Source: a virus. Taken from it: 64,000 nucleotides of DNA. Position numbers and translations under genes: made by a program. Under the pieces are notes generated by a model, which did not search any database, was not told where the DNA came from, and worked only from the letters and a program-made list of their open reading frames with translations. The stretch lies in the IMG/VR virus record IMGVR_UViG_3300045988_062794. The stretch is one strand, 5' to 3'. Positions 1 through 64,000 of the stretch are shown piece after piece (positions within the stretch are counted from its first letter, which is position 1; each line of letters begins with the position of its first letter).

Positions 1-490
1 TAAAGATTTCTCTATAATAGATCTTGATATTGTCAAGAGAACATTTCTTAATAGCTTTGTTGATTTGCTTATCAGTGAACATATACTTTTGTTCTTTACT
101 AGAGATAGCGTCACAATCAGCTTTGATAATCTCATTATAGGCATCCATTACTTCCCAAAAGTCGTCTATTAATTTCTGCTTACGAGCTGCTTCAGGAACA
201 ATATCTCCTTCACGGTGTTTACTTATCCAAAGTAAAGCAATAGCATTCCAGGCTACTTGTGCTAGATGCCTACATCCTGTTTCTTCATCAAAGATTTCAT
301 TCTCTGCAGCATACAAGTGTCTAAGTAATGCACCTTTATATCTTTCATAACCGTTTTCTAGATTCTGCCAAGTATTATCATTATACTTCTTAGCACCCTC
401 TGTATATACTCTAGCAATATCTTCAAGACAGTCCAATGGCATTAATTCCCATCTTGTTTTATCGTCTTTACGATCGTTCTTCATATCCAT
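1..490 (-). CDS. MazG-like all-alpha nucleotide pyrophosphohydrolase (DUF5664 / dATP-dGTP diphosphohydrolase-like); C-terminus lies outside the window
   Basis: Minus-strand frame open to the window edge and absent from the ORF track. My hand translation gives MDMKNDRKDDKTRWELMPLDCLEDIARVYTEGAKKYNDNTWQNLENGYERYKGALLRHLYAAENEIFDEETGCRHLAQVAWNAIALLW... This fits the L.P..al..iA.v...GA.KY..W / RHL / DEEtG.HLA pattern of that family. The start is ambiguous (ATG at 523, 490, 484 or 442). Confidence 0.5.
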   Translation of the reverse strand, partial: MDMKNDRKDDKTRWELMPLDCLEDIARVYTEGAKKYNDNTWQNLENGYERYKGALLRHLYAAENEIFDEETGCRHLAQVAWNAIALLWISKHREGDIVPEAARKQKLIDDFWEVMDAYNEIIKADCDAISSKEQKYMFTDKQINKAIKKCSLDNIKIYYREIF

Positions 491-857
491 CTGGTTTAGG
501 CATTTTTTGTATTCGTATTGCATCTATTTCAGTCTTATTCTCTAGTATAGCTTTACATATCCTGTGATAACCATCACATATTCTACCGTAACTATCTAGT
601 ATAATTGGATATTTAGTATCTGCTTTTTGTATTCGTAAAGAATGAAATATAAAATCATCTAAACATCCAACATCCCAAGGTAAGTGTGATAGATCTATGC
701 CAACTAGAGGTAATTTAAATACAGGATATTTCTGTTCTTTACAGTAGGTAATAAGTGTTGATGCATTCCATATTTTACCCTCACATATATATCTATTCTC
801 TGTGATTCCAGAGTCTTCAAATATTACTCTTGGGTTCTTGTCTTTCTTTGCTAGCAT
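468..857 (-). CDS. ParB-like nuclease-domain protein
   Basis: 129-aa ORF. The ICDGYHRICKA segment resembles the DGxHR core of ParB N-terminal/sulfiredoxin-fold domains. It is packed in an operon with its neighbours. Confidence 0.45.
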   Translation of the reverse strand: MLAKKDKNPRVIFEDSGITENRYICEGKIWNASTLITYCKEQKYPVFKLPLVGIDLSHLPWDVGCLDDFIFHSLRIQKADTKYPIILDSYGRICDGYHRICKAILENKTEIDAIRIQKMPKPDGYEERS

Positions 858-1041
858 ATTTCTTTTTTAGTTTTATTTTAAAAAGATATCCAAACATAAT
901 AGATTTTGTATCATCATTACTTGCAATTATATTAGAAGCAAATTTAAAAGGATGATTACATATTACTTCTATTACTTGATATGGTATGTTATATTTATTA
1001 GCTAATTGAGTATATATGCTAGTTCTTTTTTGAGAAGTCAT
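817..1041 (-). CDS. hypothetical protein
   Basis: 74-aa ORF co-oriented with and overlapping its neighbours in operon fashion. No motif recognised. Confidence 0.4.
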   Translation of the reverse strand: MTSQKRTSIYTQLANKYNIPYQVIEVICNHPFKFASNIIASNDDTKSIMFGYLFKIKLKKKYASKERQEPKSNI

Positions 1042-1411
1042 ATACTACTTTATATTCTTTATTCTGGAGTAAATCATCAAAGGATGATGCTGCATCAATA
1101 GAACCCGGTCTAATAGTATTAACTATTATCTTTAAAGTATCAAGTGCTGTGTTATCAGCATATACTTTAATACTTTGTAACTTCTTTGCTTCTTGTTTAG
1201 AATAATCTACTATAGGTTCTAACGCTAACGTATTCTCCTCACTTAAAGGGTTATCCAGAGTAATAGGATAATGTAAAACCGTTTCTGTCTTTATTATTAT
1301 TCCTTTATTGTAGTCTAGTTTCTTACCAAGAAGTTTATTAAACCATATTTTAATCTTAGAGTAATCTTGCCAAAGGATTATAGTACCTGGCTTAAATGTT
1401 ATTATTTTCAT
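1019..1411 (-). CDS. hypothetical protein
   Basis: 130-aa ORF in the same-strand operon. Confidence 0.5.
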   Translation of the reverse strand: MKIITFKPGTIILWQDYSKIKIWFNKLLGKKLDYNKGIIIKTETVLHYPITLDNPLSEENTLALEPIVDYSKQEAKKLQSIKVYADNTALDTLKIIVNTIRPGSIDAASSFDDLLQNKEYKVVYDFSKKN

Positions 1412-1772
1412 GTATTCTAATTATGATGGTTACTTGAACTCTGTCTCCGATGATCTCTGGTATTAGAGCTTTATTAACACTTAATTCATCTTCGGCAGGA
1501 CCTGCAATTAGAATTCCTTTTTCTTTGAAAGCTTTAATGTACCGACTTAGATTATCCTTAGTAATACCTAATGTTTGAATTATATGCTTTCTATTCTGTC
1601 TATTAGCTATATTCTTGTGTTCATTAGGTAGTTTATTATAATTAATGTCTAATCTAATTAACTCAGCCATTAATTCTAGTTCCCTGTCCGTAAGCCGAAG
1701 TATGCCATTAAGTGATGTTAAGAACTCTGTAATAAGATCATCCTTATTTACAGTCTTAACTAATTTATTCAT
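1392..1772 (-). CDS. putative winged-helix DNA-binding protein (RepL/MarR-like)
   Basis: 126 aa. LTDRELELMAELI ... IIQTLGITKDNLSRYIKAFKEKGILI looks like a helix-turn-helix plus wing. Confidence 0.4.
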   Translation of the reverse strand: MNKLVKTVNKDDLITEFLTSLNGILRLTDRELELMAELIRLDINYNKLPNEHKNIANRQNRKHIIQTLGITKDNLSRYIKAFKEKGILIAGPAEDELSVNKALIPEIIGDRVQVTIIIRIHENNNI

Positions 1773-2214
1773 TGTCTTCCTTGTCTACATCTAAGATCTG
1801 CTGAATAGCATTAATAAGTTTCAACAGATTTTGGTTTACTGTTTCAGATTCTAATTTCAAACAAGGTTGAATCTTACCTTCTTCAAAATCCTTTCTTACT
1901 TTATCCAGATTACCTTCATATTTGGTTTTGCAATCATTGATAAAAGCTTCCAATGCAATCAACTTCAGTTCAGCAATAGTAGGTAATGTTTCTTCTTCTA
2001 CTTCAGCAACTTCTGAACCATACGGTTCCAAATTGCCACCTTTTACTAATGCGTCAACATATTCTTCGTTAATAGACATAAAACGAGAATTAGTACCTTT
2101 CTTTGTAGTTTTAGTGTCTTCCATTACAAATTCTCTATCATCAGAGTCGAAATTAAAGATATCACCAATCTTTGCACAACCAAAAGGTTTAATTACTTTA
2201 TAAGCTACGTTCAT
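1765..2214 (-). CDS. hypothetical acidic protein
   Basis: 149-aa ORF. The antisense ORF 1922..2203 is treated as spurious. Confidence 0.55.
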   Translation of the reverse strand: MNVAYKVIKPFGCAKIGDIFNFDSDDREFVMEDTKTTKKGTNSRFMSINEEYVDALVKGGNLEPYGSEVAEVEEETLPTIAELKLIALEAFINDCKTKYEGNLDKVRKDFEEGKIQPCLKLESETVNQNLLKLINAIQQILDVDKEDNE

Positions 2215-2215
2215 A

Positions 2216-2515
2216 TTATTTACTTATTTGTTTAACCATTAATTCTACCCACTTGTTAATATCAAACTTTGTATCACCTTCCTTAATCACTGTATCGCCG
2301 TCTGTAGTATACTGCTTTGGTTGATTCATGATCATATATGCATTCATTAAATCTTGTAAAGATACTGTTATTTTGTAAGCATTTGTTTTAGATGGGGAAT
2401 GCATATCTTTAGGTATGAACAAATTGTATTGACCATTAGGTAGTTTTTCTATCCATTCTGATAGACCACTCATGTTAATGAGGTTATCTATCAAGCTATT
2501 ATTTTCAATGTTCAT
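2216..2515 (-). CDS. hypothetical protein
   Basis: 99-aa ORF that abuts the downstream gene. Confidence 0.5.
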   Translation of the reverse strand: MNIENNSLIDNLINMSGLSEWIEKLPNGQYNLFIPKDMHSPSKTNAYKITVSLQDLMNAYMIMNQPKQYTTDGDTVIKEGDTKFDINKWVELMVKQISK

Positions 2516-2611
2516 GATTATATAACGCGTATGATTTATTTTTGTTGTAATTTTTATGCAATAAAAAAGCCCCTAATTTCTTAGGAGCTAATTTATAAAA
2601 ATGAAAAAAGC

Positions 2612-2998
2612 CTATTTGTTTTTACTAATGAAAGCTACCACATTGTATGGATTTACTAATTGACTATCTTTAAAGAGATCAAAATGTGCAGCAGCTTTAG
2701 AAGGATACGCTACAATATCACCTACTTCAGGATGATTCTCTTTATCTTGCCATTCATAATTTGAAGGGATTGCTAATACTACACCCTTTCTAAAGGTAGT
2801 AGGTACTTTCTTTACTTCTGTTTTAGTATCATACTTGTCAATACCATCTACATCTTTCTTACCAGTTGGTATTGGTTCTGAGATCTCTTTCTCAATATAT
2901 TCTTCAGGTAACGGTTTAACTAAAATGTCCCGAGTAAACGAATACTCTACTTTTTCTAGTACCTGATCCAGTAATATATTATCTTTATTCTCTGCCAT
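2612..2998 (-). CDS. GroES/gp31-like co-chaperonin (putative)
   Basis: 128 aa. RDILVKPLPEE ... RKGVVLAIPS ... EVGDIVAYPSKAA..FDLF....VVAFI parallels the GroES pattern (R)VIVK...E / G.VLAVG / VGDIV.f......ILA.V, with a long inserted loop. Confidence 0.45.
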   Translation of the reverse strand: MAENKDNILLDQVLEKVEYSFTRDILVKPLPEEYIEKEISEPIPTGKKDVDGIDKYDTKTEVKKVPTTFRKGVVLAIPSNYEWQDKENHPEVGDIVAYPSKAAAHFDLFKDSQLVNPYNVVAFISKNK

Positions 2999-3046
2999 AA
3001 TCCTTATTTTTGCTGTTAAAACGCGTTATAATGCAAATTGTTCCTT

Positions 3047-3292
3047 TTAAAAGTTACTATATTTCAGTATATTTCCTCCAGTACAGCAGATATTTAGTGC
3101 TAACTGTGGACAGTGTTCCCTATCTTCAAATGCACAATTATCGCAACTACCATTATTTTGTGGGTGTATTATGTATTCTATACCGTCAATAGTAACAAAA
3201 CCTTTTAAGATAGCTTCTTTAGCTTCTGGTTCTCCCATATTAGTCATAATATTCAAATTCATCATCTGAGTATAAATCCTCAAACTCATCAT
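3047..3292 (-). CDS. small Cys-rich protein
   Basis: 81 aa with GSCDNCAFEDREHCPQLALNICCTGG. It overlaps a weaker plus-strand ORF. Confidence 0.4.
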   Translation of the reverse strand: MMSLRIYTQMMNLNIMTNMGEPEAKEAILKGFVTIDGIEYIIHPQNNGSCDNCAFEDREHCPQLALNICCTGGNILKYSNF

Positions 3293-3435
3293 AAAAATAG
3301 AAATCTTCCATATACTATTACTTTAGATATTAGTAGTATAATCCAGAGTAAGGAGTAATGGTTGATATTACTTACTATCTCTATATATACTCTCCTATCT
3401 CTCTACTCTAGACATAGAGAGTAACGAAATATATA

Positions 3436-3612
3436 TTAATTTTGTTCTATTTCTATCAAATATTTGTGCAATATGTCACTCTTATTATCTCCTTTATTAG
3501 CGTATTTTACTACTTTATACTTAGCGTTTCTACCAATAACAGGCCAATATTCTGTTGTATAATACTCTTCTATTACTTCTTTTTCTCTATTTGATTTACA
3601 ATTTTTTAACAT
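3436..3612 (-). CDS. small hypothetical protein (58 aa, below the track cutoff)
   Basis: Hand translation: MLKNCKSNREKEVIEEYYTTEYWPVIGRNAKYKVVKYANKGDNKSDILHKYLIEIEQN. It is co-oriented with its neighbours. Confidence 0.3.
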   Translation of the reverse strand: MLKNCKSNREKEVIEEYYTTEYWPVIGRNAKYKVVKYANKGDNKSDILHKYLIEIEQN

Positions 3613-3632
3613 CTTTTAACTATATTTAACTA

Positions 3633-3863
3633 TTATACAAAACTCATACTATCATGAGTACCATTTGTGTTCTTACAAAAGAGTTCACAGCCTGTCATAT
3701 ATTCTGATATAAGCTCCCCTGGTGTATCTGTTTCTTCTATATAAATCTCTAAGATATCACCATTTTCATATACTTTTTGATATGTTTTATAGCTCCAATC
3801 TCCTACTTTATTATCTTTTACTTTGGTAAAACCGTGCTGTTCTAACCACTCTGAGCGTGTCAT
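3633..3863 (-). CDS. hypothetical protein
   Basis: 76-aa ORF and the first gene of the minus-strand block next to the divergent spacer. Confidence 0.5.
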   Translation of the reverse strand: MTRSEWLEQHGFTKVKDNKVGDWSYKTYQKVYENGDILEIYIEETDTPGELISEYMTGCELFCKNTNGTHDSMSFV

Positions 3864-4037
3864 TTTAACATTATTTAATTATTTTTAACATATAGCTTCT
3901 AACGTACACATAAAATTTTTGTTAAAAATATGTAAAAAATAAAAATTGAGCGCAAGGAGAAATTTGAGAGAGCGGGAAGTAGTATATAATTGCCCTCCCC
4001 CTATCATAAGTGAAAGGAAAGTCCCCCGGGGGTTCTC

Positions 4038-4048
4038 AATGCATCAAG
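4038..4048 (+). promoter_or_regulatory. AATGCATCAAG box, copy 1
   Basis: Same word as at 4079-4089 (AATGCATCAAA), 4646-4656 and 5227-5237 (variant ATGCACCAAG). All copies lie in spacers upstream of plus-strand mini-units. Confidence 0.4.
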
Positions 4049-4078
4049 CTGTGTTTTGGGCTTGTTATTTGCTTTAAT

Positions 4079-4089
4079 AATGCATCAAA
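4079..4089 (+). promoter_or_regulatory. AATGCATCAAA box, copy 2
   Basis: Direct repeat of the box 41 nt downstream of copy 1 and about 105 nt upstream of ATG 4193. Confidence 0.4.
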
Positions 4090-4192
4090 TTGGTTAACTT
4101 ATTTGTTTATTGTGATTATTAACGTTTCAGCCACAGCGGAAGGCGGTTGTGGTGTAGTACTACTACTGAAGGGTAGATAGCCGAGAAGAAAG

Positions 4193-4600
4193 ATGAAGTG
4201 CGCAATCATGGAGTTGGAAGCAAAACAAGCAAGTAATGGTAACTGGTATGTGAACATCACAGCACAGCCAGAGAACGATCCATTTGCTGAAGAGTTACAC
4301 TACCGTATGTGGTGTAGCGAAGCGTTAGCTGAGAAGCTAACAGCTAAGAAACCAGCGTCTATCGAACTAAGACGAGTTAGTGTTAAGGTTGAGCAGTTCC
4401 AACGGGTTGATGATGACGGTACAATCAAGCCACAAGTGTTCAACACCTTGTCTGTGGTGGTACGTCAGTTCCAGAATGCAGATGTAGATGACCCAACAGT
4501 CATGGCTGAGAAGCTGCGTTCATCTCTGTTGAAGGACGGTAAGATCTGTGATGTCCAGACAGATGACTTTGACGGTGCTACTGGTGACATTCCTGAGTGA
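4193..4600 (+). CDS. acidic protein, paralog A of 5430..6050
   Basis: 135 aa. It shares MKC.I......NGN.Y, ..Y.M, A.L.AK.P, V.VK and a C-terminal GDIPE with the 206-aa ORF. It looks G+C-richer than its surroundings and has its own intrinsic terminator. Confidence 0.7.
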   Translation: MKCAIMELEAKQASNGNWYVNITAQPENDPFAEELHYRMWCSEALAEKLTAKKPASIELRRVSVKVEQFQRVDDDGTIKPQVFNTLSVVVRQFQNADVDDPTVMAEKLRSSLLKDGKICDVQTDDFDGATGDIPE

Positions 4601-4604
4601 GAGT

Positions 4605-4640
4605 AAGGGCTTCGGCCCTTCTCTTCATTCTTTTGTTTTC
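4605..4640 (+). terminator. rho-independent terminator
   Basis: AAGGGC-TTCG-GCCCTT hairpin (4605-4620) followed by CTCTTCATTCTTTTGTTTTC. Confidence 0.8.
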
Positions 4641-4645
4641 TACGA

Positions 4646-4700
4646 CATGCATCAAGTCCTTTTCCCTCTTAGCAGATTGTGAGGAGTATATTATAAAGTG
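4646..4700 (+). promoter_or_regulatory. conserved ~50-nt spacer element (ATGCAYCAAGT...CCCT.TTAGCA.ATTGTG), copy b
   Basis: In an ungapped hand alignment of 4647-4695 with 5228-5276, 37 of 49 positions are identical. Confidence 0.5.
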
Positions 4701-4789
4701 TATATTTCTCATCATATTTATATTTATTTATATTCTTATGCCTAAACAGGTGATATTAGCCAGTATCATCGCTTTAAGTAAGAGTGTAG

Positions 4790-4975
4790 GCTAGTAGAGA
4801 ACGGCATCTCTACGAAATCAGTAGCTATTGGTTAAACCTCTTTAGAAAAGGACTACTGAGCTATTATCCTTTGATAGCAAGCTTGATACCGAGTGACTCT
4901 CGGTTGCATGTCGTAAAGACCAGGTAGGTGGTATAGTCAACTGCATCTAGACTACCTGGTTTACTTTTGATTATT
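4790..4975 (+). ncRNA. candidate small structured RNA or leader
   Basis: Four consecutive perfect helices: GTAGAGA/TCTCTAC, CAGTAG/CTACTG, ACCGAG/CTCGGT and ACCAGGTAG/CTACCTGGT (9 bp), followed by a T-rich stretch. It lies downstream of element copy b and upstream of ATG 4996. Confidence 0.35.
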
Positions 4976-4995
4976 AATCAATAAAATTATATATT

Positions 4996-5178
4996 ATGAT
5001 AGCAGTGGTAAGATGCTATAAGCACATAACTCCGGTAATTGTTACAGTATTTGAAAAAAACGATGAACAAACTCAGAAAGATGCTCTAGAAATGGCTACT
5101 ATCTTAAGTAGAAGAGACAACTGTGAGTATAGAGTAATGGTAGAGTATTGGGTTGCGTTTGGTACTCCAGCAAAGTAA
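4996..5178 (+). CDS. small hypothetical protein
   Basis: 60-aa ORF followed by a hairpin at 5186-5214. Confidence 0.4.
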   Translation: MIAVVRCYKHITPVIVTVFEKNDEQTQKDALEMATILSRRDNCEYRVMVEYWVAFGTPAK

Positions 5179-5185
5179 GCTATTT

Positions 5186-5220
5186 ATAAGGTGTTGGTTT
5201 TGCCTTCACCTTATTTACTT
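5186..5220 (+). terminator. terminator-like hairpin
   Basis: ATAAGGTG/CACCTTAT 8-bp stem with a 13-nt loop, then TTTACTTTC (weak T tract). Confidence 0.45.
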
Positions 5221-5226
5221 TCTTAT

Positions 5227-5281
5227 AATGCACCAAGTTAATTACCCTTTTAGCATATTGTGCGAGATATAGTATACTTAT
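5227..5281 (+). promoter_or_regulatory. conserved ~50-nt spacer element, copy c
   Basis: See copy b. It is followed by a TGAGGATT-AGAT-AATCCTCA hairpin with a T tract (about 5305-5340) and an imperfect palindrome TACGC.TATATAT/ATATATAGCGTA (about 5363-5390) before ATG 5430. Confidence 0.5.
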
Positions 5282-5429
5282 AAGCGTACGAGAGTATTAG
5301 AGTATGAGGATTAGATAATCCTCACCTTTCATCTTTTTCATCTCTTTCTCTTATTACTCTTTACGCCTATATATAATATATAGCGTATCATAGACAATTA
5401 AACAATTAAACAACTAAATTATCAAAATT

Positions 5430-6050
5430 ATGAAATGTGACATTTTAGCTCATGAATTTAACACAGCTGAGAACGGTAATAGATACTGTAAGCTGGAAGT
5501 ACGTCAATCTGGTGACGAATTCGGTAGAACATTCAATTATGTAATGTTTATTACTGATGCAATGGAAGCAGCTTTAGAAGCTAAGTTTCCGAAGTTTATC
5601 TACCTACAAGAGGTACGTGTAAAGGCACCTAAACCCTTTTATAGAGTTTGGGAGACTGATGGACCTGGTCATGCTCAGGGTGAGTTTGTTACTCGGCCTA
5701 ATAGAGAAGATCCTGATAATCCTATAATGATTGTATTTGAGGATATCAAAGTTATTATTAGAACTATGCCTGATGGTTCACCCGCAAGAGGTGAAGATGC
5801 GCAGAAATTAGCTGAATCAAGCTATTATAGAGGTATTAGTATGAATACTATTGTACCTATAGATGCGTATGATGATGGTGATACTGATAACAATATTGGT
5901 GCTACAAATACAGGAGCTGATCCATTTGCTGGGGCATCTACAGCTGGTGATGGTGATATACCTGAAACCGCTACAGATCCAGCAGAACAACCTACGCAAC
6001 AACCCGCTGGTAGACCGACTGGTAGACCTGGCGTAACAATTAGACGTTAA
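5430..6050 (+). CDS. acidic protein, paralog B of 4193..4600, with a Pro/Gly/Thr-rich tail
   Basis: 206 aa. The N-terminal ~130 aa align with the 135-aa ORF. GDGDIPE is followed by a low-complexity extension. Confidence 0.7.
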   Translation: MKCDILAHEFNTAENGNRYCKLEVRQSGDEFGRTFNYVMFITDAMEAALEAKFPKFIYLQEVRVKAPKPFYRVWETDGPGHAQGEFVTRPNREDPDNPIMIVFEDIKVIIRTMPDGSPARGEDAQKLAESSYYRGISMNTIVPIDAYDDGDTDNNIGATNTGADPFAGASTAGDGDIPETATDPAEQPTQQPAGRPTGRPGVTIRR

Positions 6051-6064
6051 TAATCATGAGAATG

Positions 6065-6096
6065 GCTGGTCTTAGTGATCAGCTGTTCTTTTTTTC
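6065..6096 (+). terminator. rho-independent terminator
   Basis: GCTGGTC-TTAGT-GATCAGC (7 bp including one G:T wobble that is valid only on the plus strand), then TGTTCTTTTTTTC. Confidence 0.75.
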
Positions 6097-6127
6097 AATT
6101 TACAAACGATAATCTGTATATTGTAAT

Positions 6128-6328
6128 ATGAGACAGTTAAATTCATTAGAAGAAAATGCTTTAAAGATTTCAAAATACTCTACAATAGCATTTGTTATAT
6201 TCTTCTTTTTCTTTATAGGCTTTGTTGCAGAGTCTGTACGCCCTTTATACATATTGGGTGGACTAATGCTTATAGTATGGAAATACATAGCATACGTTGC
6301 TATAAAAGATCTATTACATATTAATTAG
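6128..6328 (+). CDS. small membrane protein (putative)
   Basis: 66 aa with two hydrophobic stretches. Preferred over antisense 6100..6288 because of strand context. Confidence 0.4.
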   Translation: MRQLNSLEENALKISKYSTIAFVIFFFFFIGFVAESVRPLYILGGLMLIVWKYIAYVAIKDLLHIN

Positions 6329-6330
6329 TC

Positions 6331-6555
6331 ATGAGTAAGAAGAAATATCACAAGCAAAATTGCAATAGCTCAGTACGTGCTGTTGTACATTTAGGTAATG
6401 AAATTATTTCATTAATAGGGACACATGCCTTTGAATGGTCTATTGTAAAACAGACTAAGAATAAGGTAAACATTCTCACATTCTCTAATAGAGAAATGGC
6501 TGTTAAGGATTTTGAAAAATACAAGAACTTAGAGCATGAAAGCGGAAAGAGGTAG
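6331..6555 (+). CDS. hypothetical protein
   Basis: 74-aa ORF that starts 3 nt after the previous stop. Confidence 0.45.
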   Translation: MSKKKYHKQNCNSSVRAVVHLGNEIISLIGTHAFEWSIVKQTKNKVNILTFSNREMAVKDFEKYKNLEHESGKR

Positions 6556-6778
6556 TTTAATTCAGCAATTAATAGGTAGAAAAATAACTATTATAAGCTG
6601 TAATTTAGTCGGTACAGTTATATATGCAGAGATTGCTAAACAGAGTAGATCTGTAAATATACTATTAAGGGTTAAAAGACTTGATAAATTGTCCTATAAG
6701 AGCATTACAGAAGATAAAGAGATATCTCTTAGTCTTACAGGCTTATTAAAGGATGTCAGGTTACATGCCTTAATATAA
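6536..6778 (+). CDS. hypothetical protein
   Basis: 80-aa ORF that overlaps the upstream gene by 20 nt. Confidence 0.4.
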   Translation: MKAERGSLIQQLIGRKITIISCNLVGTVIYAEIAKQSRSVNILLRVKRLDKLSYKSITEDKEISLSLTGLLKDVRLHALI

Positions 6779-6969
6779 CTTTTATTGAACTAATTATTCA
6801 TTAAAAGACATAGTCTTATAGAAAGACAATATCCGAATTAACTTGTTGAATATGTAAATTATAGACTCTATCTCGGATAACATGTGAATGGACTAGAGAT
6901 TATCTTAACCAGAGTAAGATTTGCTTGACGGCATTATATCATTACTCTGGTTATTTTAAACTAATCAAC

Positions 6970-7266
6970 ATGAAAAAGTATCACAGACTACGATTACTCA
7001 GTAATCTCATTGAGATAATTGAAATGATATTGTTCATACTATGGGGATTATCAATATTATTTATTGAATCATTCATAGGTCTTCTCATCTATTATATGGT
7101 AGGCATCATACCTATCTTATTTATTTGGCGAAAACATATAGTTAAAAAGCATTTAAAAAAGAAAATATATGCTACTATTTGTATTTTTAACAGGTTGCTT
7201 ATTGATAGCATATCTGTACTACGTGCTCACAATAAGAGCAAAAAAGAGGAAAAAGCTTTTAAATAG
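6970..7266 (+). CDS. small membrane protein (putative)
   Basis: Track ORF 6925..7266 trimmed to the first ATG (MKKYHRLRLL...). It has two hydrophobic helices. It overlaps 7169..7543 by ~100 nt, so one of the two calls may be wrong. Confidence 0.4.
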   Translation: MKKYHRLRLLSNLIEIIEMILFILWGLSILFIESFIGLLIYYMVGIIPILFIWRKHIVKKHLKKKIYATICIFNRLLIDSISVLRAHNKSKKEEKAFK

Positions 7267-7543
7267 GGTTCATAGAGTATTAAATATGTTATATGCTTCT
7301 AAAAACTCTATTGAAAACACAGAAGATCTTTCCGATATACGATTCTATGTTAATAGATTAGGATCTTATATTAATCTAATTGAAGCTGATATATTTGATT
7401 CAGAAAGACTTGCAAATTACTATCAAGAGTATATGGAAGCTTTAAAAGAATATGAAAGTATTTCTGCAGTAAAGAGAATAGCATTAGCTCATACTCGATA
7501 CTGTATTAGTAAATTAGAAGAATACGAGAGAACTCTTAATTGA
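7169..7543 (+). CDS. N-terminally anchored hypothetical protein
   Basis: 124 aa. MLLFVFLTGCLLIAYLYYVLTI is followed by a basic stretch. Confidence 0.45.
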   Translation: MLLFVFLTGCLLIAYLYYVLTIRAKKRKKLLNRVHRVLNMLYASKNSIENTEDLSDIRFYVNRLGSYINLIEADIFDSERLANYYQEYMEALKEYESISAVKRIALAHTRYCISKLEEYERTLN

Positions 7544-7549
7544 TATAAT

Positions 7550-7948
7550 ATGGAAAGGAATAAGAACTTCGCGCATTTTCTGCAACAGATAGGATATATT
7601 CCATATGAATTAGATATGAAAGTTCAGAAATTCTTTAATGTCAAAGATCCTGATTTTATTAGTTCATATGGTCCTATAAATATAGAGTTTTTTCCATCTT
7701 GGCTAGGGCCAGAAATACCGCTAAATGCGGTAGTAAACAGGAGTGAAAACTTCTGTTATGGATTGCATGAACATGGACACAGTCCTTGTTTAATCTATCC
7801 ACGACCATATGTACTATGGACAAATGATCTAAATGAACTAAGAGCTACTAAAATATACCCGGATATAATTATGGATCGTATAATCTCTAAATACACGTGT
7901 GAAGAGATATACCGTGCCATAACGCAAAATAATATGCTTATTCTCTAA
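7550..7948 (+). CDS. hypothetical protein
   Basis: 132-aa ORF. Confidence 0.55.
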   Translation: MERNKNFAHFLQQIGYIPYELDMKVQKFFNVKDPDFISSYGPINIEFFPSWLGPEIPLNAVVNRSENFCYGLHEHGHSPCLIYPRPYVLWTNDLNELRATKIYPDIIMDRIISKYTCEEIYRAITQNNMLIL

Positions 7949-7965
7949 TATCCCGGTAATTAGAA

Positions 7966-8051
7966 GTAAATGTAGTTTAAACACTATTATAGTGTAAGGA
8001 GAAAACAAGCAATTTTCATTGCTTATAAGAGTTCGAGTCTCTTCATTTACT
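7966..8051 (+). ncRNA. tRNA-shaped element E1 (expanded D-loop, non-canonical anticodon-position loop)
   Basis: Acceptor stem GTAAATG (7966-7972) / CATTTAC (8044-8050). T-arm AAGAG-TTCGAGT-CTCTT (8027-8043). D-stem GTTT (7975-7978) / AAAC (8003-8006) encloses a 24-nt loop that has its own ACACT/AGTGT hairpin. The arm at the anticodon position, AAGCA/TGCTT, has an 8-nt loop ATTTTCAT (or 6 bp plus a 6-nt loop), never 7 nt. A T7 run follows (8051-8057). Confidence 0.5.
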
Positions 8052-8079
8052 TTTTTTAGATCATTTTAAATAATACAAT

Positions 8080-8430
8080 ATGCTAAGATTAACAACTATT
8101 CAGAAGTTACCGTGGACGAAACTATTCTCGGTAGCAAATTTGTTTATACGCTATTTGGGTCTTACTAAGTATGACGCATTTCGGCTAGCGTATAGTTGCG
8201 TGTGTGGTCATAATATCCTTATTCAAGGGCCACAAAGAACCAATTTCTATTTGTTGCATAATAAACTGTCTAATATCAATTTTCGAGTATATCTTGAACA
8301 AGTTGATGGTTTATCTATGCAAATAGATAGAAAATACTATGAACCTGTGAGAATGGGTTTAGAGAGAAAAGGTAAACCAAATCTTTGGGAAAGCAAACTC
8401 AAAGAGGTACTGATTTTTAGAACTATTTAA
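8080..8430 (+). CDS. hypothetical protein
   Basis: 116-aa ORF. Confidence 0.5.
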   Translation: MLRLTTIQKLPWTKLFSVANLFIRYLGLTKYDAFRLAYSCVCGHNILIQGPQRTNFYLLHNKLSNINFRVYLEQVDGLSMQIDRKYYEPVRMGLERKGKPNLWESKLKEVLIFRTI

Positions 8431-8447
8431 CTTAGATAAGAGTAGAA

Positions 8448-8843
8448 ATGACAATAAAACTTTTATTTAATTATAAGAATTTAGATCAAAAACTTCGCCA
8501 AATAAAACTTTTACAAACATTGTTTGGTTTAGGTTTAAAGGAAGCTAAATATGCTGTAGATTGTGGAGAAATTCTACAATGTGAATGTGATAAAAGTATA
8601 GTCGAAACGATTCGAAGTAGTAATGCTAATATTGAAGTAATAACACTTCCTTCTCCAATAAAAGCAGAAGAATCATTTCAGCTAACAGTTTATTCGAATT
8701 TACAGAATTTATTTCCTCAGGATAAGTCAGAATGTGTACTTATAAGTAAAGAAGAATATAATCTTTTAACTAAATACAAAGGATTATACTTAGATATAAT
8801 TGGTACTCTCAACAATGTTGTAAAGCAATTTTCAAATTCTTAG
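8448..8843 (+). CDS. protein with a ribosomal L7/L12 C-terminal-domain-like N-terminal region
   Basis: IKLLQTLFGLGLKEAKYAVDCGEIL....IVETIRSSNANIEV parallels the bL12 CTD signature (V)IK.VR..TGLGLKEAKDLVE...........L..AGA.VE. Confidence 0.5.
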   Translation: MTIKLLFNYKNLDQKLRQIKLLQTLFGLGLKEAKYAVDCGEILQCECDKSIVETIRSSNANIEVITLPSPIKAEESFQLTVYSNLQNLFPQDKSECVLISKEEYNLLTKYKGLYLDIIGTLNNVVKQFSNS

Positions 8844-8885
8844 TTTTATACCTTTACTCAGTTATTAATTAATAATTTATCAAAA

Positions 8886-9395
8886 ATGGAAAATCAAAGT
8901 TCAGGAGCCTTTAAAGGCTTTGTCGCAGTAATTTTATTGCTGCTTGGAGTATGTGCCGGCATTTGCACATACAAGTACGTGAAGGGAGAAATCCCAAACA
9001 TTACACAATCCGCTACGGAAGAGTTTATTGAATCCGAGATGGAAGCAGTGCCTACAGTGGAAGAAGCTATGCAAGAATGGAATGATCTTAAAGAGTCATC
9101 CAGGTGTTACGAAGTTTATAGTAACTTTCCACCTGAAATAATGCAGGCATTGTTCGAGAAATTAGGAACGCAAGAGCCTATAAAGAGGTATGTTCAAGAG
9201 TATGAACGTAACAGGGAATACTACATATCTCTACAGATTGCGGAACAATTAAAACATCAAGGACTTAATAATCCTGGAGTAGATGGAAAAAGGATTGAAG
9301 GAGTAGAAATAACTACTAAGTTAAAGAAAGAAAAGGAACCTGAGAAGGTACCAATTCCAGCAAAAGCTGCCAAGGATACAATAGTGTATCAATAA
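8886..9395 (+). CDS. N-terminally membrane-anchored hypothetical protein
   Basis: 169 aa with one hydrophobic helix (FVAVILLLLGVCAGICTY). Confidence 0.55.
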   Translation: MENQSSGAFKGFVAVILLLLGVCAGICTYKYVKGEIPNITQSATEEFIESEMEAVPTVEEAMQEWNDLKESSRCYEVYSNFPPEIMQALFEKLGTQEPIKRYVQEYERNREYYISLQIAEQLKHQGLNNPGVDGKRIEGVEITTKLKKEKEPEKVPIPAKAAKDTIVYQ

Positions 9396-9746
9396 CAGTT
9401 TACAACTTCATTATTTCTTCAGTGGCTGTACTTGCATGCGAATGTAGGTGCAGTCGTCCTCAGAAAATGACAAACCTGTGGGGCGTAAGTAACTAAGTAG
9501 TAATACTATAATGTCAGTATGTAGTATTACACTGAAACTGACTGTTATGATCGTGCGGACGTAAAAATCAGGTAGATGATAAGAATTGTACTGACAATAC
9601 AATTCTGCTGTATCTTAAAACAAGTTTTGATAGTCAAATTTTCCTAAACCAATCCTCGTTATTAGGTAAAATTTCTTTTTGTTTACGTATTGCTACAACA
9701 ATACACATCTGTTATGTATTTATTTTGCATTGTAGTTGTAGATACA

Positions 9747-10211
9747 ATGCCGTCATCAACAATTTTAATAAAATCAAAAATGAAAGCAACAGTAAACGGG
9801 TTAGCAATGATTGTATTGCCTCCCAACATTTCTGTAGAAGAAGCAGAGGTTTTATTCTCTGAAGTACTTAAAAAATTGCGTTCAGAATCTGCTAAGATTT
9901 CTGTTATTAACGCTAACAATGAAGCATTTGCAAGTATTTTTAATGCTAATGACTTATTCAAGCCAAGTGAAGCTCGAGTATTACTTGCAGATAATTTATT
10001 AGTAAAGTTTGCGCAATTTGTTAACGATCCTATCTCTTTTGCAACGGCGTTTGTCAGTGAGTACTATGGCCCTCGTGATGAAATCAATCATGCTGTAGTA
10101 ACAGATATTGCCAGTATTGAAGAAGGCTCTGCTGATTGGGCTTTATTCGAGAGAAAGAGATTAACATTTCTTATCTATCAATGTCGTAACATTCTCAATA
10201 ATCAACGATAA
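9747..10211 (+). CDS. hypothetical protein (start uncertain)
   Basis: Track ORF 9690..10211 begins at TTG. In-frame ATGs lie at 9714, 9747 and 9780. ATG 9747 sits inside an 8-bp hairpin, GCATTGTA (9727-9734) / TACAATGC (9743-9750). Confidence 0.5.
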   Translation: MPSSTILIKSKMKATVNGLAMIVLPPNISVEEAEVLFSEVLKKLRSESAKISVINANNEAFASIFNANDLFKPSEARVLLADNLLVKFAQFVNDPISFATAFVSEYYGPRDEINHAVVTDIASIEEGSADWALFERKRLTFLIYQCRNILNNQR

Positions 10212-10333
10212 TGGGAAAAACGAAGAAAGATAGTAGAGAACAAAAGGCTATGCATAGAAAAGATTCTATGCATAAGCCTAAAATGACTCCTTACAAAAGA
10301 GAGTCAAAAAGTAAAAGAATATACGAGAAGTAA
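10211..10333 (+). CDS. 40-aa highly basic peptide (putative)
   Basis: Its ATG overlaps the upstream stop (TAATG). Hand translation: MGKTKKDSREQKAMHRKDSMHKPKMTPYKRESKSKRIYEK. It is below the track cutoff. Confidence 0.3.
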   Translation: MGKTKKDSREQKAMHRKDSMHKPKMTPYKRESKSKRIYEK

Positions 10334-10585
10334 CTCGCCAGTTATAACTCTTTTATTAATAACTCTAAAGTTAACGCTTATGAGTATGGTGGTTATCCCC
10401 AAGCATGTTAAACCTAACGCCCTAAACTCACTAAAATGTATATGAAGATATATACTACGAGTTGTGTATTTATATACAAATGACATAGTAAAAGTTCTAT
10501 GTTAATTATAAGAAGGAAAGGAGGTAAGATAGGAATAAGGAATAAGAATACTATCTCATGCTTTTTACTTTAGAAACTTATTTGT

Positions 10586-10852
10586 ATGTTAGAAAGAATA
10601 GAAATTAAAAAACTTGTAAAACAAGCTGTTTCAAGAGATCCACCATTAAACTGGTATCTCTATCATATGTGCATATATGGTCGTTTTATATCAAAATTAA
10701 CTGATTATGTTAGCAGTTTTTGTCTTCGTACAGCGAGAAGTTATGAAACATTAATTAATAATATAATTAGTGGTTATGATCCAGTTAATTTTGTATTAGA
10801 TGATCATAAATATGAACGTAGATCAGTATTTGAAGGTATTTATCATTACTAA
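10586..10852 (+). CDS. hypothetical protein
   Basis: 88-aa ORF. Confidence 0.45.
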   Translation: MLERIEIKKLVKQAVSRDPPLNWYLYHMCIYGRFISKLTDYVSSFCLRTARSYETLINNIISGYDPVNFVLDDHKYERRSVFEGIYHY

Positions 10853-10878
10853 TTATTAACATTTAAAACATTATCAAA

Positions 10879-11298
10879 ATGGAAGAAAAAGACATTATTT
10901 CGCAGATCAAAGAAGGTAGAACAGTGAGCAAGTCTATGGTAGAAGAAGTAAATAAGGATATCCTCAAAAACAAAGAGGATGCTCTGAAAAGAGAACTTGC
11001 AACAGCGCTGGTCGACAGCGAGTACAATGTTTCATACAGCAAACTGAAACTGAAACGTGCTCGTGCATTTGAGGAAGTAGAACGCACTCACATTCAGGAA
11101 ACCGGTGCAAATCGGGAATCTCTCATGGCAGGCGGTCTGACTCCGGAAGAGTATAACAAGAAACAGAAGGAAATTGACAAGAAGCGCGAAGAAGAGCTTC
11201 TCAAAGTAAAACAAGAGTACAATACCTATCTTCGTCAGCTGAATGATCAGAATCCGGACATTTCCTGGGATACTCGAAAGAATAGTTTTAATAACTAA
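10879..11298 (+). CDS. charged, probably coiled-coil protein
   Basis: 139 aa, rich in K and E. The antisense ORFs 10863..11087 and 11032..11214 are considered spurious. Confidence 0.55.
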   Translation: MEEKDIISQIKEGRTVSKSMVEEVNKDILKNKEDALKRELATALVDSEYNVSYSKLKLKRARAFEEVERTHIQETGANRESLMAGGLTPEEYNKKQKEIDKKREEELLKVKQEYNTYLRQLNDQNPDISWDTRKNSFNN

Positions 11299-11646
11299 TC
11301 TACAATCCAGTACTAAAGTGTCTATGTACTAATAGTATGTGTAATGTGAATCTTGAGTAGCATTACAGAGAGGAATAAACCTCTCTACTCAAGTCCCTTG
11401 TGGCAGTAGTAGGATATATGAGCGTATCAAAGACGGCAAGTATGTGTGCCTTAGTGCCAGCTTTTTGCTACATACTTTCTATCAAAGATTTCAAATTGAA
11501 AACAGTATATGCTTTATGCTAGATTCTATGAGTATGTCTTGTATTTTGTTTAGCATTCAATAAGTCCCAGGCATGGGCAAGGAATCAATAACACTATTAC
11601 AAATATACTCTTTATAGAATCAATACTATTAGTAAATTCTTAGAGA

Positions 11647-11671
11647 GTAAGGAGAGTGATCTCCTTACTTT
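11647..11671 (+). terminator. terminator-like hairpin in a convergent spacer
   Basis: GTAAGGAGA-GTGA-TCTCCTTAC (9 bp with a GNRA-type loop) followed by TTT. Confidence 0.4.
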
Positions 11672-11738
11672 CACTATATTCACGGTATAAGAACTGTGCT
11701 GTGTCTTATTAGGCTTATTAATCATTGTTAGGACGGGG

Positions 11739-12284
11739 CTATCGTATGCCCCCATCTCCACTATACTTTTGTGCAATTATATTGCATAATTTAATAGTAT
11801 CTTCATGAGACATTGTATTTTTCATATAATTTATTGCAGTAGATATAAATTGTACATTACCAATTTCATATCCTTTAGAAGAATCTATTCTATCTAAAGA
11901 TGCAGTATAAATAGGATTATTATGATTTTTAGTATAAGTTGCTAATTGTAATTTAATTCCAGTATATGGACAAATACCGTTTTGTTGTTCCCATATTTCT
12001 TTTAGATATTCTAATGTTAAATTAAAGTTTTTAAGTCTTTTCTTTGCATTTCTAAGATAATATCTAAAAGGAGTAAATTCATCTTTGCGATTATTTGAAA
12101 TAAGATTAATAATATTACCACTTTTATTATTTTTATTTCCTTTCATTGAACAAGATCTACAACAATAATTATGTCTTTTCAATCGTATATTACGATTATA
12201 TTCTGTAATTGGTTTATCATACAGTTGTCCACAATTATCACAAACTATTTGAATTAATTTTCTATTCTGTTTATATTTTAACAT
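11739..12284 (-). CDS. HNH-family homing endonuclease
   Basis: 181 aa with an N-terminal CxxC...CCxxC and C-terminal CPYTG....SLDRIDSSKGYEIGNVQFISTAINYMK. It is the only minus-strand gene inside the plus-strand block. Confidence 0.7.
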   Translation of the reverse strand: MLKYKQNRKLIQIVCDNCGQLYDKPITEYNRNIRLKRHNYCCRSCSMKGNKNNKSGNIINLISNNRKDEFTPFRYYLRNAKKRLKNFNLTLEYLKEIWEQQNGICPYTGIKLQLATYTKNHNNPIYTASLDRIDSSKGYEIGNVQFISTAINYMKNTMSHEDTIKLCNIIAQKYSGDGGIR

Positions 12285-12487
12285 AATATTAAAATTTTTA
12301 ATTCGAAAACGTATAATATGTGGAATAGTTCTGTTTCGATATTAAAATATACGGGGATGAACGGTTTTGACTAGCAATTAGAGAGATAAGATAGGTTCGT
12401 TGTGTGTTTAAATGGCAATATTTTTGTCACAGACTATACCGGCTTAGTAGCTGCGTAAGTTTGCGTGCTAACTACGAAAGTGAGGGA

Positions 12488-12553
12488 GATAATATAGTTC
12501 AATGGTAGAATAATGCTTATGCATAGATCTGGGTTCAAATCCCAGTATTATCA
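12488..12553 (+). ncRNA. 65-nt tRNA-shaped element E2 lacking an anticodon loop (UUAU tetraloop hairpin instead)
   Basis: GATAATA|TA|GTTC-AATGGTA-GAAT|A|ATGC-TTAT-GCAT|AGAT|CTGGG-TTCAAAT-CCCAG|TATTATC|A. It has a 7-bp acceptor stem, a glycine-tRNA-like D-arm and a canonical T-arm. Only 12 nt occupy the position where a 17-nt anticodon arm belongs. Confidence 0.6.
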
Positions 12554-12571
12554 CATTAAAATTCTATTAAT

Positions 12572-12886
12572 ATGAACAAGGAAGGTATAACGTACAGTAG
12601 TTATCTACAATATGTAGAAGAGAATTTACCGTTATCTTGGCGGAAAGTATCTCAGAAATATAATGTAGAAAAGCAATTGATTGAAGCAATCGCAAAGTAT
12701 TGCTATGAACACCTCTTAAAAGGTTGTGAACTATATTATCATCTTCATGAAAATGAATTGATATGTAGTGCTGACTTTAGTAGAGAATCTCAAGGAATAG
12801 ATTGGTGGATGGATTTAAGCTCAGAAGCCAGTATGTTAGAAAACAATGGTTGTATAGAAACATTCTGTGACAATGACAAAGAGTGA
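12572..12886 (+). CDS. hypothetical protein
   Basis: 104-aa ORF. Confidence 0.5.
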   Translation: MNKEGITYSSYLQYVEENLPLSWRKVSQKYNVEKQLIEAIAKYCYEHLLKGCELYYHLHENELICSADFSRESQGIDWWMDLSSEASMLENNGCIETFCDNDKE

Positions 12887-13268
12887 AAGCAAGTTTTATA
12901 ATTACAATTTCAGTTATTTTGATACAGATCAAGGATTTGTATGTGCTGGAATAAGAGACAATGTTGTCGGTATGTATAACTTACTCGTCTCAAAAGGTGC
13001 CAACGTAGTTAATAAAGATGCAGATATAATTAGAATTAGCAGTAAGAAACCTATTGTTTTATTCTGTTTTAACAGCAATACTAGCATTGGCAATAAACTT
13101 GGTAGTGTCCAGATAATGTCTCATCATTGGTGGAATTATTATCACAACAAAGCACACAGGCATTTGAGTAAAACAAAAATCCATACATATAACTTACCTT
13201 CGCAATGGAATAAAGTACTGATGGAAGGCTGCGTATGGAAGGAAGTAGAAGTATTAATACCAGAGTAA
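12867..13268 (+). CDS. hypothetical protein
   Basis: 133-aa ORF with operon-type overlaps. Confidence 0.5.
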   Translation: MTMTKSESKFYNYNFSYFDTDQGFVCAGIRDNVVGMYNLLVSKGANVVNKDADIIRISSKKPIVLFCFNSNTSIGNKLGSVQIMSHHWWNYYHNKAHRHLSKTKIHTYNLPSQWNKVLMEGCVWKEVEVLIPE

Positions 13269-13269
13269 T

Positions 13270-13464
13270 ATGAAAGTAGGTAAAAGAATTTATTTCGAGA
13301 ATCAAAATGAGAGAAAAGAGTTCATTGCATTACTAAAGGATGCTAAGGACTCTATAGAAGCTGCCAGAATTATAAGTAAAACTTATAATAAGGATATAAC
13401 AGCTGCTATGGAAATCGCTGAAGTTTATTTTAATTATATCAGAAAGGACGGTAAAAATGAATGA
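13270..13464 (+). CDS. hypothetical protein
   Basis: 64-aa ORF. Confidence 0.45.
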   Translation: MKVGKRIYFENQNERKEFIALLKDAKDSIEAARIISKTYNKDITAAMEIAEVYFNYIRKDGKNE

Positions 13465-13882
13465 ATTGAAAGAAAGTGGAAGCTATTTAGTAGTCGTAGA
13501 AGGATGCGAAATCATTGCAGTAATAGAAGGATGCGCACCTATGTTACGAATAACTCGTGCATTTAACTTATCTAAGTTCATAGAAGATGGAACAATGATC
13601 GACAGTAAAGAAGCCGTAGAGGCTATAAGTCAGAATCCTTCTAATTTCAATTTCAAACCATTAAATTTAACTGTTGAGCAATTCTCGTTGCAAGAGATTA
13701 AACAAGACAAATCATTAGCTTACACTAATAAAGAATACCAAAGATGGTTATCTATCTGTGGTAGTATTGACGATAGTGTTCTAATTAGCAATATCATGCT
13801 CGAAAAAGGGTTTAGTCATGCACAAGCAAACTTAATAGTTGAACAGTTATGGAAGGACAAAAGAAACTCATTACAGCGGTAG
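13457..13882 (+). CDS. hypothetical protein
   Basis: 141-aa ORF. Confidence 0.5.
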   Translation: MNELKESGSYLVVVEGCEIIAVIEGCAPMLRITRAFNLSKFIEDGTMIDSKEAVEAISQNPSNFNFKPLNLTVEQFSLQEIKQDKSLAYTNKEYQRWLSICGSIDDSVLISNIMLEKGFSHAQANLIVEQLWKDKRNSLQR

Positions 13883-14328
13883 ATGAGCAAGACTTAAACA
13901 AATATTTAAGGAGTCGATTAGTAGAACCATATCTTCCAAAAGATTTAGTAGAAGATTGGTCTATATTTGGGTCTGTAGTATCAAATGTATATGGACCAAA
14001 CGGTATATTACCACCTGAATACAGAAACAACGATTTAAAACTATGGCTACTACATAAGTTGCAAGTAAAAGCGTTGTTAAAGTATGCTCAGTGGAAGATT
14101 TTCAGTAATATAGCTATGCTAAATAACAGAAGATCCACTGATAATGTATTAACAAGGATATTTGTATCTAAGTTAAACAATTTGGAACTGCCTAAAGTTT
14201 ATGCAGATGAAATATTTGATAATTTTCATCTACAATATGTGGTACGCAAGCCTGTCTTTGAAGACTATTTTGTTATCAAAGTATTAGGTTTACCATTCGG
14301 GTATGAACGAAAGGAGTGTCCTTTTTAG
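13849..14328 (+). CDS. hypothetical protein
   Basis: 159-aa ORF. The G of its TAG stop is nucleotide 1 of minihelix E3. Confidence 0.5.
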   Translation: MEGQKKLITAVDEQDLNKYLRSRLVEPYLPKDLVEDWSIFGSVVSNVYGPNGILPPEYRNNDLKLWLLHKLQVKALLKYAQWKIFSNIAMLNNRRSTDNVLTRIFVSKLNNLELPKVYADEIFDNFHLQYVVRKPVFEDYFVIKVLGLPFGYERKECPF

Positions 14329-14365
14329 ATAGGTAGGGGTTCGACTCCCCTACTTATCACCACCA
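14328..14365 (+). ncRNA. acceptor/T-arm minihelix E3 with an encoded CCACCA
   Basis: GATAGGT (14328-14334) stacks directly on AGGGG-TTCGACT-CCCCT (14335-14351), then ACTTATC (14352-14358), discriminator A, and CCA CCA (14360-14365). The 12-bp coaxial helix includes one G:T wobble. There is no D-arm or anticodon arm. Confidence 0.5.
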
Positions 14366-14381
14366 TTTAGTTTATTAGCCT

Positions 14382-14942
14382 ATGAAGAGAGAAGATGAAG
14401 ACAATCTAATTAGGCAGGCTAAACTTGGCGATCAGAAAGCTTTTAGTACGCTTTACGACCGTCACAAGCCATTAATTCGATACATTATCTTTGATATTGT
14501 AAAGAATGATGATGTAGCAGATGATCTCCTATCTGTTACATTTACTAAGGCTTTCAGTCGTATAGACTCATATGTTAATCCTATTTCATTTGAGTTATGG
14601 TTGAAGAGTATTGCGGTCAATACCTCAATTGATTACATACGACACACTAAGAATGAGAAGCAGAATCATTATATTGATTCCGAGGATAATTACATTCAAT
14701 TGCAAGATAGTGAATTGTCTGCAGAAGATATTATATCTAAGCGAGAATCTATTGATCAATTGAAAGTAGCTCTGAGTAGATTGAGGTTTAAGTACCGTAA
14801 TATATTAGAATTACGGTACTTTAAAGGCCTCAGCTATGAACAACTCGCAAATGAATTAGCCGTGCCTATAGGAACTATAAAAAGTGACTTAAACAAGGCT
14901 AAAAAGAAATTACGAGAATTCTATAACAAACTTAATAACTAA
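14382..14942 (+). CDS. ECF-type sigma-70 family RNA polymerase sigma factor
   Basis: 186 aa. The region-2 signature is SFELWLKSIAVNTSIDYIRH. Region 4 is LSRLRFKYRNILELRYFKGLSYEQLANELAVPIGTIKSDLNKAKKKLRE. Confidence 0.85.
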   Translation: MKREDEDNLIRQAKLGDQKAFSTLYDRHKPLIRYIIFDIVKNDDVADDLLSVTFTKAFSRIDSYVNPISFELWLKSIAVNTSIDYIRHTKNEKQNHYIDSEDNYIQLQDSELSAEDIISKRESIDQLKVALSRLRFKYRNILELRYFKGLSYEQLANELAVPIGTIKSDLNKAKKKLREFYNKLNN

Positions 14943-14954
14943 TATTTACAAACA

Positions 14955-15335
14955 ATGGCAGAAGTAGCAATTATCGCAATTGTAGTCATCTTATTAGCCA
15001 TCATTATCGGTAAGGCCAACCATAGTGATGCATTAATTTGGAGATTACTATTCGTCTTTAGCCTTACTGTTTGCGTATCTGTTGGTCTTCTCTATATTCT
15101 GAATGAAAAGCCAAAGCTTTCAGCTCAGACTATTGAGAAAGATAGTAAGATGATTATAGATGCAGACACGTCCCACACAGTAAACTTCAACCAGATTACA
15201 ATGGAAGAAGCGTCTTGTGACACTGTGGGTCAGGACACTACATCTTATGATCATCTTACTCGGATACAGTGCATAAACATGATGCCAGCAATTGCAAAAG
15301 CAATAGCTGAGCATGCTATCTTTGATTCTTCATAG
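14955..15335 (+). CDS. two-helix membrane protein (possible anti-sigma partner)
   Basis: 126 aa with AIIAIVVILLAIIIG and LLFVFSLTVCVSVGLLYIL. It lies 12 nt downstream of the sigma gene. The functional link is inferred from position only. Confidence 0.4.
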   Translation: MAEVAIIAIVVILLAIIIGKANHSDALIWRLLFVFSLTVCVSVGLLYILNEKPKLSAQTIEKDSKMIIDADTSHTVNFNQITMEEASCDTVGQDTTSYDHLTRIQCINMMPAIAKAIAEHAIFDSS

Positions 15336-15418
15336 ATGGTGAGATCTAAAGACATTACTGAGAATGAGAATTAGCTTAAAAGCGTAGTATTAACAATTTA
15401 AAAAGTATCAAACTTAAA

Positions 15419-16837
15419 ATGGGAAAGAATAAAACAGCAGCAAAGAAGGCTGCACAAGAAAAAGCAGTAGAGACTAAGCAAGGCGAAACTAAAGCCAAAG
15501 TAGAAACAAAGGTAGTAGAAACAAAGGAAAAACCTACAATTAAGGTTGATCCGAAACCGGCTCCTTCACCAACACCAGCACCTAAAGCTGAAGAAAAACC
15601 TACCGAAGAAGGTGGTGTACAGGTTGTTTCTCCTGTTGAACAGTCCTCTGCTCAGCTATCCGCAGAAGTATTCCAGAATGAGGATTTGCGGACGCTTTTG
15701 ATGAAGGATGTGCTTACTCCAGAAACTACTATTGATGCAAATCATATGGTAGAGCTGGCAAAAGTTGCAACTGAACGATTCAAAACAAAGGATCAGAAAG
15801 ATCCGCGCGTAATCGCAACTAATGAAATGATTGACGATGTAACTGCGTATTGTCTTGCACTTGCAGGAATCAACATGCAGATTCATGGTAAAAAGCTTGG
15901 TTTGTCTGTACCGGTTGAAGCTACCGCAAGTTTCGTACGAACTATGGGCTTCTTCGGTGTAGCTTTGCCTGAAGGTAAAGCAATCGAGGATCCTAAGAAT
16001 CCTGGTCAGATGATCTTGCCCTTTGAAGCTTCTGAAGAAGCAGTGAAAACTGTAAAGGAAGAGATCAAGATTCAGAAGAGTAAACCTACGATGGATCCGT
16101 CATTGTGGAAGAGTGATGACGATGCTAAGAAAGCAGTTCGTTATATCATGTCTGATACCTTGACTAAGGACAATCGCTTCTTAGTTTCTATTTCAAAGGT
16201 AAGAATGTACAAGATGCTTACTTCAGCTAACGAAGACGAAAAGAAGATGTGGGAAAACTCCAGCAATGCTGTTATCCTTGAAGTTATCTTCAACATCCTC
16301 GGTGATAGCAAGTCAACATTAATGAATGCTATCGGTGGTCAGATTTATTCCGCAGCAGCAACTCGGAAGAATCCAGTCTTAAGCCATCTTATAGCTAAGC
16401 GTAACTTCTCGCAGTTTAGTGACGAAGATATTCGTGATATCACGAAGGTATTCGTTAAATTTAAAGCTGCGGATAGCTCTAAAGACCCTCTTGAAAACAA
16501 CATTGCCTGGGTTGGCTTAACTCAAGGTAAGAAAGAGGATGCTTTACTTTATCCGAAACGTCTCAGTGACTTCGATAAGAATGTGATGAACCGTATTGAC
16601 AACTTATATCCGGACAAAGTTGGCGTACCATCTGATCCTGATTATCGTAGAAAAGCTTCAAACTTGATGATAACGATTATGAACCTGTATAAGGAGAATG
16701 ATCTGCTTCCTCAGGTATCTGAAACTGATTACAAACAGGCTGTAGAAGATGCTGTTAAAGCAACTTCAGGTGAAACTGCTCCGAAAGAAGAACCCAAACC
16801 AGCCGAAGACAAAAAGGATAAAGGAGAAAAGAAATAA
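15419..16837 (+). CDS. 472-aa protein with Lys/Glu/Pro-rich termini, function unknown
   Basis: Long ORF that looks G+C-richer than the neighbouring small ORFs. The N-terminus is KTAAKKAAQEKAVETKQGETKAKVETKVVETKEKPT.. and the C-terminus is ..KEEPKPAEDKKDKGEKK. Confidence 0.7.
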   Translation: MGKNKTAAKKAAQEKAVETKQGETKAKVETKVVETKEKPTIKVDPKPAPSPTPAPKAEEKPTEEGGVQVVSPVEQSSAQLSAEVFQNEDLRTLLMKDVLTPETTIDANHMVELAKVATERFKTKDQKDPRVIATNEMIDDVTAYCLALAGINMQIHGKKLGLSVPVEATASFVRTMGFFGVALPEGKAIEDPKNPGQMILPFEASEEAVKTVKEEIKIQKSKPTMDPSLWKSDDDAKKAVRYIMSDTLTKDNRFLVSISKVRMYKMLTSANEDEKKMWENSSNAVILEVIFNILGDSKSTLMNAIGGQIYSAAATRKNPVLSHLIAKRNFSQFSDEDIRDITKVFVKFKAADSSKDPLENNIAWVGLTQGKKEDALLYPKRLSDFDKNVMNRIDNLYPDKVGVPSDPDYRRKASNLMITIMNLYKENDLLPQVSETDYKQAVEDAVKATSGETAPKEEPKPAEDKKDKGEKK

Positions 16838-16853
16838 CTCCTAAATCAAAAGG

Positions 16854-17246
16854 ATGAGCCGTTTAACAGATTTTCTTTGGTGCGTATTGTTCGCTTTTGC
16901 AGCGGTTATTATTAGCATCAAATTGAGCCCACAAAGGGTAGAAGCTGTTGAGGTTAAACCTCATTACGAGCTTACAATTCCTAAGGTCGAGCCTAAGTCT
17001 TTTAACTTAGAGCTTGACCTCTCTAAGGGAACAGCGAGAGTAGAAAGTGACGCAGGAATCAGTAACGCTAACGTTACAGTAAATCACCCTGCACCACAAG
17101 TAATTAACAAACCTGCAAAGGTTAAAATTAAGAAAGTATATGAAACAAAAACTGAGGTGTTGTCGAAGGTCGTGATGTTTAAAATGCCTACCCCACGATT
17201 GATTCACACAACAACACCTGAGTATCCTACAAGGGTAGTGAAGTAA
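16854..17246 (+). CDS. N-terminally anchored hypothetical protein
   Basis: 130 aa with FLWCVLFAFAAVIISI. Confidence 0.5.
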   Translation: MSRLTDFLWCVLFAFAAVIISIKLSPQRVEAVEVKPHYELTIPKVEPKSFNLELDLSKGTARVESDAGISNANVTVNHPAPQVINKPAKVKIKKVYETKTEVLSKVVMFKMPTPRLIHTTTPEYPTRVVK

Positions 17247-19540
17247 TTAACATTGTGCTTACTGTAGAATGGCACCAGGGAAAACGAGTCTACCCCTGTA
17301 GTAAGAAGATAGATAGTGGTATTGTAGCTGATACACTTAAAAAGCAATAAAATCAGCGTATATAAATTACGATAAATCTGATCAATTTATGGTTTGTATA
17401 GACAAGTAATACAGAATACGAGAATATGATAACAGCTAACACTGTGATTCAAAAGGTAGTATAATAACTTGCTGTGGATTTATTACTTTATCCATGAAGA
17501 ATCAGCAAGAAAATGGGTAACGGGTATAACCCATAAAGCTCGAGAACCGTCTGGTGGAGCGATTACAACACGGCACGTAGGTCAGCAGACACGAAGGCAA
17601 AGTATACAAATGGGGTACAAATCCTTAAGTAAGTAGAAATGGCAATTCTACTGAATCCCCAATAGAGTCTGTAGGTACTATCAAGTACGGCATCACAGAA
17701 GGACGAAAAGGGTTAATTATCGTTAGAATTCCAAACTAATGATAGCCGTTTAGACTGACTAACGTCTTCGATGGGTCCAAACTATCGTTAAAAATAGCTA
17801 CTTCTAGTGTTCTACTCTACTGTTATTACTGCTTTGTATTACAGTAATAAAGATCTTGACAACATAACATATGGTATAGTTATGGATGAGTATGTGAAAG
17901 GAAGGATTCAAACCAAGAAAATTAATAATCGAAACTAAAAGCTGAGTGGCTATGATCCATACAAAGTTAAAGAGGTAACGGACTTTAATAGCGTATGACA
18001 GATTATCCGGAGCAGGTGCCAAACCTGTGCTTGAGAAAGCTTATTAGAATGTTCACTTAGCCTTGCAAACTAAGTTAAATAGTTCTTTTAAGGGGGTATT
18101 CCAGGTGCTAGGTCTAGATTATGTGGGAGAGATTACCACGTCTTTGCGAAATCAAGGATTAAGAAAGGTATAAGGTTTGAAGAACAGTGACCGAGTTTTG
18201 TGCTTACATTATTTAATGAGAGTTATGTCACTATAAGTCATGGAAACTAAGCACACAGTGGTAAAAGTACTGAGAACTACTACCAAACAACAGAGGTGCA
18301 GTAGCGATGCACGTTGTACGCAATAAAAAAGGAATCCTACCGCCTGCGGTGTTTTAAAGGTGTAGGTAAGTTTAGTTAAAGCTTTCTTTAATAGATATAA
18401 CGAAAGTGGGGCTAATGTATAGTCAATGGGCTAAATTCAAGTCTGTTAATCCAGAGAAATGTAAATGTTACGATGTTTACCTGAATCCAACGATTCATCA
18501 CTGGCTCGAGAGTTAACGAGACTCTTAAATAAAAGCGTGGATAACATGTCTAACTAACGTAGGTCCAAAAACCGAATAATAAATCTGTGGAAGTCCTCGC
18601 TAAGGAAACTGACTGCGACCACAGCTTGGCGAATGCGATTGCTTAGTAGTATCAGGGTATAATGCGCAACATTATATGTCCGAGAGAAAGCGTCTCATTG
18701 AAGCTTATAGACCTTTAAGAGTGAACCTAATAGGGAAACTATACTTATAGACCTGTCATAAGCGAGAGTAGATGAGAAGAGGTGAAAGTCCTCAATCTTC
18801 AACCAAGTAAAATAAATAAAATCCTAGTCATGGTTACGTTGGCATCCCTATACTTAGTAATAAGTATTATATGGCGTAAGAAGTAGGTATTAGTGAATAA
18901 CTATATGAATCCTATAAGTTATTACAAATAACAAAGAATGATGAAACTTACTTCATTCACTTCGCAGTTTTAGTAACGTTCTGAAAAACGACCGGACATA
19001 ACTACTTGCCCGATAGAGAGTTTTATTTTGTTGCCACATAAAATAATTATTAGAGGTCAATCTCTGGATAATCTAAAAGTTAGGCAGTTGTACGCTGTTT
19101 TATGTGAGTGCAGTTGGTCCTGAGACACCAGGAGAACCTTGGCAAAATATTACGGATCCTCTATGATAACGATTGTAGAGTATTTCACACATATTGACTG
19201 AACTAAGAGAATCCTTCGAAGAGTCTCATTAGCTCTGGTCATAAAGCGATTTGATAGTTCCAAAGTAAGATAAATAAGTAATTTTGTAGTATCTGTCTCA
19301 TATTATAAAAGGATATAGCAATAGCATAATATCAAGAAAGTTTATCTCGCTTCTAAAACAAATTAAAGTAAAAACAGTTTCTTTTCGTATTTCTATCTCA
19401 GTATCTCTTGAATGAGACACGACCGTGGTTTTAACCTATCTGATATAAGATGATGATAAATCGTGCATAAAAACAAAGAGAAGAATACGGAGCACCAATT
19501 AAAATTATTATTAACAAACTTATCAAAAGGAGAAAATAAA
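17247..19540 (+). ncRNA. candidate giant structured non-coding RNA region (boundaries and strand provisional)
   Basis: No credible ORF in any of the six frames over ~2.3 kb. All three stop codons are frequent in every frame. Helices paired by hand: 17258-17305 (10 bp), 17468-17509 (7 bp plus a nested 5 bp), 17513-17534 (6 bp), 17611-17661 with a nested helix at 17633-17651, 17823-17850 (9 bp), 18296-18312, 18508-18526 (with a plus-strand-only G:T) and 18776-18800. Internal repeated words are described in the findings. Confidence 0.45.
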
Positions 19541-20107
19541 ATGGCAAATATCAATTATAGTTTAGTAGTTGCATCTCAGTTAGGTGCACTTTTAGGAATG
19601 AATCTCATTCACATTCGTCGCAAAAATGTAGATCCCGACTATTCTAACAAAGAACGGGAAGGTAAACAACGTCTGGCAATTCCAGTATATATCTATGGTA
19701 TTGACCGTATTAAGATTAAGAAAGCTGAACTTGTAGACCTTGGTGAAGGTCAGCGGATTGTTCAGTTTAATGATGATCCGAAATTGCAGTTATCTCTGGC
19801 AAATGCAAAAGATATCACAGATGTTATTAAGAAACCAACTGTTCAGGAGGTTGCGAATGCTGTAATGGCTGAAGAAGCCAGTGCGCAACAGACGTTCTTT
19901 GTAGACGACAAAACTGCAACAGAACTTGCGGTTTCCTTTAACAACAGATCGTATAAGGAACTTTCCTCCATGATGGAGGTGCTCTCACGTCAGGCAGCCT
20001 GTTTAACGGATGCTAATGACGCTATGATGAATGCTTGCAAGTTAGAAATGGCACAGGTAGGTAAAAGTGTCGATTTCGTTCCCATTAACGTTAATGAAAC
20101 AAAATAA
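19541..20107 (+). CDS. hypothetical protein
   Basis: Track ORF 19463 (GTG) trimmed to ATG 19541, which is preceded by AAAGGAG. The product starts MANINYSLVVASQLG... Confidence 0.6.
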   Translation: MANINYSLVVASQLGALLGMNLIHIRRKNVDPDYSNKEREGKQRLAIPVYIYGIDRIKIKKAELVDLGEGQRIVQFNDDPKLQLSLANAKDITDVIKKPTVQEVANAVMAEEASAQQTFFVDDKTATELAVSFNNRSYKELSSMMEVLSRQAACLTDANDAMMNACKLEMAQVGKSVDFVPINVNETK

Positions 20108-20625
20108 TGACAGAACTAAGCAAGACTTCGAAGTTAAATCTCGAACGTATTCTTGCAGATGAAGATATTCGTAGCTCTTTGCTTTATAATGGCAAAAAGC
20201 CAGGTATCTTTAAATTAAATGCAGATGGATCGCTTACACTTGGTGAAACTACATTTGGTTGGTGGAATAGTTTTATTGGGTGTCAGCAGCACTTAAGCTT
20301 TTCAGATCTGACTGTACATTTGATTAATTTCATGGCTGGTGTTGGTAAAAATCAAAATGATTTTGCTCTGAATGGATTATTCCAAGATTTCGTTAACTTT
20401 GCACTTAAGCAGAAAGACAAGAATAGGATGGTAGATATCTTGTTAACTGCATATTTGTATGGTTATAAAGAAATACAGAAGGATGGAAGGAAACCTTCTG
20501 TGGATACAGTAATTAATTCAGTTATCAGACAACAAGATGTTCGTGATTTAGATGGTGTCGCTGTTTTAACCAGCGATGGTCCTGTATTACTAAGAAATAA
20601 CTTAGTATTCCAAAGACTTAAATAG
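20107..20625 (+). CDS. hypothetical protein
   Basis: 172-aa ORF whose ATG overlaps the upstream stop (TAATG). Confidence 0.6.
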   Translation: MTELSKTSKLNLERILADEDIRSSLLYNGKKPGIFKLNADGSLTLGETTFGWWNSFIGCQQHLSFSDLTVHLINFMAGVGKNQNDFALNGLFQDFVNFALKQKDKNRMVDILLTAYLYGYKEIQKDGRKPSVDTVINSVIRQQDVRDLDGVAVLTSDGPVLLRNNLVFQRLK

Positions 20626-20701
20626 GATATATCAATATGTTTTTGAATTAGGAAGGTATAATAAACATTAGTATATATGTTATTTTCGTAAAAAATATAG
20701 T

Positions 20702-20727
20702 AAAAGGATTAGGAAGGTTATCCTTTT
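20702..20727 (+). terminator. terminator-like hairpin
   Basis: AAAAGGAT/ATCCTTTT 8-bp stem with a 10-nt loop. The T tract is part of the stem, so this is a weak call. Confidence 0.3.
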
Positions 20728-20886
20728 ATATTGCTGTGATATGGTACTTATAAAAGAGTGCTAAGTGAAGGAAAGCCCCGAGAATAAGAAGGGGATGCTT
20801 CATCGAGGAAGACACAGCATCGATACATGTGAGCGTATTATCAAAATATTTACTCATATAAAATTATTAATTTAAAATATTTTTAT

Positions 20887-22200
20887 ATGGTTAAAACGTA
20901 CAATAACATTGCAGAATATGCCAAAAAGTTACTAATTGAAGCAAATCCGTATATTGATGAAAAAGATATTTATATCACAGCTAATACAGATATAGCTAGT
21001 ACTTTTCGAATATTAAAAGAAAAAGACTTAGCCTGTATTGACACAAGTGGTACTGAAGAAATACCATTAATACATTATACTATTTATAGTGAATCTTTAA
21101 AAGAAAAAGAGAAAGCATTTAGTAAAGAACGAGCATGTGAGCGTATTTTACAAGGTATAACTTCATATTCTTGTGAAGGGTTTACTGTAATTTCAGTTAG
21201 AGTAATTAATAAAGAAGAATCGCCAAGTGAAGAAGATTTTATACTATATGCTTTTACTGAAGCTATGTATAATCGAGCATTTGAATTAGCCTATAAAGAA
21301 GGAGAGATCAAATACACTATCGTACCAGATAATGGTATACATCGTGCAATCGTGCGTGATTCTATGATGGGAAAATATCTTGAATATATTAAAGTAGAAG
21401 ATATACCGTCTAATAGTGCTATTCATCAATGCAAAGAAGATATTCTTAAAAGTGCAGAGTTCTTCTTTAAGAATATTCCATTATTCTCACGATTTGGACA
21501 GAAACCGTTACGTAAGTTCTTATTGTGTGGAGAACCTGGAACAGGTAAAACTTCTATTTGTTATGATATTGCTAAGGAATATCAGAAAGATATACCTATA
21601 GTATTTGTGACAGATTTTGATTCTTTAGCAAAACACATTTCAGAATGTGCAAAGGTTAATAAACGAACCATTGTAGTATTTGAAGATTGTGAAGTTGGCT
21701 TCCGTAATTCTGCAATTGACTCTTCAATTCTTAACTTCCTTGATGGTATTGATCGACCGAATATTCAGGATGGTGCTATAGTTATTATGACTACTAATCA
21801 TCCAGAACGTATTGAGGCTCGTATTACCAAACGTCCAGGTCGTATCGATAAGTTATTCTTTATAAACGCCTTAGAAGGACAATCAGCAATTGATGTCTTT
21901 AACCTTTACTTTGGTGAATTTATGAAGGAAAATAATTTTGATGCTACTACTCAAACAGCAAAAGAAGCTATTGAAATTATTGCTTCTGGTATGACTGGTG
22001 CTCAGATTAAGGAATTATTTAACAGTTATGTTTGTTACATGGTATCAGAAGCAAAAGATTTTAACCTCAATGACGTATTTAATACGAAAGTTGAATTGTT
22101 TAAATCTTTTGATGACATGGACAAGAACTATAACTCTATAGAAGCTAATAAAGAGTTTGATAAAGCTCGAGGTAAAATTCTATCTGTTTTGAACAGATAA
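20887..22200 (+). CDS. AAA+ ATPase (classic FtsH/Cdc48-type AAA module)
   Basis: 437 aa. Walker A is LLCGEPGTGKTS, Walker B is IVVFEDCE, and the sensor/arginine region is IMTTNHPERIEARITKRPGRIDK. Confidence 0.8.
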   Translation: MVKTYNNIAEYAKKLLIEANPYIDEKDIYITANTDIASTFRILKEKDLACIDTSGTEEIPLIHYTIYSESLKEKEKAFSKERACERILQGITSYSCEGFTVISVRVINKEESPSEEDFILYAFTEAMYNRAFELAYKEGEIKYTIVPDNGIHRAIVRDSMMGKYLEYIKVEDIPSNSAIHQCKEDILKSAEFFFKNIPLFSRFGQKPLRKFLLCGEPGTGKTSICYDIAKEYQKDIPIVFVTDFDSLAKHISECAKVNKRTIVVFEDCEVGFRNSAIDSSILNFLDGIDRPNIQDGAIVIMTTNHPERIEARITKRPGRIDKLFFINALEGQSAIDVFNLYFGEFMKENNFDATTQTAKEAIEIIASGMTGAQIKELFNSYVCYMVSEAKDFNLNDVFNTKVELFKSFDDMDKNYNSIEANKEFDKARGKILSVLNR

Positions 22201-22206
22201 GCATAG

Positions 22207-22234
22207 AGTAGGAGAAATTAAGTTTTCTCCTACT
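22207..22234 (+). terminator. terminator-like hairpin
   Basis: AGTAGGAGAAA-TTAAGT-TTTCTCCTACT (11 bp). There is no clear T tract. Confidence 0.4.
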
Positions 22235-22287
22235 TACACTGGTAATTGATGCAAAATCGATAGTATTAATTTTAAAATCAAATCGAT

Positions 22288-22818
22288 ATGTTGACATCAA
22301 AAGATATTATTACAAAACGCGACACTTTGTCTGAAACCATTACTCGTAATTGGGATATCATTAAGAGTGAAAACGTAGTTTTTCGTGGTTATAAACGTAA
22401 CTATGATATGAAGTTAGTTCTTGATAACATTTTAACTCTGTGTAAGGAAAGAATTGAAGTAAAACTTCAGTCTTTAGCATTAAACCTTGGATTCGAAGAT
22501 ATTGACGATCTTCCCGAGGATAATAATTATGCTACAATCTATGCTATAAGTGAATTGAAAGAGATTCACAAGCAGTTAGGCATTGTTCCTACAATCGACC
22601 CAGAGATTATTAAAAAATACGGTAAGAAGAAAATGCGTAAAACGCAGATTTTGAGTCGAGCATATATTACGACCCTACGGAATACTATTCAGATTCAAAT
22701 CAATACTCTTACTGTAGAACTTGAAAACTTCAATAGCAGTCATTCATTGAAAAATGGTGATCGTAAGAAAGGAAAGTCTGTTACAATGGACTTCTCTAAA
22801 CAGAAAGCTGCTGCATAA
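22288..22818 (+). CDS. hypothetical protein
   Basis: 176-aa ORF. Confidence 0.55.
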   Translation: MLTSKDIITKRDTLSETITRNWDIIKSENVVFRGYKRNYDMKLVLDNILTLCKERIEVKLQSLALNLGFEDIDDLPEDNNYATIYAISELKEIHKQLGIVPTIDPEIIKKYGKKKMRKTQILSRAYITTLRNTIQIQINTLTVELENFNSSHSLKNGDRKKGKSVTMDFSKQKAAA

Positions 22819-22860
22819 TCGTTTGAAAGTCTCTGAAAATTTTACGGCAATTTGCTTGCC

Positions 22861-22926
22861 TTGTGTATAGTTTAATGGTAGAATATCTCGAAAGAGAAGA
22901 TATGAGTTCGAGCCTCATTACACAAC
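22861..22926 (+). ncRNA. 65-nt tRNA-shaped element E4 lacking an anticodon loop (GAAA tetraloop hairpin instead); twin of E2
   Basis: TTGTGTA|TA|GTTT-AATGGTA-GAAT|A|TCTC-GAAA-GAGA|AGAT|ATGAG-TTCGAGC-CTCAT|TACACAA|C. The architecture, the TAGTTyAATGGTAGAATA D-arm and the AGAT spacer are the same as in E2. A GGCAA/TTGCC hairpin (22846-22860) abuts its 5' end. Confidence 0.6.
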
Positions 22927-22976
22927 TCCGTTACAAATTAACATTTTACATTAACATCAAATTAATTAAGTAAGAT

Positions 22977-23771
22977 ATGGAAACAATTCATTTATACAAA
23001 ACAAAGAAAGAACTGATTGAAGAAAGTTCAAAACGTGGTATTACAGTAAAACAACTTATCGCTGAAATTAAAGCAACAGCAAAGGCTGAACGGCGAAAGA
23101 AAGTATTATCTCATCAACAGAAATTAAACTATTGGAAAGTACATCGCTTTGATGCTGATGTACAACTTGTCAAGAAACATACTTCAGCTCAAGCTCGTTT
23201 TGAGAAGGTAATTCAAGACAAGATTAAAGGTCTTCATCAGTTTAAGAAACAGACAAATATGTCTGATGAAGCTTTTGAAGCGGCAAAAGAACGTATTGAA
23301 AAGCACTCACAGAGAGAAAAAGCTCTCGAAGAGAGACGAGCTGATCGTAGAGCTCGAATCGAGAAAGAAGCTCTCAGAGTCACAAAAAAGATGAAAAGTG
23401 ACTTAGAAAGATTTATCCAGGCTGAACAATTACGAAAGACTCGAAAAGAGGAGAAACGGTCCAAATATGCCGGCAAAAAAGTGAAGGTCGCTCCTCGACC
23501 CATTGTAGACAACCCTCTTGTTAAGCTAAAGAAAGGAGAAGCTATTTATAGTATCGAAATTCGTTACCTTAACAGCAAGAGTGTTCTTCCTCCAACGTCT
23601 CCCTACACTATCGACAAGTTAGAGAAACGTATGTCTGATATTCATACTTATCAGTTAGGAAAGAAGAACAATGGTTATATAGGTGTATATGCCTACAATA
23701 TTGCTAATCCTTCTATTTGCGTGAAGGAAATGGTTAAGCCAGAAGAATCAAAACTTGATTCTGCAGCTTAA
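22977..23771 (+). CDS. basic, probably coiled-coil protein
   Basis: 264 aa with a central K/R/E-rich region. The antisense ORF 23237..23512 is considered spurious. Confidence 0.6.
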   Translation: METIHLYKTKKELIEESSKRGITVKQLIAEIKATAKAERRKKVLSHQQKLNYWKVHRFDADVQLVKKHTSAQARFEKVIQDKIKGLHQFKKQTNMSDEAFEAAKERIEKHSQREKALEERRADRRARIEKEALRVTKKMKSDLERFIQAEQLRKTRKEEKRSKYAGKKVKVAPRPIVDNPLVKLKKGEAIYSIEIRYLNSKSVLPPTSPYTIDKLEKRMSDIHTYQLGKKNNGYIGVYAYNIANPSICVKEMVKPEESKLDSAA

Positions 23772-23804
23772 CAAGCACAGGGGCGCGTCTGTAACGCGCA
23801 ATAA

Positions 23805-23903
23805 GGTAGGATAATAGTGTGATAAGCTATAAAAGGCACTATACAGTTTTGTGGGAACGAAACTAGGCGCATGTATAGGGCAGTTCGATACTGCATCCTA
23901 CCA
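23805..23903 (+). ncRNA. tRNA-shaped element E5 (99 nt, expanded arms)
   Basis: Acceptor stem GGTAGGA (23805-23811) / TCCTACC (23896-23902) with discriminator A. T-arm (G)GCAG-TTCGATA-CTGC(A). D-like stem AGTG/CACT around a 17-nt loop ending in GG. A 5-7 bp stem, CTATACA (23839-23845) / TGTATAG (23872-23878), encloses 26 nt at the anticodon position. A GC-rich hairpin GCGCGT/ACGCGC (23783-23799) lies just upstream. Confidence 0.45.
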
Positions 23904-23918
23904 CTAAATAACCACACT

Positions 23919-25868
23919 ATGAAAATTAGAAACAAACCAGTATTAGTATATGATATTGAAGTATTTCAAAATATCTTTCATTGTACTGTAAAAAATACTG
24001 AAACTAATGAACTATTTCTATTTGAAATATCTGAACGTAAGAATCAGTTAAGTGAATTAGTTAAGTTTTTTAAACATTTTGATAATCAAGTTGGTTCATG
24101 GAACCAATCATATACAATAGATTATCAATTTGATACAGATGTAATATTCGCAGGATACAATAATATTCATTATGATAATCCTATTATAAATTATATAATA
24201 GATTATTATAATCGCATGGTACAAAAACCTTATTGGGAAATTTGTCAGTCTATTTTTAACCTAAGTAAAGTAATACTGTCAAGTAAAGATGGTAATGAAG
24301 ATGCTTGGGAGAAATGGAAATATCAACAATGGTTTGAATCATTTGATATTCTTACTATGCTATATTCAACTCAACTACGTGTTGGCTTGAAAGAAATGCA
24401 AGTAACAATGCAATATCCCAATGTTCAAGAATTTGTATATGATTGGAGTAGTCCTTTAAAAAAGGAATTATTTGATGAAATGATTCAATATAATATAAAT
24501 GATGTTGAATCTACTTCAGAACTACTACAAAGATGCAAGAAAGATGTTGACCTACGAATTGCAATTGAAGATGAATATGGTGTAAGAGTCTTAAGTAAAG
24601 ATGGAGTAAATATCGGTATGAAAATTATTACTCAAAAGTATCTTGAAAAGACAGGGTTAACATGGAAACAGATTAAAGATCTTCGTTCTCCTATGGACCT
24701 AATTCCACTGAAAGATGTTATACTTCCTTTTGTTAAATATGAATCTCCTATTCTTAAAAACATGCTTGAAGAAATGAAAAAACAAATAGTTCCTCCAGGT
24801 AGAAAAGGATATGAGTATAAATTTATATTTGATAATCTACGTTATTCAGTAGGAGTAGGAGGTATTCATTCAGTAAATAACCCTGAGATTATTATACCAA
24901 AAGAAGATGAAATGCTAATAGATATAGACGTTGCTTCTCTATATCCAAGTATGCTAATACAATACAAGTTTTATCCTAAACATTTAGGACCTGAATTTCT
25001 TGAAGTTTATTCTCAAATTAGAGAAGAACGATTAGAAGCAAAAAGAAATGGAAACAAAGTAAAGAATGAAACTTTGAAACTTGCGTTAAATGGTTTAAGT
25101 GGTAATTTACAAAACGAACATAATTTTTGTTATAGTCCTTTTGCAGTAATGCAAATCCGTATTAACGGGCAATTGCTATTACTTATGTTAGCTGAATCAT
25201 TAGTTAAATTAGGCTGTAGAATAGTGCAGGCTAATACTGATGGTTTATTTGTCTTACTTAAGAAAAACAAATACGAACAGGTTAAACAAGCTTGTAAAGC
25301 CTGGGAACAGTTAACAAAGCTTGAACTTGAAGAAGATCGTTTTGAAGCTATGTATCAATTTGCAATTAATGATTATATTGCAATTAAAGAAGGATATAAA
25401 GCTAATAAAGATGATAAACTTATTAAAAAGAAAGGTATGTTTATTACAGATGTCTTACTTGGTAAAGGTCTTAATCCTAAGATAATACCTGAAGCAGTTA
25501 TTAGATATTTTGCAAATGGAATACCTGTGAAAGATACTATAATGAACTGTAAAGACATTCGTAAATTCTTACAAGCTGAAAAAACAGGTAAACAATGGAC
25601 AGTAGAATACAACAATGAAGTACAACAGCGAATTAATCGTTTTTATGTTAGTACAAATGGTTTATATTTATGGAAATGGAAAGATAATAAAGGTATAAAA
25701 GAGTATCAAAATATGCTTAAAGGATATGGTGTTACTATACTTAATACTCTTCCAGAAGATAAACCCATTGACCAGTATAATATTAATTACACTTATTATA
25801 TTCTACAGGCAACAAAGATTATTAACGCATTAAAGCCACAACAGCTAAGTCTATGGGGCTTTTCATAA
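23919..25868 (+). CDS. family B DNA polymerase
   Basis: Exo I is VYDIEVF, Exo II is GYNNIHYDNPIINY, Exo III is YNINDVES, motif A is DVASLYPSM, motif B is KLALNGLSGN and motif C is QANTDGLFV. The track start 23871 runs through E5, so I prefer ATG 23919 (MKIRNKPVLVYDIE). Confidence 0.9.
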   Translation: MKIRNKPVLVYDIEVFQNIFHCTVKNTETNELFLFEISERKNQLSELVKFFKHFDNQVGSWNQSYTIDYQFDTDVIFAGYNNIHYDNPIINYIIDYYNRMVQKPYWEICQSIFNLSKVILSSKDGNEDAWEKWKYQQWFESFDILTMLYSTQLRVGLKEMQVTMQYPNVQEFVYDWSSPLKKELFDEMIQYNINDVESTSELLQRCKKDVDLRIAIEDEYGVRVLSKDGVNIGMKIITQKYLEKTGLTWKQIKDLRSPMDLIPLKDVILPFVKYESPILKNMLEEMKKQIVPPGRKGYEYKFIFDNLRYSVGVGGIHSVNNPEIIIPKEDEMLIDIDVASLYPSMLIQYKFYPKHLGPEFLEVYSQIREERLEAKRNGNKVKNETLKLALNGLSGNLQNEHNFCYSPFAVMQIRINGQLLLLMLAESLVKLGCRIVQANTDGLFVLLKKNKYEQVKQACKAWEQLTKLELEEDRFEAMYQFAINDYIAIKEGYKANKDDKLIKKKGMFITDVLLGKGLNPKIIPEAVIRYFANGIPVKDTIMNCKDIRKFLQAEKTGKQWTVEYNNEVQQRINRFYVSTNGLYLWKWKDNKGIKEYQNMLKGYGVTILNTLPEDKPIDQYNINYTYYILQATKIINALKPQQLSLWGFS

Positions 25869-25925
25869 CTTAACAAAGACTATCCAATCTATAACATAGA
25901 CTTCTTTTAACGAAAGGAGAAGAAT

Positions 25926-26492
25926 ATGGTATTAGAACTAGATATAAGCTTGATTGATATGATCAAGCCATTAACTATAAATCAGTTAGTGTTCTTAAAT
26001 CTTGTATTAGACGTTAATCAAAAAAGCATCAAGCACGTCTCGCAACTCGTCAGTCTGGTGAGCGAGGCAGAAATACAAGATTTAATCAATCGAGGCTACA
26101 TAGTAAAAGAGATATCAAATGAAGCAATCACTTATTTGCCTACTGATAATCTTATAAAAATCGTCGAAAGAAAAATTACAATGTTTGACGAATTCTATGC
26201 AGCTTATCCACAAGTTGTCATTCGACCAGATGGTACAAAGAGTTTTCTTCGAGCAAATGTAAACAATTGCCGTAAAAAGTATAACTCTATAGTAGGAAAA
26301 AGCAAAGCAACTCACCAACATTTAATGGAATGCTTAAAGTTTCAATTAAATGATCTTACTATGACAGGTCGTATGGGTTATATGAAAACTATGTGGAAAT
26401 GGTTAACCCAGTGTGAGTGGGAATCACTCGATGAGCAAATGAAGTCTAATGAAATAACAGAAGCAAACACATATGGAACAACCCTTATATAA
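25926..26492 (+). CDS. hypothetical protein (possibly a replication organizer or loader, by position)
   Basis: 188-aa ORF immediately upstream of, and overlapping, the helicase gene. No firm motif. Confidence 0.45.
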   Translation: MVLELDISLIDMIKPLTINQLVFLNLVLDVNQKSIKHVSQLVSLVSEAEIQDLINRGYIVKEISNEAITYLPTDNLIKIVERKITMFDEFYAAYPQVVIRPDGTKSFLRANVNNCRKKYNSIVGKSKATHQHLMECLKFQLNDLTMTGRMGYMKTMWKWLTQCEWESLDEQMKSNEITEANTYGTTLI

Positions 26493-27429
26493 TGCTCCTT
26501 TATCATTTAGACATATTTCAGAAGTAGCTAAAGAAACTCTGGAATATATAGATTTACGTAGGAAACACGAAATTGAACCTCTAATTACAAGATGGAGAAA
26601 ATTCAATAGAGTTTGTAGTATAGAACCTGGTACTATTTACACTATAGTAGGAGCATCAGGATCTGGTAAATCAGCATTTGCGAGCATGTTAGAAAATGAT
26701 TTTTGTAGTTTAAATCCTAATAAAGATATTATTATCTTGTCTTTTTCATTTGAAATGCTTTCAAGCCGACAAGTAGGTAGAAAGATAAGCGGTAAATTAG
26801 GTGTTACTACTAATACCTTATATAGCGGTGAAGGAGATATTTCAGATACTGAATTTGAGACCATAGAAGCGGTTGCAAATGATTTATCTAAATATCCTAT
26901 CTACTATGTAGATACAGCTGCAAATGTAGCTCAAATAGCTGCTACAATAGCTAAATTTCAAGAGGAAATGGCAAAAGATAAATGGTTAGTAATAGTACTT
27001 GACCACACTCTCTTAGTACGCGGAAAAAGCGAAGAGAATGCTTTATCTATTATTAGAGATTTACAGAACTGTTTTATTAATGCAAAGAAGGTAGGTTGCA
27101 CTACAATAATTCAGCTCTCTCAAATGAATAGGAACATTGAGTCTCCTGATCGAATTAATAACCCATCCTGTCACTATCCTATGAGAAGTGACATTTCATC
27201 TGCTGATGCTATTTTTCAAGGTAGTGATGTTGTGTTAGTAATAGCCCGTCCAGAAACTTTAGGCTTTACTATATATGGTCCTCATCGATTACCAGTACAA
27301 AATAAGATCTATATTCACATTTTAAAGAATCGTGAAGGTCAATTAGCAATTTTAGATTTTGAAAACGACCTAGCACACAATAACATTATTGAAATAGATA
27401 GACAAGCAGAAGCTAATCCTACCGATTAG
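26473..27429 (+). CDS. DnaB-type (RecA-fold) replicative helicase
   Basis: 318 aa. Walker A is GASGSGKSAFA and Walker B is LVIVLDHTLL. Also IIQLSQMNR and a later arginine-finger region. Confidence 0.75.
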   Translation: MEQPLYNAPLSFRHISEVAKETLEYIDLRRKHEIEPLITRWRKFNRVCSIEPGTIYTIVGASGSGKSAFASMLENDFCSLNPNKDIIILSFSFEMLSSRQVGRKISGKLGVTTNTLYSGEGDISDTEFETIEAVANDLSKYPIYYVDTAANVAQIAATIAKFQEEMAKDKWLVIVLDHTLLVRGKSEENALSIIRDLQNCFINAKKVGCTTIIQLSQMNRNIESPDRINNPSCHYPMRSDISSADAIFQGSDVVLVIARPETLGFTIYGPHRLPVQNKIYIHILKNREGQLAILDFENDLAHNNIIEIDRQAEANPTD

Positions 27430-27452
27430 TTAAATTTAAAAAATAGACTGAC

Positions 27453-27935
27453 ATGAAAGATTTTATTATCTCTTTGAATAATTCTAATAAGAATTCTAAT
27501 TATAGTGCTTATACGCAGAATCTTTTTGACAAAGCTACAAGTTTTGTACCGTATTTTAAAAGTTCCTTTCTGGATCGGCGAACGAGTAATACGGAAGATT
27601 TTGTTTATACTCTTCCTTTTAGTTTGAAAACAAACAAGAGTTCTTTGTATGACGCAGCTTATCGCTTTAAGAAAATTCAGCGTGATCTTGACGCATTCGA
27701 AGCATGGCAGCGTGCAATTAACGCAATGAAAGCATATCGGAATTATCGTGGAGAAGAAAGCTATGATGCTCTTGTTAACGGCATCCCGGCTAACTTTTTT
27801 GGTGATTTTGTACAGATCGGAGATGTTGTAATTCCGACCTATGCAAATCGTGATTATTTTCGCTCGTTATCACGAGAAACTCGTACAACAATTATTAATG
27901 TTTCAATTACTATTGTTAACGTTTTTGCAATATAA
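27453..27935 (+). CDS. hypothetical protein
   Basis: 160-aa ORF. Confidence 0.5.
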   Translation: MKDFIISLNNSNKNSNYSAYTQNLFDKATSFVPYFKSSFLDRRTSNTEDFVYTLPFSLKTNKSSLYDAAYRFKKIQRDLDAFEAWQRAINAMKAYRNYRGEESYDALVNGIPANFFGDFVQIGDVVIPTYANRDYFRSLSRETRTTIINVSITIVNVFAI

Positions 27936-28014
27936 TATTAACAAACTTACTATCTCAGAAATTTTCAAAACTTGACAAACATTATCATACTATGTAAGTA
28001 ATAAAATCTAATTT

Positions 28015-28752
28015 ATGATAGTATTACCTACTGAAAAAGTAAAAGCTAAGGTATCTAATCCAAGATTCCTTATCATTTTTGGCAAACCTAAGTCAGGCAA
28101 GACTACTATAGTAAGTGAACTAGAGAATAACTTAATCATTGATCTTGAAGGTGGTTCTCAGTTCTTAGATGCACTTAGTGTTCAAGCTCGTAATGTAGCA
28201 GATTTAGGCGAAATTGCAGCTGCAATTCGTCAAAAGAACAAAGAGTGTAATGGCTTCTTTTATAAACATATTACTATTGATAATGCAACACGCTTAGAAG
28301 AGATGACGTTAAGTTATGCTCTTACTTTGTATAATCAGACTCCAATGGGTAAATCCTATAGAGGTGATGTTCGTATGTTGCCTAATGGCGCTGGTTGGTT
28401 CTATATCAGACAGGCTGTAAGAAAAGTTATCGATATGTTTCGCGAATTATGCGAAGAATTTATCTTAGTAGGTCATACTAAAGATAAATTAGTCAATAAA
28501 GAAGGTGAAGAACTTTCCGAAATGCAGTTAGATTTAGCTGGTAGACTAAGTGATATCATCTGTGGTGAAGCAGATGCTATTGGATATGTTTATAGAAAGA
28601 AAAACCAAACTCTCATATCTTTTCAAGGTGGAGAGAATAATATAGTAGAAGCGAGAGCACCTCATCTTAGAGGTAAAACAGTTGTTATTGCAGAAAGTGA
28701 CGAATCTGGCAAAATAACTACTGATTGGAATAAAATATATTTGCCTAACTAA
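28015..28752 (+). CDS. AAA_24 / Sak4-like RecA-fold ATPase
   Basis: 245 aa. The near-N-terminal Walker A is FLIIFGKPKSGKTT, and FILVGHTKDK acts as a Walker-B/sensor-like strand. This is the typical phage recombination-mediator layout. Confidence 0.6.
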   Translation: MIVLPTEKVKAKVSNPRFLIIFGKPKSGKTTIVSELENNLIIDLEGGSQFLDALSVQARNVADLGEIAAAIRQKNKECNGFFYKHITIDNATRLEEMTLSYALTLYNQTPMGKSYRGDVRMLPNGAGWFYIRQAVRKVIDMFRELCEEFILVGHTKDKLVNKEGEELSEMQLDLAGRLSDIICGEADAIGYVYRKKNQTLISFQGGENNIVEARAPHLRGKTVVIAESDESGKITTDWNKIYLPN

Positions 28753-28766
28753 AAATTAAGAATAGT

Positions 28767-29399
28767 ATGTATAGTTCAAGTAGAGCAAAACAAATTGAAA
28801 AGAAGGATGTAGCATTTTTGTCTGCTGGCATTCATGATGATGTATTCCTTACAGGAGTACGATATGGTACATCAGTACAAGGTAGAAATTTTATTGAGTT
28901 TAAGTTTGTTAAAGATAACAGAACTATGACTCATACAGAATGGGAACCACGTCGTACAACAAGTACAGGAGAAAATCTTCCTGATGATGTATTCTATGCT
29001 AAAGTAGATAATCAGTGGGAAAGAATTAAAGAAATCCTTATTTGTTATTATAAGGAAGAAGAACTCCAGTACGAAGAAGAAGGCGGATTTAAAGAATACG
29101 CACAGTGGGTAATTGATAAGTTATCTACTGAAAAAGTTAAGACGACTCCTGTTCGTATTAAAGCTGTATATAGTAAAACTGGCTATATTTCTTTACCACA
29201 GTATGCAAAGTATACATTTATCGAACCGATGTCTACAGTAAATGAAGGCAAATCTGTTATCGTTAAATTAGGTATTGATTTATTTGAAAAACCAGTAGTA
29301 GCTGATACAGAATCTTCTACAGCTAATCCTTTTCAGGTAGTAAATGGAACATTAGATAATACATCACAACAGAATAATGTTGATGATTTGCCGTTTTAG
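28767..29399 (+). CDS. single-stranded DNA-binding protein (putative)
   Basis: 210 aa ending in ..NNVDDLPF, the canonical acidic SSB C-terminal tip (D-D-[IL]-P-F). It sits between the recombination ATPase and the replication genes. Confidence 0.6.
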   Translation: MYSSSRAKQIEKKDVAFLSAGIHDDVFLTGVRYGTSVQGRNFIEFKFVKDNRTMTHTEWEPRRTTSTGENLPDDVFYAKVDNQWERIKEILICYYKEEELQYEEEGGFKEYAQWVIDKLSTEKVKTTPVRIKAVYSKTGYISLPQYAKYTFIEPMSTVNEGKSVIVKLGIDLFEKPVVADTESSTANPFQVVNGTLDNTSQQNNVDDLPF

Positions 29400-29421
29400 G
29401 CATACCAATATAGAAATTGGG

Positions 29422-29453
29422 GGGGGGGTAACAAAAGTTATCCTCCCTTTTTA
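29422..29453 (+). terminator. rho-independent terminator containing a G10 tract
   Basis: GGGGGGGTAAC-AAAA-GTTATCCTCCC (11 bp, with two G:T wobbles valid only on the plus strand), then TTTTTATT. The G run spans 29419-29428. Confidence 0.7.
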
Positions 29454-29474
29454 TTAACTTTAAAACGAATCAAT

Positions 29475-30785
29475 ATGTTAGATTATCAAACTATAGACGA
29501 AACAATCAAAGCAACACTTTTAGATAAGAAAGGTTCAGGTGCAACTCCTAAGGTAAAAACAGGTGGTTATGATGTATCTAGTGGTTTTCTTGCTATGTTA
29601 CAGAAAACATTAGAAAGTCAAGTAAAAAAAACAAGTAAAAAAGCAAGTGAAGCATTACAAGAATCATCAAGTGATTCTTTAACTTCTAAGACAAATCCAA
29701 AAGAACTTGAAGTTGGAGACCAGTTCTTTGGTAGTATTACCACTACTAAAAAGAATGAAGCTGGTAAAAAGTCCAGATATAAACCTATTGATTATTGGAA
29801 AGTAATCAAAAAGGAAAAAAATGAAGCTACCGGAAATACTAGTTTTACTGTAGAAAATCCTAAAGGAGAAAAATATAAAACTTCTCCTGGTGGCATAAAT
29901 ATGCAGAATCCTAGTGAACATCAGGAGAAACTACGAAAACTTGCTGAAAAGCTTAAAGCTGAAGAAGAGGAAAAGAAACGTAAAGCTGAAGAAGAAGCAA
30001 AGATGATAGATATGTCTAAACTTCAGCCTCACGAACAGCTTAAAAAGCTTATTGAAGCAGGTATGCGTAACATCTGGATGGTAGGTCCTGCAGGCTGTGG
30101 TAAATCTACTATGGCTCGTATGACTGCAAAAGAACTGAATTTACCTTACTTGTGTATATCTTGTGGTATTGGAACATCTGCTACAGAGTTCCTTGGATAT
30201 AAATATCCTACTCGAGAAAGCACAAAGTTTGCTGAATACTACGCAAAGCCATCTATTATCTTGATTGATGAGATGACAGCATTAGACCCTGCGGTAGGTC
30301 AAGTCCTAAATGCCGCTCTTGCTAACGATGAGATAGAGACTACTACTGGTTTAGTTAGTCGTAACCCCGAGTGTATCATCATTGCTACTTCTAATACATT
30401 TGGCAGTGGTGCGAGTCGACAGTATGTGGCTAACAATCAATTAGACGCATCTACTATTGACCGATTCATCGGAGGCATTATAGAAGTTGACTATTCTGTA
30501 GATTACGAAAGTCAATATGATGTTGATGTAGTAAACTACGTTTGGAAACTTCGTGAGTGTATCAAAGCTTGTAACATACGTCGTATTGCGTCTACGCGTA
30601 TGATTCAATCTGGTACCCGTATGAAGAAGGCTTATTTCAAAAATTGGAAGGACATGCTAATCTGTAACTGGACTGATACCGAAAGGGAAATGGTCAAGAA
30701 GTTCTTTACTCCAGAGAATAAAGAACGAATTACAGAGAGTAAAGAATTAGATTCTTCTGGAAGAACTAAAGTATTTTTTGGATAA
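29475..30785 (+). CDS. AAA_5 / MoxR-like ATPase with a basic, Lys-rich N-terminal extension
   Basis: 436 aa. Walker A is MVGPAGCGKSTMA and Walker B is IILIDEMTAL. ECIIIATSNT is a sensor-like segment. Confidence 0.7.
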   Translation: MLDYQTIDETIKATLLDKKGSGATPKVKTGGYDVSSGFLAMLQKTLESQVKKTSKKASEALQESSSDSLTSKTNPKELEVGDQFFGSITTTKKNEAGKKSRYKPIDYWKVIKKEKNEATGNTSFTVENPKGEKYKTSPGGINMQNPSEHQEKLRKLAEKLKAEEEEKKRKAEEEAKMIDMSKLQPHEQLKKLIEAGMRNIWMVGPAGCGKSTMARMTAKELNLPYLCISCGIGTSATEFLGYKYPTRESTKFAEYYAKPSIILIDEMTALDPAVGQVLNAALANDEIETTTGLVSRNPECIIIATSNTFGSGASRQYVANNQLDASTIDRFIGGIIEVDYSVDYESQYDVDVVNYVWKLRECIKACNIRRIASTRMIQSGTRMKKAYFKNWKDMLICNWTDTEREMVKKFFTPENKERITESKELDSSGRTKVFFG

Positions 30786-30797
30786 ATTATGTGAAGT

Positions 30798-31607
30798 ATG
30801 GGTAAAAAATTGACTGTACATTTTGATTCTCTCGAAAAGTTTTACACGGAGTGTGAAATTGTCGAAGATACTGGGACTAAAGGTCATTATGATGAAATTT
30901 GTAATGAAGATGACCCAGGTTGGAAAGGTTTATCTCTTGAGGAAATACAAAAAGCAAAATATTTCTATAATAAAGGCTTAGACAAACTTGAGTCTTTAAC
31001 TCAAGAGATGCAATTAGGTGGCTCTGGAAAATCCTATAAATGGGATGAAAACGATGGTGATGAGCTTAATTATGATCGTTTTCTCGAAGGGCTACCTTGC
31101 CTTAAAAAGCGAGTAAAGAAATTAGGTAATAAAAATGGTAAATTTATACGATTACATATTGGGATAGGTGAAAACTGGATGGTAACAGCAGAAGATATGC
31201 TTTACAAGTCCTATACAGCTATTAAATTAGCAGATTACCTTGAACAACAAGGGTATCGTGTAGAAATTTCTACGTTTGCTGAGGTTGCAGATTTAGGTCG
31301 ATTCAAAGGTGAACAATTAGAGTATCTTATTACTGAGGTAATCATTAAAAAAGCAGAAGATCCACTGATACTACCTCAAATTCTTACTTGTATCTCTCCT
31401 TGGATGTTTAGATACCATGTGTTTAAGTTTTGGACAGCAAAATTTCAATGTAGGAGTGGTTTAGGCCATTCTATAGCTGCTAAACATAAGGAGACTAAAG
31501 AAGATATTTGGATTACATCAGGACAATGTCTTGATGAAAATTCAGCCAATCAAAAGATTGAGCAAATTATAAAACTCTTCGACAAAGAGCATGGGGACGA
31601 AGATTAA
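30798..31607 (+). CDS. hypothetical protein (partner of the MoxR-like ATPase, by position)
   Basis: 269-aa ORF. Its TAA stop (31605-31607) forms the first three nucleotides of E6. Confidence 0.55.
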   Translation: MGKKLTVHFDSLEKFYTECEIVEDTGTKGHYDEICNEDDPGWKGLSLEEIQKAKYFYNKGLDKLESLTQEMQLGGSGKSYKWDENDGDELNYDRFLEGLPCLKKRVKKLGNKNGKFIRLHIGIGENWMVTAEDMLYKSYTAIKLADYLEQQGYRVEISTFAEVADLGRFKGEQLEYLITEVIIKKAEDPLILPQILTCISPWMFRYHVFKFWTAKFQCRSGLGHSIAAKHKETKEDIWITSGQCLDENSANQKIEQIIKLFDKEHGDED

Positions 31608-31726
31608 CGATTGCTCAGTAATGAGCGGACACCACTGGCATGGAGAAGGCAAACTTGAAAAGAGTGTGGAATCGTTAAATTGGCGATAAGGAAACTTATC
31701 TGGGGGTTCGAATCCCCCCTCGTTAC
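31605..31726 (+). ncRNA. tRNA-shaped element E6 (~122 nt, large insertion, GAAA-capped arm before the T-arm)
   Basis: Acceptor stem TAACGAT (31605-31611) / CTCGTTA (31719-31725), 6 of 7 pairs. D-like arm GCTC-AGTAAT-GAGC (31613-31626). GATAAG-GAAA-CTTATC (31685-31700) lies 1 nt before T-arm GGGGG-TTCGAAT-CCCCC (31702-31718). About 57 nt in between remain unassigned. Confidence 0.4.
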
Positions 31727-31727
31727 A

Positions 31728-31743
31728 TTGTTTTTAAAAACAA
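31728..31743. repeat. perfect 16-nt palindrome TTGTTTTTAAAAACAA between E6 and E7
   Basis: Self-complementary by inspection. Confidence 0.6.
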
Positions 31744-31840
31744 AGGGAGTAAACACAATCTATTAATAATAGATAGATACGAAGATGTGTGAATGGACCA
31801 GGTTTATACCTATGGAGCGGTTCGAGTCCGCTACTCCCAC
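31744..31840 (+). ncRNA. tRNA-shaped element E7 (~97 nt, UUAU-capped arm before the T-arm)
   Basis: Acceptor stem (A)GGGAGT (31744-31750) / ACTCCC(A) (31833-31839), 6 bp plus an A:A at 1-72. ACACA (31753-31757) / TGTGT (31786-31790) encloses the ATCTATT/AATAGAT hairpin. The CCAGGT-TTAT-ACCT..GG arm (31798-31815) abuts T-arm AGCGG-TTCGAGT-CCGCT (31816-31832). Confidence 0.45.
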
Positions 31841-31857
31841 TATTAAAATTGTAGCAT

Positions 31858-32844
31858 ATGTATGATTCAAGAAGAGCAAATAAAGCAAAGGCAATAACAC
31901 TTGATTATATTTTATCAAGAGTATCAGAATATGATATATATGCTCGTTACTTAGGACAATTTAAAATAGGTTATATTTACAATAGTCCTTTTAGAGAGGA
32001 TAAGAATCCCTCATTTGGTATATTCCATAGTAAAAAGACAGGTAAATTATTATTTAAAGATCATGGCAATGGTTTATGTGGTGATGTCATTAAATTTGTA
32101 CAAGAATTTACTGGCATTACTAACTATAATGAGACATTAAACCAAATAGTCAAAGACCTTAATATAAAAAATAATACTATTTTAAAGAGTACTAAAGAAC
32201 AAAAACCTACTGAGGAAACTGTAATAGGTGTAGTAAGACAAGATTTTACAGAAATTGACAAAAGTTATTGGTCACAGTTTCATATATCTATCGATACTTT
32301 AAAACTATACAATGTAAATAGTATTAAATATTATTTATGTAACGGTATAGTAAAGGGTATATATAAAGATGAGAATCCTATGTATGCTTATAAAGTATAT
32401 GATCATTTCAAAATTTATAGACCTTTAGCAGATAAATACACTAAATGGCGTAATAATTTAACAGAGTATGATATACAAGGTTATGCTCAATTACCAGAAA
32501 AAGGTAATCTATTAATTATTACTAAATCTATGAAGGATGTAATGTGTCTTAAAGAGTTAGGGTATAATGCAATATCTCCCTCTTCTGAATCTACATTCAT
32601 ACCAGATAACGCCTTAGAGGTATTAAAGAAGCGTTTTAAGCATATTTTAATATGTTTTGATAGAGATGCTCCTGGTATTAAAAATATGCGCAAAATAAGC
32701 CTTAAAACAGGCTTAAATTGCTTTTTAGTGCATAAAAAGTTTAAAAGTAAAGACATTAGCGATGCTATAAAAAATAATAGTTTTGAAGCAATCCGCGAAT
32801 GGCTAAACCAAACATTAAAAAGATATGAAGAATTTTCTAATTAA
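31858..32844 (+). CDS. DnaG-like primase (degenerate zinc-finger region plus TOPRIM)
   Basis: 328 aa. NSPFREDKNPSFGIF....GLCGDVIKFV parallels the CHC2 primase finger (CPFH.E.TPSF...CFGCG..GD.I.F) but lacks the Cys/His ligands. The TOPRIM motifs are LLIITKSMKD and ICFDRDAPG. Confidence 0.7.
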   Translation: MYDSRRANKAKAITLDYILSRVSEYDIYARYLGQFKIGYIYNSPFREDKNPSFGIFHSKKTGKLLFKDHGNGLCGDVIKFVQEFTGITNYNETLNQIVKDLNIKNNTILKSTKEQKPTEETVIGVVRQDFTEIDKSYWSQFHISIDTLKLYNVNSIKYYLCNGIVKGIYKDENPMYAYKVYDHFKIYRPLADKYTKWRNNLTEYDIQGYAQLPEKGNLLIITKSMKDVMCLKELGYNAISPSSESTFIPDNALEVLKKRFKHILICFDRDAPGIKNMRKISLKTGLNCFLVHKKFKSKDISDAIKNNSFEAIREWLNQTLKRYEEFSN

Positions 32845-33097
32845 AGCTAAAAACAGTATTTGCACAGCAATTTCTTGGTTGTTTGCAATTCCAACAGTTC
32901 TTTTTCTATTGATCTCTGTATTCTTTGGTATTATTATGCATTTCTTTGATAAAGAGACAAATACTAAAATTAATCGTTTGATTAACAATCAAGCTGATTC
33001 AAGTGAAAAACGCTTAGATGATAAGATTAAAGAACTTAAAGAATTAAAAAAGGAACTGTCTGAAATGGCAGATAAGATTGAAAAAGAACAATCATGA
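32825..33097 (+). CDS. small membrane-anchored coiled-coil protein
   Basis: 90 aa. WLFAIPTVLFLLISVFFGIIMHFF is followed by a K/E-rich helix. Confidence 0.4.
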   Translation: MKNFLIKAKNSICTAISWLFAIPTVLFLLISVFFGIIMHFFDKETNTKINRLINNQADSSEKRLDDKIKELKELKKELSEMADKIEKEQS

Positions 33098-33312
33098 GTT
33101 TAGACATACTTAATACTACGTTAACCTGTAGTATTTTTGAATTAATATGTTTCTGCTTCTTATGCTGTACTATCAGCAACATAGTAAATCTTACTACGTT
33201 CATGTTTATATTTAAATCATATATGCATGATAAAGAAGAAGAAAAACTCAGTAAACAAAAAAGTCAAGAATGCTACTCCAATTCAGATAGACGGAATATC
33301 ATTCAAGAGTAA
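33094..33312 (+). CDS. small hydrophobic protein (doubtful)
   Basis: 72 aa with ATGA start/stop coupling to the upstream gene. It overlaps the next CDS by 86 nt. Confidence 0.3.
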   Translation: MSLDILNTTLTCSIFELICFCFLCCTISNIVNLTTFMFIFKSYMHDKEEEKLSKQKSQECYSNSDRRNIIQE

Positions 33313-33631
33313 ATTAGAAGGTTATGTTTACTCTAGACTTAAAGAAGAGAAGTTAAAAGCTGAATATGAACCTATTAAGTTTGAACTTATACCTTCATTT
33401 CAGTTTCAAGATAAAAAAATTCGGCCTATGACTTATACTCCAGATTTTGTTGGTAACAACTTTATAATCGAAGCAAAAGGTAGGCCGAATGATGTGTTTC
33501 CTTATAAATGGAAGTTATTTATGTATTATCTTAAATTAAATAATTTAGATAAGAAATATATGCTTTTCATAGTACATAATCATAAGGAAACAGAAGAATG
33601 TATAAAGAAGATAAAAGCCTATGAAAACTAA
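33227..33631 (+). CDS. DUF1064-type PD-(D/E)XK endonuclease
   Basis: 134 aa. IDGISFKSKLEGYVYSRL ... YTPDF ... IIEAKG matches the G.xFdSk.Ea..y / tYtPDF / iEvKG pattern. Confidence 0.6.
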   Translation: MIKKKKNSVNKKVKNATPIQIDGISFKSKLEGYVYSRLKEEKLKAEYEPIKFELIPSFQFQDKKIRPMTYTPDFVGNNFIIEAKGRPNDVFPYKWKLFMYYLKLNNLDKKYMLFIVHNHKETEECIKKIKAYEN

Positions 33632-33733
33632 TATTTTGAATTTTGATCTCATTATTGATTTTGGTCCAAAAAGAGAATTTACCTTTATAGGATTAGAAGA
33701 AGAAAACAATGATGACGATGAAGACGGTTGATT

Positions 33734-34753
33734 ATGGATTTAAGTATACCTTATTATGAAGATATGACGCGTATCTCTAACAGTAATTTAGGGATCTTTA
33801 TAAAAAAGGGCCCAAGATGCTTGAAAGATACGTTAGACGGAACCGCTGAAGGTCTTAAAGCTAGTTATTTAGATAAAGGAACTATGATACATATGTATAT
33901 ACTCCAACCAGATGAATTCTGGGCTCATTATCGAATATTAGACTTTGATACTCCAAGTAGTAAACAGCAACAATTATTTGCTGAGAATCTAGTTGGTACT
34001 GTAGAAATAGACCCTGATTTAGCCCTTATAAAGGCTTATTCAGCTGCTTATAGTACAAAAGGTAAGAGTAATGATAAAGTGCTCTTAGAAGCCAAGGAAA
34101 TGGCTAAAAAGCTAGAGAACTATATTGAATATCTTAAGACTGAGAGGCAAACTGAGATGAAAGTAATATCGTTTGCAGATCTTCAGATGCTAAAAACAAT
34201 CAAGAGTAATCTTGAGAAGCATAAGAAAGCAAACGAATTACTATATAACTTACCAAATACGTGTGAACAAAACAATGAGTTTCACATAAATTGGGAATTT
34301 CCAAAAACTTTCCAAAACTATCAGCTATCGTGTAAGTCTTTGTTAGATAGATTAATAATCGATCATACAGAGAAAAAGATTATCTTAGTAGACTTAAAAA
34401 CTACTGCTGATGTAAACAATTTTAAGCATTCTATTGAAGAGTATGACTATCGTAGACAATTAGCTTACTATTGGTTAGCTATTCATTGGTACTTTAAGTA
34501 CGAATTACAAAAAGATATTGCTGAATATACTTATGAAACATATATCATTGCTATACAAAGCAATAATGGTTATGAAGTAAAAGTATTTAAGTTTACACCA
34601 GAATCTATTGAAGCAAAACTTACGTTAATATCAGATACTATCGAACAAATCTGTTGGCACAAACAGAACAATTTATGGGATTACTCTCGTAATTACTATG
34701 AGGGAGATGGATCAGAGATATACAATGAATGCTGTGATAGCTCTATTCTTTAA
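33734..34753 (+). CDS. RecB/Cas4-family PD-(D/E)XK exonuclease
   Basis: LLDRLIIDH...IILVDLKTT...RRQLAYY supplies the D / (D/E)xK / QxxxY motifs. The start is trimmed from TTG 33728 to ATG 33734. Confidence 0.65.
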   Translation: MDLSIPYYEDMTRISNSNLGIFIKKGPRCLKDTLDGTAEGLKASYLDKGTMIHMYILQPDEFWAHYRILDFDTPSSKQQQLFAENLVGTVEIDPDLALIKAYSAAYSTKGKSNDKVLLEAKEMAKKLENYIEYLKTERQTEMKVISFADLQMLKTIKSNLEKHKKANELLYNLPNTCEQNNEFHINWEFPKTFQNYQLSCKSLLDRLIIDHTEKKIILVDLKTTADVNNFKHSIEEYDYRRQLAYYWLAIHWYFKYELQKDIAEYTYETYIIAIQSNNGYEVKVFKFTPESIEAKLTLISDTIEQICWHKQNNLWDYSRNYYEGDGSEIYNECCDSSIL

Positions 34754-35210
34754 TGCTTCATATGTAAATCTTGTATTGTATAAGTATACAAAGTATTGGA
34801 TAAAAGATAACAATATCTATATAGACTACAAAGGCCTATCATACTTAGAGTATACAAATATGGTACAAAAAGTTAGTAATCACAAACTATTTATAGGTAA
34901 GTATCGTTATAAAGGAGAAATAGATTACCATACAGTATTTATTCTCCGAATAAACCCAACACAGAGAAGATTGATATCACTGGTAGAGAATAAGTATTAT
35001 CACTTACTATCAGATGAAGTAAAGAAACAAATATTTATATTTACTTCGGTATATTCAATTGACTCTAATAAAACCGATAGAACTATGATAGTGTTTGAAG
35101 ATATAAACTTAGAAAGTAAGAATGAAGTATTCACACTCGATATAATCGAGGAACAAGATATAAATATTCAGATTAGCCCATGTTTAGAAGATATGAGTTA
35201 CTTTGAATAG
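34698..35210 (+). CDS. hypothetical protein
   Basis: 170-aa ORF and the last gene of the plus-strand block. It overlaps the upstream gene by 56 nt, so the start is uncertain. Confidence 0.45.
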   Translation: MREMDQRYTMNAVIALFFNASYVNLVLYKYTKYWIKDNNIYIDYKGLSYLEYTNMVQKVSNHKLFIGKYRYKGEIDYHTVFILRINPTQRRLISLVENKYYHLLSDEVKKQIFIFTSVYSIDSNKTDRTMIVFEDINLESKNEVFTLDIIEEQDINIQISPCLEDMSYFE

Positions 35211-35246
35211 TCGCTGTAATTTAGTTGTTTTAATATTAATTGTAAA

Positions 35247-35283
35247 AAGAAAGGGGACCGTTGTGAAACGCTCCCCTTTTTGT
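35247..35283. terminator. bidirectional intrinsic terminator at the convergence point
   Basis: AAAGGGGA (35250-35257) / TCCCCTTT (35272-35279), with an A run upstream and a T run downstream. It lies between the 3' ends of the plus-strand and minus-strand blocks. Confidence 0.75.
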
Positions 35284-38200
35284 TTATCCACCAATACGAT
35301 TCTGTAAGTCTCGTAATTTTTCTCCTGGATTCTTCATATTATAATAAGCATTAAGCCAAGGAATAACTTTAATAAAGTCTCTTTGCCAGCCATACAGACC
35401 TTTAAAAGCTCCCTTTTTAATCTTCTTATATTTCCTTTCTTTAAAGTAAGACCAAGGACCAAATGCAGTACCTATATCTTCTACAGTTTGTAGTAATGGA
35501 GATACTGAGTTAAATATATCAGCAATATCCATAACATTATATCTTGAACCTGATTCAAGTGAGATTTTCTTTAATTCAAGCATGAGAATATTTTGATACC
35601 AATAGTCATCATCAGGTCCTGTACTACCTATCATACCTAAAGCATTAAATAGAGTAAGCCAGAATATATAAGTAAATACCTGAGCATTAAATCTCTTAGC
35701 ATAAGTTTCAATTTGTTTCCTTGTATAACTTTCACTAACATTAAATTTATCTGATAACTCAGATATATCTCTTTCCTTATTTCTAAATGTAAGAGCTCTT
35801 ATTGCTTTTATACCCCAGTTATTAGCTCCGTAAAGCCATCCATACCAATAAGCCATTGCTGTACCTATAGCAAGTTCCTTTGTTTGGTAATTCCAATATG
35901 CTGGATTCCATGTATTTTCTATATTTTTCGGTAGAAAAGCACGGAACATCAGTATAGTAGAAAGTGCAGTATGTAAATGTACACCTGATTTATCAGCAGT
36001 TTCAACCATACCTTCTGCATGACTTGATATATTACCTAACTTATCACTTATCTCATTCTCTAACTCTTTAGTTACATACTTCTTATACTCTGGTTTTATC
36101 TTAACTCCGCCTTTCTTATCATATGCTGACCATAATGTAGTTTTAGTAGAATTATAGATAGCTCTCTTTTCTTCTATAGACTGTTCAGGAAAATGGTTAT
36201 AAAGAAAATCATTCTCAGAAATAAAATGCTTATTACCATCTTCTAATTCGAGCAATCTATAGTTGTTATAGATCCCTCTCATAAACACAGAGTTAGGTAA
36301 GAAAGACATTAGTTTAAATGCAGAATATGGTTCTATAGTTCTTGTTATCATTCTACCAACTCTCCATCTATTGGTATTAGCCATATCTTCTTCCTGATTA
36401 AACGATAACCCATTGTATTCAAGCATAGATACTAAATCACTGTCTCCCATATTCTTACCAAGCTGTCTTAAAGTTTTAAGAGTAAGCAATTCTTTAGCTA
36501 ATTCAGCATTACCAAGAGTAAAATCACGGACATTCATATGCCTATTAATATAGGCATCAGCAGCATAAAAAGACCATGCAGAAACACCACCTGATATAGC
36601 TGAACGTAAGTTCCAAGACAAACCTATATCTCTACCCCATGTAGCAAAGTGTCTAAAAATCTTATCTAATGAAATACGACTATTACCTATAGTAATTTCA
36701 GGTAATGCGGTTCGTCTACCATATAAGTGATAAGAAATATACTTATGTATTACATTACTAAGATTAGAATTTGCGGCAGATACAGTATTTTGACTCTTTA
36801 CTACCTTACCTTCTCTTTTAATAGTTTCATCTAACAAATTCAACTGAGGAGCTACTTTCTTTTTAGCTTCGTAGTTACAGCCCATTCTATAGTAACGCAT
36901 TACTGCTCCAACTAAATCATTAGTACCTACAGAAGGATCTGCTAACATAGTGGTATATTGAGTAGGCATAATATTAATTTCAGTACCATTAGGTCTTACT
37001 TTATTCTTTACACCATGTAATTCATCATCTGGAGTAATAGCAAAAGCATCTAACATATAATCTCTTACTCCGGTAACTAAACCTTTACCACTTATGTAGT
37101 TCCATATAGTACCAGGTATCTGTGGTAACTTGTAATCATTACGATAATTAGTATGAGTTAATTTAGCATTAGTTTCTCCTATGGTATCTATTAAAGCCTG
37201 TCTAAGCTTAGATAAATTAGTGTTTCTCATAACAGCATTGTAATCTTTTCTGTTATCATATAACTCTAATTTAGGCTGTTCAGCTTCAGGTATAGTAGGA
37301 TCATAATTAGGATTATAGAAAGCAGATTCTTCAGATGTCTCAGCCCAATTATTATTAGGTACTCTATGCATGTACTTATCATTTATTGGCTTTACTGTGG
37401 TCATATAAGAGAAGTAATGCTTGACACCTTTATCATCTACCCATATATCATCAGGAGATACTGCATCTTTACCACCATTATCTTTAGCTATATCACTAAG
37501 TTCAGACTTAAACAGTCTTCTACCACCACCTAACTTACCTGATTTACGACGGATTCTATACATAGCTATATCAAGTTCTCTAATCTTCTCTTTTACTTCT
37601 TGTGGCATACGAACATAATCTACTTCGTATCTATCGGTTCTGTAAAGTTTTAAGAGATTAGTTCTTGCTTGATATAGTCTGTCATATATCTCTCCGTAAT
37701 CTTTCTTATTCTGTTTAGATACAAGAGCTTCAAATTCTGGAGTATATTCCCATCTCGTATTTCTTTCTAACCAAGCCTCATAGATAGTGTACCTACCATC
37801 AGGAGTATATCCTTCTATTTCTCTCATTTTTTCCATCTCAGCCATGAAAGCAGCCATATTAGCCTTTGATTTAAGCCCTTTACGGAGCTTTTCATAAGCT
37901 TCTGTAAGTTCCATAGCTATCTTATACTCTACGCTATCTTCTGGCTTTATTTCGCCTGTAAGAGCATCATATGGGTTAGCTAAATTCCTTTTCTTTTCAA
38001 GTAATCTTTGATATTTATCATAATCATCTTGAGACATATTTTCGAATCTAGGTTTCTTAGTAACATTATCTAAATAAGGCTTAAGTAAGTTATCAATATC
38101 TATATTTACTTCGGATAATGCTTGATTAGCTTCTATGCTAAGATTAGCAAATATATCGTAGAACTCAGGAGTATATTTTCTTTCAGCATGTTTAGATTTC

Positions 38201-41200
38201 CAGTCATTATACGCTCTCTGATATTCTAACCATAGATTTTGATCAAGTTTCAACTCATCTACACTAGCTAATTTATGGTCTTTTAACCATTTCTTACGCC
38301 AATTATACTTATCATTTTGATATTCACCATACTTTCTATCTCTAATGATATAACCTGTTTTTTTACCTTTAGAGTTTCTTTCAAACAGCAATAGGTGATC
38401 TCTTGTAGCAGCAGCTAAACCCATAAGTTCAGCATACTTGTGATATACTTTCTTATGAACTTCATTGTTTACATCACCTATAACCTTTCTAACAGAAGAA
38501 ATAACAACATTATTTGTACTATTTGGTAAACCTGCATACTTATGATAAGCCGAGATATCAGAATCAAAACTTAACCAGTTCATTAGTGCACTTTCTATAC
38601 GAGGATCGTTCGCTTCTTCCATTTCACCTTTTAAGAAGTTAGTAAGAGTTCTAATAACTGTGTTTTTATACTTCCAACCAATATTATTTCTACTATCCAT
38701 CTTAATTGAACTGAACTCAGCTCTTAAAGCATTTAAAGTCTGTCTAATATCATTAAATACATTAGTACCAAGTAGTGATTCGTATATAGCATCATTAAAC
38801 TCCTGTGAGAATACTGTCTCATATAGATTATTCAAGTTAGCTTCATGAGGATATAAATATTCAGCACCAAAGTTATCTAGTGCTACTCTATACTTATTAG
38901 TAGTTGCTTCATCACCCATCGTCTTAGCGTTCTCAATCTTCTCATTAATATTATCAAGAACTTTTTCTGCTTCAGCTAATGAGTCTATTACACTATTCAT
39001 ATACTCAATACTACCATTAAGCACATCAAGCATACTATTAGGATCAGTAATATTCTTTACAGTATTAGAAAGATTATTTAATCTATTGAAAACACTTGTA
39101 TTTCTAACAGTTTCTCTTCTATCAAATGAATCATCAATAGGGTTATACTGCATAGATTGAGTACGTATTTCTAATGTCTTTACTATAGAGTCAAAAGTAG
39201 ACATTAACTTAGTAGCAGCAATCTCTTCACGTTTACTTGCAGCAGGTAATGCTAAAGGTATGTAATCATCAGTATTTTCATTATGCTCTAATGTCTGATA
39301 AGCATTATATTCAATTACATTCTCTACTATCCTGTTTATAAGATTCTCATGAGTAGTATTCTTACCAAACAATCTCTTAAACCAATCCATTAACCTTTGT
39401 AGTATAGTCTTTTTACCAGTAGATGCAGGGAAATCCTGCATATTGTGGATTACTTCAGGATTAGAAAACAGCTCAGCTGCAAACTCATATACATTTTTAC
39501 TAGCATGGTCTTCATGAGTAGCTGCATACTCTTTCTGTATAGCTCTAAGTTCATTAGCTGCTTCTGTATCTGCTGCTAAAGAATCTAGAGTAATCGCATG
39601 AGCTATTTCATGTAGTAATACATTCTCTAATGAACCATATCTACTAAAATCACCAGTAGTATTTACTACAATCTTATTTGTATTTCTATCGTATATAGCA
39701 GGTGTCCAATAAGTAGCTTCAGGATATATCTCATTTAATGGTCTATCTGTATATTCAATAGATACAGGTTGCATGTTTATTTTATTAGCAACATCCCTAA
39801 GTACAGTAGCCATTTTAGATCTAGAGTTATCTAATAAATCCTTACTATTAGAAATAACTTTTGTTATTACTTGATTATTTGTATAGTTATCACTATTGTA
39901 TTCCCTATTAGGATTGTATTTAATCGTATTATTCTTATGTAAGTCAGATTGAAAGTCTATAATCTTATACATTAATGGTTCAATCTGATTATATAGATTC
40001 TTCTCTTTATTAAAGAATGAAGCAAAGAACTTAGTTATAGCCTCTACTACAGATTTAAAGATATTCTTTTCTTTTATTTCTGTCTCTCCGATTGCTGGTA
40101 TCTCTTTTAATAACATCTGAAAAGCAGGATTACTAAAAAATTCAGCAATAAATTCTTGAGGGTTAGTAAAACCATAATTTAACGAATCTTGCATTAATGT
40201 TCCAAATATTTTTGGAATCTCAAAATACTTATTACAATGGTCTATGATAGCAATTATATCAGATACAAATTCATTATTACCGTATTCATCTCTTCCGGCT
40301 AATGCTATAGAACTAAAAGCATGTACAATTTCGTGTAGCAAAGTTCTATAACCAAAAGATTCTTTATTTATAGTTATCTTAGCAGTGTATTCGTTTGTTT
40401 CTGGATCAATTTTAAAGGAAGTATTACCAACCGCTTTAGTTAAAGCAAAAGAATCTTCTGAGTTATAATCAATCTCTATTAATATATCTTCATAATAAGG
40501 TATTTCCTGCAAATGTCTTATAAAAGGAGCGTATTCAGGCAACTCTTTAGATAATAGTTCTAATGCTTGTTTGATGTTAGTAACATTAGATATTTTTTGC
40601 ATTTGTTCATTAGCATTTCTAGTATCCAACTCAGATTGTCCTTTTGCTAAATCCTCTAACAAATTATATGTACCTTGTAGTTTTGGAGCTTTCTTAGACA
40701 AAAGTGATGTTCTATATAAGTATTCATCTAATACTTTTAGTTTCATGTCTTCAAAACCACGGTCATACTCTTCAACAAACATCTTGATTGTATCTAAATG
40801 ATACTTTCTTGCAGCTAATTTTAATTGAGTTAATTTTAAATTAGAAATAAATGTATTTAATTCCTTATTATATTTTATCTTTTGATAAGCATTGTATTGT
40901 TTTAAGCTCTTTGCTCGTGTTATTACAGGTAATTCTGTTGCTTCCCTATACACAGGCATGTTAAATAGACGATCCTGTACTTCTTTAGAATAGTCTGAAA
41001 GTTTATTGTATCCTTTGTTAATGTTATTAACTGCTGCTATTAAAGAGTCAACAGGTATCAACAGTCTATCTAATTTGTCTATTTCCTCATTTAATAGAGT
41101 TAGATAGCGACTCTCAGAAAGATTATTTAATTCTCTTAATGTACTATCTGTTGTAGAGTAATCCGCATCATATATGTATATACCTAGAATTTCTTGCATT

Positions 41201-42729
41201 ATAGCATCTAGGTTAGTTTCACGTAACTTTGAATTACTCGATAGTTTACTACGTCTTTTACGTAATTCAGTTTCATTCTCAGCTTTCTCTACAGTTTTAG
41301 TTCTTAGCTTAACATAGGAATTATAGAAATTTTCTAATCTAGTCTCTCTATTTACTATTTTCTGATTATATATATTATTATCCTGAGTAGAGAATGTACC
41401 TTGATTATCTATTGATTTAATTTGATTTGGATCAAGAACTACGATTTGATCGGCATTAAATCTTTTGAGTGTACCAAGAAATGTTTTACCACTGTCTGTT
41501 AAATGTTGAAGATATGCTCCATCTTTATTTAAGAGTCTAGCTAACTTAATTAATGCATTAGCATTATAAAATGCATATTTGCTGTCTTTATTTTTACCAA
41601 AAATCTCTTTGATAGATTGTAATAAGGTTGGTTGATATTTTGGACGAACCACACTTCTTAAAGTGTCTTCGTCAATATTTAATATTTTTGAAACTTCTTT
41701 AAAACTAATTTCATTCCAAGCAACACCATTACCATCAAACTCTAACGGATCTTTAATTGATAAAAATACAGGCATTATATTATTTTTGACAGTATAACCT
41801 TTAGCAAATTTTTTATTTGAAGTAAAATATGCACCATCTTTAAACCCATTGTATGATTCATAGTCAATTTGAAATGTATCAAAGGAAGCATCTGTTCCAT
41901 GATACACCACTAAAGGTTCACCATTCTCGTCTACTACTTTGGATACACCAATATATTTATTTAAATAATCTTCAAAATGTTGATTTTCATTTAAATACTC
42001 TATTGGAATGTTAGTAATGTTTAAAATAGTATTATTTATCCCTTCTTTCCATAATTTAGATTCTCTTTCTTTCCCACCTCTTTCAATATTTCTTTTTACA
42101 AAATCTTCGTCTTTTAAATTTATAATTCTGTCGAAGTCTTGTGGAAACATTTTAAGCAAATTATGTGGAGAAGCAAATAATATTTTACCTTCTTTTTTAG
42201 TTTTACTTTTTACTCTTTCCCATTCTTCTGTAAGAAACTCTACATAATCTGGATGGTTTTCTGGATAAATTAAATACTCATTTCTAGCTTTTTTATATTC
42301 TGGAGTTCCTTTAACAGTATTTGAATGGTCTTCAATCCATTTGTCTCGTTTTTCATTGAACTCTACATCCCAATCGATGATTTTATCTTTATATTTACCA
42401 GATTCCAATGAGTATGTTTTACCAATTGCAGGGTGACCAAAAACGATATCACCAGGTTTTAATGGATTAACCCAATCCCCAAACCAGTCTTTAAAGCTCT
42501 CAGAGTAAGTTCTAGCCTTAGCTTGAATAGCAGCTACTCTATCACCATTATAATGCTCTAAAAGGTCTGAAAATAGCTTAGATGGCTCCCCATTGGGAGC
42601 CTTATCTATGCCATTACCATTGTTAAGCGACCATATATGATAAGCCGCTGCTTCACTTGTTGCATTTTTTAATTCTTCGAATTCTCTTGCAACTTCTTCG
42701 TTTTTTAAATTAGGACAAATTATACTCAT
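35284..42729 (-). CDS. giant polyvalent virion/cargo protein (P-loop NTPase, ART-PolyVal-like region, two zincin HExxH modules)
   Basis: 2,481-aa uninterrupted ORF. Walker A GHPAIGKT lies at 42415-42438. VVYHGTDASFDTF...GAYFTSNKKFAKGY resembles the ART domain of polyvalent proteins. HEIVH lies at 40321-40335 and HEIAH at 39598-39612. Confidence 0.8.
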   Translation of the reverse strand: MSIICPNLKNEEVAREFEELKNATSEAAAYHIWSLNNGNGIDKAPNGEPSKLFSDLLEHYNGDRVAAIQAKARTYSESFKDWFGDWVNPLKPGDIVFGHPAIGKTYSLESGKYKDKIIDWDVEFNEKRDKWIEDHSNTVKGTPEYKKARNEYLIYPENHPDYVEFLTEEWERVKSKTKKEGKILFASPHNLLKMFPQDFDRIINLKDEDFVKRNIERGGKERESKLWKEGINNTILNITNIPIEYLNENQHFEDYLNKYIGVSKVVDENGEPLVVYHGTDASFDTFQIDYESYNGFKDGAYFTSNKKFAKGYTVKNNIMPVFLSIKDPLEFDGNGVAWNEISFKEVSKILNIDEDTLRSVVRPKYQPTLLQSIKEIFGKNKDSKYAFYNANALIKLARLLNKDGAYLQHLTDSGKTFLGTLKRFNADQIVVLDPNQIKSIDNQGTFSTQDNNIYNQKIVNRETRLENFYNSYVKLRTKTVEKAENETELRKRRSKLSSNSKLRETNLDAIMQEILGIYIYDADYSTTDSTLRELNNLSESRYLTLLNEEIDKLDRLLIPVDSLIAAVNNINKGYNKLSDYSKEVQDRLFNMPVYREATELPVITRAKSLKQYNAYQKIKYNKELNTFISNLKLTQLKLAARKYHLDTIKMFVEEYDRGFEDMKLKVLDEYLYRTSLLSKKAPKLQGTYNLLEDLAKGQSELDTRNANEQMQKISNVTNIKQALELLSKELPEYAPFIRHLQEIPYYEDILIEIDYNSEDSFALTKAVGNTSFKIDPETNEYTAKITINKESFGYRTLLHEIVHAFSSIALAGRDEYGNNEFVSDIIAIIDHCNKYFEIPKIFGTLMQDSLNYGFTNPQEFIAEFFSNPAFQMLLKEIPAIGETEIKEKNIFKSVVEAITKFFASFFNKEKNLYNQIEPLMYKIIDFQSDLHKNNTIKYNPNREYNSDNYTNNQVITKVISNSKDLLDNSRSKMATVLRDVANKINMQPVSIEYTDRPLNEIYPEATYWTPAIYDRNTNKIVVNTTGDFSRYGSLENVLLHEIAHAITLDSLAADTEAANELRAIQKEYAATHEDHASKNVYEFAAELFSNPEVIHNMQDFPASTGKKTILQRLMDWFKRLFGKNTTHENLINRIVENVIEYNAYQTLEHNENTDDYIPLALPAASKREEIAATKLMSTFDSIVKTLEIRTQSMQYNPIDDSFDRRETVRNTSVFNRLNNLSNTVKNITDPNSMLDVLNGSIEYMNSVIDSLAEAEKVLDNINEKIENAKTMGDEATTNKYRVALDNFGAEYLYPHEANLNNLYETVFSQEFNDAIYESLLGTNVFNDIRQTLNALRAEFSSIKMDSRNNIGWKYKNTVIRTLTNFLKGEMEEANDPRIESALMNWLSFDSDISAYHKYAGLPNSTNNVVISSVRKVIGDVNNEVHKKVYHKYAELMGLAAATRDHLLLFERNSKGKKTGYIIRDRKYGEYQNDKYNWRKKWLKDHKLASVDELKLDQNLWLEYQRAYNDWKSKHAERKYTPEFYDIFANLSIEANQALSEVNIDIDNLLKPYLDNVTKKPRFENMSQDDYDKYQRLLEKKRNLANPYDALTGEIKPEDSVEYKIAMELTEAYEKLRKGLKSKANMAAFMAEMEKMREIEGYTPDGRYTIYEAWLERNTRWEYTPEFEALVSKQNKKDYGEIYDRLYQARTNLLKLYRTDRYEVDYVRMPQEVKEKIRELDIAMYRIRRKSGKLGGGRRLFKSELSDIAKDNGGKDAVSPDDIWVDDKGVKHYFSYMTTVKPINDKYMHRVPNNNWAETSEESAFYNPNYDPTIPEAEQPKLELYDNRKDYNAVMRNTNLSKLRQALIDTIGETNAKLTHTNYRNDYKLPQIPGTIWNYISGKGLVTGVRDYMLDAFAITPDDELHGVKNKVRPNGTEINIMPTQYTTMLADPSVGTNDLVGAVMRYYRMGCNYEAKKKVAPQLNLLDETIKREGKVVKSQNTVSAANSNLSNVIHKYISYHLYGRRTALPEITIGNSRISLDKIFRHFATWGRDIGLSWNLRSAISGGVSAWSFYAADAYINRHMNVRDFTLGNAELAKELLTLKTLRQLGKNMGDSDLVSMLEYNGLSFNQEEDMANTNRWRVGRMITRTIEPYSAFKLMSFLPNSVFMRGIYNNYRLLELEDGNKHFISENDFLYNHFPEQSIEEKRAIYNSTKTTLWSAYDKKGGVKIKPEYKKYVTKELENEISDKLGNISSHAEGMVETADKSGVHLHTALSTILMFRAFLPKNIENTWNPAYWNYQTKELAIGTAMAYWYGWLYGANNWGIKAIRALTFRNKERDISELSDKFNVSESYTRKQIETYAKRFNAQVFTYIFWLTLFNALGMIGSTGPDDDYWYQNILMLELKKISLESGSRYNVMDIADIFNSVSPLLQTVEDIGTAFGPWSYFKERKYKKIKKGAFKGLYGWQRDFIKVIPWLNAYYNMKNPGEKLRDLQNRIGG

Positions 42730-42735
42730 ATATGA

Positions 42736-45700
42736 TTAACTTTTAATACAATGATTCATTTCATCAGTAGGAAATTCATTTTTATCATTAAAATCACTAG
42801 TAGTTTCTGTAGATTGTCCCTCTGTAGTAGGTCTAACTTCAGATGCTTGTTCTACTTCACCATCTTCACTCATTTCCTCATTCAATTGATATCTAATATC
42901 ATTATTATTACCATCAAGACCAAACATATAATCTATACTACTTGCTGGATGGAATACACCATCTAACCCAGCTTTAGTAACATCATTGGTTTGAGAATTA
43001 AGTTTAGGTATAACATTGTTGTTAATCAGTTCTGGTACATCTTCTAAGAAATTACCACCATAATTTGAATAACTAGGAGCAACATTGTTGCCAGGTATTA
43101 TAGAGTATCTTGATGCTGTTTCACCAACTACCCATTTACTTAAATATTCTGTTACCATACCTTTACCACCTTCTCTGTACCCTTTCTTATTAACAAGTAT
43201 GTATACAGGCTTTTCAATAATCTGTTTGCCATCATCCTTTACAAAAGTACCGATATACTTATATAAATCAAAATTACCAGTAGACCTATTATTTCTTACC
43301 TTAACATAAGGATGATAAATAGATATGCCTTCTAAATTCTTACATAAAGCTCGTTTATCAGAACCTTTAAAGGCAACATTGGTTAACTTGCCTCTAACAA
43401 CAGCAGTAAGTTTATATATACCTTTCCTTGTTAAATTTACAGTAGGTACTAATGTATCATTCTGCCAGTTATTACGATAGATTTCATCTATATCTTCCTT
43501 AGTAAATAAGAGATCAAAATCTACAGTATCATCTTCTATATTGCGTACTGCATCAAAGTAACCTATTTCTTCTAAAGCTCTTTGCGGAATAAAGTCAAAT
43601 AGTGAATTAAGATGTTTAATACCTGTACCACTAAACACTGCATAACGAATTAAATCATATGCAAAATCGTGTAATTCTGGCACATTACTATCTAATAACT
43701 CTTGCCAGTATTCACGTATTTGTCTACTTGCATTAGAATTAATATCATCAGAATAGTCAAGGCGAATATAATCTATACCTTTATTAGTGGTATCTGTAAC
43801 ACCTGTTATACTGTTAAGGAATAGATTACTGATTCTACCATTAGTAACAGATATCATAGGATACTTATTACCATTATTAGCTTTATCAGCAAGTATATCC
43901 TTTTTCAGTCTATTTAATCTCTTAGCTATACTATCTGTACCAATAAACAGTCTATTAAGCTCTCTCATACTATTAATAAGTGGACTAGAAGAGTCAGCAT
44001 ATAAAGCTGTTGATCTCCAGAAAGAGTCTATAGCATTGGTAATAGCAGTAATGGCTTGTTTATTAGATATAGTTGCTAATCCACTTGCATTAACAAAAGA
44101 CCTAAACTTATTATAATATTTATCTTTACTCTGGATATTTATATTACCTAATAGATTTAAAGTAAATATAATACTATTGTCAATCTTCTTTTGTAAGAAG
44201 GTATCTTTATAGAATTTGTCTATCATTTCTGGAGTAAAGTAAGGAGATGACTGTACATCAGCTATTTTATCTAAGAATTGACGCATTTCTATAGCATTTT
44301 TACCAAACTTCTTAGTATCAACCTGTGATGCTTTAACGAGATCTGATAAGGCTCTAGCCATAGGATCTATCTGTTTATACATCTTATATACAAGAAGTTG
44401 TCCATAGTAATAGTCAAAATCTTTTTCTTTCTCATTAGCTTTACGCAATAGATTCTCAAGATAACCTAACTTACCAGCTTCAGGTATTTCAAATAATTCA
44501 TCACAACTAAGTTTATCATTATTTAAAAGATTTGTTATAGCATCTCTCTGAATTTTATTAGTAGCCGCTTGATTAGCTTTCTTAGTAAACTCTTCAAGAA
44601 TAGCTTTCTCTTTCTCATTATACCTACTCTGGAATGATTTAGTAGAATCAATAGCATAAGTACCTTTACTCTGAATGTAATCTTGTGCCATGCGTTTCAT
44701 TATCTCTTGAGATACAAAATACATAGTGTTCTTACCAGCACCGCTTCTTAGCAATAAATTAGTAACATTATAAGTAAATGTATTTACATTCAGTTTAATA
44801 ATGTAGTTATCTTTAGCAACGTCTACGTGAGCACTAATCAATGCAGACAACCAGTCAAGAATATGAATATCGTCTACACCAGATACTCTATGTAAATTAC
44901 CAAATTTAGGCATATACTCTGGTGCTTGCATTACTAACTCTACCAACTGACCTAATACATGATGAGGGTTATTCAAAGCAAAAGGACCAATACCTGATTT
45001 ACTATCAGCAAAGTCTTGTTTTAAATTATCCTGATATGCTTCTGTATATTCAAATAGAGCTTGATTATTCTTAACATCTAGGAAATATACTTCTACAATA
45101 CCTTTCTTCATGATATTTACAGGTACGTCAAGAGGTCTAGTAGTATCGTGTACATTCTTAGGATCGAGTAATGAAGCCATAAATGTATCAATAAGTAGAT
45201 TCTCTACTGCTCCTTGACTATTCTCTGACATAGGTTTATCAAAGTTATATTCAGTTTTAGCAGTTACATACTCATATACTTTGTAGTTACCATCTGTATT
45301 GTCGTAACGTACATTGGAATTCTTACTTTTTAAGTATTCATTTATAGCTTCAGAAGCCTTCATTGAGTTTCTCCTTGTAACAGGTTCTCCATTACGAATA
45401 GCTAATACTTCATCTGCCCAAGCGTCATACCCTTTTAAAGCATTTTCTCTTTCAGCATTAGTAGCATTTCTACCAAGCTTGTTAGAACGTTTTGTAGTAT
45501 AGTTATAACGGGTTAAGAACAGTTTATCAATATCGAAGTCAGAACCAGTTCTTGCAGTAAATTCATCAGGTAGTATTATAATATCTCCTGCTTGAGACAT
45601 TACTACATCCCTAATAGTAAGAGCAGCAATAGAAGACATACCCTGTGTTGGCACACGATAAGCCATACTTGAAGGTGAAGCATTATCGCCGATAATATGG

Positions 45701-48700
45701 TTATCAATTAACCACTGTCTAGCTTCTAAGAATGACATATTGTCATAACCAGGTATAATGTGCTTAAGTAAATTAATACTAATTACACAGTCCATAGAAT
45801 TATTTTCATTCTTAAGCATTAGCTTACGACCTTCATTTACCATGTACTTACTATAGTCTTGTTTAGCTTCTGCTTGACTAAGCTTGTCTATAGATTTCAT
45901 ACCAAATGAAGACATCTGTACAAATGTACCACCAGGTAAATTAATATCTACAGTCTCTTTATTTACTTTGGATATTAACTTAGTTACAAGTTGTTTTGAT
46001 AATGGTGATGCTGAAATAGGTACATTAAACTCGCCTCTTTCATTCAATGCAACTTGATTTACTATATCAGAATCAGTATTACTTGCAATTAAGTCTCTTA
46101 CAAGCGAATCTGAGATACCTTGTAAGTCTTTGAAGGTAAACGTACCATCTTCATTTTTAACTGCGTGTAAATCCTTTAAAAGCCTATTTAAACCTCTATC
46201 TGATAAGTCATCAATAGCTCTCATAGCATAATCACGTAATTCACGACCAGATAGCTTCTTACCATTTGGTAAATAATAATCACCATCAAGTCTGATGTTA
46301 GAATATACAGTTTTCATAGCCTGTGTTACCAACATACGCTTTTCTGCTTCGTGAGCTTCAATAGGCATCTGATTTAATAAGTTACCAAAGCTCTGTTGTC
46401 TAAAAGTAATGGGTTTGTTATAAGAACCGTTTTCATCCTTAGTAAATTCTTCGGATATTTGAGACTGAGAAGTATCTGTATAGAAATCATATTCAACAAT
46501 ATTACCTACTTTTACTGCTGATTTAGTAGTAAACATATCAATAGGATTGGTAGTATCATTCATTCTATCATACAGAGCTTTTAAGTCTCCAGTTGCTAAT
46601 ACTTTAAACAGAGGGAAGATAGCCATCTTATTAAAGATAGGCATATTTATGAATTCACCTTGTAATGGTTCAAGTATTTCATTACCAAAGTAAACCATCT
46701 TCTTTGGTGACATTACTGCTGCTAGGGTATTTATATATTTACGTACATCACCAAGATCATCAGCATGTTCTTCTACATAATCAATAGCAGCTTCAGTTTC
46801 AGCATCTAATAATCCTTGTGTAGCAAGAATAGCTTTATACATAGTAGGAGAACAATATACAGAAGCATCTGCTTGGTTAATAGGATTGTCTTCTGTATTT
46901 ATAGTAATATTACCCTCTTTATCCATAGTAATATCACCATATAGTTTTAAATCTCGCTCTGTACTAGTTTTAGCTTTATCTTTAATAGCCTGAGGTATAT
47001 CTTCATGACTAAATAAATCATCAGATTCAAATACATTGTCTATGAATTCTTTAGTATAATTACCATCATTTTCCATAAGTTCTCTTACATAAGCTCTGTA
47101 AATAGCTTTGTAAAGTTCTTTAGGTTGATTAGTGTGTGTTTCGATATCTTTCAGACCAGCCACATTGTATCTGCCATTCTTATACCTAGGTATTTTATTC
47201 ATAATGTGATTTGGATCTGTAAAGTCCAATCTAGGTCTATCACCAGTTGATAGCGTACCAGCAAGACGTTTAGATACATCAGGATAGTTCTTAAAGAATG
47301 CTACATCTTTGTATATTACTTTTTCTGTTTCAAACATTGAAACAAAATGATTAACAGTAAATGTCCAAATAGCATCCATAATAGCAAGATTCTCTCTTAA
47401 CATTTTATTCTGAGAACCTGATAACTGAGCATATGTATTAGCATAGTTATTACTTCTTTCATTTATAGATGAAACAGGTAAAAACTTATTAGACCATAAG
47501 CCTGATTTCTTTTGTTCAATCAAACCTAATTTCTGTACATACATTAACTGTTCATGAGCTCTGTGAATAAGAGTGGTATTAATGTCTTCTTTCAATTGAG
47601 CAACATTATTGAAAGTATCCATTAACTCCTGATCACTTAAACTATTAAAGTCTATATAGTTAGTATTACCGTTTTCATCAGTATGCCATACTCCACGAGC
47701 AATACGGAACTTACCACCTTTACCAGTATCCTTTCCTTTCTTACCAAAGTACATAGTAGGTCTATTAGCATCGTCTATTTGGTCTTCTGCTAATTTCATT
47801 CTACGATACTGTAGTATAGCATCATATTCACTCTTATAATACTTATAGAACTGCTCTATTACATCTTTAGACATCCTAATACTGAGTTCACCATCCAAAG
47901 GTACAATCTCCATTGTACGGTCTTTAAACAGTCTAAGACCTTGTATAGGCATATATGTCTTTTTGTCAGACATAGTAGGAAGTACCAATATATCATTCTC
48001 AGATAATGTAAATTTAGAAATGAATGTTTCTACTTTAGGAGCAGATTGATAATCTGTACCTGTGTTACCAGAGTTATATTCGGTAATGTTAAGTAATGTA
48101 CCTACAGTAAGACGAGTATTAGGGTTACTCTTTAACTGATTATACACTATAGAAGAACTATTGATAGGACACTTTAACAGTTTATTAACGTAAGATCTAT
48201 CGTTATTCAATTTCTTTATTTCTAGAGTAATATAGTTATGTTTAGATAGAGGATAAACTGTAGTATTTTTTGGACCTAATACCTTTTCTTCAAGGTTATT
48301 GTTATTCAATTGATAATGTACAATAGCTAAGTTAAGTATGCTATTTTCCCCAGTAAATATAGCATCAGCAGTACGTTTAATACGGTCAGATGGTTTATCT
48401 TTTACTGGTCTACGTAATATTTCAGGTATAGCTTTAGCTAAACTACCATCTCTATTACTTGTTAATAAGTCTTTAGCTGCCTGTAATATAGTAGGCTTGT
48501 TAACAGAATTGATAGCTGATACTTTATCTACAATTGCTTGGAACAAAGTATCATAAGTAATAGATATACCTATTTTATTATAAATATCTAGTAATTTATA
48601 TAATGCCTGACTAAGATCTTCATTAGTAGATGAATCTGTCAACTTAGCTAATTCATTTGTAGCTTTAGTGAGTTCATCTCTTAATTCTTTAAGTTTAGCC

Positions 48701-51700
48701 ATATCAGGTTTTCTATTACCCTGCTCATCAGTTATCATAAATTCACTGTTATAGAAATTTCTATTCCAGTCACTTACAATACGCTTACCATTACGTACAT
48801 TTACACTACCACCTAAGTTAGATATGTACATTACCTCATTAGTACCCACATCTTGATATCCTACAGTAAGGAAATTGTGTCTAAATCCAGTAATAGTTTG
48901 GAATATCTGTGTCTGTAAGTTAGAGTCTTTTATCTTAGATAATCTATTATATACAGAAGCAAAGAAAGGATCTGTTTTAGATAATTGAGCAGCTTTACGT
49001 ATTAAGCCACCATAACTATCTTCATCAAATAGCTTATCTACAATTCTACGCCAAGCTGCCACAAATGGAGTTACACGTGGAATACCTGTTTCAGGATTAA
49101 TATCCCTAGTATAGGTTTTAGTAGCAGTGTTATATACACGATCTTCTATTGAAGATAGAAACAGTTTAACAGCTGGTCTAATGTTGTGTAGAATGGATAC
49201 TTCATAAGATGCTTTATCATATTTATCAAAGTTATCCTTTTCTATTTCACCACCATCACGTTCTTCTGTTTCTTCATACTCTTGCTCTTCCTTGATTTGC
49301 TTTAAGCTTAACTCTGCTAACTTTGATTGTACATCCTGTTTGAATATACTAAAATTATCAAACAGTTCTTTAGCAGCAGCTCTCTGTTCAGGTGTAGCAG
49401 CTTCATCATATGAAAGATCTTCTAAGAATTCTCTCATATCATTGTAGTCTATGTTAATTCTAGATAAGTCATCTACTATATCTTCAGTAGTCATAGACTG
49501 GCTAATATAAGATGTAGTAAAGTAATCTACAGCCTGGAAATAACTATCAAGAGATTTAATATTCTGAAATTCATGACCATGCTGTGTGAAATTAACCCGA
49601 TCACCATAAGCTGCTACAAATCTATCCTTAGCTTCTTGTGTTACAGGTACATTAGCATATTTACCTTCATATATACCTCTAAAGATGCTCGTAGGTCTTA
49701 TTTTACCTACTAAGGAGTATACAAAATCTATAAGCTTATTAAACCATTTAGTAATTCTATAAACCTTAGAAGGTACAGTTTCAAGCATATACTTTCTAAA
49801 GTCTTCAGCCAATGCTTCTTCAACTTGTTTGTTAGAAGCATTTTTCATATTTTCATGAGAAGCTCTGTAAGAATCATATACTTTATTACGCTGCTGTTCG
49901 GACATTAACAATAGAGATACCCTATGGTATGCTTCATGGTATTCAACACCAGCTGGGTCACTAGAGTAAAGATGAATAGCATCTTGTGTCATATGAGATA
50001 ATGCTGTAGCTGGCATATCAGAAGATACTGCTACATCAATTATATCAATTTCAGCATCAGACATACCTAACTTCTCTTTCAAGAAGTTACGTGCTTGAAC
50101 CTTATTCATCTTTTCTTTAGAAGTATATGTCTTCTTAGGAGTAAAGTTTACTCTTACTTCAGTTTCACTACCACCAAATGTATTAAGATCGCGGAATGTA
50201 CGACGTTTGCGAGTAGGAGCAGGTTTCTCTTCTACTGTAGGTTGTTCAACTTGAGGTTCACTTACTGTTGGAACAGCTGTAGAATTAGGAATATTAGTTG
50301 GAGCATCCTGAGTAATACCATCAGCAATGACGAATGGTCTTTCATATCTCTCTGTATTAAGATTAGATTTTAACATACCATTCTTAATCATCCATGCTAA
50401 TAAAGAATGATCTAAGTCATCTTTAGTAAATACTACGCCAGGCACTAATTCTAATCTACCATTAGCTTTTTCTACACTACTTGCTAGTCTTCCTTGAAAT
50501 AGATCTCTAAGCTTCATGTCTACTGACACAACATCGTTGTTTTTTGAAGGTACCTTAAAGGGCATAGAACCTTCTTTCATAAGCCAATCTACAAAAGCTT
50601 TTCTCTCTTTATCTCTCTGGTCTGATGTTAAGCCAGCAATTGAGGTGCTATTATTACCATATACTAATTTACCTACTACACCACTGTTATCTACATATAA
50701 CTGCTTATTACGTAAGTTTTTAGCAGCAGCATCACTAATGTCACTATTATCTTTTACTTGGGTAGCTTCTCCATAATTCAAGAATAACTTGATTAAGTCA
50801 GAGCCAATAAGATCTGTATTACCTATCTTATCATAGCTTGAGAACCCAGACTTAAACACAATAGTAGATAATAGATTAGCTAGTTCTTCTAAGTTGTTAT
50901 AACTTACTGTGCTAATCTTTAATGGCAATGGTCTACCTGATAAACGTTTGTTGCCAGCTATAATATAATATACACCACCTGAAGTAGTACCAGTAAAACC
51001 AGTATTATCCCCATGTATAGTATATATAGTTTCAGCAGATCTTACGCCAGTGCTGTAACCAAAGTTATCAAGTTCTTCATCTAAGTTAGTACTTAACTGT
51101 AAGATATTATTGAACTTAGCATCATTAATAGGAGCATACTTACTAATACCTTCTACTGCATTATGTATTAATGTACGTGTAGGAGTTACTTTGATATTAT
51201 AATCTATTGCATTAGTAAGATTACCATTAGAATCTTTCACAACAAATCTAGATATAATATCAGCACGTGCAGCCCTAAGATCATTTATTAAAGTATTATA
51301 CTCTTCACTAGTATCTCCTACTCTAAGATTATTAGGACTACGCATAGCTAACCAGTATTTCTTACCAGTTTTACTATCTGTAATTATCATACCTACCCTA
51401 GCCCAATCATATGTAGCTGGATTGTTCCATTTTACTTTAGTACTATTGGTCTTATAGTGTATAAAAGGTGCTACAGAATATTCAAATGATAAGTCACTTA
51501 ATCTAGTACGGAATAACTCTGGTAATTCCGTATTAAGTGAGAATGTTACTCGATTACCGTTTGCAAAAGTTATTGTTTCGCTTAATTGAGCATCGTGTTT
51601 ATAGTGAAAGGTATTGAGGATACCTAATCTACTATCTTCTGAAAAGTCCTTTAATTCATTATCGGTAATCGCATCTGCTGGAATGGCTTCTGGAGCTTGT

Positions 51701-54700
51701 GGAGTTGGTAATACGCCAGCTTTGGTAGCTTCTTCTACTTGACTTTCTGTAAGATCACTCACGGGTGTATCAAAGAGATCATCCACAGTAATAGCAGCAA
51801 CTTCTTGAGGAGAACTCATTCTAGCTCTATCTTCCTCTGGCATCTGATAATAAGCAGTAGTATAAGCACCTTTAATAGAATCAAAGTGAGTAGTTAACTT
51901 TTCCCTATTGTTACCAATAGCCTCATACATATTCAGGGCTACTTCTTTAAATTTGTATGCACCTAAATTAAACGCATTACCTAATAATTTTAAGAAAGCA
52001 ACAAATATCTTTGCTTGTTTCTCAGCATTTGCTGCTGGGTCAAAGGCAAAGCCCACACTATTGTCGTCAAGTAAATCAAAGAAATCTTGAACGGACTTAT
52101 TGAACTTAGCTTTAGCATCCTGAGCATCTTGTTTAGCTTTTGCTGCTTTACTAGGTTTAGATACTTCTACTGCTTCACCACCTCTTTCATCAAATACACC
52201 TTCGCCTGTAGGATCACCAAAACCACCTGCAAAAGGATCTTCATCAGAACTTAATATGTCATTATTTACTACAGGTTTTTCCTTTTCTGTATCTGTTGTA
52301 TCTATAGAAGAAGGAGCAGCAGTAGCAGCAGGTTGAACAGTAGGTGTACCTAAGCCTATATCTTGACCTTCTGCAGCAGCTATTAAAGCTGCATCTGCTT
52401 CATCCAGCTCACTAGCACTTATGGTTCTTCTAGGTTTACTTGGCTTAACCGGTTTGATAGGTTTAGTGGGAGTGACCGGTTTAACTTGTTCTACAGTAGG
52501 AGCAGGTTGTTCTGTAACTGTACCAGTGGGTACTGTAACAGGTTTAGATGGTACTACAGGCTTATTAACAGTTTGTTGTTCAGTAACACCAGTAGTTCCT
52601 TCCATCATCTCTCTGCTCTGTTCTTTCTTAGCTTGATAAAGCTCAAGCATTTCATCAATGAGCTTTTCACCCTGAGCATTATGAATGTTACGTAAAGCCT
52701 TTAATTTAAGGTTTCTACGCTTTTTAGGCGTTTTCTTTTCCTTAGCCTCAGTAATGATATCAGCACGTTGTGAAGCCTCTGTAGGGGTTATTTTAGCACC
52801 ATTCTCAATACCATTGAAAGCATTATAAATTTCCTGGTTTCTTTCAGCGTTAATTTCTGAGAATAATCTATCTTCTATAGCATTCTCATATTCAGTAACT
52901 TCATTGAAAGCACCAACAGATGCCACCTGGTTATTTAATAATGTCTTATCACCAGTATAGTTCTTATACCAGGATGGCATTGCTTTATCTATAGACTTCT
53001 TTCTTGCTTGAAGTCTATAACGCATATCATCTAGTTTAGCTAAAGTATATTCATTACCTCTTAATTCAGCAGGATTAGATGTTGATTTAACTATTTCTGT
53101 AGCATTATTAACCTCATTGAGCATATTATCTAACACTCTCTGTTGTTCTTGTAACTTAAATAGTTCTCTAATCTCATCTTTAGATACAATTTGGTCTGTA
53201 GATTGAGCATTGTTATTAATGACATTAAATGCGTTGTCTACAGCTTTTTCCATCTGAGTAGATAATACTGCATTTGAATTAAGTGCTTGTGCTTTACTAG
53301 TAAGTTGCTGATTCTTATCCGTAAGGTCTTCTAATGAAGCTTTAAAATCTTTCTCAGCTTGCATATACAAACCTACTAAGTTACCAAATTCTTCAGTATT
53401 CAGTTCTATGCCTAAATTCTCAGCTAGGTCTTTCATCCTATCAGATTTAGCCACAGTAAATACACGAGATGCAAACTGTGCTTCTTCTAAAGCATCATCA
53501 CTTGTAAAACCTTCTGGTAGATTCTCTGTAGGTCCTTCAGCTAGATTAGCCCATGCATTAACTACTTCAGATTCAACACCTTTAAACTTGCCACTAGCAT
53601 AGGTAACTGCTTTAGACATATCTTCTTTAGTATTGATCTCACCTACAGCAAGTTCATTTACTTTATCCATCCCTTTAGTTTCCTTATACAAGGAGTATGC
53701 TCCTCGAGCATTTACACCTACTTGCATAGGGGATAAAAGACTAGCAGCTGCACCAAGCTTTACATTATTCCAGTACTCACTGTCGTTCTCATACAAAGCA
53801 TCCTGGTAACCAAAAGGACTACCAAGTATATTTGCAAGGGTTCTACCTTTTTCTTTATAAGCACCAAACAGAGATGAAGCTAATCCTTCTAGATTCAAAT
53901 CACTATCATCAAAGTCACCTCTTTTATAAGCTGCGCCAGTAGTATATTGTGCGCCCTCTTCTAATGCTTCATTAAAAGAAGTAGCAAGATTACGCACTGC
54001 TAAATCACCGCCTATATAAGCAGCTTTAGCAGCTCTACTAGCCCAACTTCTAGTTGCTTTATCTATAGCATTTCTACCTAATATATATTTAGATAGAGTC
54101 TTTTTAGCAGCATCAGCAGCTTTATCACCTATTGCTTCAATAGGGTCTGATAATAAAGCACCTTTCTTTATAGTCTTACCTAACCAACCATCAGCAATTT
54201 TACCAAAGTATGGTAACATGATAACATCACTAGCTAAATTAGATGCGTAGGTAATTGACATATTTTGAGCAAAATCTCTATCTAAACCTTGTCTTGCTTG
54301 TATCTGAGCTTCTGCTAAGATAGGATTAGTAGATTCAATCTGACCATCTAATATCTTTTCAAATATCTTATCGTCAGATAACCTTGCATATCTTTCATCT
54401 AGACCGTTTGCACGAGCTTCATCTGCAATGTTGGAAATAGTTAAACCTGTGCTAGTAATTAACTGAGTTACTCTATCTCTATAATCATCTGCAACATTAG
54501 CGTTAGCTTCATTTTCAGCTTGCTTATAGTTAGAATAAAGTAACATACCAGCATTAGCTACGTCTAAAGCAGCTGATATAGCACCTACTGTACCAGCAGC
54601 TACACCACCAACAGTACCACCTGCAGCAGTACCAGCACCAGGTACAACACTACCTGCTATAGCACCTGAAGCTGCCCCTATAGCTGCTTTAGAGATTGCC

Positions 54701-55515
54701 TTTTTGAAGACGGATCTAAGAGCGGTAGAAGCATATGGAGCTACTTGCCACAACCATGCGGATGAAGAAGAACCTACAGCTTGTGGTACAGTATATATCC
54801 ATTTACTTGGCTCTGTCCACTTAAACTCTTGATTCTCACTCATAGCTTGTTCAAATCTAGAATCTACTTTATATCTTTCAATATCAGCTTCATCTGTTTC
54901 AATATCTGCATAGAGTTCATTAGCTTTATTCTGATAGGACTTTAAGTCTGCTTCTTGCTTTTCTCTGATATCAGAAATATTGCTCATATCAGGAGATACA
55001 CCTAGAGACATTAATGCTTCTCTAGTGTTATACAAGTTACTATCTATATTGCTCAATTCATTCTGAATCTGTGATATCTCAGTGTCATCTTGTGAAACTG
55101 CTAAATGGTTTAGCAAGTTATTTCTTTGACTCACTAAACCATTATAAGTTTCAAACAAATTAATGTTCGATTTAATTCTATCCATCTGTGGTAATACTTC
55201 ACGTCTAAGTATACCCTGAGTATTAGCCAATTGTGCTTCGTTCATAGCACGTAAAGAAGCTGCCACAGAGTTAGTTATTAAATCATATGTACTAAGATTA
55301 TTACGAGATTCGTCTAATGTGTCATCAGTATCTAGAGCTGGCTTATAAGAATCTTTCTGATAACTAGCAAGATCTCTAAGTATTTCATGAGGACTAATAG
55401 TACTACCTACTTCAGGGTTTACAGTACCGTTAGAAGCACCTAAATAATCTTCATAATTCTTCTTGCGAAGCTCTATTGCCAATGGAACACCACTGTTGTT
55501 TTTAGTTTTCTCCAT
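42736..55515 (-). CDS. 4,259-aa fusion protein containing the crAss-type virion RNA polymerase module
   Basis: Uninterrupted 12.8-kb ORF. RTGSDFDIDKLFLTRY (DFDID at 45526-45540) is the DxDxD metal-binding loop. HEAYH lies at 49924-49938. A Gly/Ala-rich hydrophobic segment lies at about 54550-54700 and Pro/Thr/Val/Lys linkers at about 52420-52640. Confidence 0.8.
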   Translation of the reverse strand: MEKTKNNSGVPLAIELRKKNYEDYLGASNGTVNPEVGSTISPHEILRDLASYQKDSYKPALDTDDTLDESRNNLSTYDLITNSVAASLRAMNEAQLANTQGILRREVLPQMDRIKSNINLFETYNGLVSQRNNLLNHLAVSQDDTEISQIQNELSNIDSNLYNTREALMSLGVSPDMSNISDIREKQEADLKSYQNKANELYADIETDEADIERYKVDSRFEQAMSENQEFKWTEPSKWIYTVPQAVGSSSSAWLWQVAPYASTALRSVFKKAISKAAIGAASGAIAGSVVPGAGTAAGGTVGGVAAGTVGAISAALDVANAGMLLYSNYKQAENEANANVADDYRDRVTQLITSTGLTISNIADEARANGLDERYARLSDDKIFEKILDGQIESTNPILAEAQIQARQGLDRDFAQNMSITYASNLASDVIMLPYFGKIADGWLGKTIKKGALLSDPIEAIGDKAADAAKKTLSKYILGRNAIDKATRSWASRAAKAAYIGGDLAVRNLATSFNEALEEGAQYTTGAAYKRGDFDDSDLNLEGLASSLFGAYKEKGRTLANILGSPFGYQDALYENDSEYWNNVKLGAAASLLSPMQVGVNARGAYSLYKETKGMDKVNELAVGEINTKEDMSKAVTYASGKFKGVESEVVNAWANLAEGPTENLPEGFTSDDALEEAQFASRVFTVAKSDRMKDLAENLGIELNTEEFGNLVGLYMQAEKDFKASLEDLTDKNQQLTSKAQALNSNAVLSTQMEKAVDNAFNVINNNAQSTDQIVSKDEIRELFKLQEQQRVLDNMLNEVNNATEIVKSTSNPAELRGNEYTLAKLDDMRYRLQARKKSIDKAMPSWYKNYTGDKTLLNNQVASVGAFNEVTEYENAIEDRLFSEINAERNQEIYNAFNGIENGAKITPTEASQRADIITEAKEKKTPKKRRNLKLKALRNIHNAQGEKLIDEMLELYQAKKEQSREMMEGTTGVTEQQTVNKPVVPSKPVTVPTGTVTEQPAPTVEQVKPVTPTKPIKPVKPSKPRRTISASELDEADAALIAAAEGQDIGLGTPTVQPAATAAPSSIDTTDTEKEKPVVNNDILSSDEDPFAGGFGDPTGEGVFDERGGEAVEVSKPSKAAKAKQDAQDAKAKFNKSVQDFFDLLDDNSVGFAFDPAANAEKQAKIFVAFLKLLGNAFNLGAYKFKEVALNMYEAIGNNREKLTTHFDSIKGAYTTAYYQMPEEDRARMSSPQEVAAITVDDLFDTPVSDLTESQVEEATKAGVLPTPQAPEAIPADAITDNELKDFSEDSRLGILNTFHYKHDAQLSETITFANGNRVTFSLNTELPELFRTRLSDLSFEYSVAPFIHYKTNSTKVKWNNPATYDWARVGMIITDSKTGKKYWLAMRSPNNLRVGDTSEEYNTLINDLRAARADIISRFVVKDSNGNLTNAIDYNIKVTPTRTLIHNAVEGISKYAPINDAKFNNILQLSTNLDEELDNFGYSTGVRSAETIYTIHGDNTGFTGTTSGGVYYIIAGNKRLSGRPLPLKISTVSYNNLEELANLLSTIVFKSGFSSYDKIGNTDLIGSDLIKLFLNYGEATQVKDNSDISDAAAKNLRNKQLYVDNSGVVGKLVYGNNSTSIAGLTSDQRDKERKAFVDWLMKEGSMPFKVPSKNNDVVSVDMKLRDLFQGRLASSVEKANGRLELVPGVVFTKDDLDHSLLAWMIKNGMLKSNLNTERYERPFVIADGITQDAPTNIPNSTAVPTVSEPQVEQPTVEEKPAPTRKRRTFRDLNTFGGSETEVRVNFTPKKTYTSKEKMNKVQARNFLKEKLGMSDAEIDIIDVAVSSDMPATALSHMTQDAIHLYSSDPAGVEYHEAYHRVSLLLMSEQQRNKVYDSYRASHENMKNASNKQVEEALAEDFRKYMLETVPSKVYRITKWFNKLIDFVYSLVGKIRPTSIFRGIYEGKYANVPVTQEAKDRFVAAYGDRVNFTQHGHEFQNIKSLDSYFQAVDYFTTSYISQSMTTEDIVDDLSRINIDYNDMREFLEDLSYDEAATPEQRAAAKELFDNFSIFKQDVQSKLAELSLKQIKEEQEYEETEERDGGEIEKDNFDKYDKASYEVSILHNIRPAVKLFLSSIEDRVYNTATKTYTRDINPETGIPRVTPFVAAWRRIVDKLFDEDSYGGLIRKAAQLSKTDPFFASVYNRLSKIKDSNLQTQIFQTITGFRHNFLTVGYQDVGTNEVMYISNLGGSVNVRNGKRIVSDWNRNFYNSEFMITDEQGNRKPDMAKLKELRDELTKATNELAKLTDSSTNEDLSQALYKLLDIYNKIGISITYDTLFQAIVDKVSAINSVNKPTILQAAKDLLTSNRDGSLAKAIPEILRRPVKDKPSDRIKRTADAIFTGENSILNLAIVHYQLNNNNLEEKVLGPKNTTVYPLSKHNYITLEIKKLNNDRSYVNKLLKCPINSSSIVYNQLKSNPNTRLTVGTLLNITEYNSGNTGTDYQSAPKVETFISKFTLSENDILVLPTMSDKKTYMPIQGLRLFKDRTMEIVPLDGELSIRMSKDVIEQFYKYYKSEYDAILQYRRMKLAEDQIDDANRPTMYFGKKGKDTGKGGKFRIARGVWHTDENGNTNYIDFNSLSDQELMDTFNNVAQLKEDINTTLIHRAHEQLMYVQKLGLIEQKKSGLWSNKFLPVSSINERSNNYANTYAQLSGSQNKMLRENLAIMDAIWTFTVNHFVSMFETEKVIYKDVAFFKNYPDVSKRLAGTLSTGDRPRLDFTDPNHIMNKIPRYKNGRYNVAGLKDIETHTNQPKELYKAIYRAYVRELMENDGNYTKEFIDNVFESDDLFSHEDIPQAIKDKAKTSTERDLKLYGDITMDKEGNITINTEDNPINQADASVYCSPTMYKAILATQGLLDAETEAAIDYVEEHADDLGDVRKYINTLAAVMSPKKMVYFGNEILEPLQGEFINMPIFNKMAIFPLFKVLATGDLKALYDRMNDTTNPIDMFTTKSAVKVGNIVEYDFYTDTSQSQISEEFTKDENGSYNKPITFRQQSFGNLLNQMPIEAHEAEKRMLVTQAMKTVYSNIRLDGDYYLPNGKKLSGRELRDYAMRAIDDLSDRGLNRLLKDLHAVKNEDGTFTFKDLQGISDSLVRDLIASNTDSDIVNQVALNERGEFNVPISASPLSKQLVTKLISKVNKETVDINLPGGTFVQMSSFGMKSIDKLSQAEAKQDYSKYMVNEGRKLMLKNENNSMDCVISINLLKHIIPGYDNMSFLEARQWLIDNHIIGDNASPSSMAYRVPTQGMSSIAALTIRDVVMSQAGDIIILPDEFTARTGSDFDIDKLFLTRYNYTTKRSNKLGRNATNAERENALKGYDAWADEVLAIRNGEPVTRRNSMKASEAINEYLKSKNSNVRYDNTDGNYKVYEYVTAKTEYNFDKPMSENSQGAVENLLIDTFMASLLDPKNVHDTTRPLDVPVNIMKKGIVEVYFLDVKNNQALFEYTEAYQDNLKQDFADSKSGIGPFALNNPHHVLGQLVELVMQAPEYMPKFGNLHRVSGVDDIHILDWLSALISAHVDVAKDNYIIKLNVNTFTYNVTNLLLRSGAGKNTMYFVSQEIMKRMAQDYIQSKGTYAIDSTKSFQSRYNEKEKAILEEFTKKANQAATNKIQRDAITNLLNNDKLSCDELFEIPEAGKLGYLENLLRKANEKEKDFDYYYGQLLVYKMYKQIDPMARALSDLVKASQVDTKKFGKNAIEMRQFLDKIADVQSSPYFTPEMIDKFYKDTFLQKKIDNSIIFTLNLLGNINIQSKDKYYNKFRSFVNASGLATISNKQAITAITNAIDSFWRSTALYADSSSPLINSMRELNRLFIGTDSIAKRLNRLKKDILADKANNGNKYPMISVTNGRISNLFLNSITGVTDTTNKGIDYIRLDYSDDINSNASRQIREYWQELLDSNVPELHDFAYDLIRYAVFSGTGIKHLNSLFDFIPQRALEEIGYFDAVRNIEDDTVDFDLLFTKEDIDEIYRNNWQNDTLVPTVNLTRKGIYKLTAVVRGKLTNVAFKGSDKRALCKNLEGISIYHPYVKVRNNRSTGNFDLYKYIGTFVKDDGKQIIEKPVYILVNKKGYREGGKGMVTEYLSKWVVGETASRYSIIPGNNVAPSYSNYGGNFLEDVPELINNNVIPKLNSQTNDVTKAGLDGVFHPASSIDYMFGLDGNNNDIRYQLNEEMSEDGEVEQASEVRPTTEGQSTETTSDFNDKNEFPTDEMNHCIKS

Positions 55516-57262
55516 AGATCAAATCTTCATTACTTTGTCTATAATTTATATTACCTTTAGAACCTAATTTGCTATATTGGAACTCTTCAAGATTTGCTCT
55601 TTCTCTTGTTTGTTCATTATTGAGTACCCCTTTCATAACCGGTATCTCAATGTATACCCCATTATATTGAGTTTCATGACCAGGTGCAAATGTACCATCA
55701 TCTGCAATTCTCACACTCTTAATATCAGCAATTCTGCCATTATAGTTAGGTATCTTACCATTTAGACTATTTACAAACTTTTGGAAGTCTTCATTCTTTA
55801 TAATATCTTCAGATGTATCGTCCCCAAAGAAACCAGTATCAAAGTAGTCTTTATAGATGTCTTTATTGTTTAAGAAATAATCTACTGGTATATATGCTTT
55901 ATATTCCTGAGTATATGATTCATTACCGGGAAGACCGTTCTCAAGTAATACTTTACTGGTAGGAGTAATACCCATATTGGGTATATTATTATTAATGAGA
56001 TCCTGTTCAAACTTAGTTCTAGCTGAACTCCAATTAGCACTATTAACAGGTACACCCATCTTAGCATTAACATACTGCTCTTGTGTCATCATACCAAATA
56101 TATTATTACCAGAGTAAATAGGACTACCATTGATACCCTTTACTACTGAATTCTTATCAAGCTCAGCATCGTTGATAAAGTTAGCTTGAGAACCTATATC
56201 TGTTGATAATTCTTCCCATACTGTCTTAGCAGTTTTGTTACGGTTTAACGGTAATTGTTTACCGCTTTCTGTAACTCTATCTACATAGGCTTTTTGCCAT
56301 TTACTACCAGGTGTAAATGTCTTTTGAGCTCTTTCAAATTGAGAATTATATTTTATGGTTACACCATCTTCAGTTTTGACTGTGCCTGGTTTACTTAGCA
56401 GTGTAGAAGCAAGTTTAGTAGAGAATTGAACTGGCATAGTCTCTTCTCCAGATGCTTTCTTTGTAGCAGTAGCTCTAGCTGTAATTAAAGAGAAAGGATT
56501 AACCTCTCTAGTAGGTCTAATAGTTCTATCAATATTAGATTCTACAATAGAATCTCTTAGCCACTGAATTGCTTCAGCATCACTTGCTCCTGTATTTCTC
56601 TTATAAACTTCCATATGCTTTTGAGCTTCTGGAGTGTTTACTATATCGTTCAGGTGAGCATCTGCTACTTTCTCAATATCACCGCGTGTATTACCGAAAT
56701 AATCGTAATTACCATCTGTATATAAAAAACCCTTCTGTAATTTAGCATAATAAGGATCTGCTAATTCTCTAATATCTTTATATGCTAAAGGAGCAATATC
56801 GTTGAAAATACCTGATTTTGTACTATCATAGTTTGCAAAGTCTACATTATGCCACATCTCATTAAATTTACCAGCAGCAGCTAACTGTTGATTAAACTTC
56901 ATTCTCTGCTCCATTCCTTCTTTACTCTGAAGTAATGTAGATAATTTAAGTCTATCTACATTATTAATAATAGAGTTAATCTGAGCTCTACCTTCTGGAG
57001 TCTTAAGTAAATCAATATTCTGAGACAATTTATCGACAATTGGTTTAGCTTTACCAAGAGTTTCATCATACCAGGTTTGCATATCCTTTAAAGAAGGAGA
57101 TCTGAAGTCAGACCATTTATCTAACGCTCCAGATAAGTCTGAAATAGCTTTATCTACTCTAGCGTTTGCATCCTTGCCAAGTGTATACAGTTGTTGGAAA
57201 GGTAGTGGAGCATATGTATCTATAAACTGAGCTTGTGCTGGATTGTCATATCTATTAACCAT
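55502..57262 (-). CDS. virion-block protein of unknown function
   Basis: 586-aa ORF that overlaps both neighbours (14 nt and 8 nt) in a late operon. Confidence 0.65.
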   Translation of the reverse strand: MVNRYDNPAQAQFIDTYAPLPFQQLYTLGKDANARVDKAISDLSGALDKWSDFRSPSLKDMQTWYDETLGKAKPIVDKLSQNIDLLKTPEGRAQINSIINNVDRLKLSTLLQSKEGMEQRMKFNQQLAAAGKFNEMWHNVDFANYDSTKSGIFNDIAPLAYKDIRELADPYYAKLQKGFLYTDGNYDYFGNTRGDIEKVADAHLNDIVNTPEAQKHMEVYKRNTGASDAEAIQWLRDSIVESNIDRTIRPTREVNPFSLITARATATKKASGEETMPVQFSTKLASTLLSKPGTVKTEDGVTIKYNSQFERAQKTFTPGSKWQKAYVDRVTESGKQLPLNRNKTAKTVWEELSTDIGSQANFINDAELDKNSVVKGINGSPIYSGNNIFGMMTQEQYVNAKMGVPVNSANWSSARTKFEQDLINNNIPNMGITPTSKVLLENGLPGNESYTQEYKAYIPVDYFLNNKDIYKDYFDTGFFGDDTSEDIIKNEDFQKFVNSLNGKIPNYNGRIADIKSVRIADDGTFAPGHETQYNGVYIEIPVMKGVLNNEQTRERANLEEFQYSKLGSKGNINYRQSNEDLIYGEN

Positions 57263-59189
57263 TTTTCTTACCCTTTCTATTATTGTAATACATATTATCC
57301 GTATCTGCTATTAATTCACCAGGGTTACCGTATGCTAAGAAATTTCTTAAATAAGGATAGATCATAGCGTCTCTAGCAGCTTCATTACGCATCTTTTCTT
57401 TAGTCTGAGACCATTGACCCAATTGACCAGCAGCAGTAGCACCAAAGTTTCTTGCAGCAGCTCTATTACGAGCATTTAAGTCATTAGTAAGTACAGTATT
57501 CTGTATATATTGTTGACCTAAATTGTTCATCATATTTGCGTATTCACCCAAGTATTGATTATTTGCATTATCCCTATTGGCATATACTGAAGTATTCTGA
57601 GCATATTCCCCAGTAGCTAATTGATTTCCATATGCTAAATTCATACCAGTATTAGGATTAAGTCTAGCCATGTTGTTACGAGCAATTGCTCTAGATCTTC
57701 TATTAGCCGCAAGAGTAGGCTCTATGTTAAGTCTACGACTAGCCATTGCTCTATTAATAGCCCCAGAGTAAGGATTAAGGACTTGGTCTTCTGTTTCAGG
57801 TCTACGTCTACTTTGAATCCAATTATACAGTATAGGAGATAAACCAGACAGACTGCCAAAGTTAGATGAAGACTTACTAGGTGTTTTAATCTCATCTGGT
57901 GTTAATGTGGGATTAAAATCTTCAATATTTAGCAACGGAGCATAAATAGGATCAGATGCTAAAGATGGATTGAAATCTTCAATATCCAGTAAAGGAGCTT
58001 GATTAAGAGAGTTAGTGGCTTTAGCAGACTTACTTGCTGGAGTATGTTTCCTAACAGATTTAACCTTTGTTATAGGTGCTGCATCAGGAAATGGTACTTC
58101 AGGCAAATCGTATATAGGTTCATTTACACCTACAGGAATTGTTTCACCAGTAATAGCATCAACACTATTATCTACTGGATCATTATTATATACATAAGTT
58201 CTACCAGGTGCTGGACCAGATTTAGGTACAAGGTTTTCTGTCCAATTAATCCCATTCAAGTAATTCATTACTGGAGCATCCCAATTAGAGTTCTTAGTTG
58301 CGCCTAAACCAGCTTTATTACCTGTGTTATTAAAAGCATTTGTAAGAGCACTATTAACTGCTGTACCTTGTACTGGAGAGGTTAAAAAATTAGCAATAGA
58401 TTTGCCTAATCGTCTAGTCCAATCACCTTTACCATCTGCATATGCAGGTATTCCTTTTACTTTAGGCTTAATACCTTTCTTAGCTTTAACTGCTTCTTGC
58501 TCTGTAAGCAATTTTTCATACATTGCATTTGCATTTCTTTTATTTAACATATCAGTATTCTTAGCAAATATGTCATTACCTTTACTCTTTTTCGTCATTT
58601 TAGTAAGTTTTTCACCTTCTTGTGCAAATGTTCTATTTGTACCAGGTCTCTTAATTCTATCAGATAAAACAGATTCAAGATTAGAAGCATCTATTAAATG
58701 ATTGTCTGTACCTGGTTTACTATTAGGTACTTGTTCAATATTACCAAAGTCATCTCTTATTACTTCATTATTATCTACATAAGCTAAATCTGGTAATATA
58801 CCACCGTTTTCAAAAGTATAAGCTAAAGAATTATCATCCCAATATTTTTGTTCAAGTGTGGCTGCGTTACCTTTTCCCATTGCTATTTCTTTAGCATTTG
58901 CTTTAATACGCTTCTGTTTATTAATTGCATTCTTTCTAAAGATACTTGATACAAGGTTGCCAACACCACCTACAACTCCACCTACAGCTGTACCAATACC
59001 AGGAAGAATAGCAGAGCCTACAGAAGCACCTTTGGCAGCACCCCCTAGAGTACTGCCAGCAATATCTGCACCAGATCCTTCTTCTGTAAAGCCTTGTAAA
59101 CCAGCTCCCAATATAGAAGCAACCTCTAAACCTTGATCTATACCAAAAGCATAAGCTGGAACTTTCTTTTTATTTATTTTCTTTTTCAT
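57255..59189 (-). CDS. Gly-rich / Asn-Arg-rich virion-block protein (possible ejection or cargo protein)
   Basis: 644 aa. The N-terminal segment is GAGLQGF..GSAILPGIGTAVGGVVGGVGNLV. An internal tandem 19-aa repeat is present. The C-terminus is N/R/A-rich. Confidence 0.65.
   Translation of the reverse strand: MKKKINKKKVPAYAFGIDQGLEVASILGAGLQGFTEEGSGADIAGSTLGGAAKGASVGSAILPGIGTAVGGVVGGVGNLVSSIFRKNAINKQKRIKANAKEIAMGKGNAATLEQKYWDDNSLAYTFENGGILPDLAYVDNNEVIRDDFGNIEQVPNSKPGTDNHLIDASNLESVLSDRIKRPGTNRTFAQEGEKLTKMTKKSKGNDIFAKNTDMLNKRNANAMYEKLLTEQEAVKAKKGIKPKVKGIPAYADGKGDWTRRLGKSIANFLTSPVQGTAVNSALTNAFNNTGNKAGLGATKNSNWDAPVMNYLNGINWTENLVPKSGPAPGRTYVYNNDPVDNSVDAITGETIPVGVNEPIYDLPEVPFPDAAPITKVKSVRKHTPASKSAKATNSLNQAPLLDIEDFNPSLASDPIYAPLLNIEDFNPTLTPDEIKTPSKSSSNFGSLSGLSPILYNWIQSRRRPETEDQVLNPYSGAINRAMASRRLNIEPTLAANRRSRAIARNNMARLNPNTGMNLAYGNQLATGEYAQNTSVYANRDNANNQYLGEYANMMNNLGQQYIQNTVLTNDLNARNRAAARNFGATAAGQLGQWSQTKEKMRNEAARDAMIYPYLRNFLAYGNPGELIADTDNMYYNNRKGKKNG
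57885..57998 (-). repeat. in-frame tandem duplication (2 x 57 nt)
   Basis: APLLDIEDFNPSLASDPIY / APLLNIEDFNPTLTPDEIK. The DNA copies ggattgaaatcttcaatatccagtaaaggagc and ggattaaaatcttcaatatttagcaacggagc are visible. Confidence 0.8.
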
Positions 59190-59190
59190 A

Positions 59191-62100
59191 TTATATCAAT
59201 GAATATCTGTATGCTGTACTAATATAAGGAACTTTAAACGTATTACCACCATTACAATCATACTTATAATGACAGATTAAATATTTCCCTTTCATTCTAT
59301 CTCTATAGGATTTGTTTACTAATTCTTCCGCTTCATTTAATTCTCTACTACTGCGAGGGATACAGAATTTATAAGTATCTTCTCTATAATCTATATCATC
59401 CTGAGTAAGAGTAAAACTAGTTTGTCTTTTAGTTTCAAAGTAGATGTTATCAAAGTTAGTATCGTAAGTAAAGTCACCACCATATTCAACATTATCGAAT
59501 GTTTTAGTTTGAGGGTACTTATCATTTACTATAAATCTAACATAAGATACTTTATCTTTACCTGTAAACATATCTAATTCATTACCTGAATTATACTTAT
59601 ATACAGCTAAATTCTTGTATATCATTAATTTATCTGTAAATTCAGCATACCAATCAGGTCTATAAGTATAGAATGAAGTAAAAGCTCCAACTTGTTCATT
59701 AAATACCAAAGTCTTATCTTCTAGAGTAAGAAGAACTTCATTGTATTTCTTATCATATACAGATATAGGATCATTTGTAATTATATCCTTATTATCGTGT
59801 AAATAAGATTGTACACCTTTTAATTTAGATACAGTACGTAATTGATTATCAAAACCACATATTTCATTTCTATCAGCATCATACCAATATACTGTACTAT
59901 CTGATTGTGTTGCAGTTCTTAATTGATTCTCTTTAGAACCATTCTTAGTAGTAAAGTAATCAAACCTAGTTAATACACCCCCTGTACCTAACGTAAGTGC
60001 ACCTGCATTATTATCTTGGATAAGAGAACGTTCATTTACAGCAAGTGTGCCAAAAGCGTCAGTTTGCCAGAACAACAAGTTATTCTTAAACAGCTTTAAG
60101 TTATTTATAGAACCAAATCTAGTATCAACGTCTAAGTAATTAGCAACCCTAAATTTAGTCCACGAATCGGTTACTTCTAAGTTAGTCTTAGGTTCTGAGT
60201 TCATTACTCTGGTGTCTGTATGTAAATTATCTATACTATAGATTGATTTACTAACATAGTTTTTAGCTCTAGGTTGAGCAGAATAAGCATCATTATAAGC
60301 ATATAATGGCGTATTCTGAACATATATAGAACCTACTTGTACTATATCATTCTCTACAAAGTGATTTGCATAGCCTGTACCAGACTCATAAGTCTTAGCT
60401 GTACCTACGGTATCCGTTCTCAATGAGAGATTAATAGAAGATTCTAACGGTATATAAGCACCATTATATGCTCTAATTCTTTCATTATCTGGTTGTTCAT
60501 AATTATCACTAGCATTGTGGTATGCAAACATACAATTAGCATAATCTAATACACCAACATATGTATCGCCACCGAATACATTTACTTTAGTATTACTGTT
60601 GTCTTTTACACTAATATAAGATCCTGTACTAATGTATACAGAGTTTTGTCTTGTAGCATAGCTATTACCACCATAAGGTGTTACAGACTGTTTTAAATTA
60701 GCAATGAGGATTGTATTAGCACTTTCAGGTCCAGCAGCTAATTCTGGTACTTCACCAACCATAGTATTACGAGAAATCATATCCGTACTCTGAAATATTG
60801 CACATACCCCATGAGGTCCAACTTTCCTAACGTTGTTATCATCATAATCACTAGCCTTAGATGTATCTCCGTATACCCAGTTATAGTATACCATGCTACC
60901 TACATTGGTAGCTTTAGTTCTCCATGCATCGTCATCTAAGTCAAATGGTTCTGTATTAGTAGCAATTGTAATGTCCTGAATTGATGCAGAATTATAACCA
61001 CCTGTAGTAATTTTATTGTAATACTTAGCTAAAGTAGCATCATACCATGATTCTGCACCCATATAGATTGCATTGTTTGCAGTAGACTGTTTTATAGAAT
61101 CACCTATAGCCGTAACCGAAGTATAAGCCCAACCGCTATTCTTAGCCCAACTAGTACCAGTATTCGAGGTTATATTCTTTAAATCATGTTTTGAAGCTTT
61201 TGCCCCAACCAATACTTTGACTTTATCACCTTTGGGTACAACCTTATCATTCGCAGGAGTACCGTTACCCATAGATTCATCAGGAGATATTGAAGATCTT
61301 AGTCTATATACACCTTTAATCTCTGTAGCTCTGCCTGTTACTTCAGATGCATTTGTTCTATTGACACATATTTCTGGTGAAATAAATAAGAAATATTCAT
61401 TAGCATTCTGACTACTAAAGTCAAAAGCATGTGCATATTTATTATTTTGTGACACCATACCGTGAGAAGTAGAATAAGTAAGATATGGAAACGCAGTTAA
61501 TTGATTTGTATTATCATAATTACAAACACAACTAACAGCTCCTTGCATCAATATTGTTCTATCTGAAATAGTTCTTTCACATCTTACAATCTCATAACCA
61601 GTAATCTTCTTACTTTGGATCAAATCACTTGGTATATTAATTGTGAATTGTACACCTAATGGATGTGTAACTACTTCTAGACTATTAGTAGTACTACCAC
61701 CAATATCTACTCGCATACCAGAAGTAAAGATGTTGTAACCAGGTGCACTAGCTTTAGGCATTCTTATATCCGCAATCCAGTGTGCAGAGGATGCTACATT
61801 TTCTTCATTGTAGAATACAATAGCAAAACGATATATTTCATCTCTCATGTAACTCCTTGCCATTGATTCTACTTCACTATTACTATAGTTTAATACTTTA
61901 GCAGTAGCATCAGCAAAAGATAAAGACCCTGCATCTGACCAGGAACCATCTTCCTCAATGTTATATAAATCTAGAGTAGATGTAGAGCGTGCTTTAGAGT
62001 TTAATGAGAAAGAATCTTCAGCATAACCTGTCCTAGATGTAGGGGCATCACTTTCAATTAGATTTGTTTTTATAAACCTATATGAAATATTTTTACCTAT

Positions 62101-63315
62101 ACCACCATATACATACTTACCTGTAGCATCTGGAGCATATAAATACTGACTAGTATCATCATAGTTTGCAGGACAAATACAGTCGTGATTAGTTGGTATA
62201 TCTTTAGTACTTATTTCTGAAGTAGAGAATGTTATAGAATCTTGTCCAGATGTAGAAGTTAATAATATTTGACCATTCTTATTACATCTATATGCTCTAG
62301 CATCAAATTCATCATCACTAATATCCCAAGTCTGTTCAGTGATATTAGCCGCAAATAACATATTGTCTTTAGATTCTATTACTTTGGGAGTAAACAAATA
62401 AGTACTTAAACCATTGAATTCTTCTAGAGTAAGCTCATCAATAACTGAACCACCTTTATCTTCATAAACTAGAGTATTATTCGAAATACTTATTTCATCT
62501 ATCACTGTGATTACTGGTTCTGCAGTATTACTAGAGTAATATATAGAAATTATTCTAGCTCTACTAAAAGAATTAGTATCCACAGTAGTCTGTAGCTTAA
62601 TGGATCTGTTGGTAGTCTCTTCTTTAGAACTACCATAGATATCTTGGCTATTAGTATTTTCTAAACTTCTAGATACTGTAATAATTGGAGATAAAACAGA
62701 TATAGACGTTTCAGATGTTCTGGGATTAAATAGTTGATAGCAATATTGATACTTACCGGCTTTCAATCCACCTGTACCTAAACCTTTAAAGAATAAAGGT
62801 GGTAATTGACTCTTTGGTGATATGTTTAAAGAGTCTACATTAAGATTAGGATGAGTTGTGGCTACATTTAATACTCTAATCTGATGTACTCCATCACACC
62901 AATATATTTTAACTAAATCGTCAGATTCCCATTTACAAACACTACTAACGGCATAATGACCATCTATAATAGGAATATCCAATGCTACATTGGATGCTAC
63001 TGTAGTCACTATAGGTTCAGTTTCAGATGCACCAAAATCGTATCTATAGATATTGAAGTTACTACCTTTCTTAGTAAACACAATTGCCCAATCCCTAATT
63101 GTATTTGTATGGACTATTGTTTCACCATTCAATGTCAATGTAGGATTGAGCTTACGTACGCCTTCAATATTCTGCATTACTCCAGTAGAACTATTATCAT
63201 TGGCAATAATACGTATATTTTCTGCCCACTGATATTGCCCTGAGTCTATAACTGAATAGTCTAGATCACAGTTCATTCCTTTCTGGAAAGTATTTGTTTG
63301 TCTTTGTGCATTCAT
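59191..63315 (-). CDS. large tail-associated structural protein (tail hub/muzzle-like, by position and size)
   Basis: 1,374-aa ORF directly upstream of the cargo/RNAP genes. It is rich in Ser, Thr, Asn and Tyr and looks beta-rich. The functional label is inferred from crassvirus gene order only. Confidence 0.5.
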   Translation of the reverse strand: MNAQRQTNTFQKGMNCDLDYSVIDSGQYQWAENIRIIANDNSSTGVMQNIEGVRKLNPTLTLNGETIVHTNTIRDWAIVFTKKGSNFNIYRYDFGASETEPIVTTVASNVALDIPIIDGHYAVSSVCKWESDDLVKIYWCDGVHQIRVLNVATTHPNLNVDSLNISPKSQLPPLFFKGLGTGGLKAGKYQYCYQLFNPRTSETSISVLSPIITVSRSLENTNSQDIYGSSKEETTNRSIKLQTTVDTNSFSRARIISIYYSSNTAEPVITVIDEISISNNTLVYEDKGGSVIDELTLEEFNGLSTYLFTPKVIESKDNMLFAANITEQTWDISDDEFDARAYRCNKNGQILLTSTSGQDSITFSTSEISTKDIPTNHDCICPANYDDTSQYLYAPDATGKYVYGGIGKNISYRFIKTNLIESDAPTSRTGYAEDSFSLNSKARSTSTLDLYNIEEDGSWSDAGSLSFADATAKVLNYSNSEVESMARSYMRDEIYRFAIVFYNEENVASSAHWIADIRMPKASAPGYNIFTSGMRVDIGGSTTNSLEVVTHPLGVQFTINIPSDLIQSKKITGYEIVRCERTISDRTILMQGAVSCVCNYDNTNQLTAFPYLTYSTSHGMVSQNNKYAHAFDFSSQNANEYFLFISPEICVNRTNASEVTGRATEIKGVYRLRSSISPDESMGNGTPANDKVVPKGDKVKVLVGAKASKHDLKNITSNTGTSWAKNSGWAYTSVTAIGDSIKQSTANNAIYMGAESWYDATLAKYYNKITTGGYNSASIQDITIATNTEPFDLDDDAWRTKATNVGSMVYYNWVYGDTSKASDYDDNNVRKVGPHGVCAIFQSTDMISRNTMVGEVPELAAGPESANTILIANLKQSVTPYGGNSYATRQNSVYISTGSYISVKDNSNTKVNVFGGDTYVGVLDYANCMFAYHNASDNYEQPDNERIRAYNGAYIPLESSINLSLRTDTVGTAKTYESGTGYANHFVENDIVQVGSIYVQNTPLYAYNDAYSAQPRAKNYVSKSIYSIDNLHTDTRVMNSEPKTNLEVTDSWTKFRVANYLDVDTRFGSINNLKLFKNNLLFWQTDAFGTLAVNERSLIQDNNAGALTLGTGGVLTRFDYFTTKNGSKENQLRTATQSDSTVYWYDADRNEICGFDNQLRTVSKLKGVQSYLHDNKDIITNDPISVYDKKYNEVLLTLEDKTLVFNEQVGAFTSFYTYRPDWYAEFTDKLMIYKNLAVYKYNSGNELDMFTGKDKVSYVRFIVNDKYPQTKTFDNVEYGGDFTYDTNFDNIYFETKRQTSFTLTQDDIDYREDTYKFCIPRSSRELNEAEELVNKSYRDRMKGKYLICHYKYDCNGGNTFKVPYISTAYRYSLI

Positions 63316-64000
63316 TATCTATTAGCATTATAAATGTGTTGTATTGAACCAGTATGACTATAGAAGGAACTGTGATCATGATACTCTGGATAGATCTTAT
63401 TCCATGTATGTTTGATAGACTCCATCTCATCTTCATTAGGAAGCATTGCTTCTGCATATGCCTGTTTACAGTAGTAGTTCCAGGAGTTTCTCATATTTGC
63501 ATACATACGTTCGTTCCATTCTCCTCTTATATATTTCTGAAAAGCAATCTTCTGAGTAATATACCAATATATTGCTTCCAAGTAAGAGATATTATCTGGT
63601 ACCATAGGATAGCCATCCTCATCAGTAATAATAGCACTGTAAGACAGCTTTAAATAACCACAAGGAACATTCGTCATAATGTAACCAGGTTTAATACTGT
63701 ATTGTAAATCCCAGTTAGGATTAACGCTAGTATTACCTCTAATATAGTCAATATTAACAGTATGAGTATTTATAAGATTACGTAAGATAGTCTTCATATT
63801 CTCATTGGTATTTAGCATTTCTAATGCTTCTGTTTTATCTATGTTACCGTATAAGTCTACTACTAAATCTACTAATACTTCATCTTTAACTAGCATTTCG
63901 GGTTTATCACAGCATTTCTTGCAGTCTTCACAACCCCAAGCAGCAAATGAACCTGTGGCTTTCCTCATAGGAAACCAAGGTCCATCACAATTAAAAGAGT
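63315..64000 (-). CDS. virion-block protein, possibly 5'-truncated by the window edge
   Basis: The track gives 217 aa from ATG 63968, but the frame stays open upstream to the window end (..SFNCDGPWFP-MRKATG..). Its stop overlaps the start of the 1,374-aa gene. Confidence 0.55.
   Translation of the reverse strand, partial: SFNCDGPWFPMRKATGSFAAWGCEDCKKCCDKPEMLVKDEVLVDLVVDLYGNIDKTEALEMLNTNENMKTILRNLINTHTVNIDYIRGNTSVNPNWDLQYSIKPGYIMTNVPCGYLKLSYSAIITDEDGYPMVPDNISYLEAIYWYITQKIAFQKYIRGEWNERMYANMRNSWNYYCKQAYAEAMLPNEDEMESIKHTWNKIYPEYHDHSSFYSHTGSIQHIYNANR

What the first reader, a model, noticed from the sequence alone, without database searches (positions are those of the whole stretch)
14328..14365. 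Free-standing acceptor/T-arm minihelix ending in a genomically encoded CCACCA (E3)
GATAGGT is directly continuous with AGGGG-TTCGACT-CCCCT and then ACTTATC-A-CCA-CCA. This is a 12-bp coaxial helix capped by a canonical T-loop, the top half of a tRNA with no D-arm or anticodon arm. In a real tRNA fragment, such as an attP remnant, the bases 5' of the T-stem would be variable loop and would not complement the 3' acceptor strand. The minihelix therefore looks purposeful. Minihelices are known minimal substrates for RNase P, CCA-adding enzymes and some aminoacyl-tRNA synthetases. Tandem CCACCA is known as a degradation mark added to unstable tRNAs and tRNA-like RNAs, and here it is templated. The first G of the helix is the last base of the upstream TAG stop, and the sigma-factor gene starts 17 nt downstream of the second CCA.
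Basis: partly seen in the sequence, partly recalled or inferred. Interest (0 to 1): 0.65.

Follow-up and report, generated by a model that had tools for sequence, protein, structure and literature searches.

The report
tRNA-like minihelix before phage sigma gene
A gut crAss-like phage carries, between two genes, a conserved 12-base-pair RNA hairpin that copies the top half of a tRNA, most likely a cutting signal for the host's tRNA-trimming enzymes; the eye-catching CCACCA tail is a local quirk of this one phage.

Summary
The hairpin is real. At 14328-14358 there are 7+5 base pairs capped by TTCGACT, followed by A-CCA-CCA. It begins on the last base of the upstream stop codon, and the ECF sigma gene starts at 14382.

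The window is a Suoliviridae crAss-like phage. The same hairpin sits upstream of the sigma gene in about 100 related contigs. The stem sequences differ but pairing is kept: 9 of 12 pairs show compensatory double changes in each of two clades. So it is a selected RNA structure on the sense strand. It is not an att remnant; no bacterial genome carries the 24-mer.

Three features are conserved: helix length (12 bp), a nearly invariant A at -1, and invariant A73-C74. Two features are not. CCACCA occurs only in this species; relatives have ACTAA. The T-loop is clade-specific; other clades have a hexaloop.

The window holds two sister hairpins with the same flanks, several anticodon-less tRNA-likes and a two-piece tmRNA. 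All of these share the A-C 3' signature.

Best reading (about 0.45): it mimics a tRNA acceptor/T-arm and acts as an mRNA punctuation signal for RNase P, RNase Z or both, like plant-mitochondrial t-elements.

The parts
13849..14328 (+). Upstream ORF (159 aa, no family match). Its TAG stop (14326-14328) supplies helix base 1.
14327..14327 (+). A at position -1. It cannot pair with A14359, so the helix ends at exactly 12 bp. It is A in 18 of 19 unique relatives.
14328..14334 (+). Acceptor-like 5' strand GATAGGT
14335..14339 (+). T-stem-like 5' strand AGGGG
14340..14346 (+). 7-nt loop TTCGACT matching the tRNA T-loop consensus. It is invariant in the T-loop clade.
14347..14351 (+). T-stem-like 3' strand CCCCT
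14352..14358 (+). Acceptor-like 3' strand ACTTATC. T14354 makes the G.U pair, which becomes G-C or A-U in population variants.
14359..14360 (+). Discriminator-like A followed by C ('A73-C74'), invariant in all relatives and in the sister hairpins
14360..14365 (+). CCACCA, present only in this species-level clade (relatives have CTAAC and similar)
14382..14942 (+). ECF-type sigma factor gene (Sigma70_r2 + r4). It lies 23 nt after the helix, which is too close for its own promoter.
11643..11672 (+). Sister hairpin (a): A|GAGAGTAAGGAG-AGTGAT-CTCCTTACTTTC|AC (13 bp + GNRA if the A-T pair is counted), just upstream of the tmRNA acceptor piece. It is conserved in relatives.
22206..22235 (+). Sister hairpin (b): A|GAGTAGGAGAAA-TTAAGT-TTTCTCCTACTT|AC, after ORF 20887..22200. 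It is conserved in L112/L113 with an entirely different helix sequence.
12488..12553 (+). tRNA-shaped element with a 4-nt 'anticodon' loop and an A-C-A tail, directly after the tmRNA coding piece. It has the same top half and the same flanks.

Best explanation
The element is an RNA structure in the sense transcript of the phage's replication/early gene module. It mimics the coaxial acceptor-stem/T-arm half of a tRNA: a 12-bp helix capped by a T-loop, then an unpaired A-C. I infer that it works as an intercistronic punctuation signal. The host's tRNA-maturation endonucleases measure a 12-bp acceptor/T helix. RNase P would cut at its 5' edge, between A14327 and G14328. RNase Z, or 3' trimming, would act after A14359 in relatives that lack CCA. 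Either cut separates the upstream gene's mRNA from the sigma-factor mRNA. If only the 5' cut is made, the sigma mRNA is left with a flush 5'-terminal hairpin. Shown here: the structure, its conservation and covariation, its fixed length and flanks, its family context and its strandedness. Inferred: which enzymes act, that cleavage occurs, and the consequences for sigma expression.
For: (1) Covariation. In the T-loop clade 9 of 12 pairs have double changes and 95.8% of cells are paired, reached by 0 of 500 shuffles. In the hexaloop clade 9 of 12 pairs have double changes and 100% are paired. Within the species the G.U pair becomes G-C or A-U. G.U pairs place the structure on the + (mRNA) strand. 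(2) The features a tRNA-end ruler would read are the conserved ones. The helix is always 12 bp; the 12th pair covaries (U.G, C-G, U-A) in the hexaloop clade. A is at -1 in 18 of 19 unique relatives, and A73-C74 is invariant. The stem sequence is free to vary. (3) The same A-C 3' signature follows the phages' tmRNA acceptor pieces, a normal-looking tRNA-Lys, and all the tRNA-like elements. (4) There is a continuum at one locus. The element after the tmRNA coding piece ranges from full tRNAs (Lys-ttt, Leu-taa), through cloverleaves with 6- or 4-nt anticodon loops, to near-minihelices: L027 is acceptor + 14 nt + T-arm, and L099 carries the same AGGGG-TTCGACT-CCCCT arm. Only the top half is under selection there. 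That position is where a cut is needed to make the tmRNA 3' end, and hairpin (a) flanks the other side of the tmRNA. (5) It is not a terminator. No U-tract follows it in any clade, while the phage's real terminators are hairpin + TTTT. The sigma ATG is only 16-23 nt away in most relatives, so transcription must read through. (6) Literature. Bacterial RNase P recognises a 12-bp stem plus T-loop and also cuts hairpin substrates and phage RNAs (PMC10731613). Plant-mitochondrial t-elements and acceptor-like stem-loops mark mRNA ends through RNase P/Z (PMC1920247). Most Bacteroidetes tRNA genes lack templated CCA (PMC5143459), which fits the CCA-less tails of the relatives. Early transcripts of crAss-like phage phi14:2 had 5' ends without any common promoter motif.
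Against: There is no RNA-end or cleavage data. The T-loop is absent from most Suoliviridae clades and from both sister hairpins, so T-loop recognition cannot be essential. Position -1 is A, whereas bacterial RNase P prefers U. In the window itself the templated CCA would, by analogy with B. subtilis RNase Z (my own knowledge), inhibit the 3' cut. A phage protein or another nuclease could equally read a fixed-length hairpin with fixed flanks. The conserved C74 is not clearly explained if the host RNase P does not use RCCA pairing.
Confidence: 0.45

Rival explanations
1. It is a generic RNA stability or regulatory hairpin. It could protect the 3' end of the upstream mRNA, protect the 5' end of the sigma mRNA, or bind a phage or host RNA-binding protein that tunes sigma expression. 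tRNA enzymes would play no part, and the T-loop in one clade would simply be a stable cap borrowed from the phage's many T-arms.
For: Most clades and both sister hairpins have hexa- or tetraloops instead of a T-loop. The position, right after a stop codon and just before a regulatory gene, is typical of such elements. A similar T-loop hairpin sits after a capsid-like gene in an unrelated viral contig, where stabilisers or attenuators are common.
Against: Stability alone does not explain the constant 12-bp length, the A at -1 with A73 mismatch that stops helix extension, the invariant C74, or the sharing of these flanks with tmRNA and tRNA 3' ends. The T-loop is invariant across relatives spanning 62-100% sigma identity while the stems change.
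Confidence: 0.25
2. It is a termination, pause or attenuation signal for the phage's own virion RNA polymerase, which transcribes the early module in crAss-like phages. It would gate read-through into the sigma gene.
For: The early module of crAss-like phage phi14:2 is transcribed by a non-canonical virion RNAP whose signals are unknown. The three hairpins lie at gene boundaries on the sense strand.
Against: There is no U-tract. The sigma gene has no room for a promoter of its own, so full termination would silence it. This model does not explain the shared A-C signature with tRNA and tmRNA ends.
Confidence: 0.12
3. After excision (and CCA addition, or with the templated CCA here) the free ~35-nt minihelix is the product. 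It would act as a decoy or sponge for enzymes that read tRNA acceptor ends, such as defence toxins that modify or cleave tRNA 3' ends, the CCA-adding enzyme, EF-Tu or synthetases.
For: The phage keeps several anticodon-less tRNA-shaped RNAs whose only conserved part is the top half. Minihelices are known minimal substrates for CCA-adding enzyme and some synthetases (my own knowledge; PMC9976931 was listed but not read).
Against: There is no conserved identity set. G3.U70 appears only in some variants (L033, L036, L039) and not in the window. CCA is absent in nearly all relatives. No target system was identified.
Confidence: 0.1
4. One reading: a templated CCACCA marks the RNA for rapid 3' decay, as for unstable tRNAs and tRNA-like RNAs.
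For: CCACCA is present and invariant in 10 + 6 contigs of this species.
Against: It is absent from every other clade (ACTAAC, ACTAAAC, ACACAT and so on). It is two substitutions away from the relatives' ACTAACA. The helix is stable and starts GA, not the GG plus unstable stem associated with CCACCA addition (my own knowledge).
Confidence: 0.03
5. It is a decayed tRNA gene or an attP-type tRNA 3' fragment.
For: The T-arm is identical to that of real tRNAs in other organisms.
Against: The 5' flank complements the 3' acceptor strand and covaries with it. There are 0 exact matches of the 24-mer in 185,579 species genomes. Sister clades have a non-tRNA loop at the same site, so the hairpin probably came first and the T-loop is derived.
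Confidence: 0.03

Closest known systems
Plant-mitochondrial t-elements and acceptor-stem-like stem-loops (Forner et al. 2007, PMC1920247)
   Same: They are non-decoding tRNA-like structures carrying the GGTTCRANYCC T-arm motif, or bare acceptor-like stem-loops. They sit at mRNA boundaries, and their edges coincide with mRNA ends made by RNase P/Z. Some lie so close to the ORF end that processed mRNAs lose their stop codon.
   Different: Those are organellar, mostly cloverleaf-like, and experimentally mapped. This element is in a bacteriophage, is reduced to a clean 12-bp minihelix with fixed A/A-C flanks, forms a multi-copy family, and has no mapped ends.
Hairpin-type bacterial RNase P substrates (pre-4.5S/SRP RNA, phage P1/P7 C4 RNA, intercistronic mRNA sites) and synthetic minihelix substrates
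   Same: Each is a continuous helix standing in for acceptor + T stem, with an unpaired purine-C 3' tail. RNase P cuts at the 5' edge (for SRP RNA, tmRNA and phage RNAs; C4 RNA and minihelix substrates from my own knowledge).
   Different: Those have RCCA-like tails and an optimal U(-1). Here -1 is A and most copies have only A-C. Cleavage is untested.
MALAT1 mascRNA / MEN-beta tRNA-like 3' elements (my own knowledge)
   Same: A tRNA-like module embedded in a long transcript is cut by RNase P to define the upstream RNA's 3' end, then by RNase Z. The small product receives CCA, or CCACCA when unstable.
   Different: Those are eukaryotic nuclear full cloverleaf mimics, and the CCA or CCACCA is added post-transcriptionally, not templated.
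Mitochondrial tRNA punctuation and phage T7 RNase III intercistronic hairpins (my own knowledge)
   Same: Structured RNA between cistrons of a polycistronic transcript directs endonucleolytic separation and sets differential mRNA stability.
   Different: Punctuation uses functional tRNAs. T7 sites are ~20-bp RNase III substrates with internal loops, not 12-bp helices with a T-loop.

Membership tests
tRNA gene / tRNA pseudogene | Cloverleaf with D-arm and anticodon arm detectable by tRNA models | tested here: not met
   ARAGORN finds 0 genes. There is no Rfam tRNA hit at 14328-14365 even at E<=5. The T-stem is directly continuous with the 5' acceptor-like strand.
attP / integration-site tRNA 3' fragment | Identity to the 3' end of a host tRNA gene extending beyond the T-arm | tested here: not met
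   GGGGTTCGACTCCCCTACTTATCA has 0 exact matches in one genome per 185,579 species. The acceptor-like strands covary between phages.
tRNA-like processing element (t-element type) | Acceptor-like stem stacked on a T-arm with the GGTTCRANYCC motif | tested here: met
   GGTTCGACTCC is at 14338-14348 and the helix is 12 bp continuous. It is met in the T-loop clade only; sister clades have hexaloops.
tRNA-like processing element (t-element type) | Located at cistron boundaries on the sense strand of a polycistronic unit | tested here: met
   It lies between the stop codon of the upstream ORF and the sigma ATG. The sister hairpins are also intergenic and on the + strand.
tRNA-like processing element (t-element type) | RNA 5'/3' ends coincide with the element's edges; cleavage by RNase P/Z | not testable with these tools
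   No transcript-end data or enzymology is available. The look-up returned only long metagenome and Logan assembly contigs, which carry no RNA-end information.
Intrinsic (rho-independent) terminator | G+C-rich hairpin immediately followed by a U-tract | tested here: not met
   The tail is ACCACCATTTAG here and ACTAAC or ACACAT in relatives. The terminator scan does not call it. The phage's real terminators have TTTT.
CCACCA-tagged unstable tRNA-like RNA | Tandem CCA as a conserved or functional 3' mark on a destabilised acceptor stem | tested here: not met
   CCACCA is confined to one species-level clade. The stem is fully paired.
Alanine minihelix / tmRNA tRNA-like domain | G3.U70 pair with A73 | tested here: not met
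   The window has U3-A70, and the G.U pair is at 5:68. G3.U70 appears only in some relatives (L033, L036, L039). By contrast the phage's tmRNA does have G3.U70.
RNase III processing site | About two helical turns of dsRNA (~20 bp) | tested here: not met
   The helix is 12 bp in all clades and is bounded by an A.A mismatch.

The most novel reading that the evidence does not exclude
Suoliviridae crAss-like phages run a bacterial-virus version of tRNA punctuation. A graded family of tRNA top-half mimics (cloverleaves without anticodons, near-minihelices, bare 12-bp hairpins with A/A-C flanks), together with self-cleaving ribozymes, would dice the early polycistronic RNA. At the sigma-upstream site the predicted RNase P cut falls inside or flush with the stop codon (UA|G here, UA|A in cr10_1, UAA|G in others). 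That would create non-stop or stop-terminal mRNAs, which would hand the upstream protein to the phage's own two-piece tmRNA for tagging. Processing, sigma expression and trans-translation would then be coupled.
Probability: 0.12. Interest if true: 0.8.

Novelty: new variant of a known kind. Interest (0 to 1): 0.55.

Why it matters
If these hairpins are read by RNase P/Z, tRNA-shape-guided mRNA punctuation, known from organelles and a few eukaryotic lncRNAs, would also organise gene expression in one of the most abundant phage groups of the human gut. This exact sigma protein is indexed in 3383 blocks of the public assembly collection. It would explain why these phages keep tRNA-like genes that cannot decode. 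It would give a rule for annotating them: a 12-bp helix, usually A at -1, and an A-C tail. It would also supply compact, portable processing signals for Bacteroides engineering. The graded series from tRNA to minihelix is a natural experiment on the minimal substrate of tRNA-end enzymes.

Tried and rejected
(1) att or tRNA remnant: rejected by the genome scan, by covariation of the 5' strand and by the flank-complementarity control.

(2) Terminator: rejected by the absence of a U-tract in every clade and by contrast with the phage's real hairpin+TTTT terminators.

(3) DNA cruciform or protein-binding palindrome: disfavoured because G.T pairs exist on the + strand only. The reverse strand shows a mismatch at each of the three hairpins.

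(4) Alanine or other aminoacylation identity: no conserved identity pair.

(5) Function of the upstream gene as a clue: no Pfam or PHROG hit.

(6) Literature on crAss-like tmRNA, tRNA-like elements or minihelices: nothing describing this element.

(7) Looking for RNA-derived contig ends through the look-up of encoding contigs: only long metagenome and Logan assembly contigs were returned.

(8) A relaxed hairpin scan (<=1 mismatch, <=3 G.U) has a high background of 1.7 per shuffle, so only the strict class was used.

(9) A single combined alignment of both loop classes put the helices out of register, so the clades were analysed separately.

Full report
**Observation.** The sequence is as described. 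G14328 is the last base of the TAG stop of ORF 13849..14328. It opens a 12-bp helix, GATAGGT-AGGGG / CCCCT-ACTTATC, with one G.U pair. The helix is capped by TTCGACT and followed by A-CCA-CCA (14359-14365). The next ORF starts at 14382. That ORF is an ECF-type sigma factor with Sigma70 regions 2 and 4. The MFE structure is this hairpin, with z = -3.2. ARAGORN finds no tRNA in the window, and Rfam has no hit at this site even at E<=5.

**Where the window comes from.** It is a crAss-like phage of the family Suoliviridae. The nearest GenBank record is cr10_1 (Canhaevirus), at about 69% nucleotide identity over this region. The element lies in the long same-strand module that also holds the replication genes. 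In the model crAss-like phage phi14:2, the corresponding module is transcribed early by the virion RNA polymerase. The 5' ends mapped for those early transcripts shared no promoter motif.

**Conservation.**
- I fetched about 100 related loci through the sigma protein.
- A hairpin occupies the same place in nearly all of them. In most it directly abuts the upstream stop codon, and in most it lies 16-23 nt before the sigma ATG.
- In the clade with a T-loop (8 distinct sequences, sigma identity 62-100%), the loop TTCGACT is invariant and three of the five T-stem pairs never vary. The other two T-stem pairs each change only by a compensatory double swap: A-U to U-A in L031, and G-C to A-U in L077.
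- The outer 7 bp are rewritten, for example GATAGGT/ACTTATC, GGATATG/CATATTC, AAATGTT/AACATTT and AAGTACT/AGTACTT.
- In that clade 9 of 12 pairs show changes on both sides and 95.8% of cells are paired. No shuffle in 500 reaches this, and slid registers fall to 47-59% paired.
- In the other clades (Culoivirus, Buchavirus and others; 11 distinct sequences) the helix is again 12 bp, with 9 of 12 pairs double-changed and 100% of cells paired.
- There the loop is a hexaloop (TTGATC, TTGGTC, TTGGGT, TTAGTT). The 12th pair itself covaries: U.G, C-G in L094, U-A in L102.
- Within the window's own species, the single G.U pair is converted to G-C in one variant and to A-U in another.
- The many G.U pairs place the structure on the + strand, which means in the mRNA.

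**What is conserved and what is not.**
- Conserved: helix length; A at -1 in 18 of 19 unique sequences (invariant in the hexaloop clade; the exception is L039); and invariant A then C after the helix. A at -1 cannot pair with A73, so the helix cannot extend beyond 12 bp.
- Not conserved: CCACCA. Every contig of this species has it. Every other clade has ACTAAC, ACTAAAC, ACTAAT, ACACAT or ACATAT. ACCACCA is two substitutions from ACTAACA.
- The canonical T-loop is also clade-specific.

**The element belongs to a family.**
- A strict scan for 12 bp, no mismatch, a 6-7-nt loop and an AC tail finds three hits in the window, all on the + strand and all intergenic. Dinucleotide shuffles give 0.025.
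- The other two hits are 11643-11672, just upstream of a tmRNA acceptor piece, and 22206-22235, after ORF 20887..22200. Both are preceded by A.
- Both are conserved in relatives with different stem sequences. One example is GGTTATGGGGCA-TTGAAT-TGCCCCATAGTC-ACACTGG in L112.
- The complete cr10_1 genome has two strict hits. They are the homologues of the sigma and tmRNA copies, and both are on the gene-sense strand.

**Other tRNA-related RNAs in the window.**
- Two 66-nt cloverleaves have anticodon loops replaced by 4-nt loops (12488-12553 and 22861-22926).
- Three further elements have an acceptor stem plus T-arm and aberrant lower halves (7970-8050, 31605-31727, 31745-31839).
- There is a permuted two-piece tmRNA.
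- A hatchet ribozyme and a RAGATH-9 RNA are also present.

**A natural series from tRNA to minihelix.** In different relatives, the element directly after the tmRNA coding piece takes several forms:
- a normal-looking tRNA-Lys(ttt) or tRNA-Leu(taa);
- a cloverleaf with a 6-nt or 4-nt anticodon loop;
- an acceptor stem and T-arm joined by only 14-15 nt (L027; L099, whose T-arm AGGGG-TTCGACT-CCCCT is identical to the window's).

Selection at that locus therefore acts on the top half alone. tmRNA acceptor pieces, tRNAs, tRNA-likes and hairpins in these genomes all share the 3' signature A-C followed by something other than CA.

**Mechanism.** The conserved properties are those read by enzymes that measure the acceptor/T-arm stack.
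- Bacterial RNase P recognises a 12-bp stem plus T-loop. It also accepts substrates in which a continuous helix replaces the T-loop, including phage RNAs (PMC10731613).
- RNase Z and the CCA-adding enzyme also accept minihelices (my own knowledge).
- Bacteroidetes tRNA genes mostly lack templated CCA (PMC5143459). Host pre-tRNAs are therefore expected to be matured by RNase Z plus CCA addition, which matches the CCA-less tails of the relatives.
- The closest documented analogues are the t-elements and acceptor-like stem-loops of plant mitochondria, whose edges coincide with mRNA ends (PMC1920247).

I therefore propose that the minihelix is an intercistronic processing signal. A cut at A14327|G14328, and in relatives possibly after A73, would uncouple the sigma mRNA from the upstream genes. 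The two elements flanking the tmRNA precursor, hairpin (a) on the 5' side and the tRNA-like on the 3' side, are where such cuts are needed. All of this is inference; no RNA ends were available. Three points weigh against it: A rather than U at -1, the dispensability of the T-loop, and the unexplained invariance of C74.

**Rivals.**
- A canonical terminator is excluded. No U-tract follows the hairpin in any clade, the scan does not call it, and the phage's own terminators are hairpin+TTTT. The sigma gene also has no room for a separate promoter.
- An att or tRNA remnant is excluded by the absence of the 24-mer from 185,579 species genomes, and by covariation of the 5' strand with the 3' strand.
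- Still open: a stability or protein-binding hairpin, a signal for the phage RNA polymerase, or a released decoy minihelix.

**Beyond this family.**
- The identical T-arm occurs 121 times in the first 120 IMG/VR hits. Its 7-nt flanks are complementary at 0-5 positions in 116 cases and at 7/7 in 5 cases, where about 0.13 would be expected by chance.
- Of those five, one is cr10-like and the others are unrelated contigs. One of these has the minihelix 14 nt after a 437-aa capsid-like ORF.
- A metagenome contig (L140) has a perfect 12-bp T-loop minihelix followed by ACG directly after a 219-aa ORF.
- Free-standing T-loop minihelices may therefore be a wider, undescribed class of phage intergenic elements.

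**Verdict.** The CCACCA emphasis is not. The element is best classed as a new, phage-borne variant of tRNA-like processing signals, with its function still to be shown.

Noticed in passing
window 11681-11761 and 12353-12470 (+), with ORF 11739..12284 (-) between: This is a two-piece (circularly permuted) tmRNA. The acceptor piece ends GGGGC-TATCGTAT-GCCCC-CATCTCC-A-C, with an 8-nt non-canonical T-loop. The coding piece starts GGGGATG (12353), which gives a G3.U70 pair and a compensatory A5-U against cr10_1's C5-G. The tag ORF 12414-12458 encodes GNIFVTDYTGLVAA*. An HNH endonuclease gene sits on the opposite strand in the intervening segment and overlaps the acceptor piece. ARAGORN and Rfam miss this copy but find the uninterrupted one in relatives.
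   Followed up: partly
window 12488-12553 and 22861-22926 (+): These are tRNA-shaped RNAs (Rfam tRNA 59 and 48 bits) whose anticodon loop is only 4 nt (UUAU, GAAA), so they cannot decode. Both positions are conserved in relatives, where the loop is 4, 6 or 7 nt.
   Followed up: partly
window 7970-8050, 31605-31727, 31745-31839 (+): Three more intergenic elements have an acceptor stem plus a canonical T-arm (TTCGAGT or TTCGAAT) but aberrant or expanded lower halves. No tRNA finder calls them. The last one has the A|helix|ACTA flanks.
   Followed up: partly
window 9456-9573 and 10389-10566 (+): A hatchet self-cleaving ribozyme (85 bits) and a RAGATH-9 RNA (92 bits) lie upstream of the tmRNA region. 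Relatives carry RAGATH-9, -20 or -22 and group I introns at the corresponding place, so this is a dense non-coding RNA island.
   Followed up: no
window 14790-14821 (+), inside the sigma ORF: A perfect 12-bp inverted repeat AAGTACCGTAAT/ATTACGGTACTT encodes KYRN..LRYF. In the Canhaevirus-like clade two pairs change by paired synonymous substitutions. It is not kept in more distant clades. A second 12-bp hairpin at 14511-14542 is followed by T-ACTAA.
   Followed up: partly
window 35250-35279 (both strands): This is a canonical bidirectional intrinsic terminator (AAAGGGGACCGT-TGTGAA-ACGCTCCCCTTT + TTG/T-run), with homologues in cr10_1. It shows what real terminators look like in this phage.
   Followed up: no
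L199/L206/L240, L167, L140, L132: Free-standing T-loop minihelices with the same T-arm occur in unrelated viral or metagenomic contigs. Examples are AATAATG-AGGGG-TTCGACT-CCCCT-CATTATT 14 nt after a capsid-like ORF, and AGAAAGTAGGGG-TTCGACT-CCCCTACTTTCT-ACG right after a 219-aa ORF.
   Followed up: partly
window 14955-15335 (+): The ORF immediately after the sigma gene encodes a 126-aa protein with a hydrophobic N-terminal segment. This is the usual position and shape of an anti-sigma factor, but there is no family hit.
   Followed up: no
L114/L115 (cr10_1 record 64930-65970): The closest reference phage is annotated with a retron-type reverse transcriptase in its structural module. I did not check whether the window has one.
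   Followed up: no

Follow-up and report, generated by a model that had tools for sequence, protein, structure and literature searches.

A kilobase-scale candidate structured RNA locus at a fixed genomic position in crAss-like phages of the family Suoliviridae

Large ornate RNAs and the locus

GOLLD and ROOL RNAs are about 0.6-0.8 kb long, and OLE RNA, a cellular RNA of Firmicutes of about 0.6 kb, acts as a ribonucleoprotein with OapA/B/C. All three are among the families of Rfam 15, together with HEARO, RNase P, tmRNA, group I/II introns and rRNA. GOLLD and ROOL, large ornate RNAs that phages and prophages encode, are described by cryo-EM as RNA-only homo-oligomeric assemblies (PMC12286853). 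Virus-wide screens have also drawn short structured-RNA candidates from IMG/VR-type intergenic sequence by covariation; the candidates measure 30-151 nt and crAss-like phages go unmentioned in the main text of both sources, and individual hairpins of the element described below may be among them (PMC10690425, PMC8040213).

The window analysed here, a 64,000-nt stretch of phage DNA from IMG/VR, carries an ORF-free block that very probably encodes a conserved, functional, plus-strand structured non-coding RNA of a new family. The closest known kind is that of GOLLD and ROOL, as a kind and not as homologues. Like them, the element is phage-encoded, far exceeds 500 nt, and is a multi-domain non-coding sequence with many conserved, covarying hairpins and invariant loops. 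Ornate RNAs of phages often sit beside tRNA genes, and RNA genes also lie in the vicinity of this element (tRNA-like ones in the window, tmRNA in relatives), none of them immediately adjacent. With a core of about 1.6 kb the element exceeds GOLLD and ROOL two- to threefold in length, and their Rfam models match neither its sequence nor its structure; its phages are crAss-like and infect Bacteroidota; and it occupies a fixed syntenic position in an operon. With OLE RNA the element shares large size, structure, an operon setting and conservation with specific neighbouring protein genes, but the sequences are unrelated, and profile searches found no homologues of the OLE partner proteins among the neighbour proteins. 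Successive domains with their own closing helices, the kilobase scale, invariant loops and variable 'expansion' hairpins at fixed sites recall the domains of rRNA; the SSU and LSU models find no match, however, in this phage-encoded element, in which GAGAACCG...GGUG may resemble the sarcin-ricin loop sequence. Rfam 15 gives no match in 17100-19650 at the gathering score, just two chance matches of ~20 nt at E<=10 with permissive filters, and nothing inside the element of 10 divergent relatives, consistent with membership in no known family. A search of the openly accessible literature on crAss-like phages, Crassvirales and Suoliviridae turned up no description of the element.

Conservation and coding status of the block

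From the stop of the gene at 16854-17246 to the ATG at 19541 there are zero plus-strand ORFs of at least 60 aa, and the only ORF of this size within the block is a 72-aa antisense frame at 17804-18022. Each of the six frames contains TAA, TAG and TGA in abundance (7-41 per frame), and any single stop reassignment opens at most 111 codons. The G+C content is 0.37-0.38, against ~0.31-0.34 across most of the window, and the block contains no iterons or tandem arrays, just short two-copy matches. In outline, these properties had been claimed in the preliminary description and were borne out by the scans. Its further statement that other spacers are mostly under 350 nt holds downstream of ~12.5 kb and fails in the first 12 kb of the window, where ORF-poor stretches reach 0.7-1.2 kb. 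Substitutions among close relatives display a phase bias in all four flanking CDSs (p = 1e-3 to 1e-19); the same test finds no codon-phase bias in the four segments of the gap (p = 0.1-0.94). The block has neither the open frame nor the codon-phase bias of a protein-coding gene, standard or recoded, and is neither decayed nor recoded coding sequence. Two records from Oafivirinae place an annotated antisense ORF within their own copy of the block.

A gap of 2.0-2.5 kb with identical synteny is present in every relative examined in three Suoliviridae subfamilies, at the same syntenic position in at least 60 loci, and its order, orientation and total length are constant across the subfamilies. 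What these relatives keep at the site is the block and not a gene. No empty site was seen among the members listed. Counted as effectively independent lineages, the sequences amount to a modest ~30-45 clusters in the three subfamilies, and the relatives carrying the block come from human, pig and macaque gut and from one human airway sample. Among the matches listed, the only carriers are crAss-type contigs of ~100 kb, including mis-binned MAG contigs. Members number at least in the hundreds. The 5' junction differs by lineage in the presence or absence of a 27-codon mini-ORF.

Between close relatives the gap accumulates 0.008-0.035 variable sites per nt, against 0.031-0.056 in the CDSs, with the lowest variability (0.008) in the middle region. 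At larger distances, with the neighbouring protein down to 24-30% identity, sub-blocks still retain 80-90% at the DNA level; the flanking genes of those same relatives, unlike the sub-blocks, yield no DNA match. Parts of the block are conserved far above the flanking genes at the nucleotide level, and the block is under purifying selection and non-coding.

Domain organization and covariation

The element contains several domains in which the helices covary and the loops and joining strands are invariant (Table 1). The core is laid out as islands of invariant sequence with hairpin insertions of variable length between them.

Table 1. Features of the block and its neighbours in window coordinates
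Feature	Position	Strand	Basis
Upstream neighbours, 472-aa and 130-aa proteins	15419..17246	+	same order in all subfamilies
Whole ORF-free block, candidate RNA locus	17247..19540	+	no plus-strand ORF of at least 60 aa
Conserved structured core, ~1.6 kb	17250..18830	+	family-wide conservation profile and consensus
Two 5' hairpins	17255-59/17271-75 and 17276-80/17294-98 (17255..17298)	+	Boorivirinae-level covariation
Domain A, family-wide core	17398..17600	+	covariation, motifs common to three subfamilies
Domain A, helix P	17416-19/17459-62	+	
Domain A, invariant strand GAGAAUAUG	17420-28	+	
Domain A, hairpin	17432-35/17442-45	+	
Domain A, invariant strand CAAAAGGUAG	17450-59	+	
Domain A, hairpin	17468-74/17503-09	+	
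Domain A, hairpin	17513-17/17530-34	+	
Domain A, hairpin around invariant loop GAGAACCGUCUGGUG (17542-56)	17538-41/17557-60	+	
Middle region, subfamily-variable, with conserved islands and covarying hairpins	17601..18365	+	RNAalifold, z-scores
Middle-region hairpins, examples	17768-74/17782-88, 17989-97/18004-12, 18013-17/18023-27, 18186-98/18221-32	+	
Domain B1, mostly invariant helices	18366..18624	+	conservation and block B z-score
Domain B1, domain-closing helices	~18408-13/18591-96 and ~18429-34/18502-07	+	predicted
Domain B1, hairpin	18509-13/18521-25	+	conserved, invariant
Domain B2	18612..18818	+	covariation test A4
Domain B2, closing helix	18625-29/18803-07	+	covarying
Domain B2, GCAA-loop hairpin	18657-64/18670-77	+	
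Domain B2, CUGUC-loop hairpin	18744-48/18758-62	+	by eye only
Domain B2, hairpin GAGG-UGAAAGU-CCUC	18779-82/18790-93	+	
3' tail	18851..19540	+	conservation 30-50%, weaker consensus structure
Downstream neighbours, 188-aa and 172-aa proteins	19541..20625	+	conserved synteny

Covariation is strong in domains A and B2. The 16 pairs of domain A (test A5) are 97.0% paired against 75.8% when shuffled (0/500), slid registers pair only 32-48%, and double compensatory changes occur at 10 of the 16. The stem around loop GAGAACCGUCUGGUG, followed without an alignment, occurs with 18 distinct complementary arm pairs and is 96% paired against 52% under the null. Domain B2 behaves likewise (test A4): its 17 pairs are 97.8% paired against 74.5% when shuffled (0/500), slid registers give 26-47%, and 14 of the 17 carry double compensatory changes. 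Its closing helix is found as CUUGG/CCAAG, CAAGC/GCUUG, GUGC/GCAC, CUGC/GCAG, CUAC/GUAG and GUAC/GUAC; the invariant flanks of the domain are CCAACCG (GCGAAUG in the lineage of the window) and AUUCG...UAUAAA. Sequence-anchor regular expressions for the CUGUC loop, the GCAA loop and H5 were too unspecific for the stem test. At the 5' end, GUGC/GCAC is exchanged for ACAG/CUGU and CAGGG/CCCUG for CGGG/CCCG, with double changes at 4/5 and 2/5 pairs of the two hairpins. In the middle region, RNAalifold on 10 Boorivirinae sequences finds 4-6 double-change pairs per helix; across subfamilies, MAFFT did not bring the mid motif into register. Domain B1, which bears the invariant motif UAACAUGUYUAAC, shows double changes at only 11 of its 43 predicted pairs and is supported by conservation and the block B z-score, without strong covariation.

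AlifoldZ-type z-scores for consensus folding of the four core segments are -8.7, -4.7, -6.3 and -7.9 (-4.7 and -6.3 being those of the middle region), against +0.66 and -1.53 for adjacent CDSs as negative controls. The 3' tail reaches z = -5.0, but with just -46.5 kcal/mol over 650 nt; its conservation between subfamilies is poor, although close relatives differ less here than in their CDSs, and both the 3' end of the RNA and the signals for expressing the following gene are probably located in it. The consensus energy is better on the plus than on the minus strand in all segments, and one pair of domain B2 is G·U in 14/19 sequences, so that the plus strand is the folded one; the orientation of the block is that of all neighbouring genes.

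The preliminary description had paired a number of helices by hand. They exist at the positions given there, but as single-sequence structures do not rise above chance, the MFE z against dinucleotide shuffles being -0.68 for 17250-17600 and +0.26 for 18366-18850. Comparison with relatives separates them: 17468-74/17503-09 with its nested helix, 17513-17/17530-34 and 18779-82/18790-93 are backed by relatives, 18509-13/18521-25 is conserved, though invariant, and those at 17823-50 and 18296-312 gain partial support. The first of the series, CTTACTGTAG/CTGTAGTAAG, is not preserved in relatives and conflicts with the two covarying 5' hairpins. Word repeats, read as a sign of modular architecture, amount to two-copy matches: the doubled CTTATAGACCT reflects a lineage-specific 40-nt duplication, and CTRACTAACGT is not conserved. 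The central proposal, that the block is a conserved structured RNA on the plus strand, non-coding, unusually large and without homology to known families, is supported.

The validated long-range helices span ~180-330 nt and each closes an individual domain. An all-against-all scan of the 45-sequence family alignment found no helix joining domain A to domain B; helix counts equalled the parallel-register null (80 vs 80), only a few top-scoring helices stood out (5 vs 0), and the scan was dropped as a route to the global architecture. Also discarded were long-range RNAalifold pairs over 1.6 kb, which clash with the validated closing helix; thirteen long inverted repeats, seven of them core-to-tail, which are chance and not kept beyond the nearest relative; and the probe CGAGAGUnAn6CUCUUAAA, which gave chance matches in 16/21 new contigs.

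Alternative readings, neighbourhood and possible role

Whether the block is a single RNA molecule is, in our judgement, evenly balanced. The rather unlikely converse is a tandem set of smaller independent structured RNAs or cis-regulatory or processing elements (A, the middle hairpins, B1 and B2), processed from one transcript or made from separate promoters in the manner of Hatchet and RAGATH-9. The closure of single domains by the validated helices, the lack of A-to-B pairing above the null, the separation of conserved islands by variable spacers, and the separate small ribozymes in other spacers of the same phage all speak for such a set. Against it stand the order, orientation and 2.0-2.5 kb length that three subfamilies hold constant, and the inter-domain segments, in which a consensus-structure signal is likewise present and close relatives vary very little. 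Scans for sigma-70 promoters and intrinsic terminators stayed at shuffle level, with no conserved promoter- or terminator-like signal between domains; and large multi-domain RNAs such as rRNA are likewise built of locally closed domains.

The other readings fare worse. A DNA-level element (a replication origin, primer-RNA region or packaging site whose structure serves DNA or an R-loop) would suit so long a non-coding stretch in a genome that is compact, with an AAA+ ATPase a few kb downstream that has weak helicase-loader and clamp-loader-like matches. We consider it very improbable, as the block has no iterons, initiator boxes, tandem repeats or AT-rich unwinding tract, its G+C exceeds the surroundings, cumulative GC skew rises steadily through it and turns near 4 kb and 35 kb, and the many compensatory changes, with G·U pairs that favour one strand, point to a single-stranded transcript. 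Delta-group crAss-like phages commonly contain self-splicing introns and mobile RNA elements (PMC7886860), and conserved 5' and 3' blocks around a variable centre would fit such an element, be it a group I or II intron whose homing ORF may have decayed or a mobile RNA of another kind. The chance of this is slighter still: group I/II models give no match even at E<=10; in every lineage both flanking genes are intact, with a stop and a start of their own, and stay separate instead of forming exons that join into one ORF; the lineage-dependent 5' junction does not conserve the group II GUGYG (the window reads GUGCU, a relative ACAGU); all members share one site with no empty site among the matches listed, unlike a mobile element; and neither the ORFs nor the six-frame stops reveal a remnant of an endonuclease or RT. 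That the block is a protein-coding gene, hidden or decayed, under an alternative code, with frameshifts or as a pseudogene, is barely credible. TAG or TGA is recoded in many crAss-like phages and the Oafivirinae annotations hint at a gene, but all three stops abound in every frame, the test for 3-nt periodicity of substitutions, which works on all four flanking genes, detects none here, and chance ORFs are not the same from lineage to lineage. Read under code 11, the annotated cr7_1 antisense ORF is interrupted by two in-frame stops, and the congener cr124_1 lacks it; a pseudogene would be expected to be no less variable than the neighbouring genes, whereas the block is less variable.

The block lies within an early/middle gene string that starts at a phage ECF-type sigma factor. 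Searches of Pfam, PHROGs, NCBIfam and PDB sequences with the neighbouring proteins returned nothing above threshold; for the 472-aa and 130-aa proteins, Pfam, PHROG and NCBIfam gave no match. The 472-aa protein has a Lys-rich disordered N-terminus (residues 1-129), an AF2 pLDDT of 62.5 and a weak IF3-C/Alba-like domain match (E 0.3-1.6); AF2 with Foldseek found no significant PDB fold match, and the proposal of the preliminary description that it could be a partner of the RNA has this sub-threshold fold hint on its side. Matches of the downstream proteins stay below threshold: Prp protease at E=9e-4 scores 19.5 bits where 166 are required, and L23 reaches E=0.03. Foldseek matches of the 188-aa model (pLDDT 61) are meaningless. 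tRNA-like matches occur ~5 kb upstream and 3.3 kb downstream of the block, Hatchet and RAGATH-9 ribozymes in other spacers further upstream, and tRNAs and a permuted tmRNA near the element in relatives. A UG/Abi reverse-transcriptase lead was dropped, there being no RT near the element.

Under the preferred reading, the block would encode a very large structured non-coding RNA, with a core of ~1.6 kb, maybe ~2.2 kb with the tail. It would be co-transcribed with the upstream genes, since neither a terminator nor a gap separates it from the 130-aa gene, and would fold into rRNA-style domains, each with its own closing helix. Invariant single-stranded motifs, among them GAGAAUAUG, CAAAAGGUAGGAU, GAGAACCGUYUGGYG, CCAACCG, CUGUC and UGRAAWU, may be surfaces where tertiary contacts form or a partner docks. 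Its likeliest role, though in itself improbable, would be that of a trans-acting scaffold, catalytic RNA or RNP needed for infection, in the manner of GOLLD and ROOL; a tie to translation or RNA metabolism is suggested by the RNA-gene-rich neighbourhood (tRNA-like genes, Hatchet, RAGATH-9, permuted tmRNA in relatives). These functional proposals are made with low confidence, by analogy and from the neighbourhood, the hints from neighbour proteins all being below threshold. That the whole 1.6-2.2 kb forms one rRNA-scale ribozyme, RNP scaffold or RNA-only assembly needed for infection family-wide is possible, at somewhat less than an even chance.

If it is a single molecule, it would to our knowledge exceed in size every structured RNA so far known from phages or bacteria outside the ribosome, and we know of no earlier large functional RNA described for Crassvirales. 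The few large ornate RNAs on record (GOLLD, ROOL, OLE) would be joined by one from a new lineage and of much larger size, and RNA structural biology would gain a new target. For annotators, the element is a reason against forcing ORFs into the gap, as some deposited records do. Suoliviridae are abundant human gut phages, and the element occupies the same place family-wide in the relatives examined; a kilobase-scale RNA under tighter constraint than the surrounding proteins, in three subfamilies and several host animals, would point to an RNA-based function central to these phages.

An ORF-free block conserved in place

The window is a segment of a crAss-like phage genome, and its nearest GenBank relatives belong to the Suoliviridae, subfamily Boorivirinae. 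From the stop codon of the 130-aa gene at 17246 to the ATG at 19541, the plus strand lacks any ORF of at least 60 aa; the antisense strand has one, of 72 aa. TAA, TAG and TGA each occur 7-41 times per frame in all six frames, and the longest frame gained by reassigning a single one of them is 111 codons. The G+C content is slightly above that of most of the window, and iterons and tandem repeats are absent. The preliminary description of the block was correct in these respects. It had also called the block helix-dense, which is not demonstrable from the window sequence alone because the MFE of the two best-conserved blocks is ordinary against dinucleotide shuffles (z = -0.68 and +0.26); the hairpins it paired by eye are what any equally long sequence would give.

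A gap of 2.0-2.5 kb, unannotated or nearly so, lies in the same gene string of every relative examined: ECF-type sigma factor, small membrane protein, ~470-510-aa protein, one or two proteins of ~130 aa, gap, ~190-210-aa protein, ~180-aa protein. The relatives comprise Boorivirinae (cr10_1, cr50_1, cr1_1, cr55_1), Loutivirinae (cr52_1, cr53_1, cr4_1, cr60_1, cr56_1), Oafivirinae (cr272_1 and cr273_1 from pig, cr130_1 from macaque, cr124_1, cr7_1, and Bohxovirus from an endotracheal aspirate) and 60+ IMG/VR contigs. Sub-blocks of the gap show 80-90% DNA identity over 40-377 nt to genera further away, where the adjacent protein shares only 24-30% identity and the flanking genes have no DNA-level match. 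A family probe of two invariant motifs matched at least 120 viral contigs and delivered at least 117 unique full-length elements, which fall into at least 43 clusters when grouped at 95% identity. Among bacterial and archaeal genomes the same probe matches MAG contigs only; several are ~100 kb long, and they are evidently phage genomes binned by mistake. One relative's record, L276 (JAJXAL010000002.1, 101,041 bp, a 'Segatella copri' MAG), and other ~100-kb MAG contigs are complete crAss-like genomes with the element; for the L276 lineage, the Segatella copri bin possibly points to a Prevotella/Segatella host. In most lineages a hydrophobic mini-ORF of ~27 codons (MKAKNSTLDKLAFVGLIIFFIMCLFFAWCI) separates the 130-aa gene from the RNA; the window lineage has lost it by a clean deletion (at 17246/17247).

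Coordinates of the element, its neighbours and other features (L-numbers denote relatives' records carrying copies of the locus)
Feature	Record	Coordinates	Strand	Basis
Hatchet self-cleaving ribozyme	window	9456-9573	+	Rfam, 85 bits, gathering 51
RAGATH-9 RNA	window	10389-10566	+	Rfam, 92 bits, gathering 75
tRNA match	window	12488-12553	+	Rfam, 59 bits
ECF-type sigma factor	window	14382-14942	+	Sigma70_r2 + r4; PHROG 'RNA polymerase sigma factor' 1.6e-27
472-aa protein	window	15419-16837	+	
Domain A	window	17398-17600	+	
Domain B2	window	18612-18818	+	
B2 closing helix	window	18625-29/18803-07	+	
Exact 11-nt repeat CTTATAGACCT	window	18704-18714, 18744-18754		
188-aa protein	window	19541-20107	+	
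172-aa protein	window	20107-20625	+	
tRNA match	window	22861-22926	+	Rfam, 48 bits
Mini-ORF	L001	about 3895-3980		
tmRNA/tRNA region	L168	12532-12871		
tmRNA/tRNA region	L173	4716-4980		
tmRNA/tRNA region	L189	6710-6975		
tmRNA	L152	3052-3421		annotated
tmRNA	L153	2877-3323		annotated
Antisense 'hypothetical protein'	L280	4263-4745	-	annotated
Antisense 'hypothetical protein'	L278	4261-4767	-	annotated

Covariation, folding and strand

Invariant single-stranded motifs of the family consensus, among them GAGAAUAUG, CAAAAGGUAGGAU, GAGAACCGUYUGGYG, UAACAUGUYUAAC, CCAACCG and AUUCG.GCA..UAUAAA, are separated by hairpins of variable sequence and length. Domain B2, analysed in 19 sequences spanning three subfamilies, has three helices with 17 pairs in all. 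Pairing holds in 97.8% of cells, a level that 0 of 500 shuffles reach; the shuffled value is 74.5%. Double compensatory changes occur in 14 of the 17 pairs, and pairing falls to 26-47% when the 3' partner is shifted by 1-3 columns. B2 closes with the helix CUUGG/CCAAG in the window and with CAAGC/GCUUG, GUGC/GCAC, CUGC/GCAG, CUAC/GUAG or GUAC/GUAC in others. Domain A behaves likewise (23 sequences, 16 pairs): 97.0% paired against 75.8% shuffled (0/500), and 32-48% in slid registers. An alignment-free test of the four bases on each side of the invariant loop GAGAACCGnYUGGnG, run on the 117 unique elements retrieved, found 18 different arm pairs; these are 96% complementary, and the value drops to 52% when the two arms come from different sequences. 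The B2 repeat marks a ~40-nt lineage-specific duplication of a hairpin arm, present as a single copy in other lineages.

Consensus folding energies of ten Boorivirinae representatives were compared with those of columns shuffled within gap and conservation classes (an AlifoldZ-type test). Five gap segments including the 3' tail gave z of -8.7, -4.7, -6.3, -7.9 and -5.0, against +0.66 and -1.53 for two adjacent CDSs of the same genomes. Three observations point to the plus strand. One B2 pair is a G·U wobble in 14 of the 19 sequences, which would be a C·A mismatch on the opposite strand; consensus energies favour the plus strand in every segment (e.g. -135.0 against -109.6 kcal/mol), and the neighbouring genes all run in the plus direction.

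Identity of the element and rival readings

The block is a genuine non-coding RNA element, structured and conserved, and constitutes a new family. The comparison with Rfam that the preliminary description proposed returned no family for the block: Rfam 15 gave no match at gathering thresholds or at E<=10, nor any for the element in ten divergent relatives. We recognise no signature motifs of RNase P, group I or II introns or rRNA in the family consensus. Our literature search turned up no account of a large RNA from Crassvirales. Yutin et al. go no further than noting that some crAss-like genomes have regions without recognisable proteins (PMC7886860), and the motifs reported by virus-wide screens are 30-151 nt long (PMC10690425).

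A hidden CDS is contradicted by the periodicity of substitutions between the window, four close relatives and four relatives at about 74% identity: changes cluster at third codon positions in all four flanking CDSs (chi-square p 1e-3 to 1e-19), and no codon phase stands out in the four gap segments (p = 0.1-0.94). Variable sites per nt among close relatives number 0.008-0.035 in the gap against 0.031-0.056 in genes, the opposite of what a decayed gene would show. ORFs of at least 90 aa in some relatives' gaps differ between lineages. The antisense ORF annotated within the element in records of cr7_1 and Bohxovirus 'endotrachealis' is probably an annotation artefact; read with the standard code (code 11), that of cr7_1 contains two in-frame stops, and it is missing from the congener cr124_1. 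The intron reading is opposed by the lack of any intron model match and by flanking genes that are both complete; an empty site was not observed either. Against a replication origin or primer region stand the lack of iterons and of a GC-skew inflection, and the G·U asymmetry, which points to a transcript.

That the locus yields several independent RNAs instead of one is plausible, though less likely than not. The covariation scan, RNAalifold pairs and inverted repeats give no evidence of a fold joining domains A and B. The all-against-all scan of the 45-sequence family alignment returned 80 antiparallel helices against 80 in the parallel-register null, and 5 against 0 at the highest scores; long-range RNAalifold pairs conflict with the validated B2 closing helix, and long inverted repeats from core to tail are not conserved. 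Domain B1 shows little covariation because it is mostly invariant within a subfamily, and the middle could not be aligned in register across subfamilies. A scan for consensus promoters and terminators stayed at chance level.

An RNA-rich neighbourhood and a proposed role

The conserved gene string containing the RNA is headed by the ECF-type sigma factor. Upstream, the 472-aa protein combines a Lys-rich, disordered N-terminus with a core predicted at moderate confidence; Foldseek found no significant match in the PDB, and a ~90-residue domain shows a recurring weak likeness to IF3 C-terminal and Alba folds (E 0.3-1.6). Downstream, the 188-aa protein has a sub-threshold L23 match (E = 0.03) and the 172-aa protein matches the Prp ribosomal-processing protease at E = 9e-4, far below the curated cut-off. 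These three sub-threshold hints of translation or RNA may be coincidence and are not counted as evidence.

The window phage has several RNA elements besides the large one. Hatchet and RAGATH-9 both occupy spacers between genes of the plus-strand early region to which the large element also belongs. ARAGORN called 0 tRNAs in the window, leaving both Rfam tRNA matches uncalled; tRNAs of unusual or truncated form, or structures resembling tRNAs, may explain them. In relatives a permuted tmRNA and tRNAs precede the sigma-factor gene by a few kb; the window yielded no tmRNA.

The element belongs with the large ornate phage RNAs of unknown function, and is far larger if it is a single molecule. The RNA would most likely be transcribed together with the upstream genes and fold into locally closed domains, with the invariant loops as putative interaction surfaces. 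Because of the analogy with GOLLD, ROOL and OLE and the RNA-rich neighbourhood (Hatchet, RAGATH-9 and tRNA-like genes in the window, permuted tmRNA in relatives), we favour a role as a trans-acting scaffold or catalytic RNA, or as an RNP, that would be used in infection.

What the first reader, a model, noticed from the sequence alone, without database searches (positions are those of the whole stretch)
22861..22926. Second anticodon-less 65-nt tRNA-shaped RNA, with a GAAA tetraloop (E4), paralogous to E2
E4 has exactly the E2 layout 10 kb away: TTGTGTA|TA|GTTT-AATGGTA-GAAT|A|TCTC-GAAA-GAGA|AGAT|ATGAG-TTCGAGC-CTCAT|TACACAA|C. The D-arm and the AGAT spacer are nearly identical to E2. The acceptor stem, T-stem and mini-hairpin differ but stay paired, which amounts to compensatory change between paralogs. 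A GNRA tetraloop on a 4-bp stem is a designed-looking cap, not a decayed anticodon loop. Two independent copies with the same deletion argue for selection on an anticodon-less shape rather than a pseudogene.
Basis: seen in the sequence. Interest (0 to 1): 0.7.

Follow-up and report, generated by a model that had tools for sequence, protein, structure and literature searches.

The report
Anticodon-less tRNA-shaped RNA in crAss-like phage
A gut crAss-like phage carries, between two early genes, a conserved 66-base RNA that keeps every part of a tRNA except the anticodon loop, so it cannot decode and most likely serves as a cutting signal for the host's tRNA-processing enzymes.

Summary
It scores 48.4 bits on the Rfam tRNA model, while ARAGORN finds no tRNA in the window, because a 4-bp stem with a GAAA loop replaces the anticodon arm.

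The window is a Suoliviridae crAss-like phage, closest to cr10_1. E4 sits 42 nt after the stop of a 176-aa ORF and 50 nt before the next ATG.

The same slot in four diverged lineages always holds a tRNA-shaped element with a non-canonical loop (GAAA, UUUU, UUACGA, AAUU). Stems change by compensation. So this is selected structure, not recent decay. The GAAA loop itself is not conserved.

At a neighbouring slot, a true tRNA-Arg(UCU) and a 64-65-nt anticodon-less form are orthologous, so these elements come from tRNA genes.

The paralog E2 lies 28-30 nt after a phage two-piece tmRNA in every locus checked. cr10_1 has no canonical tRNA at all.

The best mechanism is inferred, not shown, at about 0.5: host RNase P and RNase Z excise it and thereby cut the polycistronic transcript, like plant mitochondrial t-elements or mascRNA. 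Rivals are a trans-acting tRNA mimic or a pseudogene.

I rate it a new variant of a known kind, of moderate interest.

The parts
22861..22926 (+). E4: the whole 66-nt anticodon-less tRNA-shaped element, discriminator C included
   Evidence: Rfam tRNA 48.4 bits. Own model R1 69.2 bits. ARAGORN negative.
22861..22867 (+). Acceptor stem 5' strand, TTGTGTA, which pairs with 22919-22925
   Evidence: 7 of 7 Watson-Crick pairs. Orthologs have AGTGTAA/TTACACA and GTGTGTA/TACACAC, which stay paired.
22870..22884 (+). D-arm GTTT-AATGGTA-GAAT, with G18 G19
   Evidence: It is nearly identical in E2 and in the cr10_1 orthologs.
22886..22897 (+). Mini-hairpin TCTC-GAAA-GAGA in place of the 17-nt anticodon arm
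   Evidence: Orthologs have TAACA-UUUU-UGUUA, GAUUC-UUACGA-GACUC and UAAGC-AAUU-GCUUA. The stem covaries.
22898..22901 (+). 4-nt variable region AGAT (U48 partners A15)
   Evidence: E2 has the same AGAT. Both cr10_1 paralogs have ..GT instead.
22902..22918 (+). T-arm ATGAG-TTCGAGC-CTCAT
   Evidence: The cr10-type has GAGAG/CTCTC, which is two double compensatory changes.
22919..22926 (+). Acceptor 3' strand TACACAA plus discriminator C. No CCA is encoded; TCC follows.
22927..22935 (+). Trailer TCCGTTACA, invariant in three E4 lineages. Its function is unknown.
   Evidence: Alignment A4. It does not recur in the window.
22288..22818 (+). Upstream 176-aa ORF (gp18-like, ends ..KAAA). Its stop is 42 nt before E4.
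   Evidence: No family hit. Helical AF2 model with no fold match.
22977..23771 (+). Downstream 264-aa ORF (gp17-like, ends ..DSAA). Its ATG is 50 nt after E4. The DNA polymerase gene follows at 23871.
12488..12553 (+). E2, the paralog of E4, starting 29 nt after the stop codon of the phage tmRNA tag frame
   Evidence: tmRNA followed by the tRNA-like element is conserved in 6 loci and cr10_1.
7966..8051 (+). Third tRNA-shaped element (86 nt): a hairpin inserted in the D-loop, and a 6-bp stem with a UUUC loop instead of an anticodon arm
   Evidence: R1 41.5 bits. Fold. The cr10_1 homolog L001 343-421 has different, still paired, stems.
31745..31833 (+). Fourth tRNA-derived module before the primase gene: acceptor GGGAGTA/TACTCCC, T-arm AGCGG-TTCGAGT-CCGCT, mini-hairpin AGGT-TTAT-ACCT
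   Evidence: Direct reading. Compensatory changes against cr10_1. The CM detects only the T-arm part.

Best explanation
E4 is a tRNA-derived structural RNA module embedded in the long co-directional early/replication operon of a Suoliviridae crAss-like phage. It keeps the acceptor stem, D-arm, T-arm and elbow. Those are the parts read by tRNA end-processing enzymes. It has lost the anticodon loop, so it cannot decode. The inferred mechanism has three steps. (1) E4 is transcribed as part of the polycistronic mRNA. (2) Host RNase P cuts at its 5' end (before 22861), and RNase Z or an equivalent cuts after the discriminator (22926). (3) This releases a small tRNA-shaped RNA and separates the upstream cistron (176-aa ORF) from the downstream cistrons (264-aa ORF, DNA polymerase), giving each new ends and possibly a different stability or translation. 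The paralog E2 would in the same way create the 3' end of the coding piece of the phage's two-piece tmRNA. What is shown: the structure, its conservation and covariation, its descent from true tRNA genes, its tight intergenic same-strand placement, and the absence of canonical tRNAs in the closest complete genome. What is inferred: co-transcription, cleavage by RNase P/Z, and any effect on expression.
For: 1. tRNA fold without an anticodon loop.
2. Long-term retention at one slot. Window type is 66 nt with a GAAA loop. cr10 type is 68-69 nt with UUUU(U), on 14 IMG/VR contigs plus cr10_1. L094/L099 type is 72 nt with a 6-nt loop. L205/L206 is 62 nt with AAUU, where the flanking protein is only 44% identical.
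3. Within the cr10 type, all 5 variable sites lie in unpaired positions.
4. There is no room for its own promoter. The element starts 7 nt (cr10_1), 10 nt (L094), 16 nt (L205) or 42 nt (window) after the upstream stop, and ends 44-51 nt before the next ATG in the three lineages measured.
5. All 142 and 56 model hits in polymerase-oriented and gp18-oriented loci are on the gene strand.
6. Other slots of the same operon hold genuine tRNAs (Arg-UCU, Leu-UAA, Val-CAC) in relatives. One slot is orthologously either tRNA-Arg(UCU) or a 64-65-nt anticodon-less form.
7. Still more reduced forms exist, including a 42-nt acceptor plus T-arm minihelix, which is the minimal RNase P/Z substrate shape.
8. 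E2 lies 28-30 nt after the tmRNA in every locus where Rfam detects the tmRNA.
9. The same operon carries a Hatchet self-cleaving ribozyme and RAGATH-9 in other intergenic gaps.
10. The complete cr10_1 genome has no canonical tRNA.
11. No conserved aminoacylation identity: 1:72 is U-A, A.A or G-C; the discriminator is C or A; there is no G3:U70.
12. Established knowledge (my own): bacterial RNase P, RNase Z and the CCA-adding enzyme recognise the acceptor/T-arm/elbow and do not need the anticodon arm.
Against: There are no expression or end-mapping data, so cleavage is pure inference. A minihelix would suffice for RNase P, so the strict retention of the D-arm and all tertiary pairs may point to a function of the mature RNA itself. 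Some related phages lack any element in this module (L155-L157; the ~71% polymerase group has no E4 slot), so it is dispensable. In the window type a weak terminator-like hairpin (22846-22860) abuts E4; if real, it would argue against read-through from the upstream gene. No slot was found where a ribozyme replaces a tRNA-like element. The invariant trailer TCCGTTACA is not explained by this model.
Confidence: 0.5

Rival explanations
1. The excised (or separately made) RNA is the functional product. It would be a trans-acting tRNA mimic that binds a tRNA-recognising protein without entering decoding. Candidates are a decoy or sponge for a host tRNA-directed defence or toxin, for processing or modification enzymes, or for the trans-translation machinery (SmpB/tmRNA).
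For: The full L-shape is conserved, including the D-arm and all tertiary pairs, which is more than RNase P needs. Paralogs within one genome share D-stem and variable-region states (GAAU/AGAU in the window, GAAC/..GU in cr10_1), as if co-adapted to one partner or homogenised. E2 is linked to a phage tmRNA. A TLD-only RNA in mycobacteriophage DS6A has been proposed to titrate SmpB (PMC4131195). The pattern is found mostly in viral contigs: 81 loci in IMG/VR against 17 in 596 Gb of cellular genomes.
Against: No partner protein was found. No tRNA-related enzyme appears among the window ORFs scanned, and the conserved neighbour gp18 has no informative fold. Decoys for anticodon nucleases would need an anticodon loop. 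There is no G3:U70 or tmRNA-type TLD. Acceptor sequences are not conserved between orthologs.
Confidence: 0.2
2. E4 is a decaying tRNA pseudogene with no function. It is a relic of a phage tRNA gene that lost its anticodon loop by a small deletion.
For: Descent from real tRNA genes is demonstrated at a neighbouring slot. The L094/L099 ortholog has a 6-nt loop UUACGA and one stem mismatch, which looks like an intermediate. Some lineages have lost the element. Anticodon-defective tRNA-like genes also sit inside the tRNA arrays of other phages (L008, L011, L032).
Against: Four lineages, down to 44% identity of the flanking protein, keep all four helices through compensatory changes while the primary sequence drifts to 55-68% identity. 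Variation within a type avoids stems. All tertiary-interaction residues are retained. The mini-stem itself covaries. cr10_1 keeps at least 3 such elements but no decoding tRNA.
Confidence: 0.1
3. E4 is CCA-tailed and aminoacylated. It would donate an amino acid outside normal decoding, in a non-ribosomal transfer or in anticodon-independent ribosome rescue together with the phage tmRNA.
For: The acceptor/T-arm is intact and E2 is adjacent to the tmRNA. Some aminoacyl-tRNA synthetases ignore the anticodon (established knowledge).
Against: No conserved identity set: no G3:U70, no long variable arm, no G-1, and the discriminator and first pair vary between orthologs. Both cr10_1 elements have an A.A mismatch at 1:72. 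No partner enzyme is found in the window.
Confidence: 0.05
4. The selected feature acts at the DNA or transcription level, as a promoter, terminator or recombination hotspot between operon segments. The tRNA shape would be incidental.
For: The trailer is invariant, with GTTACA, 17 nt, then (T/C)ATCAA in three lineages. The phage encodes a sigma factor. A weak terminator-like hairpin lies just upstream in the window type.
Against: Covariation preserves RNA pairing, including G-U pairs, on the + strand only. All hits are on the gene strand. The motif does not recur in the window. Promoter-like hits are at chance level, 11 against 9.6 expected. The upstream hairpin is absent in other lineages.
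Confidence: 0.05

Closest known systems
Plant mitochondrial t-elements and the mitochondrial 'tRNA punctuation' principle (Forner et al. 2007, PMC1920247)
   Same: Both are tRNA-derived structures without decoding function that lie next to protein-coding sequences. There they are cut by RNase P/Z to make mRNA 5' and 3' ends. Reduced acceptor plus T-arm forms exist in both systems.
   Different: Those are organellar and experimentally mapped. Here the element is in a bacteriophage operon, keeps a complete D-arm and elbow, and no ends have been mapped.
mascRNA / MALAT1 and MEN-beta tRNA-like elements (PMC8457004, PMC9777231); Arabidopsis GUT15 tRNA-like (PMC6152437)
   Same: All are cloverleaf-like RNAs of about 60 nt with a defective anticodon arm, embedded in a longer transcript. 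RNase P cleavage makes the 3' end of the upstream RNA. That matches what E2 would do for the tmRNA coding piece.
   Different: Those are eukaryotic nuclear transcripts with no sequence relation to E4. Processing is proven there and only inferred here.
Canonical phage-encoded tRNAs (Rfam RF00005)
   Same: E4 has the same fold and tertiary residues and scores above the Rfam gathering threshold. It sits in slots that hold real tRNA-Arg, tRNA-Leu or tRNA-Val in related phages, and it descends from such genes.
   Different: E4 has no 7-nt anticodon loop and no anticodon, so it cannot decode. ARAGORN does not call it.
tmRNA tRNA-like domain, including the TLD-only RNA of mycobacteriophage DS6A (PMC4131195)
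   Same: Both are phage-borne tRNA-shaped RNAs without an anticodon. The paralog E2 is physically linked to a phage tmRNA.
   Different: E4 and E2 have a full D-stem, a capped anticodon-stem stub and no G3:U70. They are contiguous cloverleaves, not the two-ended TLD.
Bacterial/phage YrlA (Y RNA-like) tRNA-mimic module (Chen et al. 2014, PMC4201824)
   Same: Both are tRNA mimics with D-arm and T-arm found in bacteria and phages and lacking an anticodon.
   Different: In YrlA the ends leave through the anticodon-stem side into a Ro-binding helix, and the acceptor side is closed (my own knowledge of that paper). E4 has free acceptor ends and a closed anticodon stub. Rfam gives no YrlA hit.
Phage T4 stable RNAs C and D in the tRNA cluster (own knowledge, not checked here)
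   Same: These are small, stable, partly tRNA-like phage RNAs of unknown function that are co-processed with tRNAs.
   Different: They are longer, sit inside a tRNA cluster, and are not cloverleaves with a deleted anticodon loop.

Membership tests
tRNA (RF00005), as a fold | 7-bp acceptor stem, D-arm with G18G19, T-arm with a UUCRA loop, and a score above the Rfam gathering threshold | tested here: met
   48.4 bits against a gathering score of 29, full-length match. All helices are paired.
tRNA, as a decoding adaptor | 5-bp anticodon stem with a 7-nt loop that presents a 3-nt anticodon | tested here: not met
   E4 has a 4-bp stem and a 4-nt GAAA loop. ARAGORN finds 0 genes in the window. Orthologs have 4-, 5- or 6-nt loops.
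tRNA, as a decoding adaptor | 3' CCA and aminoacylation with a defined identity set | tested here: inconclusive
   CCA is not encoded; TCC follows the discriminator. No conserved identity elements between orthologs. Charging cannot be tested with these tools.
tRNA pseudogene (neutral decay) | Helices and tertiary residues erode at the rate of the flanking DNA, with no compensatory change | tested here: not met
   Compensatory changes occur in the acceptor, T-stem and mini-stem across four lineages. Variation within a type is confined to unpaired sites.
t-element / mascRNA-type processing signal | Non-decoding tRNA-like fold embedded in a longer transcript, directly next to functional RNAs or cistrons | tested here: met
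   E4 lies 7-42 nt after the upstream stop, 44-51 nt before the next ATG (three lineages measured), on the same strand, with no room for a promoter in cr10_1. E2 lies 28-30 nt after the tmRNA. Co-transcription itself is inferred.
t-element / mascRNA-type processing signal | Cleavage by RNase P at the 5' end and by RNase Z at the 3' end in vivo | not testable with these tools
   This needs end-mapping RNA-seq or in vitro cleavage assays.
tmRNA tRNA-like domain | G3:U70 alanine identity, no D-stem, acceptor made from the 5' and 3' ends of a long RNA | tested here: not met
   E4 has G3:C70 and a normal D-stem and is a contiguous cloverleaf. The real phage tmRNA nearby does have G3.U70.
YrlA / Y RNA-like tRNA mimic | Match to the Rfam YrlA model, and ends that exit through the anticodon-stem side | tested here: not met
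   No such Rfam hit even at E <= 1 over 9000-24000. The ends are at the acceptor stem.

The most novel reading that the evidence does not exclude
Suoliviridae crAss-like phages may maintain a dedicated class of anticodon-less tRNA mimics whose mature form acts in trans. One possibility is a partner or modulator of the phage's own two-piece tmRNA and ribosome rescue. Another is a decoy that absorbs a host tRNA-directed immune or toxin activity. In that case deletion of the anticodon would be an adaptation (no decoding, no anticodon-nuclease target) rather than a loss.
Probability: 0.2. Interest if true: 0.85.

Novelty: new variant of a known kind. Interest (0 to 1): 0.6.

Why it matters
Phage tRNA genes are usually explained by codon usage or by escape from tRNA-cleaving defences. 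Here the closest complete relative, a member of one of the most abundant phage groups in the human gut, has no decoding tRNA, yet it keeps several tRNA shapes under structural selection. One of them is coupled to a phage tmRNA.

If these shapes are processing signals, phage operons use the same 'tRNA punctuation' logic as mitochondria, alongside self-cleaving ribozymes. That would explain why tRNA genes sit singly between early genes.

If they act in trans, they would be a new class of viral tRNA mimic.

There is also a practical consequence. Rfam-based pipelines will annotate them as tRNAs, while ARAGORN-type tools miss them or print 'tRNA-???'.

Tried and rejected
- Thermodynamic folding: E4's MFE is not the cloverleaf and z = -1.0. 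This is uninformative for an AU-rich tRNA-like RNA.
- TCCGTTACA trailer as a recurrent promoter or motif: matches in the window are at chance level, and there is no k-mer enrichment.
- Sigma-70-type promoter scan: chance level. The only + strand terminator-like hairpin next to E4 is weak and not conserved.
- A tRNA-related enzyme encoded nearby: none was found. Pfam and PHROGs on the window ORFs give replication, recombination and sigma-factor families only.
- The conserved neighbour gp18: only 11 homologs and no Pfam domain. The AF2 model (pLDDT 75) is a helical bundle with no PDB match at E <= 0.001.
- A ribozyme replacing a tRNA-like element in the same slot in relatives: none in 10 diverse loci.
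- blastn of the 80-nt element against GenBank phages: no hit, probably because the query is too short and diverged.
- RNA ends from public assemblies: a single Logan contig, uninformative.
- Hairpin motif CTGAAYNGGG, seen upstream of the tRNA-Arg slot in relatives: absent from the window.
- Literature: seven full-text searches found no description of anticodon-less tRNA-like elements in crAss-like or other phages.
- Ala-Ala C-termini of ORFs upstream of tRNA-likes: real, but confined to the gp17 and gp18 families, so they are not independent evidence.

Full report

The Rfam tRNA model matches it end to end at 48.4 bits (gathering 29, E 2.8e-7 for the window). In that alignment 4 bases replace the 9 central positions of the anticodon arm. 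E2 at 12488-12553 does the same at 59.2 bits.

ARAGORN, which requires an anticodon loop, reports no tRNA in the 64-kb window.

Single-sequence folding is not decisive. The cloverleaf costs -10.6 kcal/mol against an MFE of -11.3, with z = -1.0.

By direct reading, the residues behind the tRNA L-shape are all present: U8, A14, A15 with U48, G18G19, U54-U55-C56 and A58.

**2. Where is it?**

The window is a crAss-like phage of the family Suoliviridae. The nearest GenBank record is cr10_1 (NC_055875), about 78% identical in DNA over this region.

E4 lies in the long + strand early/replication block, which runs from about 4.2 to 35.2 kb.
- Upstream is a 176-aa ORF whose stop is at 22818. It has no family hit, and its AF2 model is a helical bundle with no PDB match.
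- Downstream is a 264-aa ORF whose ATG is at 22977, then the DNA polymerase gene at 23871.

The same block carries other structured RNAs:
- a Hatchet ribozyme (9456-9573);
- RAGATH-9 (10389-10566);
- a two-piece (permuted) tmRNA;
- E2;
- at least two further tRNA-derived modules, at 7966-8051 and 31745-31833.

**3. Relatives**

A pattern scan of IMG/VR for this D-arm, with a too-short spacer before the T-loop, found 81 loci. The same scan of 596 Gb of cellular genomes found 17.

I built a covariance model (R1) from 16 diverse copies. I searched 80 loci centred on homologs of the polymerase and 45 of the 80 loci centred on homologs of the 176-aa ORF.

The exact E4 slot, just after the 176-aa ORF homolog, is occupied in four lineages:

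| Lineage | Length | Stem and loop in place of the anticodon arm | Notes |
|---|---|---|---|
| Window type | 66 nt | TCTC-GAAA-GAGA | 4 further contigs |
| cr10 type | 68-69 nt | UAACA-UUUU(U)-UGUUA | 14 contigs plus cr10_1 |
| L094/L099 | 72 nt | 5-bp stem with one mismatch, 6-nt loop UUACGA | ARAGORN: 'tRNA-???' |
| L205/L206 | 62 nt | UAAGC-AAUU-GCUUA | flanking protein only 44% identical |

None has a 7-nt loop. Between lineages the acceptor and T-stems differ by double compensatory changes: ATGAG/CTCAT against GAGAG/CTCTC, and TTGTGTA/TACACAA against GTGTGTA/TACACAC. Overall identity is only 55-68%.

Within the cr10 type the five variable sites are all unpaired: position 26, positions 44 and 45, one T-loop base and the loop length.

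On the 16-sequence set, 95.7% of cells pair against 62.9% after shuffling (0 of 500 shuffles reach it). Slid registers give 39-47%. The mini-stem has double changes at all three scored pairs. The acceptor result is biased by my own selection of sequences; the T-stem and mini-stem results are not.

**4. Origin**

Other intergenic slots of the same module hold bona fide tRNAs in relatives: Arg-UCU, Leu-UAA and Val-CAC.

At the slot upstream of the 176-aa ORF homolog, the flanks align clearly. One lineage has tRNA-Arg(UCU). Others have 64-65-nt elements with a 3-4-bp stem and a UUAG or UUA loop, and they share the unusual UUUGAWU T-loop. The anticodon-less forms are therefore descendants of real tRNA genes.

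Many of the 4-nt loops (UUAU, UUGU, UUAG, UUUU, UUUC) read like an anticodon loop (Y32 U33 ... R37 N38) with the three anticodon bases removed. This is my inference.

The GAAA cap of the window type is not conserved. GAAA and GUAA caps do recur in analogous elements upstream of the polymerase gene (L141, L151).

**5. What it cannot be**

It cannot decode. It shows no conserved aminoacylation identity:
- there is no G3:U70;
- the first pair is U-A, A.A or G-C;
- the discriminator is C or A;
- CCA is not encoded.

It is not a tmRNA TLD or a YrlA module. Neutral decay does not fit the compensatory pattern.

The complete cr10_1 genome has no canonical tRNA at all. It does keep homologs of E2, E4 and the 86-nt element, all in the same block and on the same strand.

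**6. Most likely mechanism (inferred)**

The element is squeezed between cistrons. It starts 7 nt after the upstream stop in cr10_1, 10 nt in L094, 16 nt in L205 and 42 nt in the window. It ends 44-51 nt before the next ATG in the three lineages where this was measured. In most lineages it therefore cannot have its own promoter and must be part of the operon transcript.

All 142 plus 56 model hits in gene-oriented loci are on the gene strand.

What is retained is exactly what bacterial RNase P, RNase Z and the CCA-adding enzyme recognise: the acceptor stem, T-arm and elbow. What is lost is what they do not need. This rests on established knowledge.

More reduced versions exist, down to a 42-nt acceptor plus T-arm minihelix.

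E2 lies 28-30 nt after the end of the tmRNA model in every locus where that model scores, seven in all counting cr10_1. RNase P cleavage at its 5' end would give the tmRNA coding piece a defined 3' end. Other gaps of the operon carry a self-cleaving Hatchet ribozyme.

The simplest common explanation is that E4 is a tRNA-derived processing module. It would punctuate the polycistronic RNA, like plant mitochondrial t-elements (PMC1920247) or mascRNA (PMC8457004). I put this at about 0.5.

**7. Against it, and rivals**

- Nothing here shows cleavage.
- The full D-arm and the tertiary pairs are more than a cleavage signal needs.
- Paralogs within a genome share D-stem and variable-loop states.
- The trailer TCCGTTACA is invariant in three lineages and unexplained.
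- Some relatives lack the element.
- No slot swaps a tRNA-like element for a ribozyme.

A trans-acting tRNA mimic therefore remains a serious rival, at about 0.2. It could be a decoy or sponge, or a modulator of trans-translation. For comparison, the DS6A TLD-only RNA has been proposed to titrate SmpB (PMC4131195).

The other rivals are less likely:
- a functionless pseudogene, about 0.1;
- an aminoacylated non-decoding donor, about 0.05;
- a DNA-level signal, about 0.05.

**8. Novelty**

Seven full-text literature searches found no description of such elements in crAss-like or other phages. The cr10_1 RefSeq record does not annotate the E4 homolog.

The kind of thing is known: a non-decoding tRNA-like structure used as a signal or mimic. 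The setting is new: a family of anticodon-less cloverleaves in an abundant gut phage clade, one of them tied to a phage two-piece tmRNA. I rate it a new variant of a known kind, with interest 0.6.

Noticed in passing
window 11701-12458 (acceptor piece ~11701-11761; coding piece from 12353; tag frame 12414-12458): The phage encodes a two-piece (permuted) tmRNA with tag GNIFVTDYTGLVAA*. The G3.U70 pair is kept, with a compensatory acceptor change against cr10_1 (GGGGATG/CATCTCC against GGGGCTG/CAGCTCC). Rfam and ARAGORN miss it in the window but find it in cr10_1 and five other loci. The window's T-loop region is unusual (GGGGC-UAUCGUAU-GCCCC).
   Followed up: partly
window 11739-12284 (-): A 181-aa HNH/endonuclease VII-like ORF is inserted in the intervening segment of the tmRNA gene, on the opposite strand, and overlaps the T-arm. 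It is absent from cr10_1 and from the otherwise window-like contig L035.
   Followed up: partly
window 17247-19462: This 2.2-kb stretch has stop codons in all six frames and no Rfam hit. It is nevertheless conserved at DNA level in cr10_1 (74.5% over 96%) and in parts of cr1_1/cr55_1 (82%) and cr50_1, and those records do not annotate it. It is a candidate large non-coding RNA or replication origin.
   Followed up: partly
window 9456-9573 and 10389-10566: A Hatchet self-cleaving ribozyme and RAGATH-9 RNA lie in consecutive intergenic gaps. The order Hatchet, RAGATH-9, tmRNA, tRNA-like E2 holds wherever these elements were detected in the related contigs.
   Followed up: partly
window 7966-8051; 14278-14357; 31658-31726; 31745-31833: Further tRNA-derived modules lie on the same strand. 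There is an 86-nt cloverleaf with a hairpin in the D-loop and a 6-bp/UUUC stub. There are two T-arm plus acceptor-like elements. There is also an ~89-nt element before the primase gene with compensatory changes against cr10_1.
   Followed up: partly
window 22803-22818 and 23757-23771; homologs in L001, L094, L116, L205: Of 38 + strand ORFs in the window, only the two that flank E4 end in Ala-Ala (..KAAA, ..DSAA). Their homologs end in ..KAAA, ..KIAA, ..SLAA, ..LLAA or ..ALAA, which resembles the ssrA degron and the phage tmRNA tag (..LVAA). These may be built-in degradation signals; this was not tested.
   Followed up: partly
window 22927-22970 (and L001 16745-16788, L094 ~4850-4896): Directly after E4, TCCGTTACA is invariant in three lineages. 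About 17 nt later comes (T/C)ATCAA, giving a -35/-10-like spacing, and the phage encodes a sigma factor (ORF 14382-14942). The motif is not repeated elsewhere in the window.
   Followed up: partly
L116 5930-6000 and many other polymerase loci; L141, L151, L105, L159 5864-5986, L162 5925-5983: In related phages the gap just upstream of the DNA polymerase gene holds other non-canonical tRNA-likes. These include a 71-nt form with a 6-bp stem and a UAU triloop (ARAGORN miscalls it tRNA-His 'atg'), forms with GAAA or GUAA caps, 80-84-nt forms, a 59-nt form, and a 123-nt form with a ~68-nt insert in place of the anticodon arm.
   Followed up: partly
L139 13523-13564 and ~25 other loci (about 5.7 kb downstream of the polymerase start): A 42-nt acceptor plus T-arm minihelix (TGATAGT AATGGTTAAT TAAGG TTCGATT CCTTA ACTATCA C) is conserved across many related phages.
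   Followed up: no
L025, L037, L051, L058, L064, L013, L073, L027, L044, L007 (IMG/VR contigs): This is a different recurrent element. It has the same D-arm, a short hairpin, AGAC, and a T-arm with loop TTCGAAG followed by a U-tract. In at least some copies the acceptor 5' strand is displaced upstream by an extra hairpin. It may be the 3' domain of a larger non-coding RNA.
   Followed up: no
L215/L238/L230/L202/L159, ~60-110 nt upstream of the tRNA-Arg slot: Two conserved hairpins share a loop consensus (AGTAC-TGAACTGG-GTACT and CTGC-TGAATTGG-GCAG) and precede the tRNA or tRNA-like element in relatives. They are absent from the window.
   Followed up: partly
L011, L008, L032, L052, L046, L070 (other phage contigs): In phages with large tRNA arrays, anticodon-truncated tRNA-like genes sit inside the arrays. 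L011 has three 'tRNA-???' calls with 2-nt 'anticodons'. The phenomenon is therefore not limited to crAss-like phages.
   Followed up: no
P0002-P0005 (193 aa), against window 22288-22818: Some public contigs carry a frameshifted version of the 176-aa ORF whose altered C-terminus reads into the 5' part of E4. This is either a sequencing error or a natural variant.
   Followed up: no
L260 32628-33668 (cr10_1 record 64930-65970): cr10_1 encodes a protein annotated as a retron-type reverse transcriptase, placed among large unannotated genes of the late, structural-gene region. It may belong to a diversity-generating retroelement.
   Followed up: no
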